Shown one piece after another: positions 1 through 64,000 of a stretch of 64,000 bases of DNA; within the stretch, counting starts at the first letter, position 1; every line of letters starts with the position of its first letter. The DNA lies in NCBI RefSeq assembly GCF_001194135.2, contig NC_068981.1:115634430-115698429 (forward strand). Direction: 5' to 3'. The translations under genes and the position numbers were made by a program. This stretch comes from Octopus bimaculoides. Lineage: Eukaryota. Below the pieces are notes generated by a model. It was not told the DNA's origin and searched no databases. It saw nothing but the letters and a program-made list of their open reading frames with translations.

Positions 1-78
1 GAAACTCCAACAGATAGCAATACTTGTAACTCACAAAGGCCTTTGTGAGTTACAAGTATTGCTATCTGTTGGAGTTTC
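1..78. repeat. Perfect 78-bp palindrome centred on AGG|CCT
   Basis: Bases 1-39 are the exact reverse complement of bases 40-78. Confidence 0.95.
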
Positions 79-674
79 AGCACTTTAGCTGCTATTTCTG
101 AACTTCGGTATGTGGTGAAGCAACTGTTGCTCATCCCTTAATTATGTTTATATATATATATATATATATATCATCATCATCATTTAATGTCCATCTTCCA
201 TGCATGCATAGGTAGAATGATTGACAGGAGCCGGCCAGGTAGGAAAACTACCTTAGGCTAATGTGTCTGTTTTGGCAGGGATTTTATGACTGGATGCCCT
301 TCCTAACACCAACCACTCTGCAGAGTACATTCAGTGCTTTTTACGTGGCACTAGCACAGGTAAGGTTAGTTTTAGCATGATTTTTACAGCTGGATGCTCT
401 TCCAAATGCCAACTAAGTTAGAGTGTGGACTGAACGCTTTTAACGTGGCACCAGCACTGACAGGATAACCAAGTAACTCGCAAGACAAGGAATTATAAGA
501 GGGGCCGGGGCATTTGAGGAGGGGAACTTTTATCAGAGGATGAAAGGTTAAAGTGTGACAAAGAGACAGACAGGGCATTAGAGGAGATGATCCAGTATCA
601 GACGATGAAAGGTTAGAGTGTAACAGAGAAATAGAGAAGCAGAAATAGGTGTCTTGCTATAGAGGAGGTATATA

Positions 675-677
<3 letters not shown>

Positions 678-730
<53 letters not shown>

Positions 731-740
731 NNNNNNNNNN

Positions 741-805
<65 letters not shown>
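678..805. repeat. (AG)n microsatellite interrupted by a 10-N gap
   Basis: Seen directly. Confidence 0.95.
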
Positions 806-1241
806 AGTACAAAGAAGAGGCCAGAAACATGTGTGCTGATGTAAAGGAGGAAAAACAAGAAGAGAGAGAGAGAGTAGGAAACAGAAAATGTATAAGAGAG
901 TGCAGAAGAGAGATAGTGTAGTACTAGAATTTGAGCAAAGAACCTAGATTGAAAAATAGGGTGTGGGTGTTGGGGGTGAGGGGAGCAGCAATACAGTGAG
1001 CAGGGTAGTGAGGGCAAGAAAGGGGATTAGAAAACAATCATAGTTTATAAAGAGGAAATGTGAGGGAGAGAAAGATGCAGTTTAGAAGAGGAGTTGTAGT
1101 TAATATATATATATATATATATATATTTATTTATTTACTTTACTCAGGCATTGTGAGACTAATAACCTACAATTCAACTCAACATACATAAGCTTATGAA
1201 TTAAGCTTTAGTCGAGTACAGAGCAGTAATAAGTAACTGAG

Positions 1242-1488
1242 ATGACAAAGGGATAAATGATTATCTTATGAACTTCATTAGCTCACAGCTGTTTCTGTGG
1301 GCTCATAGTTAAGTGCCTGAATAATACCTTATAGCTCCTTCAGAGCTATAATTACATAAATGTAATTCTTTTTCCAAATAAACAGCACTTCATATTTGAG
1401 GCGCTCATCTATAAGTCCACTGCAACTTATAACAGAAGTAGCTGTAAACTAATGAAGTTCATATGGTAATTGTTTATTCCTTTGTCAT
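1242..1488. mobile_element. MITE-like element with ~57-bp imperfect terminal inverted repeats
   Basis: atgacaaagggataaatgattatcttatgaacttcattagctcacagctgtttctgt pairs with acagaagtagctgtaaactaatgaagttcatatggtaattgtttattcctttgtcat. Confidence 0.65.
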
Positions 1489-1553
1489 TTCATTTTCATA
1501 TGACACACACACACACACACACAATGTGTGTAATCAAAAATGACATTGCTTAC

Positions 1554-1629
1554 TGTACTAATCCTTGGGCCACGTGTTTTCTTTTTGATTATGAGGGCTC
1601 GTCTCTTCAAAGGTTCAGCAAGATCATGT
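1554..1629 (-). CDS. NPHP3: NPHP3 exon 22 ([25 protein letters not shown])
   Basis: ttttag|A ... ACA|GTAAGC; 76 nt; phase 2 to 0; human has YEQAEHFRKKSFKIHQK. Confidence 0.85.
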
Positions 1630-4600
1630 CTAAAAAATCAAAATACTAAGTTAGGAAATAGTTAAGTTTAATACACCATTGGCATATATTTAAATTTGAT
1701 GTTGCAGTCTGACATAACATATAAGTATATTGTAAAGTGGTTCATGAAACTCTAACATTAAATGTATCAATACCACATCTTCTGGCATATATGTTGTGTA
1801 AACATTCAAATATTATCACTATTGTTCAAAATTTTGCTATATTTCACATGGGATTTTTGATCCTTCAAAGATGTCTTGGTATGTAAGTCAGCTTGCCTTT
1901 TATGGCTGTAAATTTTGGTCTGAAAATTTGGCTTGTAAGATGGAAAATACAGTGTGTATGTGTGTATGTGTGTGTGCATGTGTGTGTGTGCACATATGCG
2001 TTTGAATGAGCAAGTTTGTGTGATTATCATGCTAAGCAGAGCAAGTGAATGTTAAACTGCATTTGATATGTTCATCAGTGCTTAGAGTTAATCTATGAAG
2101 TGACTGACTGACTGGCTACTGCAAGGGCGACAACAGCAACACTCATAAGTATACAACTGTTTGAAAACCCTTACCACCACCTCCACCACCACCATCACCA
2201 CCACCACAACAACCCATTAACCTCACTACTATCACCAGGCAAAGAAATGTATAAAAACAAATATTTTTGGCATGAGCCAAAAATATTATAAACAACAGCC
2301 ACAACAACATACAAATCACTGATACCATCTTGAAGAGACACAAAGCATACATACCAGTAGAGCAACAGAATAACTAAACAATCTAGAACCAGAATGAATT
2401 TAACAGAAACAAGAGTCAGGCTGCATACCAGAACCTCTTCACTTTCTAGACGTATAACACATACTATTATAACTACACACACATGAAACATGTTAATAGA
2501 TTTATCACACTAACATAATACTTAATATAGAGTCTATACAACCACAAACATGTGCATTATGTAGGTGTTGTACCAATGCATGTAACAATCAGGTAGTTTT
2601 TGAATGTCATTAAAGCAGAGAGATTACATGGCTTAAACCTTTGTAAAATAGTAGAAAATAGTTTACTCTTTTACTCTTTTACTTGTTTCAGTCATTTGAC
2701 TGTGGCCATACTGGAGCACTGCCTTTAGTCGAGCAAATCGACCCCAAGACTTATTCTTTGTAAGCCTAGTACTTATTCTATCGGTCTCTTTTGCCGAACC
2801 GCTAAGTTACAGGGACGTAAACACACCAGCATCAGTTGTCAAGCGATGTTGGGGGTGGGGGACAAACACACATATATATATATACATATACATATATACG
2901 ACAGGCTTCTTTCAGTTTCCGTCTACCAAATCCACTCACAAGGCTTTGGTCAGCCCAAGGCTATAGTAGAAGACACTTGCCCAAGGTGCCACGCAGTGGG
3001 ACTGAACCCAGAACCATGTGGTTGGTAAGCAAGCTACTTACCACACAGCCACTCCTGCGCCTATGTTTGAGGAAAATTTTGTTGCTTATTTTAACAATCA
3101 AAAGAAAAGAATTATCTAAGAAAATTTTCTAGCAGTTCAAACAATATGCTGAAAACAAATGACATAAGTTTACATAGAAGACATTAGTTAATGATACAAT
3201 ATTAAATTAAATATTAGACCCATTATAATAACGAAGGTCAGCCAATTTCACCACAAAAAAATCATCAAAAACTACAAATTAAACAAAATAATACACTTTA
3301 TATAGCACAGGTTACATCTACATCACCCATAATTCATTACACAATAAAAACAAAGTTTTCATGTAAAGGGTAGGGGGTTGTCCTGAAGTAAGCTCCAATC
3401 CCAAATAACCATCATCTGGTTTAGCATCACCATCTGGTCGTTGGGTGCCTTTAGTGAAGTCCATTCGGGTTTGAAGATAACTTCCTCTGGTCTTCCCACA
3501 AGAGGTGTCAGAAGTTCTGAAAGGATCATAGGTACAGTCCTTTTTTTCTTTGATTAAGGCATTAAAAAATAGAGAACACAATTTCAACATCATTTGACTA
3601 ATATTATTCTTTTCATTCACTTGGAACAATTAGAGAAAAGCAGCCACATAAACAAAATGATAGCAGCATCTATAACCTAACTAACCCTAAATACTGTGGT
3701 AGGTTACACATCACAGGAGACAAGTGTTGAGGAGGAGGGACCATGACAGAGTCAGCTGTGGTCATAATCAGAACCTGTGAGTATAGACAAAAGGAATGGA
3801 TAGTGGAGAAAATACAATATCATCAGAGTGTCACACACTTTATATGATGAACCAAGTCATCATACCTTGCTTAAACTTTGAAGTTTGCAGTATGGTCTTT
3901 AACTAAACAGCGGTATGGTATCTTTGGAGTGTGGCACTTGGATTGCACTTAGTAATCTGACTAACTACCACATGTTTTAAGTACATTTAATCAGGGTTGA
4001 ATAGGGCAACACAATACCAGATTTCATTATAAGATGCAGGGAGGAAGAGTAATGTACCTGGGAATCCCATATCTATCAATGTAGTGAGAGTGGTGTAAAA
4101 GGATGAAAAAAAAAATTACAACAATGATGATGATGGCGCAAAGAAAAAGATTGACAAAAAAGAAACAGAAAAAAAATAAGAAAGAAATCCTATTTAAGGA
4201 AAGTGAAAAGGGTTTGAATAACTGTAGCTTAAATGAATGATGAGTCAATTGAAGAAAATATTCTTACTTGTCCTGTTTCTGGTACAGCACTGCTAAAGCA
4301 TCAAGTTCTTTGGCAACCAGATAATGCTCAGATCCAAGAGCATTTTCATATATGTCTAGAGCTTGCTTGTAAAGAGTTTCAGCAGTACTCACTTTTCCCC
4401 ACTGGGCATGGAGACCAGCTAGCTGATGCAAAGATCGAGCAACAGCAGGGTGGTCAGGATCAAGTCCAGTTTCGCGAATCTCTAATGACCGCTGTAGGGC
4501 AGGCAGGGCCTGAAAAGAAATAAAATAAATAAAAGTGGAAACAGAACGACAAAGCAAAGGAAGTTCCAAATCACCAGCTCAATGCATTTTATCATATATT

Positions 4601-6848
4601 TAAGCAGAACACTTATACAATGCCTAACTTTACCTAATTATTGGAGACATTTACCAGATCATATGGTAATGTGCTGAATCGTATAGTAATGTGATAAAGA
4701 TTTGTCTCACATCTGCTTAGACCATGAAACTGAATCTAAGCAGCAGCTCTTAACTTCCAGGAATTAGAAGGCATCTACATTTTGTATTGTGTTCAAGATG
4801 TCAAGGTACTGGAACTTCTAAAAGCAGAGTCAGAACTTCAAAGCTTATACAGCTATTACAATGCCTATGGATAAAATACATAAGCTGAGAGTTCATAAAA
4901 CACAGAAGATGGGAACTAGCTGTAACAAATTTGATCCAACAAAATGCAAGCATTCAAATTTTCAAAGACCACCAACTTAAGCAACCATGGAGAAGTTTGA
5001 TGAATTTCAAAGTAGTTAAAAAAAGAATACATGATACTATGTTGCTGCAGATTTTCTTTAATTTTCATTGATATTGTCACTTATTACTAAACTTTTGCAT
5101 AAATCAAGCAGAATCTTCAAGTTTCTACAGCCTTGAGGTACTGACCTCGAGGTCAAGAAATGAACTCTCTTTATTCATTCATTCATAATATAGAGTAGTA
5201 AAAATACAATATGATAAGATGGTCTAAGCAGAATTTGAACTGCAGAACTATCAGCATTCAACAAAGAAACATCAGTTCTTGAACACTAGTTAACAGTGGC
5301 TAATATATGTAACCAACTTCTCATCTTATTATGTTCAACATCAAATATCTAAATTGCTAGTGCAATAATAGCTTGAACTGGAATGTATTGAGATAAACAG
5401 ATGTTAAGCTGTGAAAATGAGGAGTTTCAAAAATGTCAGGTGTCAGACATGGAAAAGGTTTGAAATTCGTCATATGAACCACTTCTTTATAATGCATTTT
5501 CATAGGTACACACTACTCTCTGAGACATCAGTATGAGATCATCAACAGAGCAGCAGGAACAAATTCCTTATCAATCTGAATAATGCATTCCTTACTTAAC
5601 TATGACAACAAATTAGTAAAATATTCAGCTAGAAACGTCACCTCAGTAGGTATACGCAGAAGACAGAGAAGCTTCTCCAATTTGATCTGCTCCTAGCTAG
5701 ATATATTAGAGGAAGACTGTCTCCTATGACTGAATGAGACAGGCCACTCACCAAGTGGTTTGTGCTGTAAGAATTAGGTGAAGCAGAAATAAGTGTTGTA
5801 ACATTCGTACTTTACTGCTACAGCAAAGTTTTACCAGAGAAATACTTGCAAGTGAGAATATGATACAACATGAGAAAACATGCTGTGATTTTAAATCTCC
5901 TTGATGACATTTGCCAATTAAAACTAACATTGGATAGTTTTGATTCACTGTTCCTGCAGACTAAAAATGAATTAAAAGAAGATTAAAAAAAAAAAAAACC
6001 AGATAATTCTTAATCTTACAAATGTAAAAATGAAGTAATGAAATCAGATATTTTACTTGGCTTAATAATCCAAGATCTTTAAGGAATCGTCCAAGAGTCT
6101 CATACATGTCAGCAATTCCTGACACATTTCCATCTGATTGGTTGAGAACTGGGTGAAAAGAAAAAGAAAAAACTGAAATCACTAAGTGTTAAATTTAACA
6201 TGACTTAATGATTTGTATATGTGAATGCGTGTTAATAGTTATGTATGCATGCACTTAAAAAAATATAACTATTTACATTCATATACACATACATACATGT
6301 GGGTGTATATTATACATGGGGATATTTATGTATACATACACACACATATATACATAAACACACACACATATATCCACACATCTACATACATATATACATA
6401 CACATGTTTATATATGCGTGTGATAATTTTTCCACTTTAATAATTAAATGTTTATAAGATCACCTAATATCTTATAAAGATCTAATTATTCAAGTGGAAA
6501 AATTATCAGGAAAGCCATTTTGATTCATTTTCTAAAAATGTATAAATATAAATACACATCATCACCATCATCATAATTATTTAATGCTTGTTGTCCATGC
6601 TGGTATGTGTTGGACGGTTTGACTAGGGCTGGTAAGGTGGAAGGCTGCACCAGATTCCAGTCTAATTTGAAATGATTTTCTATGATTTTCATTCTCCCTC
6701 TCCTTGAAAATTTTCCATGCAATGAAAGCCGGTTAGAAATCTATATTAAAATATGCTTTCAGTTTAGCATTCTGCCTTATTATTTTTCATTTTCCTATTA
6801 TTTTTCCACATGCGGTTAACACAACCCCACTATTTACTGACTTATATT

Positions 6849-6924
<76 letters not shown>

Positions 6925-9900
6925 CATGCATATAGATATATATATATGGCTAATATAGATTTTTTAACTTCACTGTATAATTATTTCTAGTTAGATTTTG
7001 AAAACTCTCTGCCTTAAGTGTATTAACACAAGCTTTACATACACATACCAAACACAACACACACATGTATATATATATAAAACACACCCACACCTTCATC
7101 ATTTATTTGTTTTACACCTGTTTTTCAATGCAGCATAGGTTAGACAAGAACATATTAATTTAGTCATTGTTTTAACAGCTGAATACTGTATATATGTGTA
7201 TCAACATCATCATTTAGCATCCGTTTTCCATGCTAGCATAGACAGGTTTGACTGGGGCTGGTAAGCCAGAGAGCTCCAGTCTGTTTTGGTTCGGTTTCTA
7301 TGGCCGGATGTCCCTCCTAATGCCAACCAAGTGTACTGGGTGCCATTTATGTATCACTGGCACTAACTACAACTATAATTTCACTTAGTGTGATGTGTCT
7401 TCTCAAACACAGCAAATTGCCAAATGTCTGTCACTTGTTGTTGCCTCTGTGAGACTCAACATGTGAAGATCATACTTCACCACCTAATCCCTTATCTTCC
7501 ACAGGTTCCCTCCACACTTCTTTATGCAGCTCTCCTCACATACACACATATCTTTTATTGTTTTTCTCAGTCATTACATTGCAACCATGCTAGGGCACTG
7601 CCTTGGTGGGTTTTAGTCAAACAATTCGATCCCAGTACTTAATTTTTTTTTAAGCTTAGTACTTATTATATCATTTTCTTTTTCTCAAACACAGACAGAA
7701 AAACACATATCTACAGATGCAGGCATGTTGGGGCACTGCCTTGAAGTGTTTTAGTTGAACAAATTAACCCCTGAACTTATTTTGTAAAGCCTAATACTTA
7801 TTCTATTAGTTTCTAGCTGAAGTGCTAACTTACAGGGGCATAAACATCCCAACACTAGTTGTCAAGTGGTGGGACAAACGTTAGAAGCAAGAACACTGGT
7901 TTACAGGGATCTATTAAGGGAGAGAGCCTCAATGATAATTACTATATGGCTCTAAACACCTGAATAAAACAAAAAACTTAATTTATTCAACCACACTAAC
8001 ACTGTAAATAAATCTGATGAAAATATATGGTTCATCCTCCCGTTCGGGAAACAAGTTAAATCCAATTTGGTCTGGCAGTTCTGAGACGCGGTAAATAGGA
8101 ACTTTCCTAGGGGCTCTCACTATTACCCAATAATCAACACACATAAGGTTAGGTTTGGGCTTTCTAATATTAAACATTTCTTACAGATAATATCTTCCCA
8201 TAATTCTAAGCTTTTAGATTCATCTCTAGTCAGCCATCCTAATTATGATGATAATAATAGTAATATTTATAACAATAATAATAATAATTATAATTACTCC
8301 AGAAATTGTACACACTCATACGATGGTAATAGTCATTTAGGTAAAAATATAGGTAATAAGTGCAACACTAGCAAATATAACAATCACTGTAACAACAATA
8401 AGATTAGTATCTCGGAATCTAATTGGTAATGACTAATACAGACATCTCGCATTATGCAGGTAGCTCCTCGACACAGGTCTCCAGGAGAATTTCCAACCAT
8501 TATTTTTCTTTTAGGGATAGGAATAGTACTGGTCTAAGTAAATTAATCTGGAAACTTAAAGATTGTAATAAGCAATTCTCTTTGGAATGGTCAATACTGG
8601 CTACCTCGATACCTTACGACAAAGGTAAGTATTTTTGTCCTCTTTGTAACTTGGAACTTTTCCACATTCTGTTCTCCAAGTATTATCTAGTAAACCAGAT
8701 TACACAGAGAACATATCGATGCCAGCATTGGCGGAAACACTCCTTCAGTTCTTATCGTTAGTTTCATCCTTCTTACTTATTTTAGTTGTTATTATTATTA
8801 TTATTATTTTTATTTTTTCACCATGACATTCTCTCTAGTGGACGTCCATCTTATAAGTGGTATGTACAATCACCCAGCTTAGTATTTACCTTTTACCTTG
8901 GCAATAACAATAATAGTAATTATCATTATTTTTAATTTATTTTTTATATTTATTATAATAATAACAGGAATAATATCATTAAAATATTATCTTAAATAAT
9001 AATTACATACGACTCCAACGCCAGTTGTTTTTACTTTTCCCCTTCCTTAGTTGGTTCATCAAATTTTTCCCAGTAAAGCTGCTTTCGCTGGGTAACTTCA
9101 ATTACATTTTTTCTATCTTTTTCTCGTGAGCATGTTTATTATTTTTATTATTTCATCACATGATAGTTCTGTACATTACATCACCATTTATTTAGGTTAA
9201 TAACCATATATTAATATAATACAATACTATGGGTGTTTAATTTTATTTATTATAGTTACATTCTCCGCTTAGTTTTACCTCAGTTTGTTTACATAAGGAG
9301 TTATAAAAATATAATAATTCATTGGATTCTCTCCCTTCCTCCTTTTCTGGTTTTTAGTTTGGCTTTTTTTGAACTTTAGATTTCTGGATTTAACTCCAAT
9401 CCATTTTCCCTTCCTCTAATTTAAACTTTTAGTATAGCGTTCATAGCCTCCCTGTAAACCAGTGTTCTTGCTTCTAAAGGTCATTTACTTTATAATGTTA
9501 TAACACGTATGCAACCTTAGCATTTAGCGCTTCTCTTGCTTTTTGTATGTTGGTTCCCTGAAGATGAATTTATGTGCAATTCCAGCACTTCTTCTTTGGA
9601 GTACAGTGCACAAATATTTTGAAACATATGTAGGAATTAAAGGAACTTATTGATTATATGCGTTTTGCTCCATTTATTATTATTTTTCATATATATATAT
9701 GCAACAAGCTTCTTTCAGTTTCCATCAACCAAATCCACTCACAAGGCTTTGGTTGGCTATAGTAGAAGATACTTGCCCAAGGTGGGGCCGAACCAGGATC
9801 TATGTGGTTGGGAAGCAAGTATTCTTACCACACAGCCAAGCCTATGCTTCTTTCAGTTTCTGTGTACCAAATCCACTCCTAAGGTGCTGGTCAACCTCGG

Positions 9901-10425
9901 GCTATAAATAGAAGACACATACCCAAAGTGCTATGCAGTAGATCTGAACCATGTAGTTGCAAAGCAAACTCTGACCACATTTTGATTTAGATAATACAGC
10001 AGTTAACAAAGGTTTAGAACTGTGTAAATCTTTGTACATCCAAATTTCAATCGAGTATTTAACATTATTTGTCCTTCAATTTTCATTTTGGATTATATTC
10101 ATTCCCCTGTTTTATTCTGCTCTAAGATATATTTATATGGGTATGCATGTTTGTAGGTGTAGGTATGCTTGTTGGTTAAGAAGATTGCTCCCTTGGAAGG
10201 AAGAGCTACATACCTTTCTTCCTTATTCTACTGCTATACTTACTTGAAAACAAAACTACATATTTTACCCCTTTCTCTGTTTCCAGTAATCTCTTCCTCA
10301 TTTTTAACGCCGCTTACCTACAATCAACCAGTCCCCCTCTACACCTGTTTGTCACTTACTACATTTACTCCCATACACACACACATGTATGTATGTATGT
10401 ATGTATGTATGTATGTATGTATGTA

Positions 10426-10458
<33 letters not shown>

Positions 10459-13400
10459 ATATATATATATATATNNNNNNNNNNNNNNNNNNNNNNNNNN
10501 NNNNNNNNNNNNNNNNNNNNNNNNNNTATATATACAAGCATAGAAAAATATCAGACAACACGAAGTCTTGCTTTACCAAAATTATTTTCACTGCTAGAGG
10601 ATGTATCATACTTACCAAATGGCACTTACCATCCCCATATGAGGAGGGGAGATAATCAAAGCAATCAAGAATTTTCCAAAGCTGACATGTCAGTAAAGGA
10701 AAGGTCTGGCTTATTGTCTAGAGATAAGAGGATGTGTTTCTGCCTCAGTAGCCGTCATCAGCAAGAAAATTGTCCAATTTCATCTCCAGTAGCCAAAGAA
10801 CTTAAACTTACACAAAAAAAAAAACAGAAGTAGAATACACTTATGGCCTAGTTAAAGTGGTTATTTTAAACAAAAATGAGTGAAGATAACACAAAGTGGC
10901 CAGTGGTATGTGTCTGAACAACAAGAATAATATAAATTCTGGAGAATTCTTGATTGTTGAGATCATCTCCCCTTATCATATAGAGCTGGTCTTAATTGCT
11001 ATTTGGTAATTATGCTACAGTCCTCTAGAGGTGGTTTTTCTGTCAAGGCAAATGACCACAAACAGACATCCTTGTTGATGGACAAAAATTATTTGGAAAC
11101 TGTGATATGAAGGAAGAAATAGGAACATTAAACAGACAATTTTGGACAGCATAGCAGAGTTTAGAAATAGCTTATGATGCTGCAACCCCTGTCCAGCAGA
11201 AAAAGTTCATATCATTCAGTCACATTTCTAAATAGATAAAAAGAGAATGTATTTCAGCTTGTCACTTCAACCCTTCAACCCCATTAAGGAAGACTTTTCT
11301 GGTGTATGGAGACTGAAATCATAGATCATATTGTCACTGTCTAAAATATCAGGTGACATTTAAACTCGCAATCCTAATCTGTAACTGCTTTCACCTCACT
11401 ATCTATACAGACAAGGATGACTGCAAGATACTATCATGGATATATATTTCATAATATTTACCCCTCATCCATTCTCTCTTGCACTTGTTGACTAAAAGAT
11501 TAAACTGAATATCAATCATATTATAGAGACTGTGTGCATACGCACGTGCATGTGTGTATAGACTTGTGTTTGGATTATAATACCTTCCATATGTTTTGTT
11601 TGGACTAGATATTCTTGAGCCATGCTGGTTTTGTCTGCTCCTATCAACTGCCAATGGCTAATAAGCTCTGCACAGCGACCTCTGGAGGAAACAAACAGAA
11701 AAAAAAGACATTCAATAATAATTGTACTTGTATGATTTTGATGTGTGTGTTTTCTGTGCTCATATCATTTTGGTTCCAAAGTAAAATAATACAATATTAA
11801 AGATGATAGTTCTTAAGACATGGTAGTTGGTAAAATAACATTAACAAACAATTGTGAATGCTATCCTGAGTAAGTAACAAGGAAGCTTCTAGATTATATT
11901 CCAACTTTCTTGAAACAGCAGTCAAATGTTCTCCAAATCTCACTCTATAAGTAATATTAAAAGAATTAATTAACTAATGTAGTCCTTGACGCATCACATC
12001 TGGCAAAGTGTTTTGATGGTAAGTAATGGAATATCTTTGACCATAGTTTCTATTAATCAGGACTGACTTGAGTCGAAATAGTAACTTATAGTGGACATTT
12101 CATGTACTGGTTTTTGTGCTGGAAATCAGAATGAGTTGGGTAAATTAGTTTTGTGAATGGTGCTTTAAGTAATGGTCATCATTTTAGATTGTGTAATCAT
12201 AGTTAAATTACTTTGCTGTTGTGTTGTTCAGCCCTAGTTAAACAGGTTTAAAATTAAAAGCATTCCAGTCAAAAACATCCTATCTATTTTTCTCAAACAT
12301 TATGTGTCTAGGATTACATTAACTTAGATATCCCTTTTTTTTTGTAAGATAGTAGCATGTGCTTTCAAGAAGATTTGGCTGATATTTTTATCAGGTGAAA
12401 CAATCTTGTAGAGGCTCATTCCCTTGTTGATTTGTATATAATAGATTGCAATGTTTGTTTACTGTAGATAAATTGTAGGGTGTACATAGAAGCTTTAATT
12501 ACAAATTATTTAGAAATAAACATCATTAACTCTATTTCTTATATTAGCAAAATTTGCAAAGGGATAGCAAAACATCACCCAAACAATATGCCTGGCACTT
12601 TTCTGATGGACTCTTGAAGAAAATTTGAGCATAAAATATACAGTATTTCCTCCAGCACTTTTAACAAGTTTACAAAGTTAACAATATATAGCTGTTCTAA
12701 TAAGTTAACATATAAATATTTACAAACATTAACAAGCTAACTACAAAATAGGATGTAACCAAATAACTGACTATTGAAGGCCAGCTGTGTAATTATTAAA
12801 TATTATTCAAAATTGATTTATACTAAATATAAAATAAACAAGAATCAAACAATTACACATGCATCAATTCTAGTAGGAATTTTACTCTCTCAACATTTGA
12901 CATAAGAATAGCACAATGAAAAAAAATCCTTTAAATACTAAACATACTAAATAAAATGTAACTGATCAATGTAAACTTGAAACTGTATACAATAGGAAAA
13001 CAAATGTTAAGTAGGACATTGCAGTGCTACACTTAGTTGTAGGTCAACAATGCATCTACAGTAAAAAGGCTGAGTCATGTGTTATTTAATACAACACAAC
13101 ACAATGACCAATGAAAAAGTACTGCAAACATGTACGCAATCATTCAGATCAGAATCAAGTCTAGTTCAACAGGAGCATGACATGGTCACCACACACATAA
13201 CTGAAACCTTCACAATATGTACAAATGTGGGACATGAGATAATATTGTATGGTAACATATTTATAATATGGCAAAAGCTATGTTTTCTTTTCAGGACTAG
13301 AAAATACTTTATGTCTGTACTGAAGATAATGCTGGAGCCACTCCACACAAAACTATTAAAGGCAGCAACCAAGAAGTATCCAAAACTTCACTCAAGAATA

Positions 13401-16400
13401 TAGTACTACAAAAACAATTCTTGCTCCTCTGAACTCACAAACTGTGTATCACTCAATTCAACTGTCTCTCCTGATTCTGTCATTCTTACTGTTTTAAACC
13501 CCATCAGCCTTTCATTAAACACTTGACATGATCTTTTATAACCAGAACTGCAGTCCACATTGACCTAGGATTAGTAGGTTCCTCCTTCATAAACTAAATA
13601 ATGAAAACTGAAAAATAAATCTAGCCGTAGTCAATACTAATATCCTAATGTAATCTTCAACCCACTTAAAATAATTCATTAATGCCATTCGTCACAGACA
13701 TTACAATAAGCAGGATTAACCAAAGCATTATCTTCTTAGAATGCTTCAAGTAACTCTGAATTTAATTTTGAGAAGGAGTATTTTTTTATTTCCAATAGAA
13801 ACAGAATTATCATATGAAAAGCGCATGAAGCAATTGCACAAAATATGCACAATTCACGTTGAAGTGGAGAACATTTAGGTCTTGAATAGTTCAAAGAGTA
13901 TTCAAGGCTAAATAAAATATTACTTGGTTCTCAAAAAAAGCCAGCTCTATTTGATACAATACCCAAATGAAAGGCCCTACAGGTGTAAATTTTATAAGTA
14001 CTGACATGTAAAGTCCTAACATATAAAGTGGGAGTTTCTTTAAAGTTCATGGTAATAATACAAAATGGACAAAAATTTAGGAGAACAAATAAGGACAATT
14101 TTTGAAGGAAAAATGGAAAAAACCCACCGAGCATAGAGACGCTGAAAGATACAGAGGTTAAGAATACACGTCTTCAAGCCATCAACATCTCCACTTTCTT
14201 TAAGCAGCCATGGTAATTCATCAGCAACACGGCATGTCACATGACCAGGTCTGGAGAACACAAAGGTTATTTTTTTTTAGATTCATACACAAAAAGAAGA
14301 TATAATAAAGCAATAAAAAATATATCCTAAAATCCTTCAAAATGCAGCATAAAGGATTACAGAAATTTTTTGCCGTGTGCACAAATCATGAAATTTTATG
14401 CATTTCTTGGTGATATTTTACGGATGCACGAGAAGAAAAACCAAATAAGTGAATACAGGGGACCAATGAAGACTGAAGTTGAATGAATTCTTGAATGTGC
14501 ATGGCTAATGAATATAAAAGAGCAATGTTTTTATCAATGTAAGAGTGGTGACTACATTGTTACTGACAAGCAAAGATGTATGCTACTGAGATATAAGTTG
14601 AGTTGGTTGAATAAAATACTGATGTGTGAGAAAATTAAGGAAAACTAAACCAGATTGATAGACATTGCAGGATCATGGCAGTCCCACTGAACGCATCAGT
14701 AGAGAAGAACATACACTAAAAAGTTAATGGTGTTTTATATACTGTAAGAACACTTCACAGTACATTAAATGTCTAAATGGCCAAGTGGTGTTGTTCATTA
14801 GATCATAATTATTCATACAATCAATTTCATATTCTGAAATGAAAGGAAATATCAATATCTGCACTACGTTTTGATTGAACCAATCTCAAATTATTGTCAA
14901 ATATCTATTTTTTGGTGTGTACATTGTATGCTTTTATCAATGCATCAAGTGACTGACACACTGTGGATATGAGCATTCTTACACTTAATTTAGAGCTAAA
15001 GATTTTAGTTCAAATCCAGTTTAGTTCTCTGTACACAACCAAAAATAAGACATCTAATAGCGTTTTGAGTTAAAGTAATCAGAATGTATAGTAAACGTAA
15101 ACACTGATAACATTTGGGGAAAGGTGCAGTTAATTAAATTGATCGCATTATTGTAGCGATACCTTATCAATTCCAGAGAGGATAAAAGACAAAGCTGACT
15201 TTGGCAGTATTTGCACTCAGAACATGAAAGGTTGTAACTAAAGACTAATGATATTTTGTCCAGTGTTCTAACACTTTTGCCAATCAACAGCCCTCTGACA
15301 ATGCAGATGTAAATTTTTTTTTAAATGTTGAGAAATGGTCGTATTCAACATGCAGAAAAATAGGTGGAAATTCCACATGATGTACCAGTGTAAGCTGTAG
15401 ATGCACAAGAAGGATTACAGGCAATCTAAGAGAAAAGTGGTAGTGGTGGTGGTGGTAGTAGTGGCAGTCGGGATGTATAATATATCATTGGGTCTCTCAC
15501 TCTGTATACTCTTGTTAAGTCTCTATCTACTGTCCTATTCATCACCCTCTCACCAACAAAACCCTATCCTATACAGTGTAACACACTGTCAGTGTAATGA
15601 GAGATGGCATTTGAACTCTTAATTTCACCACTACCATTCTCATCATCATTCTACCTTTCTATCACCATCACCTTTCTATCATTGTGGTTTCCCTCCACCA
15701 TGATACCTGTGTAAAGATTTGTTCATATTTAGTAATCCTTACTGTCACCCTCTACTGCTAACTATTATTTTCTCTGCTGATATTTCACTCACTTGTTCAC
15801 CATTACCTATTGTCATTATCACTCTACTTCTTTTCCATCTTGATGCCCAAACAATTAGAGATGGAATTACACTTGTACATATTCTTACTTGCCATCACCT
15901 ATCTATTCTACTATCCCTCATCAACTCTCTCTCCTACAACACATCTTTTTTGATATTCTATCGTGTATGCTGATTTCTATTCAACCTCCTACCAACAACC
16001 AATATATAGCTATCACTGCTTCTTTTCATCTCCAGCCATCCAAAGACTGTTTCCTTGTCATGCTCACATTCATACTCTTTCCCCTTTCACCCTCCAGCAT
16101 TCCTCTTCTACTTGTTCTCCTGATAACACTTGCATTAAAAAGACAAAGACAGTAAAGGAGACTCTTAGTTTTGCAAGGGATCAAGGCCCTAGTGCTAGTA
16201 GCACAATAAAATGTACACAGTACACCTATGCAGTAGTTGACATTATAAAAGGTATCCAGTTATAGAAATCTCGGTGAAAATGATGGAATATATTAGTGAG
16301 CTGTGGTCCTTCATTCTGTTTAGGAAGGCAGTAACTTCAAATAAGAACTTGGACAACAATGACCTGTCCAACCCATGCCAGCATATAAAGCAGGTGTAAA

Positions 16401-19400
16401 TCAACAATGATGATACTGTTGTTTCTTCTTTACAGATGAAGCTAATGGTGCAGATAATTATAAGCCTATTTCTTAATACTGTTTCCAATAAGGTTTACTC
16501 CTATCTATTTCAAGGTCAAGGTTTTACTCAAAATCTCTAATAAGGTAACAGGGTGACTACAAGAAAATTAATCTGACAACATGGTCCAACCTCAGTCATA
16601 GCATCTATGTTCTCCAGCTGACTAAGCTTCAGTGTGATAATTAGTATGTATATAAACTAGTAAGAAATAGTAACGAATAAGAAAAAGTGTAATCTTGTGT
16701 CTTACCGGAGCAATCCACTGAAATGGGCTATCAATAGTTGACGAGTTTCCACTACATCTTCTTCATTCTGGTCTCGCTTGAAACAGAACACATACAATGC
16801 CTCTGTCGTCTTTAAAGAGAAGAGAGTAATAAAACTATCAACAACATTCACTTATTTCAAGAGAGTAAGGTGAATGTTTTTAGGGGGAGAAGGTATAGAC
16901 AATTGAATTAAGTCCAACATATTGCAGATGGAGGAGCAGATGGTAATGTATACCATAGTGGGATGTGAACTTTGAGCAGAAAGGATGAAAACAAAATATC
17001 TGAAAGAGTGTAGACTAGTATTCTTGCTAAATCACCATTTTTTAGTGCTGTCAGTAGGACTAGAAAGTGATAACAGCTTGTGGCAGTTATAAATTTATTC
17101 AGACTAGATCCTTGTCTTGGATCTTATTGGCATGATATTTCAGCTGCTGTACCTTCTGGCCTTCTTCAGGTATCTGTTGTATATGGTAATATTCTTGGAA
17201 CTTCCATGCAGATATATTGTTCTCATTCCACTGTCCAGATCTAGGATATTTTTGAATTAGTTATTCTCCTACCTGCAATGTCTCTTACTTGTTCTGCCTG
17301 AACTTCAATATATATAGATTAACTAAACACTAATTGAACTTATGCTTGCTAGGTTATGACAACATTTAACAACTGAAATTTAAAACTTATATTCACTATT
17401 CTTTTGTTCTGTAGAACAATAAAGTAACAGGAATAAGGAGTTGTAAACATATTTTTTAATGGTCCTTCAAACTTAGTCTACTGATAAGGTTAAGAAATCT
17501 CAAGATTTTTCCAGTTATCTTTCATTATTGTTCCCTCTCTATTATCTTGACTTTTTCCCTACAGTGATTAGTGACTTACATTTTCTTTCCACAAATGATC
17601 AGCTAGACTTACTTCTGTGCTCAATATCAGCAAATTCAGAGAGAACACAAAGGATAGCAAAAAAGAGCTGGGCATGCTCTTGTAAAGATCAAATATCATT
17701 TATGTAGTGAAATCTTCGACAGGCAAAATCATTCCTAGATCAAATAATGTTTGATATTGACAAAAAAAAAATTCAACAATATCTGCACAAGGTCAAGGCA
17801 GGCCAAATATAGAAACTAGAGGGAATGAAAGATCATAGTATGAAATACAAAATGGCTCATTATCAACTTGTGAAAGCAGTCAGCACAATGTCTGGATAGA
17901 CCTCTGGAAGAGAAACAGGGAGAAGAGAGAAAGAAAGACAAAAACAAAGACATGTAAGGATGAAAATGGAAAGAACTTTATATTTTGCCCTTCCCCTGTT
18001 GTAAAGCTCAAAATAAAGCAAATATCAACACTATATATTTTTGATTTTTTTTAATTAGCACTGAAACTTTACTCAAGACTGTGTTTTTGGATCCACTTGT
18101 GTTGTATCTTTGACAAAAAAGATGTTAATTGTTTTACCTGTAATGAAGCCTTATAGAGTAACAAACAAACAAACAAACAAACAAACAAACAAAAAATACA
18201 AAGAAAAAACCCTTTTTTATGGTTGTTTCAAGTGAAAGCTGTCAACACTTTCTGAGCAACAAATATAAACACAACTATAGCAATAAGAAAACAAAACTGA
18301 CCTGTTCATGTGCTGGCATCACTAGACCTGTCTGGTATTTGAGAATTAACTGATCACAGAGTGCATTAAAAATTGGTGTCCATATCGACCATGTGAGTCC
18401 AGGCACCAATGCCAGAAGTTCGTTTTCATTAAGTCCATTACGGCTTACACAAAGTAGTTTCAGGATCTTAAGAGAAAAGACATGAAAGCAAAAAGACAAT
18501 TCTAGTATTCTTGTCAAGAGACACAATTGAACTTTTAATCAAAATTGAGTCAGGAGTTAATTATGGGTACCTTATATATATATTAAATTTGTAATCATAT
18601 TTGTTTACATATACATGTATATAATGAGTAAATATTTGGTTAAATATTTACGTACTAGACACGTTGTGTATGTAAGCATAGTTACATATACATATACAAA
18701 CTAGAATTATATATGTAAACATATATATATATATGCATGTATACATACTGCACATGTGTGAAAGTTCTAACAACAGATGGCTTGCTGGCCATTTTGCATC
18801 TTGATAGCATTTAGATCAAGCAGGTCTGGGAGTTCAAATATCTTGGCTCACTAAATGCAAAGAAGAAAGTGGTGTCAACAGCAGAGATCAACTGTTGAGT
18901 TGGATCTGCAGCTAATGTGTTTGCATCCCTTTGACGGTGTGTCTGGAAGAGCCCAACATCTCCTAAAGACCAAGATCCCTCTTTTCTACATGCTGGTTCT
19001 GCTTGTCTTCCTCTACAGCACTGAGACCTGGACCATTCCTGGACAAGATCAAGGTGTTCCAAATGCAGTGTCTTCATCAGGTCCTTGGTGTCTTTCTACA
19101 CAAATGAATCTCAAACAACAACATCCAAGAACTATGCCAGCAGAAGCCAACCATTGAAGACCAAGTCCAGCAGTGCAGGCAACAGTGGTTTGGCCACCTC
19201 AGCATGATGAGCACCAGAAGACTATCCTACCAACTTTTATGGAAGCAGTAACCCATACACTGGAGGATCCAGCACATTGCACCAAAGAAAATATGGGTGA
19301 AACAAACTGAAGAAGATCTGAGGTCACAGCACCTCAGCCTCAAACATGGTGCAGGCCATGGATTGGAAAGTGTGGAATAACCTTATGACCAGAGTTCACC

Positions 19401-20323
19401 ATCCTGTGGCACTCATAGCAGCATATTGGTTGAAAGGACAGCCTCCCACTCCAGTTGTCATCTAGGGATTTTACTTACTTACTTACCAACTTACATATGT
19501 TGTGTATGTTAACATATTCATATACATGTACACTTACTGGACATGTGCATATATAGACATATTTACATATATGCATATATACTGGACGTGTATATATATA
19601 TCATATTTACATGTAAGTATATATATGTGATGTTAACATATTTACTTATATGTGTACATATTTTCTTTCGTAAAAGCAACACCAGAATCTCAACAGATTG
19701 GAATTAGATTATACTCAAGATCCCATCAAGGTTCTAATTGGTATTGCAATTGTGGTAGTCTAGTTTCTGACCATGAGCTCTAAAATGATCTTCACATAAA
19801 TCAAAGTAGAATTCCTGACACAATTAGATCATGTTAAATGCTGAAAAGTATTGTGTAAAACTAGACTTGTCATGGCAGTATCATGTTGCTTTTACTTGCA
19901 GATTACATTAAAGGTATAACTTTGATAGTCTGTATCGAATTCAGTGTTGCACTGTGTTGTTGGCAAAAAGCTACTAGCTTCTCAATAGCTGAGTTCACCT
20001 AGTTGAAACCTCATACCATGTGAAAGGCAGCACAAAACACCATTGTAAATAATATGATTGTTGTATGNNNNNNNNNNNNNNNNNNNNNNNNNNNNNNNNN
20101 NNNNNNNNNNNNNNNNNNNNNNNNNNNNNNNNNNNNNNNNNNNNNNNNNNNNNNNNNNNNNNNNNNNNNNNNNNNNNNNNNNNNNNNNNNNNNNNNNNNN
20201 NNNNNNNNNNNNNNNNNNNNNNNNNNNNNNNNNNNNNNNNNNNNNNNNNNNNNNNNNNNNNNNNNNNNNNNNNNNNNNNNNNNNNNNNNNNNNNNNNNNN
20301 NNNNNNNNNNNNNNNNNNNNNNN

Positions 20324-20364
<41 letters not shown>

Positions 20365-20737
20365 ATCTATCTATCTATCTATCACTCGAAAGTTATTGGA
20401 ACAAATTTGACACCTATATCCATGCGTTTGAAAACACACAGAGTATAAGGGTACTACTAAAGCAGAGTGGTCCTGAACGCGCAGTCGTGCGTCCGCGCTA
20501 GCTAGTCGTGAGTGGTCGATCCTATTATTTTTAAACTTCAAACTTCATTTGTTTTCTATTTTGATAAATTCTCTCTGTTGAAAATTATATTTTCATATTT
20601 TAAATAATTTGCAATTTCAGAAAATATATTTTTATATTAAATTTGTGTTTTCTAATTTGATAAATTCTACGGACACAAACAGAGGTGAACAAGTGATAAA
20701 TAGATAGATAGATATATATATAGAGAGAGAGCTAGTG

Positions 20738-20768
<31 letters not shown>

Positions 20769-23600
20769 TAGATAGCTCCGGCTAGTCATGGTATTAGCTG
20801 TCAGTAGCCAAAGAATCAACTTTCACTTCTGAAAGCTAATACCATGACAGTGCCCAAATATTTAATGGTATGGAGTTCAAGGTAAGTTATGACATAGAAT
20901 TGTCTTCTGATAATGGTACTAGATAGAAAAAAACAAAGAAAGAAAATTACCTGCACCATGATGTCCTTTGTATTTTCTGACTCCCAAATAGTCTGCACTT
21001 TGTCTAAGACACAAACATATAGATCTACTGTGTCATTGCAGGACAGGATGTCTTTCAGATATTCCTTAGACTTCTCACTACGCTTCACTGTCCTGAGACA
21101 AAAAAAAAAAAAAAACAGAGAGAAAAACACAAAATTATAGTAAATTATATTATTATTTAAATAACTGATATTTTTATTTTTATTGATTTTGGAAAAATGA
21201 AAAATGAAGTTGTTAGCTGTATATGAAGTGTGAAGGTTTATCAGTATTAAAGATATACAGATTTTCTTTTAACATAAAAAGACAAATAGGAAGCTATGGT
21301 AATTATAATACTTGGCAAAAAAAAACAAAAAAAACAAAATGGTGCATCAGCTATGGTAAATAGACAATTGTCAATAAAGTGAATAGTTTTATTATTAAGA
21401 GAGAAGAGCAGTAGCCTTCATCGTTGTATGTGTTTCTAGAATGGCCAGGTTGGTATGACTGAGCTCCAGTTTGTAAACAGAAACTTATAAGAAATATGTG
21501 AGAATGGAGGGGATACCAAGGAGAACAACACTAAAGAGGAATTATTACGGAAATTTTCTTAGTGCAGGGATAAGTAGAGGACTGGGGGCGAAATACAGTA
21601 TAGGAGATAAAAGGAGGAGAGAGAGTTATATAAGGTATGCTTTAAAAAGGCAGAGGTAAGACAGTACTGCATCCAAGCTAGTGGTTGTACTGTACTGGTC
21701 AGTGAATCTTTGCTAATTAGAGCTGAAGTATTTTCCTTCCACAAAGAAAAAGCCTAGTCGTTGTGATTGACAATGTATTTATATATAATATTGTCATGAG
21801 AGATTATAAGTGATTGTGAGGCCTATCACTTGCAGTGCTGCTTAGTTGTTTGCTCTTAATGCATATGTGGAAAAACTTATTAGTGTAGTGATTGTGTCTT
21901 TGTGCTATTAAAAGATTCAAGATTATCAGGTCCCCATTGGAGGATGTTTTTGAAGTGCTTGATTACAAAAACAATGTATGAATGGTGTGTATGCACTTGT
22001 ATGTGGAAGATTAAAGAATAATGAAGAGTGGTACCATCTTACATGGGAGTATGTAGTTAGAAGTAATAACAAGAAGGTCAATAATGTACTCAAGGAAGTA
22101 TTAGCCAAATCTAGTAGTTTAACTCCAGATTTGATAGAAAAAGCCTAACGAACATGAACTGCAATGGGGTAAACTGAGAGAAAATTCATGATCCAGGAAA
22201 GGAGAGACGGATAAGAGTATCTCAGTAGATAATTTAGTTAGGATGTTCTTATGTTAGATATAGATTAAAGCTGAAATTGATGACATCAAAGAGAAAAATT
22301 CATGTTCCTATCTGAAGGCTGAAGATTACTAGCAAGTGATATAAGAAAATATGGATGTGGCAAAATGGAAAACCAAAAGGCTGGTTATTGCAAAAGATGA
22401 AGAAGGTGCCTGCTCCCATTACTTCTGTGACACATGGTTCCATGTTCTTTTAGATTATGTAGACAAAGAAACTGTCAGCTAATTCAATTGTTTTACCAGC
22501 AGAAGTTCATCATGCTTGAACAATGGCAGATAAACAGATTGTTCACAGTTTGAGGAGATACTCTTAGTAATGGTTTGGGTACAGTTTAGAAGTCAAGAGA
22601 GTCTGCAAGCTGTATGGAGTACGAAAGCATCATTTGCTTTTCTGATGCTTGTTTTACAGTTAAGGAGAGTGTTGTTGACTGGATGATGCTTGATAAACGG
22701 TTTTGTTAATCTTATACTTGCAGTTATCAGATTGGCAGAATTCTAACAGCATTGGATGTCTTGCATTGCAGTATTTATTCAGGAATTCTTGTGTTCTGAG
22801 TTTTTGCTCAGGTTAACTTTGCCTTTCATCCATCTAGAGGTTGATAAATAAAGTACCAGTCTAAGATGATAGACTGGTGGGATTGTTAAAACTTCAGATG
22901 GAATGCCTTGTGATACTTGATCTGGTTTGTTTTGAGTTTAAATACCACAGCAGCCTACTTGGATAGTAGAGCTAATTTATTTACTGATTGACTGCAACCA
23001 CCTGATTCTTGGATGTCTTTAGTGAAGCCTACTCTGTTGCAAGCATATAGACCAGGTTTCTGATTTGAAGATACCTCCCACTATTTTGAAAGCACTGTAG
23101 GAGGCACAACTTTTAATTCTCTTCAATGAGTAAGAAATTGCATATTACATTTGCTGCCATGAACTGGTGAACCTCAACCAGTTAACCAAGAAGTAGTACC
23201 AGTGAGTTTGGAGTAGGTTAAGAGTTACTGAGCAATAGAAAGATGTAAGTCTGTATCGAATTCAGTGTTGCACTGTGTTGTTGGCAAAAAGCTACTAGCT
23301 TCTCAATAGCTGAGTTCACCTAGTTGAAACCTCATACCATGTGAAAGGCAGCACAAAACACCATTGTAAATAATATGATTGTTGTATGACTAAACTTTGC
23401 TCAACTGAATTTCCTCCAAAGGCAAAACCTGCTATAAATTGGTGCCCAATCCAGCAGGTGATACAGTTCAAATATTGGCACTGTCATGGTATTAGCTGTC
23501 AGAAGTGAAAGTAGAAAAATCTGACAAGGAACGTTACTGCTGGTTTGAGTTGATTCTTTGGCTACTGACAGCTAATACCATAACTGGCCGGAGCGAGCTA

Positions 23601-23635
<35 letters not shown>

Positions 23636-26600
23636 ATCTATCTATCTATCTATCACTGGGCAATGACTGCAGATAGAGTGATGAATAGGGTAGAGGATTA
23701 GTATGTCAGTTAGGATTGAGAAAAGAAAATTTTGAGTCAAAGTAACTAGAAATATTTGTTATTGATATCTAGAGGAGACAGTTAAGTTATAAAAAGTGTG
23801 GGTTCTTCATATATATATATAGACATCACCTTAAGAAACAAAGTTGGAATATACAAAGAGTATAGCAGGACAATAGAGATAGGCTTGTATTTCAGAGTTT
23901 CAGACAGATGTGTTGTATTAGATACATAAATATAGACAACTACCTACAATTTGTATCAGAAGTAGTTTTAGTTTCTGCAAATATTATCTACAAATGGTAC
24001 AACTATCATACCATCCATAAACGGTAGAACATGGCAATAAGATTAAAATTAATCAGGATTTAAACTTTAATCTAGAAAATTATTTAACATTTGACCATCG
24101 CCTATTTGTAGAGTTGTCAACCTCTTATGTTAAATATTAAATATTAAATCCAACTTCTCTGCATAAAAATAGTTAGAGCACATTTGCTACTACACTACAT
24201 ATGACTATTGCAAACAACATATGTAACATGGTTCTAGGATAAACTAGTGTTTATTTAACATGATAAATCTGGTGCTGGACCCATAGACCACTCCAATATA
24301 TGTGATAGCAACCTCTGAGTCATCCATCCCAATGAAGTAATAGCTAAGAAGAATGGGTTGAAAAAATGTGTTTGCAAAAATAATCCTCAGAATAAGTTAA
24401 ATATATGTGAGTTGAGAAAGCTGATGGCTATTTAAAGCATTAATCAATGTACAAAGCAGAAATGACTTGTTTTGTAGAAACATTTAATGCTCAGAAGTAT
24501 CTGGAGTTGACAGTGGAGGATACATGTGACAAAGATAGAAAAAAAAATTCTGAAAAAAGGCAGAAAGATCAAATCAAACGTTGCTAGGTTGTCAAACAAG
24601 ATAATGAAAGATCAAGATAAAGAGGTATATATTGTACAGCAGTCACATCAAAACATTAATGTTTAAACAATTATGATAATTATGGAGTCAGCCAATAATT
24701 GTGGAGACATTGATGTAAGGCATAATGTCATATATTTAAGATTGTGACTGAGTATTGTAAAATTAAAAGTCACTTACCATACAATATGTCGAGTTAAAAC
24801 CATAGTAAACAGTGGTGCACAAGTGTCATCAGTCTGGCAGTGTTCTAGGAAACTGGTCTCTTCTTCTTGACTCAAACGAATGTCAAACAAAGCTAGCTCT
24901 GCCCTGAGAAGTTCTTTGACATTTTTCTTGCTTAATGGATCTAGATGAAGTGTTGCCCATTGTCTAGAAGTAGAAAATTCAGAATAACAACCAGACTTTT
25001 AATTTTTACTTATTTTTGTGTGTTTTACCATTGTTCCCAAATATTTCATACTTGTATTGGCAGACTGGCTTTTCAAAAGAAAAACACATTTGTATATTAA
25101 TATAAATATCTTTGTCCAGCAATTATTTAAAGGAATTTTTTTCATCGTTCTTTAATGTTAATGTGTAAGGATAACACATAGAGGACTATGTAATCACTTA
25201 GTTTGATAGAATTTCAACCATCTTAAAAAAGGAAGGATTTACTGGAACAATGTAGTCTTAAATATAATAAAAAAAGATAAAACTGTCATAGTTGAAAAGC
25301 TTTTGATCATAGGTCTGCTCAATCAGGCTGACCTGGGGCTAAAAAACAACAGCATATCACAATACCTTATACTATATGTAATAAATAGTGTTTGTTAGAA
25401 TTTTAAGATAAGGCTAGTATGTGTATTATGGCAAAATAAGATTCTCAGTTTCTATAATAAAAGTTCATTAACCTTCCTCTCTTATATATTCCTGGTATTC
25501 AGTTCCCTGACTATAGATATTTAGGCTTAGCAGCAGGGAGCTCAATATCCTTTGTACTCTATAACTTGCAAAAATAGATCTAAAAGATTTGCTTTATGTT
25601 GATGTTTGTAACAATGACTTGCATGTGACAATTCCTTTTTAGGTGACACTACTTACAGAAGATGCCTCTTTGAGTCCAAGAAAACTGATGCGTGTAATTT
25701 ATAATATCTTACCTCCAAGACTGTGGACAAGACTTTTCATTTACGGTTGCTATCACATGAACACCAACAGGCAACGGATCCAATAACCACTTGAGGTGTT
25801 CTTCAGCTTCCTTGAGAAGATGAAAAAAAAAAAAAAAAATGAAAGGAAATAAACAAAAAACACCCTGAATCCTGTAATCTAATTTGCAGAATTAAAATGG
25901 TTGAGTGTGTAAGGTATTAGAGCACAAGTTCTTAAGTTGGAAGTTCATACTGTAATCTAACTACATACCTCATCTGCCTAATTTGAAAGAATTAATATCA
26001 AGTCTTTCTCAAAAAATATTAAACAGAGTATCCTATTCCTTAGAAAAGAGTTGGCAGTGATACGTTTTTGATCTTTTTAAGACAATTGAAACTGGAATTG
26101 TGAATTGGACTCCTGATAATTTTAAGAAGTCTAACTTAATTCCAAATTTCCTAATTTACAAAGTCTCATCATAAACTCGGTATATTTCCAACAGCAGTAC
26201 CAAAAATGACTACATAGACACACTGCCCTAGAGAATCCTGAGCAATGGCTGCTGCTATTGTAGCAATCACTCTCTCTTTGTTTTTTAAGGAACTTAATAT
26301 AATTATCATATTCCTTCAGTCATACCAGCAAAGTCAGCATTCTACAAAATGTATATGTCCCTTAATCCCTGAGAGTCTTTAAGGGTTGGTGCTTAACTTT
26401 GGTTTCATGACAGTAGATATATGAAAGATAAATCTCAACCATGAGTTAGTTGTCATTCTGTTCAGTATGAGATCTCAGAAAATCTTAAAACTATTTCTGG
26501 CAGTTAGGTAACAGAAAATCAGAAATGTTCTACCCAAATGCACAACAAAGACTTGCTGCAGATTTGAACTAAAAACTTTTGAGTTGCTGGTCCAATACCA

Positions 26601-29600
26601 AACCACAGATTTAGAATATACAGAAAGCAATAATTTAACCATTGCAAAGCCTTATTTAATAAAATGAATGTAAAATAAAATGTTGTTATACTTGTGGATG
26701 GCCATATTTTGCCAATTAAACACACACACAGTTGGCAAAATATGACCATCCCTGTGTATAACAATATCTGTTTCAAAATACAATTTCACGTCAAGAATTT
26801 GGGAAAACAAATACATAAACATAAAATAGAATGAATGTATCTCAAAGATGATGAAAACTGTTTGTTACTTACTTGAAAGAGGTCAACAGAATCAAGTACC
26901 AAAACTACCCCGCCAGGTAGTCTTGATGAAACTTTCTCTAACCATCGAGGAAACTCCTCTTCCAGACGTACAGGGTTACATGTCAAAGCAGGTGGTGAGG
27001 TAACATGCTGCATCAGCTGTGTAAAAGAAATAAGCAAATCAGATTATAGATTTCTTTTCATTACACTTTGACTTTCTCAATAGTCTCAAAGGGTAGGCTG
27101 TGACCTTACTGGAACACCACTAACACAAAACTAAATTTTGTAAAAGTTGGATTAGTCCTGATGAAATTTACATGGCAACTATGTAAATTCCATCAGGCGG
27201 TGTTATCAGCATGTATCTTAACATTTTTTAAATATATGTTAGGTAAGGAAGAACGAGGAACGTACTCATAAACTTTGTAGGCCCTCCAAGGTGGCTAATG
27301 CCTAATCTGAAGAGCTATAGTTCAATATCGAGGTATAAAACATAAGAGAGAAGGTAACCAGAATTTATAACAGGGTGGACTCCTATAGACATCTAAGATA
27401 GAAGTGGTGTTAAACTAGTAAGTACGTAAGATACATTACCCATGATGCAGCATTATCTTTGTAGACAAGAGGCAGAACTCTAAAGTCTATCTAAATGTAA
27501 ATAGGTAGTACAGGGTGTGAACAACCTACCACTGTAGGCAGTGGCAGCATTAAGAAACTGTTGAATGTCTAGTTGACTTGCAGTTCTGAGTTTAACTCAA
27601 CTCATGTATATTACTTGGAGAAAAATGGGCTAAAATATAATGGTGCTAATTCTGTTGACCTGGAAAAGACAAAATTTGAAGTTGATCCCAGTGGAGTTTA
27701 ACCCAGAATGCATCAAGCTGAAAACTGCAAAGTAAATAATTTTGAAAACTGTTGTAATAACCATCTCCACCAACTTTAAGAACAAGGCTGGTTCTGTAAT
27801 GAAATAAGGAGCATAGTTGAATGATTCAAAACTCTGCTCCATGACAGGGTTTGAAGTCAGAATAAAAAATAAGATTAATACTGGGTTTCAAATTTGGGCA
27901 TAAGGCCAGTAATTTCAGGGGAGAGAGTAAGTCAATAATATTGACCCCACCCAGTGTTCAACTAGTATTTATTTTATTGACCCTGAAAGGATGAAAGGCA
28001 AAATCAACCCCAAAAGCTTTTGAACTCAGGATGTAAAGACAGAAGAAATGCTGCTAAGCATTTTTACTGGTGGGGTGATGATTCTGTACAAGATTAAAAA
28101 TGAAAACCATTTACATTAGAGAGCATCTTGCACTCTATTATCACAGACATCTCTTCAGTTATTAACAACATCAATAAAGAAAATGAGAATTTTAAATACA
28201 GGCAAAAGGCCACAGATTTTGTGGAGGGAGCATAATCTATTAAACCAACCCGAGAGGGAGGAAAGGTAAAGATGACTGCAGCAGGATTTAAACTCAGAAT
28301 GTAAAGGAATTAAATTAAATACAGAAATTCTGCCAATACAGGCAATGAAAGTGTTTGCATACATGTACAAATACAATAAGCAGAATGACTGAAATACCTG
28401 GGCTGTAAACCGTCGGATCATAAATATGGGATCAGCACCAACAGAAGACTTGGATCTGACGAAATGACACATGACTAAGCAACTAGGATATTTTTCTTGA
28501 TGAAGTTGGGTCCTACAAAAACAAAAGAGAAAAATATAAATATTCAAGTCATTTAAACAATTTTTATGATTTCGAGCATTGGCACAGGGACAAAAATAAA
28601 AGCAAAATAGTAATTATTATTATTTTTAACACTGGTACAAGATCACACATTTATAGAAGTGCAATGGTTGATAGAACCAACTGCCTGAATGTAGCAGGTA
28701 CATATTTGTACTGACTCTGCAAGAATGAAAGGTAAAGTCAACTCTGATAGGATATAAACTTTCAACATGAAAAATATAACACCATAATTTATCCAATATT
28801 ACTGATTGTTTCATTCACAACTTTTTTTTGTGAAAACAGGAATATTCTGCTACAGATTTTACTAATATATTCACTGGAAGATTAACCAGTTCTTCGTGGA
28901 GGTGCATGGCTTAGTGGTTAGGATATTGGACTCATGATCGTAAGATTGTGGTTTTGATTCTTGGACCAGGCAACGGGTTGCGTTCTTGAGCAAAACACGT
29001 AATTTCATGCTGCTCCAGTTCAATAAGCTGGCAAAAGTGAGTAATTCTAGCGTCCCATCCAGGTGGTGAATTTATATGCCATGAAACCGGGAAACCAGCC
29101 CTTATGAGTCAACATGACTCAAGAATGTAACTTTACCTTTACCAGTTCTTCAAGTTAAACTGGTATGAACATCAACTGGATCTAGTTACTGAAGTTGAAG
29201 AGATAACTATACTGTAAGACTTCCTTATGTTCATCAACTGCATGATCAAAACATATTGGTCAGATAAAATATTAAATAAAAGGGCAGGATATGCCTAATC
29301 CTTTAAGCTAATGAAGTTTTTATAAAGAAATTTTACAAATTTTAAGATCTACTGATCTCAGTAACAATAACAATGATTTCTGGGATAGGCACTATGCCAT
29401 TGAAGATAGTGTTAATTAGATTGACTCCAATATTTGGTGAAATTTAAAATCAAAATGCAAATGAATGTAACTAAATCTGCAATCCATTGGCAGCCATAAC
29501 TATAATTAACAACAATAATATATTAATAATATCTATGCAGGAGAACAAATGTATAAGCAAGCAGTACAGTTGACTGAATCAACCACAATACTACAATATT

Positions 29601-32600
29601 GGACAGTTATTCTCTTTTGTTTTCGTAGGACCCAACTTCATCAAGAAAAATATCCTAGTTGCTTAGTCATGTGTCATTTCGTCAAATCCAAGTTTTCTGT
29701 TGGTGCTGATCCCATATTTATGATCCAACAGTTTACAGCCCTGCAATGGGTCCAAATGGTAGATGTAGACTATGTAAAGATTTGAACTCAAAATGTTGAA
29801 GTAGAACACTAAATACTGTAAGGCATTTCATTCAGCATTTCTTTTGCTTTAATAATAATTTCTTTATTAAGCATCAGGCCAGAAATTTAGTGGAAGAGGA
29901 ACAGTCAATTTAATCAGCCCAAGGAACAAATACTACTTTATTTTATGAACCTCAGAAGTTGACCTCAGCAGGATTTGAACTCAGAATGTGAAGAACCAGA
30001 ACAAATATCAAAGGCCTTTTACCTGATGTACTAATAATTCTACTGATCTGTTGCCCTACCTTATAGTGATTTCTAAGAGTGACAAGCAAGCTACAAAATC
30101 TGAGGGGGGGATATTTAATTAAATCAGCCCCAGTATGCTAACAGTATTTATTTTACCAACACTGAAAAAATGTTAGTGTTTTAAATGAGAAAAGACTGTT
30201 TGCTCCAAGACTAAATATGACTAGGGGAAGGAAACACACAGGAAAATGGGTGGATGTGGGAAATAATTAGGTAGGATACAAAATAATTATACTTTAAGAT
30301 TATATGTAAATAATGGGTATGTGGATATTTTGAAAATACCTCATGGAGTGACAACTATCTGCATAGTTACGGCTACCCTTTGGCAAGACATAGCATCTGT
30401 TCAGCCACCCTGTCAGGGATAGCCATGGGACTGCAGCATGGTGGATTATGAAGAGGTAGTGAAAGTGCTCAAATGAACCAAGGGTGCTTCTAACATTGAT
30501 GCTGAGCAGAGGAATCCTAAAAGAACAATGTTCAGGATCACTCAGCTCTGTCAAGAGAGTAACTGCAACGCATCCATAGTGGTGGCATCTATGGTTGCGT
30601 AATCAGCTAAAGAGAGACTCACTATGAAAAGCTCTCAATTCAAATTCATAATAATGGAATTGGATGGCAACAGAGAGCCATGGGAATCCGCAAAGGCAGC
30701 AATAAAGTAGCATATATAAATAAATAATAATTTTAGTATTTTGTTTCTGGTACAATATAATAATCTTTAATTAACTAACACTGGAAATTATTTGACAGAA
30801 CACAGACACAAATAAAAACAAAAAATATTTGGATCAGACCAACATCTCTATAAATAATAAAGTTGAATTACAGAGATGTACTTGCATAGCAAGTGATTTG
30901 ATCTGAGATTGTGAGCTTAAACAAAAACAATTGCAGCGTGGAAGGTGTTTATAAGCCATTTAAAAAACATACAAAAACCGTTAGATTCACTTCAACATTT
31001 AAATTTAATTTGTCAAAATATTTTTGTTGCTTTGAAACTGCAACTTGTTCACTGACAAAATTCCATGCTGCATCTTGGAATTTTGTCAGTGAACAAGTCG
31101 CGCATTTCAAAACGACAAAAACATTTTGACAAATTAAATTTAAATGTTGAAGTGAATCTAACTTTTTTTTTTGTGTTTTCAATAAAGATGAAATTTAAGG
31201 AGTGATCATTGTTCTTTCAAATGTTGAAATTATTCTGGGTTCTCTCCAGATAAAAAATGAAAAGTGAATAAAAATTTCATTTACCATTTTGCTAGGAGCA
31301 AAGAACGACCGGTGCCAGAAGAACCAATGATCAAAAGGGGTGGCTGAGGTCCACAGGCATGTACATGACTATTCAATTGCTCATAATACTGAAATAGATG
31401 AGACAGGAATTACAATTAGAGGAAAATATTTAAAAAAAAACCTTATATCAATAAAACTTGCTGATGTCTTATAGTACAGACTGATTCTCAATTGCTTAAA
31501 ATTATTTCACATTCTTTTCGAAAGGTACTAGCAACTGATGTTAGGTATTTGTTTTCTTTCTCCAAAAGAAAAATTTCAATTAATAAAGTATTTTTTGCAG
31601 AAGTCATTCACACAGCACATCATATTTATCTAAATTTAAGCCAATATCCAACTTGAGTTATTTCCCTTAGCTGATTTTTATTTTTTTATTATCACTAGCC
31701 CAAAATTACTTGTGACATTTTTCTTTCTATATAAAAATTTGTCAATGGACCAATGTAGTTTTGAGTAGACAATACTATACTGATGAAATTCAATAAGACT
31801 AAAACCTGTCCATAACTGCTTCCCTTGCCTGCAAACAACTATCAAATTTTCCCTTATGTTTGTAAATAGTTTTCAGAAATTAATTCATAATTTCTTGAAA
31901 TTATTTCTATTTTCTATGAAAGTTATAAACAATTACCACCATGTTTTTTTTGTAGTCTCTCCCCAACTAAATGGGAAATTTCAATAAACTGAGACTTTTT
32001 TTTTATCCAAGTCATTCTGTACATCACATCTTAATTTATCTATTTAAATTCATGTCACAAGCCCACATGAAATAGTTCCCTTAGATCATTCTATTTTTTT
32101 TTTTACTTAACACAATGAGAGATAGATAGATAGATAAATAAAGAAAGAGAGAGAGAGAGAAAGTAGACTATTATTATTCTTATTGTACTGCACTGTAAGG
32201 TCATTGGCATTAGGAAGGGCATCTGACTGTAAAAACCATGCCAAAACTGACAGTAAAGTGCAATGCGGTCCTCTGGCTTGTCAGCTCTGGTCAAACCATC
32301 CAGCCCAGGCCAGCATGGAAAACAGATGTTAAATAATGGTTATGATGATGATGTACCAATGTAAGAAAATCTTATCAATATTATTTTAATGTTGGAATGT
32401 TAAAAGAAAAAATGATGTGCTACATTAAGGATTTATCATACATAATTATTTCACTTTAATTCAGAATTCAGATTCAGTTAACTACACTCCATCTCCAACT
32501 AATGTATCACCTTGTGCCAATATAAGATATCACCATCATCACCACATACTAGCTTAGGTTAGTGTTAGGGTTGGTATCAACTAACCCCTCCTGGCCTTTT

Positions 32601-35600
32601 GCCTAAATTAAAAACAGTCGTTTTTTTCTTGACCCCAGTACTCAATTTGTTTTTTATTTTATTGACCTCAAAAGGATGAAAGGTGAAGTTGACAACAGCA
32701 GAATTTGAACTTAGATCACTAAGAGCTACAATGTATTTTTCTGGAGTTGCTTTCTGATTTAGGCATAAGGCAAGCAATTTTGAGAGAAGAGGTTTAATCA
32801 ATGTCATAGGCTACACTACTTCATTGGTATTTTATTGTATTGACCCCACATGGCTGAATGGTCAAGTTGACCCCAGTAATATAATTATAATTATTATTAT
32901 TAGGGATAGTGGTGGTGGTGGTGGTGGTGGTGGTGGTGGTGGTAGTAGTAGTAGTAGTAGTAATAGTAGTAGTAGCAACAGCAGCTTTTATAGGTTATAC
33001 TCTCAATCGGTCTGACTAAGGTTTTCTATTCAACGGGGGATACACTGAGTGAAACATTGAGCAAAAATGTGATGCAAGCCAAACAAACTGGAGAAGCATC
33101 ACAAGCAACACATCAACAAATGACAAATACACCACATACCTTTGCAATTGCACTAACACATGCAAGTGTGACTGCAAGTAGAAGCCCTCTAGACATCATT
33201 GACAAAAGCTGCCCACCTCGTCATCAGTTGGAGGATGAGCTATGAGAAAAATGAGCAAGTGGCAGGGATTTTAGCAGCATGCAATGCTATGAAAATGGAA
33301 GATGATAACAATGCAGATGATGGAAATGATGAGGATGCATTAATAATAAAGACAATGATGATGAAAATTCATTTACCTTCTCAAAGCCAAGCTCACAACT
33401 TGAAGATAGTGCAGCATTAAGAGCTACCATATGCTCATAGTCACATTGGATGTCCCACAAAGCACCACCACATAGTTGTTCAGGACCTTCTAGTTCAGAG
33501 TAACCACAGTCACTTTCTGGTTTTTCCTTTTTGGCATCAATACCAAGTTCCTGTGTAAAGTATTAGATATAAAACTTTAGACAATTCAACATCAACATGG
33601 AGTCGAAATATTGGCTTACTTACTGACCACATAGAGAAAGATTCAAACATTCTAATAATCAATTAGCATCATCATCATTTAACATCTATTATCCATGCTG
33701 ACATGGATTAAATGGTTTAACTGGAGATGGTAAGCCAGAGAGCTGCACCAGGCTCCAGTCTGTTTTGGCTTGGTTTCTATGGTTGGATGCCCTTCCTAAT
33801 GCCAACCACTCCACAGAGTGTATTAGGTGTCTTTTACATGTCACCAGCACAGGTGCCTTTTACGTGTCACCAGCAAGGGTGCTGATTCCGAAAAACAAAA
33901 CATGACATTGGGATAGTTTTTCAGTACATTTGTCCATTTGCATATAGTGAATAAAGTAGTAGACTATCTACCAACTCATAGATTGTGAGTTCAAACCAAC
34001 ACCAGGCAGGTATATTTCTTAGTGTTTCTTAGCAAAACACTATATTCTACATTGCCTCACTTTATCTAACTGTTAAAAATAGATATCAGATGACCTGAGA
34101 GTGTTAGACCAATAATCTATAGTAGACCAATAATCTGTTCCAAGGGAGGTCAATTTTTCATCTTTTAATATCTTAAAACATGTTTAGCCATTGTTGATTA
34201 AACCCAGTTGAACTCTGACAAGTCATTTCAGTTATGACCATCCTATCTTTTCTTCAGACATAGTCTATCCAATCTGTCCTCTCATTGATTAAGATGGTTG
34301 GGTGCTGTTTCTACCAGGTTGAACAAAATGTAGGTGTTGCAGTATTGGCTCATCTATGTTTTGTAGTTGTAGTCTCTTCTTATTGCAAACCATTCAACCA
34401 TGAATGTGAGCAGTATCTATTGTCATGTCTGATCTAGTGGGGACACCATAATAACTCCAAAACAATTTGAACATATAAGTTTGTAGCAGTAGTCTAACAT
34501 ACTAACGTACGATCAAATAATACAGAATGCTTACCATTTTCAATATCTTGTCAATTTCATTATAGGCTAACTCAGCACCTTTGGCTGGTGTGTTATAACC
34601 ATTCAAGACACGGACGTTACTGCTCTGGATGTTCAGGTTATTTATTTGCGTGCCATCATATCTGAAAAGTAAAAATTTATCATTATCATCATCCTCACCA
34701 CTACCAATTCTGTTATGACACTTTCAACATTATTATGTTTGACATTGTTGCTATTTTACCCAAAACCAAATTCATCATCATAATCATCAGCAGTAATACC
34801 AAAGTGAGTTCTGGTATACTTAGAAGATTCAGAAGATCACACTACAGCTAGAAGTTTCTTTAGTTCAATTCTACAGCACAACATAGACTGACCAATGTCT
34901 TGTGAGTGAAATGAAAATCATGCAGATGGAAATTGCACAGAAGCTTGTTGGAGAGAACATTCCTGTTTCTGAATGGTAGATTTAATCTATTTCCCCAGCT
35001 GAACATCAACTGGCCCATAGGTACTTTTAGTAAAGCCAAAGTCTGTTTCAAGCATTATAAATTCCTCCTAGAAGTCTCAAGGAGCCTGAAATAAGTCATG
35101 GATGTGTCCTTCCTTCACTGACTATGCCATACCAAAAGCTTAAAACAAAATTTTAAAAAAAACTTTTTCTGCTGGGGTTATCATTAATGGACTCAAAATC
35201 CATTAAACTTCCTTCTTTTTGATTCACACCATATTTTCAAATGAAGTTTGCTATCTCCTCTCAGCAGCAACATTCTCCAATACAATGATGGTCAACTCTT
35301 CTTAAGCACACTTATGGCATAGAGGCCTGGTACTTTAGATATACCCACACAGAATGTTTGATCTAACAAATTTCACTGAACATTAAAGATTTGATCAACA
35401 TTGTAGTTGTAGTTAAACATATCTTCATAGTTGTATGTAATGTCCTAAGCTTTAGGACTTCAAAATTAAAAGCCACAAAATAGTTTCTTAAAGACTTACT
35501 TGCTACACTGAACAGATTATGTAACAAGCATGGAAAGCGGATGTTAAACGATGATGATGATGATGATGATAATGATAGTGATGATGGTAAGTAGGTCTAT

Positions 35601-38600
35601 GACTGCAAACATTCCAGCCATGATGTAATGCTTTCAGGCATTGTATATCTAGACTTACATTATCCAATGTATCCCTTTTTAAGAGAGCTAGATGCAACTG
35701 GAGGGTGATTTGACAATTTCTAGCAGGTCAAGCAACCACATACAAGCTCCCCTGTGGTAAATAGCTGGCATTATCAAATAGCCAGCATAAATTGCAAAGG
35801 AAAAAGCAAAAGTTGACTTTTTGAACTGGAGAGTTGGTATCATTTAATAGTAGTTTTCCAAACAACAAATTGATCTAAGATCCATGCTACTGCTGACCAC
35901 TACCACCATCATCATCATAAATTCCTCTCATTATCATTGATGACATCACCACCATCATATGACTTTGATGCACATTTTCATCTTATTTGCCATTACGTAA
36001 TTCATTCACCATTTTGTAACAAAGACAATAACATATCTACTTATTCTTTCTCACAGTTGCAGGGCAAGAACTTATAACATAAAAAAAATATAACTAAATA
36101 CTGAATGGCATTCCACAGCAATCCACAACCACTTGAGTTTAAAATCAATATAGATGTATAGGATATAAACTGAGAGAAGAAAAGAAAAACAAAGAAAATG
36201 TCAGTACCAAATATGACTTGACTCAACAGGTACAGTAACACATCTCCCAATTATACCTCCTCCAACCCTTGTAATTTTTTCAGTTACAAATATGGTTTCT
36301 CATATTGACAAAGGATCACAAATACAAAAAGAAACGGTAAAGCTGACTGAATCACACCCATTACATAACAGGTACCTATAACATTGGTTTCAAATTTTGG
36401 CACAAGGCCAGCAGTTTTGGGGGAAGAGGAAAGTTGATTAGATCAACCCCATTGCTCAACTGGTACTTGTTTTATTGCCCCCAAAAGGATGAAAGACAAA
36501 GTCAACCTCAGCAAAATTTGAACTCGGCACACGAAGATAGATGAAATGCTGCTAAGCATTTCGTCTGGTGTGCTAACGATTCTACCAACTCACTGCCTTA
36601 GACACTTTCATCAGCATGCTAATAATCCTGCCAGCTTGCTGTCTTTTATAGGTTCCTATAATATTGACAGACAGGGGAACCAAAGCATATAAAAGAAAGA
36701 AAATAAAAATTTAAAAAACCGTACTTACTTTTCACGAAGACAAAATACAGCAGGTCGCACCCCAAGGCTATCTAGATGTCCCCAGCTGTATTCCCAGCTA
36801 TTAAACCTGAAATAAAATGAGATGAAGAATGCAAAGAATGGTAAAGATTTGGAGTAGAGAAATACAAGATAAATGTAAGCACAGAAAGTAGATATTACAT
36901 GATGAGGAAGAAGAAAAAAAGATTTACATCAGAATTCATATTTGCCAAGAGGATCCATGACAACTTTATAGAATTCTCTCTACTGCCATTCTTCAACTCA
37001 GATGGTTCAAGGCATAACTGTGATTAACAAGTTTGTTATGTGATCACGTTGCTCCTGATTTGACACCATGGCCAGCAAGATTTTTGTATTATGGCTGCAG
37101 GTAAACCCAGGACTTGTAAGTGACAATGAATAGACAGAAACTTTCTGGAAGCCCCTTCTTGAGTGATAAACTTCATTCATAGCTCAATTTAACACAACGA
37201 CCTGGTTTTGGAGAACTTTTAGAGGAGTTCACTTTCTTGTAAGCATTAACTTATGAATCAGTGTTTTTTGTTCGATCTCTGACCATCAGTTCCAGAGACT
37301 CAGCAAAATGTTATGGCTACTACTCTTCCTCTTCTGTCTAAATATTAACAGAAAGGCAATATTCCTAAAATCAGATTACTTTATCAAATGTTATGCTTAC
37401 TTATTCACAGTGTTTTGAATTAATCATATATGATCTTGTAGCTTCAAGATTTTGAATCATGCGATCATTTACTTCCAGAATGACATTGTAGGGTAAGTTT
37501 GTGAGGTCAAATCTGACTGGTTTGAACTTAAAACATGTAGAATATTCAGGCCAGATATGGCTGGTTTAAATGCTAAAGGGTTAATACTCCTTCAGACAAA
37601 ATTGTCACATTCACTGCATACAGGGTCCATCTCTAAACTCTTGAATACAAAGTTTTCAATCAGAAAACTATTACATTTTGTGTTAACATAAATTTAAAAG
37701 GAATGCAAATTTACAAGTTATCAAAGTGTCCACAGACCATGGGGTTTCATACTTTCAACTACAAAAAACATCAAATAAAGAAAGAGTAAATATGCTGTTA
37801 CCTGTTAGCCTCAACCCCTCTGAAAGCTAAATACAAGTTTGACATCTGGATTTGTCTTTTTATTGCTTGCAAATGAAGCTCAAACACCTGTAAGGATAAA
37901 AATTTACCATTTAAGAAGCTTTAGTGTGCATGTAATTGGGTATCTATATGGATTTTTTTCATTGAATTCTGTACTTTCTTTGTTTTACAGTTTGTCCTTC
38001 TGTACTGAATATTGTTGGAGTAGGTTGCAACTGGCCAGTATGACACAGGACTACTTCTGAGAAACCAAGAAATTATATCCCACCATGATCACACTGGGCC
38101 TACAATCAACATATCTAACTCAGTTTGCTAATGTGCAAAATACAGTTACTATTGACCAAATAAGGAACTTATGTGGTAGTTTAATCTGCAAGAAATAATA
38201 ACCAAATCTCCTTCAGATCATACCTTAGTGTCATAAGTAAAGATAGATTATGTAATCCTACATAGCCCTAAAAACAATTTGAGGTTTACTCAAGGCCAGC
38301 TTAAGGCTAATCAACAACAAGATACAAATTCATACCTATACAGTTGATAGTCTAGTATCTGGATTTCAAATAATTATTAGAACAAATGAAATTGATTAGA
38401 CTTACTTTATAAGAAATTAACATATTGTTGAAATGAGAAATATAAATATATGCATATGGATAGATAGATAGATAGATATCATCCAAAAGTTAAAACATAA
38501 AGAGAAAGCAACAAACCGTTGATGATAGGCTCACATCATCATCTACATGCATGTTAACAACAATCAAAGTTCGGCCTTCCCCTTGACATAGACTGGCAAG

Positions 38601-39945
38601 CTTTGGAGCATAATCCTGCAAAGATAATATGTATATATGAAATAATTATACAGTTTTACCTAGGTCATGCTACTCATTTAGTACTGCTTTGTTATTTGTT
38701 ACATGGTTTTGGGAGATATTTCCAGTGGGGTAGATATACATTATTATAATAATTGTATGCTAGCATGTAAAAAAAACTCAGACATTCCCCCATACACTCA
38801 AATTGTTCTCTCAATTTTTAACTCAGCATGAATGGAAAAACAACCAGCAATACCACATGATGAAAACTCATCTGACCTGCGATGGGAAAGCATGATACTG
38901 AATGTAAAACTTGTGTGTTGAAGTGACTGAAATCTGATGTTTCAGTCATTAGACTGTGGCCATGCTGGGGCACCGCCTTGAAGAATTTTAAATCGAATAA
39001 ATCAATCCTAGTACTTACTTTATAAAGCACAGTACTTAGTCTATCATCATTTTGGCCAAACCACTAAGTTATGGAGATGTAAACGCACCAACACTAGTTG
39101 TCAAGCAGTGGACACACACATATATGTGATGGGCTTCTTTGAATTTCTGTCTACTAATTCCACTCACAAGGCTTTGATTGGCTCAAGGCTTTGATTGGCA
39201 CAAGGCTATAGAAGAAGTTGCTTGCCCAAAGTGCCACACAGTGGGATAGAATCTGGAACCATATGGGGCTGGGAAGCAAACTTCTTACCACACAGCCATG
39301 CCCACACTCTTGAATGTCAAGCATATAGGAGAAAGTCTTTAATCTTGGAATAAACGAGGATTAGAACCATCTTGAACAAAATAAAAACTTCTACCAAGAC
39401 AATCCTGTTGTTATCAGCACTAAAAAAAAAGGATTTGTTCAAGGAATCGGATTTAAGGGGGAAAATGAATGATATGCATCTAGGTGAGTGATGATTCTTC
39501 AAATGTCTTCTAATTCATTTATAATTCTAGATCCCATTTTGTAAAATCAAACTGAGTGAGGTTATCTAAAGTTGTTGGTTTTGAATTTTAACATGAGGCC
39601 AGCAATTTCGGGGCAGTGGGTAAGCTGATTATATCAACCCCAATACTCAACTAGTACTTAATTTATCAATCCCTAGAGGATGACAGGCAAAGTCAACCTT
39701 GGCAGAATTTGAACTCAGAACATAAAGATGGATGAAATGCTGCTTATCATTTTGTCTGGTGTGCTAACAATTCATCCAGCTCCTGCCTTGATATCTAGTT
39801 ATTGAGTGCTTAGAGAGTAAGACAGTGAACCAGTGGAGTTTTCGACCATTTACCAACACCTGTCACATTTATTGGGGTTTGTGTCATATGAAACTTGTAA
39901 TTTTATGTTTTAGGAATGTATCTATCACTAACAGAGGCATAATTT

Positions 39946-39982
<37 letters not shown>

Positions 39983-42900
39983 GAGAGTGAGTGCTCATCA
40001 TTGCTGCTGTCACCATCATCAATACATACGTACATGTAGAGATGCATAAGTACATACATACATAAATATGTATACACATCCGTAAACACACACATGCATG
40101 CACACATTCATCCATCCATACATTCATAAATGTATGCCCCTAGCATTGGGATTTTGAACTTTCATCTCTAACGTCCGAGTCTGACATTCTTAATTACTTT
40201 GCTATAGTTTTATAGAAATTTAGAGATGATTATTATTTCTTTCTGGTAAAGACCAAACCAAGTAAAGATAAGAAAGAAACATTTACCTTTTGAAAAATAT
40301 CAAATTCCATTTTGCTATCATTAGAGATGGACACAAAAATTCGAACTACATTAGCAATTAAATGCTCTGGAATTGTAGGGCTGATTTGTGTAAGCTTTCC
40401 AAGGGCCAAACTCCAATCCTCTAATGAAGAAAAAAAAAATATGTAAATTAAAAAAAAAAATCAAATAAAGAATAAATGAGTTTGAAATGGAAATGGAATG
40501 GTATGTTGACCCTTGTTTTACCTAACACATTATCAGTCAGTATGAGTAAAGCAACACTAATAGCAATCAAGAAAACATTCTTCTTTAATGCTTTAACACA
40601 AAAGTAAAAACATCGTCATCATCATCATTTAATATTTGCTTTCCATGCTAGCATGGATTAGGTGGTTTGACATGGAGCTGGCTAGCAGGGAGTTGTCCAG
40701 GCTGCAATTGTCTGTTGTGGCATGGTTTCTACAGTTGGATGCCCTTCCTACCACCAACCACTTACAGAGTGTGCTGGGTGCTTCTTACGTGCTCCCAGCA
40801 TGGGTGTGTTTATGCAGCATTGGCACAGGTGCTTTTTATGAGGCACTGGCACCTGAAAGGACAAGCCTGCATGGATGGAAGACAGCAATTATACTTAGCT
40901 TGACATGTTTTATTATCAAGTACAGCAAATTGCCACATCTGGTCCCTTGTCATTTCCTCAGTGAAGCCCAGCATACGAAGATCCTTTCTCACCACTTTGT
41001 CCCACATCTTCCTGGGTCTACTCCTTCCACAATTAGATCTTAGTACTTTTATATGCAGCTGTCCATATTCATATGCATCACATGACCAAACCAGTGCAGT
41101 CTTCTCTCTTGCACCTAAATCTGATGCCTTTTATACCTAGTTTTCCTCTTAAATTATTTACATCCTATCATACATGCACACTGACATTATCCATCCAGCA
41201 GACCATGCCAGTTTCAATTCTTTCAAGCCTTCACAAGTCCTCTGTAGTCAAAGCCCACATTTCATTGCCATGTAACAAAGCTGTATGTACACAGACATCA
41301 TACAATCTGCCTTTCATTCTGAGGGAAAGGCCCTTAATTACCAACAAAGGTCTAAACTCTCTCAACTTTGCCCAGTCTGTTCTTAATCTAGCAACTACAC
41401 TTTCAGAACTTCCTCCACCATTGCTAACTTGGTCTCATAAGTAACAGAAACTATCTACTACTTCTAGTGACCCTTCTGAGCATGAGGGAGTCTATTGTCT
41501 GCACATTTTTAGCGTTTATTGTACCAGCACATTTTCTATGCACAAATATATTCTCCATTAACCTTCTTGTGATACTGCTACACCTTGTGTGTCCAAAGCT
41601 TACACTGGGTACAACATATGGAGTGTCTACCAACACCCTTCTTACATATCGAGCAAGACTATCTTCCAGAAGGAACTTGTAATTTGTCTGTTTTCCTACT
41701 TGCTAGGACTTTGGCTTTTGCTAAATCAACTCTAAGGCCCTTAAATTCCTGGCCTTGTATCCACACCTGAAATTTCTTCACTAGGTTAGGTAGTGATTCA
41801 CATGAATATGCAATATGATTTTAGGCCAATGTCATATTCTAAAATTATCTAGAAAATATAGAAATGGAATACAGTATTAGAAGAAATTGAATGAACTTAG
41901 ACATGAGTCAATTGATTTGTCAGAAGATACGTTTATTGAATGAATGAATTCATGATCAGTCAATTTCCAGAAAATTTTTTAATCAGACACCTAATTAATT
42001 TCAGTATATCTCTTTATCCAAAAAGAGATATTAATTGTTAGTGTTCAACTCTGGTTTTATAGAATTTAGCAGAGGCAATACAAATGCTTCTGTTCTCACT
42101 TTTTTTCATTTTTTACTCGTACTCGTTTCAGTCATTAGACTGCAGCCATGCTGGGGCACTGCCTTGAAGAACTTTTAGTCAAATGAATCAACCCCAGGAC
42201 TTATTTTTTTAAGCCAGGTACTTATTCTATTAACCTCTTTTGCTGAACTGCTAAGTTATGGGGATGTAAACACACCAGCACCAGTTGTCAAGTAGTAGTG
42301 GGAGACAAACACAGAAACAAAGACACACACATACAATGGGCTTCTTTTAGTTTCTGTCTACCAAATCCAGTCACAAGGCTTTGGTTGGCTCAAGGTTATA
42401 GTAGAAGATACTTGCCCAAGGTGCCACACAGTGGAACTGAACCCGGTACCATGTGGATGGGAAGTAAGCTTCTTACTGTGAACAACGTCAACATATCACA
42501 GGTAATAATACTAGTTCTGGTACCAACCTATTCCCAATGCACAATCAACCCCAAAAACATGCACACACTTCTACAACATAATAATGTAAATAATGTGACC
42601 AAGACTGTCAGTGGTTTGTTGGGTTTGAGAAGACACACCAAGCTTGGCGAAATTGTATTAGGTTGTCAAGAAAGTTCTTGCGGTTTTTAGCCTTTAAATT
42701 CAGATGCACATATCTCGGCTCAAACAAAACTTTATTAATCGAAATAAACACCATCAGAATCAACACACTTTTGCCAACACGAAACAAGTTTATTTATGCC
42801 AGTAGCATAAAAATCCTGCATTCTGGTGGTGATGAAGTCGCTGAAGGTGTGTTTGGCATCGTCTTGGTTTTTGAAGCATTTCTCACGCAGGACGTTGTTG

Positions 42901-44421
42901 AGATGCTTGAAAAAGTGGTAGTCAGTAGGTGAGAGGTCTGGTGATGAGGTAGAATTTCATAGCCCAATTCGTTCAACTTCTGCAGGGTCGGTTGTGGACA
43001 TGCGGCCGAGCGTTGTCGTGGAGAAGAATCGGTCCTTTTCTATTGACCAATGCTGGCTGTTGTTGTTGGAAATTCTTATGCATTTCATCCATTTGCTGAC
43101 AGTAATTCTCTGCCGTAATGGTTTTGTCTGGATCCAAAAAGTTGTGATGGATGAAGCCGGCCGCAGACCACCAAACAGTCACCATGACCTTCTTTTGGTG
43201 CAACATTGGCTTCGGGAAGTGCAGTGGAACTTGTCAGCATCTAACCACTGAGGTGAGCATTGCCGGTTGTTGTAAAGAATCCACTTTACATCGCAAGTCA
43301 CAATCCAGTCGAGAAACGGGTCATTTTTGTTGCATACAAAAAGGGAAGACGACACTTCAAAACGGCATTTTTTGGGGGGGTTGTGGTTCAATTCGTGCAG
43401 CACCCATTTCTCAAGTATTTTTGTTTTTCCAATCTCTTTCAAGTGGTTGGAAATCATCGTATATGTTACGTCTGATTCAGAAGCAACCTCTCGAACATTT
43501 GTAAGTGGAGTGGCTTCGACTACGGCTCTTAGCTGATCGTTGTCAACNNNNNNNNNNNNNNNNNNNNNNNNNNNNNNNNNNNNNNNNNNNNNNNNNNNNN
43601 NNNNNNNNNNNNNNNNNNNNNNNNNNNNNNNNNNNNNNNNNNNNNNNNNNNNNNNNNNNNNNNNNNNNNNNNNNNNNNNNNNNNNNNNNNNNNNNNNNNN
43701 NNNNNNNNNNNNNNNNNNNNNNNNNNNNNNNNNNNNNNNNNNNNNNNNNNNNNNNNNNNNNNNNNNNNNNNNNNNNNNNNNNNNNNNNNNNNNNNNNNNN
43801 NNNNNNNNNNNNNNNNNNNNNNNNNNNNNNNNNNNNNNNNNNNNNNNNNNNNNNNNNNNNNNNNNNNNNNNNNNNNNNNNNNNNNNNNNNNNNNNNNNNN
43901 NNNNNNNNNNNNNNNNNNNNNNNNNNNNNNNNNNNNNNNNNNNNNNNNNNNNNNNNNNNNNNNNNNNNNNNNNNNNNNNNNNNNNNNNNNNNNNNNNNNN
44001 NNNNNNNNNNNNNNNNNNNNNNNNNNNNNNNNNNNNNNNNNNNNNNNNNNNNNNNNNNNNNNNNNNNNNNNNNNNNNNNNNNNNNNNNNNNNNNNNNNNN
44101 NNNNNNNNNNNNNNNNNNNNNNNNNNNNNNNNNNNNNNNNNNNNNNNNNNNNNNNNNNNNNNNNNNNNNNNNNNNNNNNNNNNNNNNNNNNNNNNNNNNN
44201 NNNNNNNNNNNNNNNNNNNNNNNNNNNNNNNNNNNNNNNNNNNNNNNNNNNNNNNNNNNNNNNNNNNNNNNNNNNNNNNNNNNNNNNNNNNNNNNNNNNN
44301 NNNNNNNNNNNNNNNNNNNNNNNNNNNNNNNNNNNNNCCCTTAAGGAATCTAATTAATGATCTCCTAAGGTAAGTTCTTATGCTATATTGGTAACGGTTG
44401 CCACATCCTCTGGAAAAAAAT

Positions 44422-44462
<41 letters not shown>

Positions 44463-45891
44463 ACAGAATGGGACAAGAACAGAAAACATCCAGATAGACG
44501 ATACAAAGAAAACACGGACATATCATTCGGAGTTTTCTCTCTTCAGTCGAGATCCAGATTATCTTTGCAATTTCAGCTGGTTATTCTCGATATCGCTCCA
44601 TTGCTCCAATCTGGCCAGCTCCAAGGAAAAACTAAACCAGGAGCATTAGATTCCTTGGAAGAAAGCAGCAAATGTATACAGAAACAAGGACGGAAAGAAA
44701 AAAAATGAATATATATATATATAGCAATTTCTGTCTGTCTGTTACCAACTTAGTGCCTAAATCACCAAACCAATATTCACGAAACTTTGCATACATGTGA
44801 CACTAAAATCCAGTTCAATAATCGGTTAATTGGATTTCAATAAAAATCTATAATGTTCCCCTGGGGCATTGGGTGAATTATATGATAAAATGAGAAGGTT
44901 GCAAAAAAATATAAATCTGAGGTAGTAAGAGAGAGGGTGACATATCAGTGAAGGCGAGAACAGCGGTGAGAATGGGATGATAATGTTAATAAAGTTGTCA
45001 TATACACACGATGCTGCATACATACTTTTGTAAATACATAGATACAACACACACATAATAGAGAAAGGTAGGTGTGATGAATACGCAGCTTTAAGGAGAG
45101 AGGGGGTAGGTGGCTTTTTCTGCTGTCCATCACAAAGAAAGACTCACACACATACATACGTGCATACATACATATGTCTACTATACACCACTTTAAACTT
45201 GTGATTACCTGTTTGTACATTTGTAAATGTGTGTGTGTGTGTGACATCCTATAACTCTCTGTCTCTCTACTTTTGTAGGGTCTGCCCTATTGTAGTCACA
45301 TAAAGTGAGATTTTAAAATTATGTCAAAATTTTCAAATTGAGTATATTGAAATAATTTTCCATGTTAAATCTGATTTTATTATTTATTTGTTCCTAACAT
45401 TCAGCTGAATTATAGGTGAATTGGATTTCAATAAAAATCTATAATGGGCCACCTAGGGAGGAGGTCTGTGGCACATGTTTACAAATCAGCTATGACACGT
45501 GATGATACCAGCAACAATATGTAGACTATTTGTCAATGTATTTGTAAATCCATCTATCTATCTAACTTATTTTACTCAGATGCATATTCATTTGTTAAAA
45601 TAATATAGGGTCATTCCTTATTCACCCACTAATCATATTAATAGCTTGTAATACCTAATTTTAGCAATAAATTATTACCATAAAGGTTGATAAAATATTT
45701 AATGGCTTAATTACACCTAACTGATTCTAAAATTTATATACTGACATAGGATTGGGGATAGGAATGGGAGCGGAAATAAAACGAGGACTGAACAGGGAAT
45801 GGGATAGGAAATGAAGACATGAAACAGTGTAATAGGAATGGGAACTGGATATAACCTCTAGTTTTCCAAGTATTACTGGGTAATTCAGCTA

Positions 45892-45939
<48 letters not shown>

Positions 45940-48516
45940 TCATCATCATCGTTTAACGTCTGCTTTCCATGCTAGCATGGGTTGGACGATTTGACTGAGG
46001 ACTGGTGAACCAGATGGCTACACCAGGCTCCAATCTGATTAGGCAGAGTTTCTACAGCTGTATGCCCTTCCTAATGCCAACCACTCAGAGAGTGTAGTGG
46101 GTGCTTTTACGTGCCACCGGCACGAAGGCCAGTCAGGAGGTACTGGCAACGGCCACGCTCAAAATGGTGTATTTTACGTGCCACCTGCACAGGAGCCAGT
46201 CCAGCGGTACTGGCAACGAACTCACTTGAATGTCTTTTTATGTGCCAATGACAAAACGGATAGCTTCTAAAGAAGGCACAAATATATATTTAGGTGTTGC
46301 TACAGCTGTAATGAGCCAACCATAATTAGTGACATATTCATTACAACTTATAAAAATATTACAAGTTGAAAACAAAAGATAGGGAAATTAAAACTGACGC
46401 TACATAACATACTATACTATATGACACTATAATTTAGAAAAGGAAAGAAAATCACTTCAATATACCAATCTGTTACAATTTAATATTCTATGTATAGACA
46501 CACATTACCCAACAACAGCAAGAGCAACAACATATATCTACTCCTTAAAGGTTCACATCAGTAAAAACACAAACCAAAGAGTGAACCTCAATGCATTTGA
46601 TTGACCCACAAGAAATAGTTGCAAAATCAGCCTCAAACACACATTAAATAATGTAGTCCATATCTGGAAAAAGTTGGGATGGTCACAGCTGTAACATGTT
46701 CAATAATAAACCTGCTTGATTTGAGATGACCAGCAGATAAATAACAGTAACAAAACCAACAACTATAATGATGATCATCATAACTGCACTGATGATGATG
46801 ATGACAATAATGATTATGATATTAATGCTGATGGAATCTGGGAGTGAAAAAAACAACTACTGACCTTTATTAACATTGGTGAATGGTCCTTCCAGCTCCA
46901 TGACACAGTTGGCTAACTCTGGTCCACGGAATGTTGGATGTAACTGGAACGTGCTACCAAGTGAAGGTTCACTTTCCAAAGCTGTCCACCAGTCTCCAGG
47001 ATAAGCACTACCTGCAAATAACAGAAAAGGAAAAAATAATGGGATGGACTTTTTTGGTAGGAGGGATTAATAATATATTTTTGATAGTAGCAAACCTAAA
47101 GAAATTATCTAGATGATTTGCATTTTTGCACCACTTTTAAACATCCTAGTAAGTTAGAAATGGTTTGCATTGAATTGTTGCTCTTGCTGTTGTTGGGTAA
47201 TGTCTATCAAAAATACCATTCTATTTAGAAGCAATTAGCACAGAAATAGATGATCTTTATTGTGGAAAAAATACTGACTTCAGATTTTAGAAACTTAAAT
47301 ACAGGGTTTCAGTTTTTAAATTAAAAAAATTTATTCATAGTGATGTGGTTGTTCCACTGAAAACTCTGAGAAATTTCAGAGAAATTCTGCTTGGATAGTA
47401 TTTCAGTCTACCTCTTTCTTATAAAAAGTGAGAACAAGTATGATAATGTACTCCTAGATATATTATGATTAAAAAAATGAATTGTCACAGCTGGAATGTC
47501 ATTGATCATAAATCCACTTAAACAGGACTCATTTGGAGCTACAACAAAATCACACACATTCTTTCTAATGTAACACTCCAGATGGCCTATTACAGCACTT
47601 CTATACACCTAGGTAAACTGTGGCATGCAAATTAGGGGTTCTAATCAATAGACATTTAATCCAATAGATGTTTTTTTACTTCTACAGACTTCCCTGATGT
47701 AAAAATATCAATGTAATTTCTGAGGAAATATTTACCAACAGACTCCAAACCAGATTCTGGAGAATCATCATCTTCACTGGTATCATTCAGAAGATCTCTG
47801 TTTAGTTTTGGAAGTTTGCTTTCTAATTCACGTTTGGCTCTGAGAAGGTTCTGAATTTCACTTTCTTTTGTCTCACGAAAAATCTGGAAGAAACATATAT
47901 TTTAGGGAGTTAATTCAAATATTTCTTATTCTAAATGTCAAAAAGGGTTTTCTTAAGAGTGATTTGGCTGTTACACTGAATAGACAGAACAGCTTGAAAC
48001 AATCTCCTTTCTAGGTTTGCATGAATTAGCATCTCCACCAGTGCCATTGTCTCATAATTTCAGTATAACTCTTTACTTTCCATTCTTCTCATCAGTTCTA
48101 CCAGCATTTCTGCCAACCAGTCACCTCCCTTTTTCTCCATTATTTTTTCCATCTTTTTCTTTTACATTTTCAAACCTATTTAATCAGCTATATCAGGAAA
48201 TATTTCATCCCCTATCCATGAAGGGCTCTCTGTGAAAAGCTAGAATTCACATCTTTCCCACAGTATACAAAAATTATTAATATCTGTGAGCTTTATGAAT
48301 TGATCTGTAAATATAAATAGCTTTTAGTTTCGTATAATTTTGGTATTTATAAGAATTAAATGATAAATGAAAATACAGATGCAATGTTTTAAAAATACTT
48401 CTTTGAGGCATTTATTTTATTGTTTTTATATACATTTGTCCCTGAGGGCATAGGTGGTGTTATTTTCTCTTTATCTGCCATCACAAGTTTGTCTTGAGAT
48501 GTATTGGAAATAATCT

Positions 48517-48556
<40 letters not shown>

Positions 48557-51500
48557 TTCAGTTGAGATTTTGCATTCAGTTATACTGCAGACACTTGGAC
48601 AACATTTCATTTTACTTAACAATATACTATCTCAAGACAGTTATCTCTCATTCACTTAAAACTATTATCTACATTATTCTCGGGGTACCATGAGAGTGCT
48701 ATTAATGCTTACACTCTACAAACTTAACCAGTTGTAATTTGTTTTCTCCGTGTAGTTGGTTCAAATGTCTTTTGTATCTGAATATCGTTCCTGCTACTCA
48801 TTCATTAGCATACTGGTACTGTCACCAGGCTTTAATAAAATTAAATGAATGAAGCAAGAGTTAGCACAGTCATGAGAGCAAAGGATAAAATACCTAGTGG
48901 TATTTGTTCCTGCTCTCTTTGCTCTGAGTTCAAGGCCTGTCAGGGTCCAATGTGGGGGAATGGTGGGATTGCTAAAGTATCAGACAAGACACTTTGTGAT
49001 ATTTGTTCTATATTTTTGGTTTCTGAGTTAATATGAAGTAGATTGAATCCTATGCCTGGTTTAATACTGCCAAGTTGTCTTTGGGTACCAACAATGCAGA
49101 TCTTGTGTTGCAAGTATTTGGGCCAGGTTTCCAGTTTGAGAATTACTTACTCTTTTCCCCGCTACAGTTTTATAGATTTGTAACAAATAGCCATGGTCAC
49201 TGCCTCTTCTTTCTGACTAAACAGTAAAAAAAATATAGTAGCTAAGAGAAATACGACATACTTTGAAGTAAGGCTTCAAATCCTTATCGTGTGGTCAGCA
49301 GTCTAGCAGCCTAAACTTATATGATATTGGACAATATACAAAAGGTGCCGCAAGCATGGAGAGCCTAAAGTGTACTCTAACATAATGTAGTGAGCTAAAA
49401 ATAATTTTCAATGCCAGTGTCACATAACTGGCACCTGTGATGGTGACACGTAAAAAGCACCCTTCAAATGTTGGGCCTCACAGAGGTAATGATAAGTGAC
49501 CAAGGCCTTTGGCGATATGCTGTGCTTGAGAAAACTCATTAAGCCAAGTAAAATCATAGTTGTGGCTGGTGCCAGTGTCATGTAAAAAGCAGCCATCACA
49601 CTCTTGGAACAGCTGTTGTTAGGAAGGGCATCCAGCTGTAGAAACCATGCCAAATCAGATTGGAACCTGGTGCTACCCTCCAGTTTACCAGTTTCAGTCA
49701 AACTGTCTAACCCACACTAGCATGGAAAGCAGACGCTAAATGATGATGATGATGAGTAAGGAAAAGAATCATTAGCATTAATTATAATATTTGCAAAGAG
49801 GTACAAAGTATGATTTTCTAGATTATTTTTGTATCAGTAATTTCTTTTAAAAGCTGGCTGCCCCACTCTAGAGACAAACAAAATATTTTCAATGAAAGGC
49901 TTAGGTGTTTTCCTTAAGTAAATGTTCATTTTTCTAAAAATGGAATTCATTGCTAGTCTTTTGTTGAACATCATATTTACAATTGCACCAAACAAAACTG
50001 ATGTACACAACAGCAACTAATATATTTGTACTTGGATCTACTAAAACATATTAAGAATAAATATGCAAATTATTGTTTCAGATCTTACTGTACAAAGTGT
50101 AAATGGTGATGCTTTATTGGTTGGCAGATATAAACACTGATCAGCAAACAGTTTGTTCACTGAAATTATAAACAAAGTTAGGGACCAGTTTAGGCTCCAA
50201 AGTCCAGGTGCTTCTGACTGACATCTTGAAACACCAGTGTCCTAAAACCCTTGAAATGAGTGTGTTATGAAAACATTGTGAGGATCTTTCTGAATTGACA
50301 GGTGCCACTTGTTTTCTGAACAAAACACTTTCAAACTTGGGATACTGGTAGAATGTGTCATATAAAACATCTTTTTCTCTTAGCCTTCTTAACAAAAATT
50401 TCTATATTGCAAGTTATTTCATGTTAAAGTTGTCATATTTCTGTAATTTCAACCAATCACTGACGTCTATTCAGCTGAATACAGTTACTGCTGTTTTTGT
50501 AAACAATAAATTTTGCCGGTGTCAAGATCGTTATTCCCTAGTAAGGGTTAGGGTTTTAGAGTTAGGGTTAGGGGGTTAAGGTTAGGGTTATGAGTTAGGG
50601 TTAGTGTTATGAGTTAGGTTATGGCAAAAATAATCATAACCCTAACCATAACTCTAAAACCCGAACTCTAACCCTAAAACCCTAAAGCTAAAACTAGTAC
50701 AAACGCACGAACGATGTTATAAATAACAGTACCGCCGATAGTTGTTGTTGACAAACAATGGCACTAATTTTATTCAAGGGAAAAGATCCCATTACACCGC
50801 ACAACGTTTTGTTTACAATCCATAGCAGTAATTGTTTTCACCTCAATAGACGTCAGTGATTGGTTGAAATTACCGAAATATGACAATTTTTTACATGAAA
50901 TAACTTCGAATACAAAAATTTTTATTTGTTCTATAAAAACAAAATATACAAGTATACGAAGTTTGAAAGTGTTTCGGTACCAAAAACACTACATAAAACA
51001 TAGATAAAAAGTGGCGCCCGTCAATTCAGAAAGATCCCATTGTGATTTTGAAAGAGGGTAGTGTTTCTCCTGTGATGTATACAACAGCGATGAGAAGATT
51101 TGCCTGAATTGACCAAAATCAGTAAAGAATAAATATGCGATTTACCATTTCAGATCTTGCAGTACATTGCAAATTATTTATATCCATACATATATATATA
51201 TAATACAAAGAATATATATACATGTATACACACATATATGTACATACTTACATCTACATGTGTATATACATGCATATCAGGGTACAGGACGTTAGAACAA
51301 TAAACTACAGACAACGGAACGAACACATAGGAAAACGGAAAGCCCCTTGGAATATCCCTTCATCAGCTGTCTCTATTCTATCCAGACGTTTCGAAGACCA
51401 GACAGGACGTACTCTAGAATAGTCTCTTCCTGAGTAGTGGATCAACCAACTACACAGAGGATTCCAAGGTGGCAAACACAAACCAAGACAGGAAAAAATG

Positions 51501-52889
51501 GACAGTGAAAACAACATTCAAAAGCCGTNNNNNNNNNNNNNNNNNNNNNNNNNNNNNNNNNNNNNNNNNNNNNNNNNNNNNNNNNNNNNNNNATGGTGGA
51601 GGGAGGAAATGGAACAAGGAGGAAGGGACAGAAGCAGTGAAGTAGAGGCCAGGACAGAAGGGTAGATAGGAAGATAGAGGAAGACATAGATAATAGATAG
51701 AGAGGATGGTGGAGGGAGGAAGTGGAACAAGGAGGAAGGGACAGAAGGGTATAGCAGTGAAGTAGAGGCCAGGACAGAGGTATAGATAGAAAGATGGAGG
51801 AAGACAGATAGATAAATAGATAGAAAGATAGATAGATAGATAGACAGATAGATAGATAGATAGATAGAAAGATAGTCACGTCAGAATAATAGTAGACTTA
51901 CTTGTAAAATAGGACGTGTGCGTTCAATAATGTAATAATACAATGTAATAATGTAATAATACATATATATATATATACATACATACATGCATGCATGTAT
52001 GTATATGAGTATATATATATGAATATACAATAACACAGATGGTTGAGGTTCACTACAACTGTTTCAGACATGATCTTTATTGATGAATTTCTCACCAAAT
52101 ACAAAGTAGTGCAAAATGATCCTACCAACCAGGTTACAGCTGAGAGACTCTCTCAGCCATAACCTACGATAGTTGTAAGTAATCATCACCATTTTACAAG
52201 CAATGTCATTTATTTTCAATTTTTGGTGAAAGCATATCTGGTTATGAGGAAATATTTTGCTTCAAAATTGATGAGGTCTAGAAAAAGGAAAAGCAGTTGA
52301 CCGTAGCAAATGCATTTCATCTGTCCCCTACAAGCATGCAAAGTTGACTGGTTATGGTATATGCAGGACAAACAAGATAAAAACAAAACAATTAACCTCA
52401 CTTTTTGTCAGTTACAACAACAACAACAAAAATAATATTTGAAAATCATTATCTTACTTTGAATTGCCTTTGTATCTTATCTCGATCATTTTCAAATGCA
52501 GCAGCTCTTGCAAGTGCTTGGCTTTCAGCTTGAGTTGCCAAATCTCGTTCACCTCGTAGTTTGGCACAAGTTTTCTGAAGAGCCAACAACTCTGCTCGAA
52601 ATTTCTTGTTCTCATTTATTAGCTTTTGTTCTTTCTTCTGCATGTTAGCGATCTCCTGTTCTTTATTTCGCCGATACATCTCAAATTCTTTGTTTTTGCG
52701 TTCAAGTTCCTGGCTGTCTAAGTCGATTGAACGCAAGCTTTCATCTTTGGGTTTTCGAAGTCCTAGACGTCCCCTTGGTTTCATTTCAATCGGGATCCTT
52801 TTAATGACACCATGGCTATTGCCATCACAGTCGGCGCCAATGATATCATCATCATCAGGCGAATGTAAGAAAGAACTGCCAGTTCCCAT
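1554..52889 (-). CDS. NPHP3: Nephrocystin-3 orthologue, spliced CDS, 22 exons in window (1032 codons); 3' TPR exons continue left of the window
   Basis: Manual exon assembly with GT-AG sites and consistent phases. Peptides align in order with human NPHP3 as recalled: MGTGSS N-terminus, [111 protein letters not shown]. Confidence 0.96.
2662..3060 (-). mobile_element. Full-length tRNA-derived SINE (family B)
   Basis: Minus-strand head ggagtggctgtgtggtaag...gggttcagtcccactgcg with A/B-box-like motifs. Other copies at ~7560-7880, 9695-9975, 38938-39305, 42110-42476 (minus) and 56905-57115 (plus). Confidence 0.85.
4268..4509 (-). CDS. NPHP3: NPHP3 exon 21, TPR repeats ([31 protein letters not shown]...LYQKQD)
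   Basis: tttcag|GCC ... AA|GTAAGA; 242 nt. Confidence 0.96.
6057..6148 (-). CDS. NPHP3: NPHP3 exon 20 ([30 protein letters not shown])
   Basis: acccag|TT ... CAA|GTAAAA; 92 nt. Confidence 0.95.
6846..6920. repeat. (TA)n microsatellite
   Basis: Seen directly. Confidence 0.95.
7881..9640 (+). mobile_element. 5'-truncated, decayed Penelope-like retroelement (RT-EN linker, GIY-YIG endonuclease, pLTR)
   Basis: Frameshifted peptides [71 protein letters not shown] resemble PLE linker/EN motifs. A hammerhead motif lies at the 3' end, and 7881-7909 is an inverted repeat of 9449-9477. Confidence 0.75.
9552..9638 (+). ncRNA. Type I hammerhead ribozyme motif in the Penelope-like pLTR
   Basis: Stem I GGTTCC/GGAATT; core CTGAAGA 9558-9564; long imperfect stem II (TGTGCA/TGCACA); GAAAC-ATAT-GTA 9621-9632 with palindromic ACATATGT. 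Confidence 0.7.
10386..10474. repeat. (TATG)n/(TG)n/(TA)n compound microsatellite at a gap edge
   Basis: Seen directly. Confidence 0.95.
11584..11681 (-). CDS. NPHP3: NPHP3 exon 19 ([32 protein letters not shown])
   Basis: ctccag|A ... G|GTATTA; 98 nt; human has [24 protein letters not shown]. Confidence 0.93.
14128..14250 (-). CDS. NPHP3: NPHP3 exon 18 ([40 protein letters not shown])
   Basis: ctccag|A ... CG|GTGGGT; 123 nt. Confidence 0.95.
16706..16809 (-). CDS. NPHP3: NPHP3 exon 17 ([34 protein letters not shown])
   Basis: ttaaag|ACG ... CG|GTAAGA; 104 nt; human has YRQKLINYF. Confidence 0.85.
18302..18466 (-). CDS. NPHP3: NPHP3 exon 16 ([26 protein letters not shown]...VMPAHEQ)
   Basis: cttaag|ATC ... 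CAG|GTCAGT; 165 nt. Confidence 0.94.
18800..19495 (+). mobile_element. Decayed RTE-like LINE fragment with (TTAC)n tail
   Basis: Frameshifted peptides [63 protein letters not shown]. Confidence 0.8.
19927..20067 (+). repeat. 141-bp exact direct repeat of 23248-23388, abutting an N-gap
   Basis: Identical by direct comparison; the other side of the gap (20324-20386) matches 23602-23657. Confidence 0.9.
20364..20505 (+). mobile_element. Possible short non-autonomous Helitron
   Basis: Starts in (TATC)n; GC-rich hairpin ACGCGC-AGTC-GTGCGT at 20477-20492 followed by CTAG|T at 20502-20506. Confidence 0.4.
20951..21092 (-). CDS. NPHP3: NPHP3 exon 15 ([47 protein letters not shown])
   Basis: tctcag|G ... 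CAG|GTAATT; 142 nt. Confidence 0.9.
23248..23657 (+). repeat. Second copy of the ~410-bp repeat, containing a small TIR unit (catggtattagctgtcag...ctgacagctaataccat) and a (TCTG)n(TC)n(TATC)n tract
   Basis: Matches both flanks of gap 20068-20323; 23470-23657 also matches 20695-20866 in inverted orientation. Confidence 0.8.
24778..24963 (-). CDS. NPHP3: NPHP3 exon 14 ([19 protein letters not shown]...[21 protein letters not shown])
   Basis: ttctag|A ... TG|GTAAGT; 186 nt. Confidence 0.94.
25713..25810 (-). CDS. NPHP3: NPHP3 exon 13 ([32 protein letters not shown])
   Basis: ctcaag|GAA ... AG|GTAAGA; 98 nt. Confidence 0.95.
26873..27016 (-). CDS. NPHP3: NPHP3 exon 12 ([48 protein letters not shown]), Walker B region
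   Basis: acacag|CTG ... CAA|GTAAGT; 144 nt. Confidence 0.96.
28398..28512 (-). CDS. NPHP3: NPHP3 exon 11 ([38 protein letters not shown])
   Basis: ttgtag|G ... CAG|GTATTT; 115 nt; phase 2 to 0. Confidence 0.93.
28897..29142 (+). mobile_element. tRNA-derived SINE (family D)
   Basis: Head ggaggtgcatggcttagtggttagg...ggttttgattc; CORE-like ttcttgagcaaaacac; tail ctttaccttta. Confidence 0.75.
29611..29741 (+). pseudogene. Inverted intronic copy of NPHP3 exon 11 with its polypyrimidine tract and acceptor
   Basis: 131 bp matching the reverse complement of 28400-28530 with 5 substitutions; the donor is not copied. Confidence 0.95.
30330..30500 (-). mobile_element. Possible very decayed hAT transposase fragment
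   Basis: Peptide [32 protein letters not shown] resembles the hAT 'LLYHTxVRWLSRGxVLxRxxxL' motif. Confidence 0.35.
30980..31162. mobile_element. Palindromic MITE-like hairpin (~86-bp arms, 10-nt loop)
   Basis: gttagattcacttcaacatttaaatttaatttgtcaaaa...ttttgacaaattaaatttaaatgttgaagtgaatctaac. Confidence 0.8.
31285..31388 (-). CDS. NPHP3: NPHP3 exon 10 ([34 protein letters not shown]), Walker A region
   Basis: tttcag|TAT ... TG|GTAAAT; 104 nt; human has YYQRLN...[20 protein letters not shown]. Confidence 0.95.
32215..32355 (+). mobile_element. Family A RTE-tail retroposon fragment, opposite orientation
   Basis: taggaagggcatc...ccagcatggaaaacagatgttaaataatggttatgatgatgatg. Confidence 0.75.
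32908..32982. repeat. (GGT)n(AGT)n compound trinucleotide repeat
   Basis: Seen directly. Confidence 0.9.
33377..33550 (-). CDS. NPHP3: NPHP3 exon 9 (ELGIDAKK...[29 protein letters not shown])
   Basis: acacag|GAA ... AAG|GTAAAT; 174 nt; human has LWDIHDEQEQM...HELGFEK. Confidence 0.94.
33667..33885 (-). mobile_element. Family A RTE-tail retroposon
   Basis: catcatcatcatttaacatc...gcccttcctaatgccaaccactcc. Confidence 0.8.
34535..34661 (-). CDS. NPHP3: NPHP3 exon 8 ([42 protein letters not shown])
   Basis: tttcag|A ... ATG|GTAAGC; 127 nt; phase 2 to 0. Confidence 0.87.
36385..36600 (-). mobile_element. SINE family C copy
   Basis: Reverse-complement similarity to 55250-55452. Confidence 0.78.
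36729..36806 (-). CDS. NPHP3: NPHP3 exon 7 ([25 protein letters not shown])
   Basis: tttcag|G ... AA|GTAAGT; 78 nt; phase 2 to 2. Confidence 0.8.
37385..37584. mobile_element. Reverse, partial copy of the same piggyBac-type MITE family
   Basis: Ends AATGCTAAAGGG|TTAA at 37569-37584; interior is the reverse complement of the 53341-53512 interior. Related internal fragments occur at ~55555-55610 and ~56650-56800. Confidence 0.7.
37802..37887 (-). CDS. NPHP3: NPHP3 exon 6 ([28 protein letters not shown])
   Basis: ttacag|GTG ... AG|GTAACA; 86 nt; phases fit both neighbours. Confidence 0.82.
38535..38615 (-). CDS. NPHP3: NPHP3 exon 5 ([27 protein letters not shown])
   Basis: ttgcag|GAT ... GAT|GTGAGC; 81 nt; human has DYSPKLKRMC. 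Confidence 0.9.
38938..39305 (-). mobile_element. SINE family B copy
   Basis: Similar to 2662-3060; internal tandem duplication of aaggctttgattggc. Confidence 0.78.
40287..40420 (-). CDS. NPHP3: NPHP3 exon 4 ([44 protein letters not shown])
   Basis: cattag|AG ... AAG|GTAAAT; 134 nt; phase 1 to 0. Confidence 0.9.
40611..41775 (-). mobile_element. 5'-truncated RTE-clade LINE (RT C-terminal part, 3'UTR, (GAT)n tail)
   Basis: Minus-strand peptides [50 protein letters not shown]...RKCAG; the 3' end is shared with many short copies in the window. Confidence 0.85.
42110..42476 (-). mobile_element. SINE family B copy
   Basis: Similar to 2662-3060 along its length. Confidence 0.8.
42658..43547 (-). 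mobile_element. Decayed mariner (DD34D) transposon, Hsmar1/cecropia-like; 5' part lost in the N-gap
   Basis: TA followed by TIR ttaggttgtcaagaaagttcttgcggtttt at 42658. Frameshifted transposase motifs [52 protein letters not shown]; stop codon at 42735-42737. Confidence 0.93.
43548..44338. other. Assembly gap (largest of six; others at 731-740, 10475-10526, 20068-20323, 51529-51592, 61896-62120)
   Basis: Runs of N. Confidence 1.
44707..45470 (+). mobile_element. Possible Helitron/Helentron-like non-autonomous element
   Basis: (TA)n-tctgtctgtctgt-ccaatattcacgaaactttgcatacatg start; a 26-bp internal direct repeat (ttggatttcaataaaaatctataatg) at ~44830 and 45421. Confidence 0.3.
45937..46250 (-). 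mobile_element. Short RTE-tail retroposon (family A)
   Basis: catcatcatcgtttaacgtc...ccatgctagcatgggttggacg...gcccttcctaatgccaaccac matches the 3' end of the RTE at 40611. Copies at ~170-490, 6560-6690, 7205-7460, 33667-33885 (same orientation) and 32215-32355, 49424-49755 (opposite). Confidence 0.82.
46865..47011 (-). CDS. NPHP3: NPHP3 exon 3 ([48 protein letters not shown])
   Basis: ttgcag|GT ... G|GTCAGT; 147 nt; matches the human SEPSIGS..FRGPEF..EGPFANVN block. Confidence 0.93.
47736..47883 (-). CDS. NPHP3: NPHP3 exon 2 ([26 protein letters not shown]...ESV)
   Basis: ttccag|ATT ... G|GTAAAT; 148 nt; phase 0 to 1. Confidence 0.95.
49424..49755 (+). mobile_element. Family A RTE-tail retroposon, opposite orientation
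   Basis: Ends catggaaagcagacgctaaatgatgatgatgatga. Confidence 0.8.
50282..51037. mobile_element. Non-autonomous foldback DNA transposon with ~230-bp imperfect TIRs, 8-bp TSD and central head-to-head telomere-like arrays
   Basis: Termini GGATCTTTCTGAATTGAC...GTCAATTCAGAAAGATCC; TSD CATTGTGA at 50274-50281 and 51038-51045. Confidence 0.88.
51381..51437 (-). ncRNA. Degenerate hammerhead-like motif (core CTCAGGA instead of CTGANGA)
   Basis: Minus strand: CTA CTCAGGA A GAGAC...GTCTTC GAAAC GTC TGG. Confidence 0.4.
51593..51875. repeat. Two tandem ~115-bp purine-rich units followed by (ATAG)n
   Basis: atggtggagggagga...gtgaagtagaggccaggacaga starts at 51593 and again at ~51706. Confidence 0.8.
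52458..52889 (-). CDS. NPHP3: NPHP3 coding exon 1 ([10 protein letters not shown]...DKIQRQFK): myristoylation motif and coiled coil
   Basis: ATG at 52889, donor AAA|GTAAGA, 432 nt, phase 0; lies within ORF 52449..53030. Confidence 0.95.
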
Positions 52890-53008
52890 GTTGAATATAT
52901 TTAGTTCCGTAATTTTGAGTATAGGTGGGGGCCAATATGTTACAATAAGAGCCTTTAAGATATATTCACTTTTATATCTAATATTTGGTGGGAAGCTAAT
53001 ATCAACTC
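52890..53008 (-). other. NPHP3: Probable 5'UTR portion of the first coding exon
   Basis: Minus-strand polypyrimidine tract plus CAG (tgttttttttttgttccag|GAG) at 53009-53011 implies an upstream non-coding exon. Confidence 0.6.
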
Positions 53009-53340
53009 CTGGAACAAAAAAAAACAACATTTTTTTTACCTTCTATTATTTTGCTTTTCAGGTTAGCATAGCCAAAGTAGCTATGCAAATTCAGACATTA
53101 ATTAAACAGCTAAAATTTGATGCTTTTCATACCATTCATGATCTGGCAGGTGTATTTATTGTTGAGTTGTATTGACTAAAACAAACATGCGGCTCATTCA
53201 AAATTTGTCTACTTTAGTGAGTTTATGATAGAGTTAAAAAAGGGGTGCTTCTATCTTGGTCCAGGCACATGGTAGTTCTCAAACATGTGGAAGTTCTACT
53301 TCGTTCCTGCTGCCATCAGCAGTGTACTGTAGCTATTTAA

Positions 53341-53512
53341 CCCTTTAGCATTTAAACTGATATTCAAAGCAGTGAGATCAAGCCTCTTACACCTACACTA
53401 CGTTATTCTAAACATAAGCTGTCGTATCATCAAAATCTCAAAGTTACAAGATAATGTATGACTAATTCAAAATGATGTGAATAAATAAGGATTGCATCTG
53501 AATGCTAAAGGG
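53341..53512. mobile_element. piggyBac-type MITE
   Basis: TTAA|CCCTTTAGCATT...AATGCTAAAGGG|ATAA. Confidence 0.75.
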
Positions 53513-55249
53513 ATAATGTACCTATTTACAGCCAGATAGACGTGGGAGGGGGCTTTGCCATATTCATAATGCAACACTATTTGCGGAATATAAACATTGG
53601 TCTACCCACTGGTAATCAGATGCCATTTTGAGTTAGCCTACTGTGAGGTTTGAAGAATATAGTGTTCTTCACTCAATCATAAACAACAGAATGGTTGTTG
53701 CAAAGTTAGAACTGCAGCATTAATAAATGGATTGATTAAAACAGTGGTCTTGTTCTAAAGATGGCTGCTCTTTTGAACATTAAGTAAATAAAAGTGGCAT
53801 GGACATATATCTAATTTACATCTGAAACAGGGAGAAAGAAAGAGAGTAAGGTATCTTACCTATAGCAGCACAGAAAGGTTAATCCATGCAAGACATATTT
53901 TAGTCAATTTGGGGATGATTTACTTCATTATATATACCTCAATTTACCTAACTACAAGAAATATGCACCAAGCCATCTAGAAATATTACTTTTGATAGCG
54001 TAGAGTTGATAACATGTGTGTGTGTGTTGTGTGTGTTGTGTGAGGAGCGTCTATGTTTTGTGTGTGTGGATGTGTGCACATGTGTGTGTGAGTGTGTGTG
54101 ATAGTGGAGATTTATCTGTCATTTTAGAGAATGAATTAGTGAGAGAAACTATTCAAGGTTGCTGCTTGTTTGAAGAACAATAGTTACAATATTCAAAGCA
54201 GTGATCATTAAAATAAAATTAATTCAGAATAATTTGTGCAGCAATGAAATGGCAATATTGGTCCAATGATTAATATTATTATAATTATTCCAGGAAGCAT
54301 GGGAGACAACCTCACTCATGTTTTGATCTAATCTGACTCTGCAGCTAAGCACAAGCTTTCACTGCACTTGCTGAAGTAGTGATGTAAGAATTAGGAACTA
54401 AATGTACAATGTTGTACATTAGTAGGTTTGAAATTGACATATTTTAGATAATATTTAACTAAGAGACACCAGAAATATGAAAAACAATGGTCAATTTGTG
54501 TTACATAGCATTAGAAGGTTAATTAGACATACTTAACGTATTGCGCATTAAAAGGCTAATTAGACAGTGACAAAAATACAATACCAGGCAATGAGTATAA
54601 TTATCCTAATTAGGGTAATTGACTGTCCTTTCCTCACTGCATAATTATTCTTAATTAATCTTTTAATCATTGCATTAAATATGATAACACTACCTTGACA
54701 CTATCGTTGAATTAAAACTAGGAACTGATTGTTGAAACCACTGGACACATATTTTATTGTAAAGGAGCACATGACTTTTATTTATAATGTATGGATGCAA
54801 CAGACGTTATTTATAATACTGTAGTAAATGAGTGAATCTGAGAATAAAAATGAAACTTTGTTAAGAAGAGCTAATGACTTTACAGCCTAATGAAGGATAT
54901 TTTGGCAAATTATTTCTTCTCTAATAAAATTGTGGCTTTGTGTTAATCTAAAGAATCCATATTTGGATCCAAAAACTCTAGAGAAATCACTAAGTCAATA
55001 AAGATTGTGAGCTCAGATTTACTGCAGCTCTTCATTGTGACAGAATACCAACTTATATATCTATGTGACATAAATACATGTCAGATCAGGTGAGAGTGTT
55101 AGCTGCAAGAAAATACTGTTCTATCCAAGTGATGTTTGATACATACGTTTCTCATTATGGAACAGGAACCAGGCAGTCTCACTAAGAAGTTAGCAGCTGA
55201 ATTTCTTTAACCAATATGCCACCATGTTTTTCTCAATTAATCCAAGGCA

Positions 55250-55452
55250 ATAAGGTGGCAAGCAGATAGAAACATTAGCATGCCAGGTGTAATGCTTAGC
55301 AGTATTTTGTCTGTCTTTACGTTCTGAGTTCAAATTCTGCCGAGGTCGAGTTTGCCTTTCATCCTTTCGGGGTCGATAAATTAAGTACCAGTTGTGTACT
55401 GGAGTTGTCTAATCAACTGGGCCCCTTCACCACAGTAGAGCAGAAAAGAATT
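55250..55452 (+). mobile_element. tRNA-derived SINE (family C)
   Basis: B-box-like gttctgagttcaaattc and central ttgcctttcatcctttcggggtcgataaattaagtaccag. Reverse copies at ~27880-28090, 29850-30060, 32625-32810, 36385-36600, 39590-39790, 58165-58382, 63600-63810. Confidence 0.82.
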
Positions 55453-56424
55453 AATCCAAAGCAATGGAACTGCAGAAACACTAACTTGCCAGACAAAATA
55501 CTTTAAAATATCAAGTTTTGTTGACTTCAATATTTATCCCTCCAGAGTAAATAGAATCATCAAAATCTCAAAGTTACAAGATAATGCATGACTAATTCAT
55601 AAACTGATGTCAAAACAGCTTACAACACTCTTTCATCCATAAATTTGTGGCAAGTTAAATCAATTAGGTTCGTTAATAGGACTAAGACATGCGTTAAGAT
55701 TGCAAACACAACAAACCTATGCCAGCATGATAAATGAAATGTAAAACCAGTGATAATGACGATGATTATAATGACAATGATGATTATAAGTGTCAAAAAG
55801 TTAAGAATTACAGTACTTACAGAGAACCAATTCCTTTTGTGTTCTTTTTCATAAGATTTCATCATAGAACATTTTATAATGTGCTGTGAAAAAAAAATCA
55901 AAACTACAAATAAAAATTCAATTTTGAACATAAATATTCTCAGTCAGGTTTGAAAACCTTTTACACATTTTTAGAAGGTCATACTTTACATAAGTGAAAA
56001 TCTGTACACTGTATGATAAAAATTTTAACTAATTCATAATTGCTATATTTGGCATTTGCATGTAATATACAAGTTATTGAATGCTTTAAATATTCCTTTG
56101 CAGATGGATAATAACATTTTACACACAAGCATCATCCACACACGCACGCACCCACACACAACTTAGACACAAACTACTTCCATGAATGGGAACCATAAAA
56201 CATTCTCTATCAGAGACAACTTAGCCGCTTTCAATAGCACTGAGACACAATTGCCACACACATTGAAGAAGCAGTCTTGCACTGTACCTTCATTATATCT
56301 GAACAAAAGAAAATTAACACTTTCGCATTTAGATCAATTTATCAAACATAATGCTTATTTCAGTTCTATATTTAAGAGCACGGGCTACTAACACGAAGAT
56401 TCCAAGTTTGATTCCAAGCAGTGA

Positions 56425-56463
<39 letters not shown>

Positions 56464-56521
56464 CAACAACAATATTGAAAAATACCTTAGGAATGAGAAC
56501 CCAGGTTCGAAATTTCCCCAA

Positions 56522-56567
56522 GACACCTGATGAAGGCTGGAGGGTATATCAGCCAAAACGTCGTGTT
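56522..56567 (+). ncRNA. Minimal type I hammerhead-like motif with a G12-to-A core change
   Basis: GACAC CTGATGA A GGCTG(loop)CAGCC AAAAC GTC GTGTT; A where the core requires G of GAAA. Confidence 0.6.
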
Positions 56568-58164
56568 AACAACAAGCAAGATGAGGACAAATATCCGTCA
56601 AATGCAAATAATGTATAATGCTTATTTGTTAACATATTTTAAAATTAATCATTGTAGCTTCAATATTTTGAAGATGTGATAGTTTATTTTTAGAATAACA
56701 TCACAGGGTAGATGTGAGATGCAGGATCTGGCTAGTTTGAACATACAAGAGAGAGAATATTTGGGCTGGATGTGGCTAGTTTAAATGTTAAGGATTAAAG
56801 CCTTTAAATTCACTACTAGGCTCCACAATCTGTGGTAATCTTCTCATATATTATTGCCAAAGCTGAATCACAAATATTATATATGTGTGTGTGTGTGTGT
56901 GTGTCATTGTGTATGTGTTTTGTCCCTGACCACCACTTGACAACTGGTGTTGGTGTGTTTACATCCCTGTAACTTAGCAGTACGACAAAGAAATCAATAA
57001 ATTATGTACCAGGTTTAAAAAAAAATACTGGGGTTGATACATTTGACTAGAAATTCTTCAAGGTGGTGCCCTAGTATGGCCGCAGTCAACTAACTGAAAC
57101 ACAGAAAAGATAAAAATTATATGTAATTATGCCATGGGAAAGGACAGTACTTGTTAATGAGTAATTTTAATTATTCTGGCAAGTATGAGAAACAATTCCA
57201 GACATGCTTCAGTCTTAATAGACCTCATCAACAAAGTACAGAGTTTATCAAATAATACAAAGTAGTGATAAGATAACTACTGAGTATATGTACAATATTG
57301 TACACAAGTATTTATTGCCTACTGCAGCAAGTACAATGAAGTCACTACTTTGCTGAGAACTGCAGAACCAAGGTTTCAAATTCTCCATCTGGGTACCTTT
57401 TACTCTAAAGTTAAATTAGATACTTTAGAACAACAACCTCTTCCTTTAATGTCTGTTTTCAATGTTGGTATGAGTTGAACAGTTTGACAAGAACTAGCAG
57501 GCTGCATCAGGTTCCAGTCAGATTTGGCTTGGTTTCTACATCTGGATACCCTTCTTAACACCAACCACTTTACAGTGTGTGCTGGATGCTTTGAATGTGC
57601 CACTGACATGAGTGCTTTTATATGGCTCTGATTGTTAAATCTCTATCCAAGTTCCCTCTACAGTGATTTTTAACATTGGTATAAGGCTCCAAATATTTGT
57701 TGAGACATAAATATTTGATCAAGTCCTGGATCAAATGTCTATGTTTATACTTGTGTAATGAATCATTAATGTCAATGTAATCATAAAGGATAAAAACTGA
57801 TAACCTTAGAACTTGGTTGTTACTTATTTTATTGACTATGAAACGATTTAGAGTTAGAACAAAAAGAGACACAATTCAAGACAAGTAAACATTTTGTCCA
57901 ACACTCTATTGAGTCTGTCAGCCACAGTCTTTCCCAAACTGGAAAGTTTTCACAATGCAAGAGAATGAATATCATTAAATTTTCTAGCGAAATAAACAAT
58001 AATGCTTCCACGATTAAATTACCCAACATAGGTAAATTTGTGTTTTTTAATGTATTTAACATGGTTTTATCCAATAGAGCTGTCACTCAAGCAAATTGTT
58101 CTTTTATAAGCATGAAATCATGCACATGAGCACTCTTTAGGGGTCAGCTGTAATTTAAAATATT

Positions 58165-58382
58165 GGTTTCAAATTTTGGCAAAAGGCCATCAGTTTCAGG
58201 GGAGGGGGTAAGTTGATTACATTGATCCCCCAGTATGTAACTGGTACTTATTTTATTGACCCTGAAATGGTGAAAGGTAAAGACAACCTTGGTGGAATTT
58301 GAACTCAGAATGTAAAGATGAATGAAATGCTGCTAAGCATTTTGCCCAGCATGCTTGCAATTCTACCAGCTTGCAGCCTTAT
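58165..58382 (-). mobile_element. SINE family C copy
   Basis: Reverse-complement similarity to 55250-55452. Confidence 0.78.
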
Positions 58383-60419
58383 GGTCAACCATAATATAAA
58401 ATATTATATCCAAATTTTTATATCAATACCTGAAAAAGTAGTACGCAACATTATACAAGACAATTCACAACTAAACTGGAAGAAGTAAAGCTAAATCACT
58501 TAAGCCATTCCATCATTTCATATGTATTGACCAATTTGAGAACCATTGCTCCTCTAATTTAATGTATTCCATTATCATAAACTTCTAAAAAATTGTAATA
58601 TAACTATTCATCCGTGATGTTCTGACACATTTGAACATGAATATCTGATCACTTTATTTTTCATCAGCAGAGAACACTTCTCTGTAGATGATGTGTATAC
58701 ATAACACTCATGATTCACTGGTCTCTGAGAGATTGCGGTGTTTCGATCTTATAGTGCGTCACCTCAATCAAAGCTATTCCACCAGATTGATGAATCTCAC
58801 AAGAGCACTGAATTTAGAATTTAGCAAACAAATTATTTGCTGATGAATGCTGATGTCGGCCTAATATATAATAATTCATGAGGTGAATAGAGAACAATGA
58901 GAATGCAAACAATAAAGTGTATAGTCATTCTTAATACATTTTGCTATATTCAAATGAGAATATCTGATTCCTGTTATTTTTGGCACCAGAGAACACCTCC
59001 TCTCTTTCAACATTATGTATTCAAAATACAAATGATTCACCAGTAGAGAGGTTTTGACATTAATGCATGTATGGAAGACATAGCTCGGTGGAATTTTGGT
59101 TTAAGTACACCATATAACTAACACCTTATAACTCTTATTTTTTGATATTTTCAGAAAATTATTGTAAGTTTGTGTTCTACTCATGGGAATTCATACGATT
59201 ATAAGAAAAGATGGAAATTCTCATAAATTCTAAAGTTTCCACTTTTTTTCAAATTTTTTAAAATTAGAGTTTAAAGGAAGGACAGTGAAAATTGTTTGCT
59301 TAAATCCCAGCAATGGACTGCCCTTGGGTGAATCATCATTCCATTAAATGTGTTTATGGGAAGAAAATATTGAAAAACATCAATACCTGTCAGAGACACA
59401 AAGAAACGAGGAAGATATCAGGTGGACGTGAGATGTGTGCTAAAAATAACAGCTAAATCACCCTTAAATCATTTTTTTTTCTTTTTGTGTAATCGTATGA
59501 ATTCTTGTCTGTGGAACACAAATTTGTAAAAATTTTCTGAAAATAGAAAAAAAAAAATCAGAAAAAAATCGAGGGTTATATGGGGTGCTTAAACCAGAAT
59601 TCCGCTCATAGTTCCACTATAGGTAAGTATTGCGACAGTTTGAGAGACAAACGTGTCTATCGGGTTATAAAGTCCCTATTAATTTTCCGTGTATATGGAA
59701 ATTACCAAAGTAAATGGATCTCTGTTCGATCAAGTGACTTACTCGCTCATTGAAGTTGCGTTTAAGTCATTGAACATTTCTTAGGCATGTGTACCCTTAA
59801 CGCAATGGAATTTGTGATATAGTGTGACAAGGCTGGACGTTTAAATTACAGGTATAAATTACCAAAGTACAAAACAATGAACACCACGAATGGACGAGGG
59901 AACTTCTATGTGGCTACTCAACCTGCTAGAAATGTTTACCAAGAGGAGAAATATGTTGAATAATATAGATCTAAACACTTTAACTGCGAAAGAAAAAGAT
60001 ACAAGGGATGACCACGTTTGGTAGGCCTTTGATCACAGGTTTGCTCGATTAGAGCTGGTTCGCAGTTGAATAACAACGGCAACTGTATTCAGAATACCTA
60101 ACTTTTAAATAGAGTTTACGAAAACTTAACAATAGACTTATTTATAAGTTATGTTAGAGATTTTAAAAATACATGAAAGCAATTAGACGAATATATATAT
60201 ATATATATATAAAAAAAAACATGAAGTTTAGAGAAAGTATATAAACACAAGTATATATTTAAAATGTCAAGAGAGAGAGAGAGAGAGAGCGGAGGAGGAA
60301 ATCAATAAACATTACAGTAAGTATACCTGATAACATCGACAATAGTTGTGGTAGTTTAATAAGTTATCTTACATCTATAACTTTATAATGTATCCAAGTG
60401 TCAGCGAAACGTCAATCAG

Positions 60420-60720
60420 TATTAAAGTTTTATTCTTAATTGGAGATAAAGTGATAACGTCACGCAGCTTCCCATTTTGGTTTGTTGATGAAATCTTCAG
60501 AAAAGTTTCAAAACTCCGGAAACATCAGTTTTAAGTTGTAATTTCAACTGTTTCGAAATACTTTTGTAAATGTTATTGTAAAACATAATTATCTTGCTGG
60601 ACTTACAAACTTTTGAAAAGAATAAAAGTTATGCTTTAAAAAAATAAAGACCAATTAGTCGGAAACATCCGGAAGTTTTCGTTTTAAAGGGAGGTTACTT
60701 GTCTCAACACATCACCAAGT
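60420..60720. promoter_or_regulatory. Candidate promoter / first non-coding exon region
   Basis: CpG-retaining patch with ACGTCA, CCAAT and ETS-like CCGGAAGT (60669) motifs; perfect minus-strand donor GTAAGT at 60606-60601. Confidence 0.35.
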
Positions 60721-61083
60721 TTTCATACTACAGCAGGTTTTACTACTGGTTTCTTTATTAAATTTTGTTTACTAATTGACTTTTTAATGAGTGTTTACTC
60801 ATCAAGTCATTTATTTATTCGTTTTGTTATCTTACAATAAACTAACGATCATTTGATGGTTCTTTCTAAAATGTTTGTGTTCAATTTTGCTCTTAAGTTT
60901 GTGAGAGTTATTTCCCCTCCTAAAACTTTTTCTTTTAGAACATAGTTATTTTGTAAGATTTTGCTGGCAAATTCTTAAAATAACACAAACATTTATTTAC
61001 ATAAAAGAAAATTACCGGAGAACTTTTCTTCCAATTCTTCCAAATTTTTCTGTTAAGGCTATATTGAAACCATTTGTGAAGAA

Positions 61084-61345
61084 TTTTTTTTTATTACAGC
61101 AACTGGTTGCACACCACAAGGTTCAGCGGAACCTATTGAAGCAAGCCAGCACGCCCGCAACATTACCATGGGCGAGGCTAAGGCGTTGGGAAAGCCAAGC
61201 GCCCTCACTGGCATCACCTGACTCCTTGGTGAGACGAGCTGCCAACGTTGACAAGAACTTCGCGGTTTGTAGCTCATTCCCTCCGAACGTCTCAAATGCC
61301 ACAGGTTGGAAGAGATAGTTCACTGTCAGGTCCCGACACTTCATT
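61084..61345 (-). mobile_element. 3' end of a CRE-like (restriction-like endonuclease) non-LTR retrotransposon with A-tail
   Basis: Peptide KCRDLTVNYLFQPVAFETFGG...FLSTLAARLTKESGD...WLSQRLSLAHGNVAGVLA, then AATAAA/A9 at 61084-61095. Confidence 0.75.
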
Positions 61346-61479
61346 ATGTTTTTGAGAAGTAGACATCTCACTCTAAGAAGTCATTTAGTGTTAAAATTTT
61401 GATGGGGACAATATTAAATTATGAAAGGCTGCAGATTAAAAGGTATGTAGTGAAACTACCTACCGCCATTAGATACAAA

Positions 61480-61760
61480 ACTGCTATGGCCATTCTTCTC
61501 ATTTAAATATAAATAAATGCGAGCGTAGCAGAGAACCCATTCCTTGTCATCACGTGACTGATTATTATTCGAATCGGCAATTTCTTCGAACCTTTCCCGC
61601 CAGAACGCAAACTGACCAATCACAGCCCCTAATAAGGTCACGTGATAGAGTAAAATTCTATCACCGTCTTGGAGCCCTCTTAACGCTATATATAGATCAA
61701 CTCATACCCCACAATTTGTCTCGGTCCAGTTTCCCTTTGAGAACTGTTCCGTGTACCACA
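61480..61760. promoter_or_regulatory. Candidate (possibly bidirectional) promoter
   Basis: Two TCACGTGA E-boxes (~61550, ~61638), CCAAT (~61616), CpG-rich; possible minus-strand donor G|GTAGGT at 61464/61463. Confidence 0.4.
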
Positions 61761-64000
61761 CGACAGCAGCAGCAGTTCCAGCGACCACTTCAACAGCTTC
61801 GTCCAGCCAACGATGACCTCCGCCGTCGCCACATCAGCAACAAGAGTCTACTACTACTATCCAGCATCATCGTCATGACCAACACGATTTCTACTNNNNN
61901 NNNNNNNNNNNNNNNNNNNNNNNNNNNNNNNNNNNNNNNNNNNNNNNNNNNNNNNNNNNNNNNNNNNNNNNNNNNNNNNNNNNNNNNNNNNNNNNNNNNN
62001 NNNNNNNNNNNNNNNNNNNNNNNNNNNNNNNNNNNNNNNNNNNNNNNNNNNNNNNNNNNNNNNNNNNNNNNNNNNNNNNNNNNNNNNNNNNNNNNNNNNN
62101 NNNNNNNNNNNNNNNNNNNNGCCACGACATCACAACTAGTGATCAGCTCTGCCACACTCAGCCAACTCACTTTCACATACAGAACTTTTCCTATAGTGTA
62201 CTAAAGATCTGGTATAATTGCTCACGTGTTATTGACTCTTTCTATTTGCTGTAAACACTCATACACACATGTATCACTCACATACACACTTTTCTTTGTA
62301 TGACGGCCTGTCTTTGATTATGTTCTTATACGTCGCATTCACACTCTCACACAGACATACATCTTTAACGCCATAATAAATATCTCTGTTATTCATCTTA
62401 TACGGTTGTGGTCTTTCATTACTGGTCATCTATGTTATCGTCGTATAACATGACGTATATCATATCTGATATATATTATTTTGTGTTCGACCGTGTGACG
62501 CGTTTAAATAAAAGGAGTCCTCTGTTTTTCCATTCGTCACCATTTCTCCTTTTTGAGTTCGCACGGTCGTCCCTTACAGGTACATAAATTCGTATCCTGC
62601 CACAACACGAAACTGTGATTGTGACAAAGACAACCAACAAAACCCATTTGTTTGCTTTTGTTTTAATTTTGTAGTTTTGAAATATAGAATAGTAGTATCG
62701 GTTGAGCAGTAGACAAAATGCTGAGCAGTATTTCATTACTACTATTATGTTCTGAGTTCAAATACTGTCAGAGTCGACTTGCTTCGCTTCTTAAGAGATC
62801 GACAAATTTAATATCAATTAAATGGATGGTTTGATTAAATTCAGGTGTCAGTCATACCAAGATAAAGGCAGTGCATCTAAGAATTATTGGACAAAGAGCT
62901 GGAGCAGTGCTTAAAAGATATAAACAAATTAAATTTGAGGAGTTGTCTAAGATGTAATGAACTAACTGGAGTTGGTTAAAGTTAATGGTAACCGGACCAT
63001 CTGATATTGATTATTAGTTGGAATAGGGTTGTTCACCATTTTATAACTGAACAAATTGTGAATATAAGTTAGTGTCTGCACACATACAGTAGTAGACATC
63101 TATGCCTTCTTGAAGTTAGCTTTATGACTGTATAATACAGACTGATAATACAGAAGATATTGACGTGTTCAGCTGCTCTCTTGACAAATCGAAGTCTATA
63201 AGCAAATTTGAATATGCTGTGAAGTCACTAAAATTATATATCTCTTCCAAAATACTAGAAATTCCTGGTTCACATCTACTGCAAATACACCATTCGATTG
63301 CAAACATTTTATTCTACATCCTTCAGCTCACCAAAGCTGAAAGGTGTCATATCAGTTTGTGGGTAGATACATGTGATGAGATGAGTTTTTCTTTTTTTAT
63401 TATTATTATACGTCGCCTTCAATCAGAATTAAACTGGACCATGACGACTTGGTATTTCTAGATAGTTAAATGAGCTGGGGCAATATGGAAACACAGTGAC
63501 TGCCTGCAATGAAGTTGAACTCATGACCTATGAGCATGTAACTCAATCTTTTATCTACTCGGCTATTCATCTCAGATTTTCCAGTTAAATAATGGTTTCT
63601 GATTTAGGGTCAATTTTGAATGGTGGGGTTAATTGATGCCATCGATCTCTGGACTCGACTGGTTTCAATACTTAATTGATCCATCACGAAACGATGGAAA
63701 GCAAAGTTGATTTCGGCAGGATTTGAACTCAGAAGGTAAAGAAAGTAAAGATCGAATGTCACAAGAAACATTAACGATGCGTTAACGATTTTGTCAGCTC
63801 ATCGTCTTTGCTTGTTAGATAATTAGGAAATATATCTCATGCAGACAAGCGTCAATATCTGTGAGAGAATGTTCTCTCATATGCTCAATGCTATACATTG
63901 TAGAAGATAATCAGTAGTAATAGAAGTTTGTAAAGGTATAGGACTTATTGGGTTTTATTTATAAATTTAGCCATTTTTATTTGTATTGATTTTATTTCTT

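Follow-up and report, generated by a model that had tools for sequence, protein, structure and literature searches.

The DNA analysed here, a 64,000-nt stretch of the Octopus bimaculoides genome (contig NC_068981.1, hereafter the window), carries nephrocystin-3 (NPHP3) on its minus strand. Exon 1 matches named nephrocystin-3 sequences, the match to NPHP3 of the cuttlefish Acanthosepion pharaonis is 80-96% per exon, and the joined exons 10-14 score 27.5 bits against the Pfam NACHT model (cut-off 26.7), with weaker matches, below cut-off, to NPHP3_hel and NPHP3_N. Moreover, a TPR-rich open reading frame is found at 4267-4578. Taken together, these sequence matches assign the gene to NPHP3, a cilia gene that is presumably essential. 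The identity to the Acanthosepion protein also supports a coleoid cephalopod as the source.

Coding exon 11 and its surroundings

The exons and intron that bear on the present analysis are the following:

26873..27016, minus strand: exon 12, 144 nt, starting CTGATG
28398..28512, minus strand: coding exon 11 of nephrocystin-3, 115 nt, phase 2 in and phase 0 out, splice sites read from the sequence
28513..28514, minus strand: 3' splice-site AG of intron 10, with adenosine 28514 in a U-A-G triplet that is paired inside the predicted duplex
28513..31284, minus strand: intron 10, 2,772 nt, host of the copy described below
31285..31388, minus strand: exon 10, 104 nt, encoding Walker A (GSSGTGRS) and ending TG-

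An initial annotation of this DNA had placed an exon at 28398-28512 and counted it as the eleventh coding exon, and reading of the splice sites (acceptor uuguag/G, donor CAG/guauuu) leads to the same boundaries and the same rank. The product of exon 11, (W) plus 38 residues, belongs to the part of the NACHT domain that separates Walker A from Walker B, and the peptide aligns with NPHP3 of Acropora, Acanthosepion and Solemya and with P0027, indicating that the exon is conserved in coral, bivalve and cuttlefish. Skipping of exon 11 would shift the frame, as the initial annotation had pointed out, and the resulting exon 10-12 join reads TGC TGA, which is an immediate stop.

An inverted copy of exon 11 within intron 10

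Repeat search and base-by-base comparison of the assembly sequence revealed an inverted repeat with arms of 135 nt each that are 95.6% identical, and whose parts are listed below:

28400..28534, minus strand: exon-side arm and source of the duplication, comprising 113 of the 115 exon nucleotides and the final 22 nt of intron 10 (polypyrimidine tract and AG)
28535..29606, minus strand: spacer, forming the loop of the predicted hairpin, made of unique intronic sequence and a fragment of a SINE-like repeat
29607..29741, minus strand: intronic arm, the inverted copy, antisense to exon 11 in the minus-strand pre-mRNA

The repeat is real in the sequence and far above chance (E of ~1e-57 in a BLAST search within the window, where these two copies are the only ones), and its ends are sharp, with identity becoming random directly beyond either of them. 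The arms align without a single indel and are separated by 1,072 nt, in keeping with the ~1.1 kb given earlier. The five differences previously noted in a 131-nt core (28400-28530 and 29611-29741) were all recovered, and no others were found in it; the repeat search adds 4 nt to this core and a sixth difference (28532, A vs T). Read on the plus strand, the intronic arm is exon-like, with an intact acceptor and without a donor. Within the spacer, the fragment at 28689-28760 belongs to a SINE-like repeat of ~200 nt that is found in the window.

Comparison with relatives allowed the direction of the changes to be assigned. The orthologous locus of the cuttlefish (L003) has the same 115-nt exon with identical boundaries, an upstream intron of ~950 nt compared with 2,772 nt here, and no second copy of exon 11 on either strand in 70 kb. 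The duplication is thus lineage-specific with respect to the cuttlefish, and the complementary element, whose presence in other cephalopods had been raised as a check, is not conserved at that one locus. The cuttlefish codons GGT, TCA, CGA and CGT, as well as all protein outgroups, side with the exon at the four sites where the exonic parts of the arms differ, so that each of these differences arose in the intronic copy, the exon being unchanged. The reverse polarity, with A-to-G changes arising in the exon after duplication, is rejected by these outgroups. The derived changes in the copy, which would correspond to R>K, S>F, R>Q and R>Q, are all transitions and two of them are at CpG, as anticipated by the earlier caveat that the pattern might reflect neutral decay. 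Read from the sequence in this way, the exon is shown to be the source and the intronic arm its copy, 1.07 kb upstream in intron 10, and the structural reading first proposed, of an inverted copy of a conserved exon and its 3' splice site that is carried by the preceding intron of that transcript, is borne out.

Among the relatives recovered, the highest protein identity was that of ENA assembly ERZ21867824 (92% in exon 1), whose loci L001 and L002 yielded exon 1 and exons 13-15, the exon 10-12 region lying outside the 10-kb flank. Exons 13-15 of this assembly are nearer to the cuttlefish than to the window. Additionally, a scan of JGI metagenomes returned one coral-like contig only, in which exon 11 is present and the intron is uninformative.

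Regarding the origin of the copy, a DNA-level templated event would be a plausible source, through break repair or replication template switching, in which a nearby stretch was copied in snap-back orientation. Such an event would be of the same general kind as that behind other foldbacks of the window, where at least four unrelated ones occur (arms of 78-134 nt, 75-87% identity, each single-copy, one of them in intron 10). With several unrelated foldbacks in the window, the inverted copy looks as though a general mutational process had produced it incidentally. No clear junction microhomology was detected at the ends of the copy, no target-site duplication at 28399/29742, and no additional family members of the arm sequence within the window. 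Searches with Rfam and ARAGORN over 26-32 kb gave no match at the arms; a separate foldback at 30958-31183 gave only sub-threshold matches to plant-miRNA-like hairpins.

Predicted RNA duplex and its interpretation

Folding of a 1,381-nt minus-strand transcript, one of the checks proposed at the outset, returned the duplex in both the minimum-free-energy and the centroid structures. For the arms alone, the minus strand gave -236.6 kcal/mol and the plus strand -224.8, making the minus-strand duplex ~12 kcal/mol more stable. The pairing described in the initial annotation was reproduced, with G·U wobbles at 28411, 28414, 28456 and 28517 and one C·A at 28447/29694, and the complete 135-nt helix contains these four G·U pairs, the single internal A·C, one U·U near the end, and neither bulges nor internal loops. 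The mismatched adenosine is as follows:

29694, minus strand: adenosine of the A·C mismatch, in the intronic arm, facing exon C 28447

The masking of the 3' splice site suggested earlier is also seen in the model, where the helix encloses the 22-nt polypyrimidine tract together with the AG and stops 2 nt short of the donor. The exonic part of the duplex holds 29 adenosines, 21 of which would recode if edited, and the UAG context of the acceptor is one that ADAR prefers.

The intronic arm would be transcribed first and the exon would emerge ~1.1 kb later, after which the arms may zip into the 135-bp duplex (-237 kcal/mol), burying the polypyrimidine tract, the AG and nearly the whole exon and leaving the likely branch-point region and the 5' splice site free. 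Helices this long and near-perfect are classic ADAR substrates, and promiscuous deamination would be expected, reaching exonic adenosines and the splice-site A in UAG. The duplex would also compete with U2AF at the 3' splice site, and some transcripts would then skip exon 11 and meet the immediate stop. ADAR hyper-editing, skipping of exon 11, or both are therefore the outcomes expected from the model. Hyper-editing may set in immediately on long dsRNA that recent duplications generate (PMC4053966). In RELL2, a polypyrimidine tract in double-stranded form is bound by ADAR in competition with U2AF65, leading to exon exclusion and NMD, and editing is also able to destroy an acceptor AG (PMC9105294). 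Our preferred reading is that the copy is probably a young, local inverted micro-duplication, incidental and neutral to slightly deleterious, rather than an element shaped by selection. What speaks against it is that the copy has reached ~3.5% divergence, when a strongly blocking duplex on a frame-critical exon should have been purged. Its survival to that divergence implies that the duplex is rare in vivo or that its effect is small. In cephalopods, moreover, much recoding rests on exon-only structures, and intron-dependent substrates are not the norm (PMC7192619).

It is conceivable, although we lean against it, that the copy already behaves as a newborn editing-complementary sequence (ECS), so that in ADAR-rich octopus tissues the NACHT exon of NPHP3 (up to 21 recoding sites) and the acceptor UAG would be heavily edited from A to I. 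If so, protein sequence and exon inclusion would both depend on editing, and the locus would be a direct case of an exon-intron editing duplex born in one step by local inverted duplication. Literature searches returned no direct precedent for an exon-derived ECS and no data on editing of cephalopod NPHP3, and NPHP3 is absent from the text-form supplementary tables of PMC8382921 and PMC9989829.

The survival of the copy to ~3.5% divergence would suit an inert relic, a real copy whose duplex rarely forms in vivo, through RNA packaging and co-transcriptional splicing, and has no measurable effect: the frame-critical exon of a conserved gene has tolerated it, and the loop measures 1,072 nt. Besides, classic work on splice-site sequestration has found that hairpins with long loops act much more weakly in vivo than in vitro. 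However, a helix of -237 kcal/mol stands in the predicted ensemble without competing local structure, and editing of inverted repeats spaced by one to a few kb is routine in animals (PMC8582992, PMC9989829), which renders complete inertness unlikely.

The initial annotation had suggested an ECS or a regulated splicing switch. In its selected form, such an element would be a newborn ECS maintained for recoding the NACHT exon, or an editing- or temperature-sensitive switch tuning NPHP3 through the 3' splice site. The duplex does coincide precisely with the exon and its 3' splice site, ending 2 nt before the donor, pairing survives as G·U in the transcript at four of the five transitions, the minus-strand duplex exceeds its plus-strand counterpart in stability by 12 kcal/mol, 135 nt have passed without an indel, and coleoids edit heavily (PMC9068888). 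However, four wobbles out of five give p ~0.19 under a 50:50 null, and the exonic changes, all in the copy and including two CpG transitions, are what neutral decay would produce; the wobble pattern was accordingly rejected as evidence of selection, since it lacks significance and transitions in the copy account for it. In addition, the cuttlefish is without the copy, editing on a near-perfect helix of 135 bp should be indiscriminate and not site-selective, and exon-free foldbacks of a similar kind are scattered through the window. The suggestion finds no support here, and selection for such an element appears quite improbable.

It is very improbable that the inverted copy is an artefact with no counterpart in the genome, produced when a gapped short-read scaffold was mis-assembled. 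The window does contain six runs of N, a 141-nt direct duplicate that is 100% identical and adjoins a gap (19927-20067 = 23248-23388), and a perfect 78-nt palindrome at its start. Nonetheless, artefactual duplicates are usually identical and located at gap edges, whereas the arms differ at six positions, each has unique flanking sequence, and no gap lies within 8 kb of them.

A gene-segment inverted duplication with a long perfect stem could in principle be a hairpin small-RNA locus, diced into endogenous siRNAs against NPHP3 exon 11. We consider it highly unlikely, given that the hairpin lies inside the pre-mRNA of its own target with a 1-kb loop, that ADAR editing of such stems normally antagonises dicing, and that we know of no endo-siRNA pathway of the hairpin-RNA type shown in cephalopods. 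Finally, a transposon, in which the 1,342-bp unit 28400-29741 would be a foldback element or MITE with 135-bp terminal inverted repeats resembling the exon by chance, has the architecture and the further foldbacks of the window in its favor, but is effectively refuted by one of the supposed terminal repeats being an orthologous, conserved NPHP3 exon in its native place with native splice sites, and by the lack of a target-site duplication and of extra copies in the window.

Comparison with known systems and implications

Long ADAR substrates known so far are mostly transposon pairs and the classical ECSs are old and already refined, and to our knowledge the origins of ECSs are poorly documented. 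If real and active, the young duplication proposed here would offer a natural experiment on how an exon-intron editing duplex is born, in a group with very high ADAR activity, and would bear on how dsRNA formation, editing and 3' splice-site recognition are set against each other. The readout would be clean, with skipping leading to an immediate stop and editing to 21 possible recoding sites. If inert, the locus would set a limit on the long-range complementarity that a frame-critical exon tolerates in vivo.

The pair falls within the dsRNA definition of PMC9989829 (at least 80% identity over at least 50 nt, searched within 2 kb either side), with both arms in one transcript. It resembles the inverted repeats that form long dsRNA, such as inverted Alu pairs, in having young, similar, opposite copies ~1 kb apart and a long near-perfect predicted helix. 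However, the arms are not transposable elements, one of them being a coding exon that is unique and conserved, together with its 3' splice site; promiscuous editing would for that reason recode the protein and touch a splice signal.

The resemblance to ECSs, such as those of the GluA2 Q/R and R/G sites and of Drosophila syt-1, lies in an intronic complement of an exon, in the same pre-mRNA and within ~1 kb, here base-pairing at 95.6% identity and found in the minimum-free-energy fold. A classical ECS duplex is short and imperfect, shared among species and linked to particular edited adenosines, whereas this one is 135 bp long and near-perfect rather than an imperfect, focusing helix, is absent in the cuttlefish, and has no known edited site.

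With RELL2 exon 3, where ADAR2 opposes U2AF65, the locus shares a predicted duplex that includes the polypyrimidine tract and AG, as well as predicted exon exclusion and a premature stop (PMC9105294). Complementary boxes over a splice signal, as in RNA-structure-controlled splicing, are present in the octopus, the box being absent in the cuttlefish. In contrast to RELL2 and other cases of hairpin sequestration, the complementary strand is the exon's own copy, the masking spans the whole exon, and the isoform is a prediction.

Hairpin-RNA and proto-miRNA genes, including the young MIR genes of Arabidopsis and the hpRNAs of Drosophila, are born by inverted duplication of their targets. The octopus locus shares with them the inverted duplication of a gene segment and the long perfect stem; those genes, however, are separate units that act in trans, whereas the hairpin predicted here lies in cis, inside the pre-mRNA of its parent gene.

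The nephrocystin-3 gene and the inverted repeat on exon 11

Sequence matches assign the minus-strand gene of the window to nephrocystin-3 (NPHP3): the first coding exon (approximately 52889-52455, MGTGSS...) matches proteins named nephrocystin-3 by JGI, while the per-exon match of the later exons to NPHP3 of the cuttlefish Acanthosepion pharaonis ranges from 80 to 96%, with weaker matches to a bivalve and a coral homologue. When exons 10-14 were joined, the Pfam NACHT domain scored above the cut-off, and NPHP3_hel and NPHP3_N below it. Among relatives, protein identity was highest for ENA assembly ERZ21867824, in which NPHP3 coverage comprises exon 1 and exons 13-15; in exon 14 the window differs at the same positions from the cuttlefish and from the cuttlefish-like ENA assembly, and the match in a metagenome scan was a coral-like contig. 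Protein identity to the cuttlefish places the sequence in the coleoid cephalopods, and the shared exon 14 differences are compatible with an octopod. Counting the upstream tblastn matches confirmed the numbering of exon 11 as the 11th coding exon. Its peptide is located between the Walker A and hhhhD motifs and aligns residue for residue with those of coral (WIALQQSSLSGRLVIYHFVGSTSSSSANPILMLQRFTAQ), cuttlefish and two other invertebrate homologues.

Features of the exon 11 region
26873-27016, minus strand, exon 12, with the hhhhD motif
28398-28512, minus strand, exon 11, 115 nt; acceptor ...uuuuuguag/G, donor CAG/guauuu
28400-28534, exon-side arm: 113 of the 115 nt of exon 11 and the final 22 nt of intron 10
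28513-31284, minus strand, intron 10, containing the intronic arm, which lies 1.07 kb transcriptionally upstream of the exon-side arm
29607-29741, intronic arm
31285-31388, minus strand, exon 10, with Walker A

A repeat search of the sequence recovered the two arms as 135 nt of 96% complementarity, separated by a spacer of 1,072 nt, and base-by-base comparison revealed six differences. The first five fall in the 131-nt core (28400-28530 / 29611-29741) described in the initial annotation, whose structural claim of an inverted exon 11 copy with five differences stands.

Differences between the arms (base in the exon-side arm / base in the reverse-complemented intronic arm; base-by-base comparison)
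1, 28411, C/T, core
2, 28414, C/T, core
3, 28447, G/A, core
4, 28456, C/T, core
5, 28517, A/G, core
6, 28532, A/T

Identity falls immediately to chance level beyond both ends, so that the boundaries of the repeat are sharp. Self-BLAST of the window returned the arm pair with E ~1e-57 and no third copy. If a 78-nt palindrome at the beginning of the window is set aside, this is the sole inverted, non-low-complexity repeat of high identity in the 64 kb. That the copy is an assembly artefact is unlikely. The scaffold does contain N runs, and a 141-nt direct duplicate, 100% identical (19927-20067 / 23248-23388), ends exactly at one of them (20068-20323) and is probably a gap-edge assembly duplicate; however, the arms of the exon 11 repeat differ at six positions, the flanks of each are unique, and no gap lies within 8 kb.

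Polarity, age and origin of the copy

The orthologous locus of the cuttlefish (70 kb, GCA_903632075.3) has an exon of 115 nt with identical boundaries, preceded by an intron of approximately 950 nt. The comparison with orthologous loci proposed in the initial annotation, made here with the cuttlefish as the single species, showed that the intronic copy is absent, with no second copy of exon 11 on either strand of those 70 kb. The cuttlefish shares its nucleotide with the exon of the window, not with the intronic arm, at each of the four exonic differences (codons GGT, TCA, CGA, and CGT), and all comparable protein outgroups also side with the exon; translated, the changes in the copy would be R>K, S>F, R>Q, and R>Q. 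Exon 11 is thus the source, unchanged since the event, and the intronic arm is the copy. The copy carries four transitions in 113 nt (~3.5%), two of them CG>CA, and a CpG is likewise involved in the fifth transition, in the intron-derived part of the arm. Taken together with the absence from cuttlefish, this level of divergence indicates that the duplication is much younger than the octopus-cuttlefish split.

Local foldbacks are common in the window. Intron 10 harbors a second long element capable of forming double-stranded RNA, a hairpin at 30958-31183 located ~100 nt downstream of the exon 10 donor (226 nt, 87% self-complementary, MFE -129 kcal/mol, z = -20, single-copy in the window), for which Rfam returned just sub-threshold, plant-miRNA-like long-hairpin matches. 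In three local inverted repeats the arms span 85-134 nt, at 75-84% identity, with spacers of 260-270 nt between them.

Local inverted repeats
10594-11028 (pair 10594/10940)
50391-50926 (pair 50391/50794)
59090-59603 (pair 59090/59480)

The four foldbacks (~10.6, 31.0, 50.4, and 59.1 kb) are mutually unrelated and each is single-copy in the window; the three spaced repeats suggest either that inverted duplication has recurred locally or that different foldback elements are each present once. Positions 1-78 form a perfect palindrome, a 39-bp loopless hairpin that may be genuine or an artefact of the library or the assembly. Within this set, the exon 11 event is the youngest among the foldbacks that are spaced or imperfect and the sole one to have captured coding sequence. 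Transposition is disfavored as its origin, given that no target-site duplication surrounds the repeat and no family members occur in the window. These two observations point instead to a templated event at the DNA level, which may have been snap-back synthesis during break repair or template switching during replication; clear microhomology was not found at the duplication junctions.

Several other repeats and insertions lie around NPHP3. A SINE-like family of ~200 nt has many copies in its introns (27884-28085, 28239-28315, 28689-28760, 29955-30064, and at least six others), with fragments on either side of exon 11 and within the spacer. One inverted SINE-like pair of 75% identity (32204-32344 / 33667-33805) flanks exon 9 (33368-33550), an arrangement that promotes back-splicing or skipping in other animals. 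Inverted simple-repeat tracts of 91% identity (20716-20821 / 23548-23653) lie on both sides of exon 15. Mariner-like transposase ORFs (42738-43500) adjoin a 790-nt N gap (43548-44337), while intron 3 contains ORFs of retroelement type (40630-41820). The exon 13-14 intron measures ~8.8 kb in ERZ21867824 versus ~0.75 kb in the window, and it contains there a 931-aa RT/RNase H ORF (5945-8740 of locus L001), so that a retrotransposon insertion accounts for the difference in size.

The predicted duplex and its consequences for editing and splicing

Folding of the 1,381-nt minus-strand transcript paired the arms in both the MFE and centroid structures, bearing out the predicted duplex, and the arms alone folded with -236.6 kcal/mol on the minus strand versus -224.8 on the plus strand. 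Minus-strand pairing includes four G·U wobbles, one C·A mismatch (with A at 29694 in the intronic arm) and one U·U mismatch near the end, and the four wobbles and one A-C mismatch counted earlier in the core were correct. For every transition, one strand gains a wobble and the opposite strand an A·C mismatch. The excess of wobbles was rejected as evidence of selection: four of five transitions on the wobble side corresponds to p ~0.19, and C>T substitution on a single strand of the copy, at CpG in half of the cases, is enough to explain the direction. The reading of this pattern as possibly neutral thus holds, with copy-side transitions that include two CG>CA changes.

The intronic arm would be transcribed first and the exon arm ~1.1 kb later. 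In the resulting helix the polypyrimidine tract, the AG and exon 11 would be hidden, leaving free the donor and a putative branch-point region that precedes the AG by ~38 nt. On what is established about ADAR and splicing, promiscuous deamination of the helix and masking of the 3' splice site would be expected. Exon 11 has 29 adenosines, 21 of which would recode if edited; the acceptor adenosine (28514) lies within the helix in a U-A-G triplet, and at the single A·C mismatch an intronic A faces C. An A opposite C is a favored ADAR context. Across metazoans, the main target of editing is the double-stranded RNA of young repeats, with clustered coding sites arising as by-products of hyper-editing (PMC9989829), and newly arisen duplications may undergo hyper-editing at once (PMC4053966). 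In RELL2, binding of ADAR to a double-stranded polypyrimidine tract displaces U2AF65, leading to exon exclusion and NMD, and editing is able to destroy an acceptor AG (PMC9105294). Skipping of the 115-nt exon 11 would shift the frame, as proposed earlier: ...AAATG of exon 10 joined to CTGATG of exon 12 gives TGC TGA, an immediate stop.

Nevertheless, a number of considerations speak against the predicted duplex having a large effect: the gene is conserved and yet the copy persists, the loop is 1 kb long, and for some cephalopod recoding, intron-free mature mRNA has been shown to suffice (PMC7192619).

The exon 11 duplex as a candidate editing structure

The roles put forward in the initial annotation, a young editing-complementary sequence for ADAR or a splicing switch, are hypotheses about a predicted structure. 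The absence from cuttlefish, the neutral substitution pattern, the near-perfect helix and the background of unrelated foldbacks in the window argue for an incidental, neutrally decaying copy. At present, the locus represents one young duplication whose signature is neutral. Even so, as a candidate it is clean and testable: an exon-intron editing duplex may have been born here, in a lineage that edits heavily. A literature search of limited scope turned up no published example in which an inverted copy of an exon acts as an editing-complementary sequence. Double-stranded RNA formed by inverted repeats in pre-mRNA is of a known kind, and what is new here is that the coding exon itself constitutes one of the arms.
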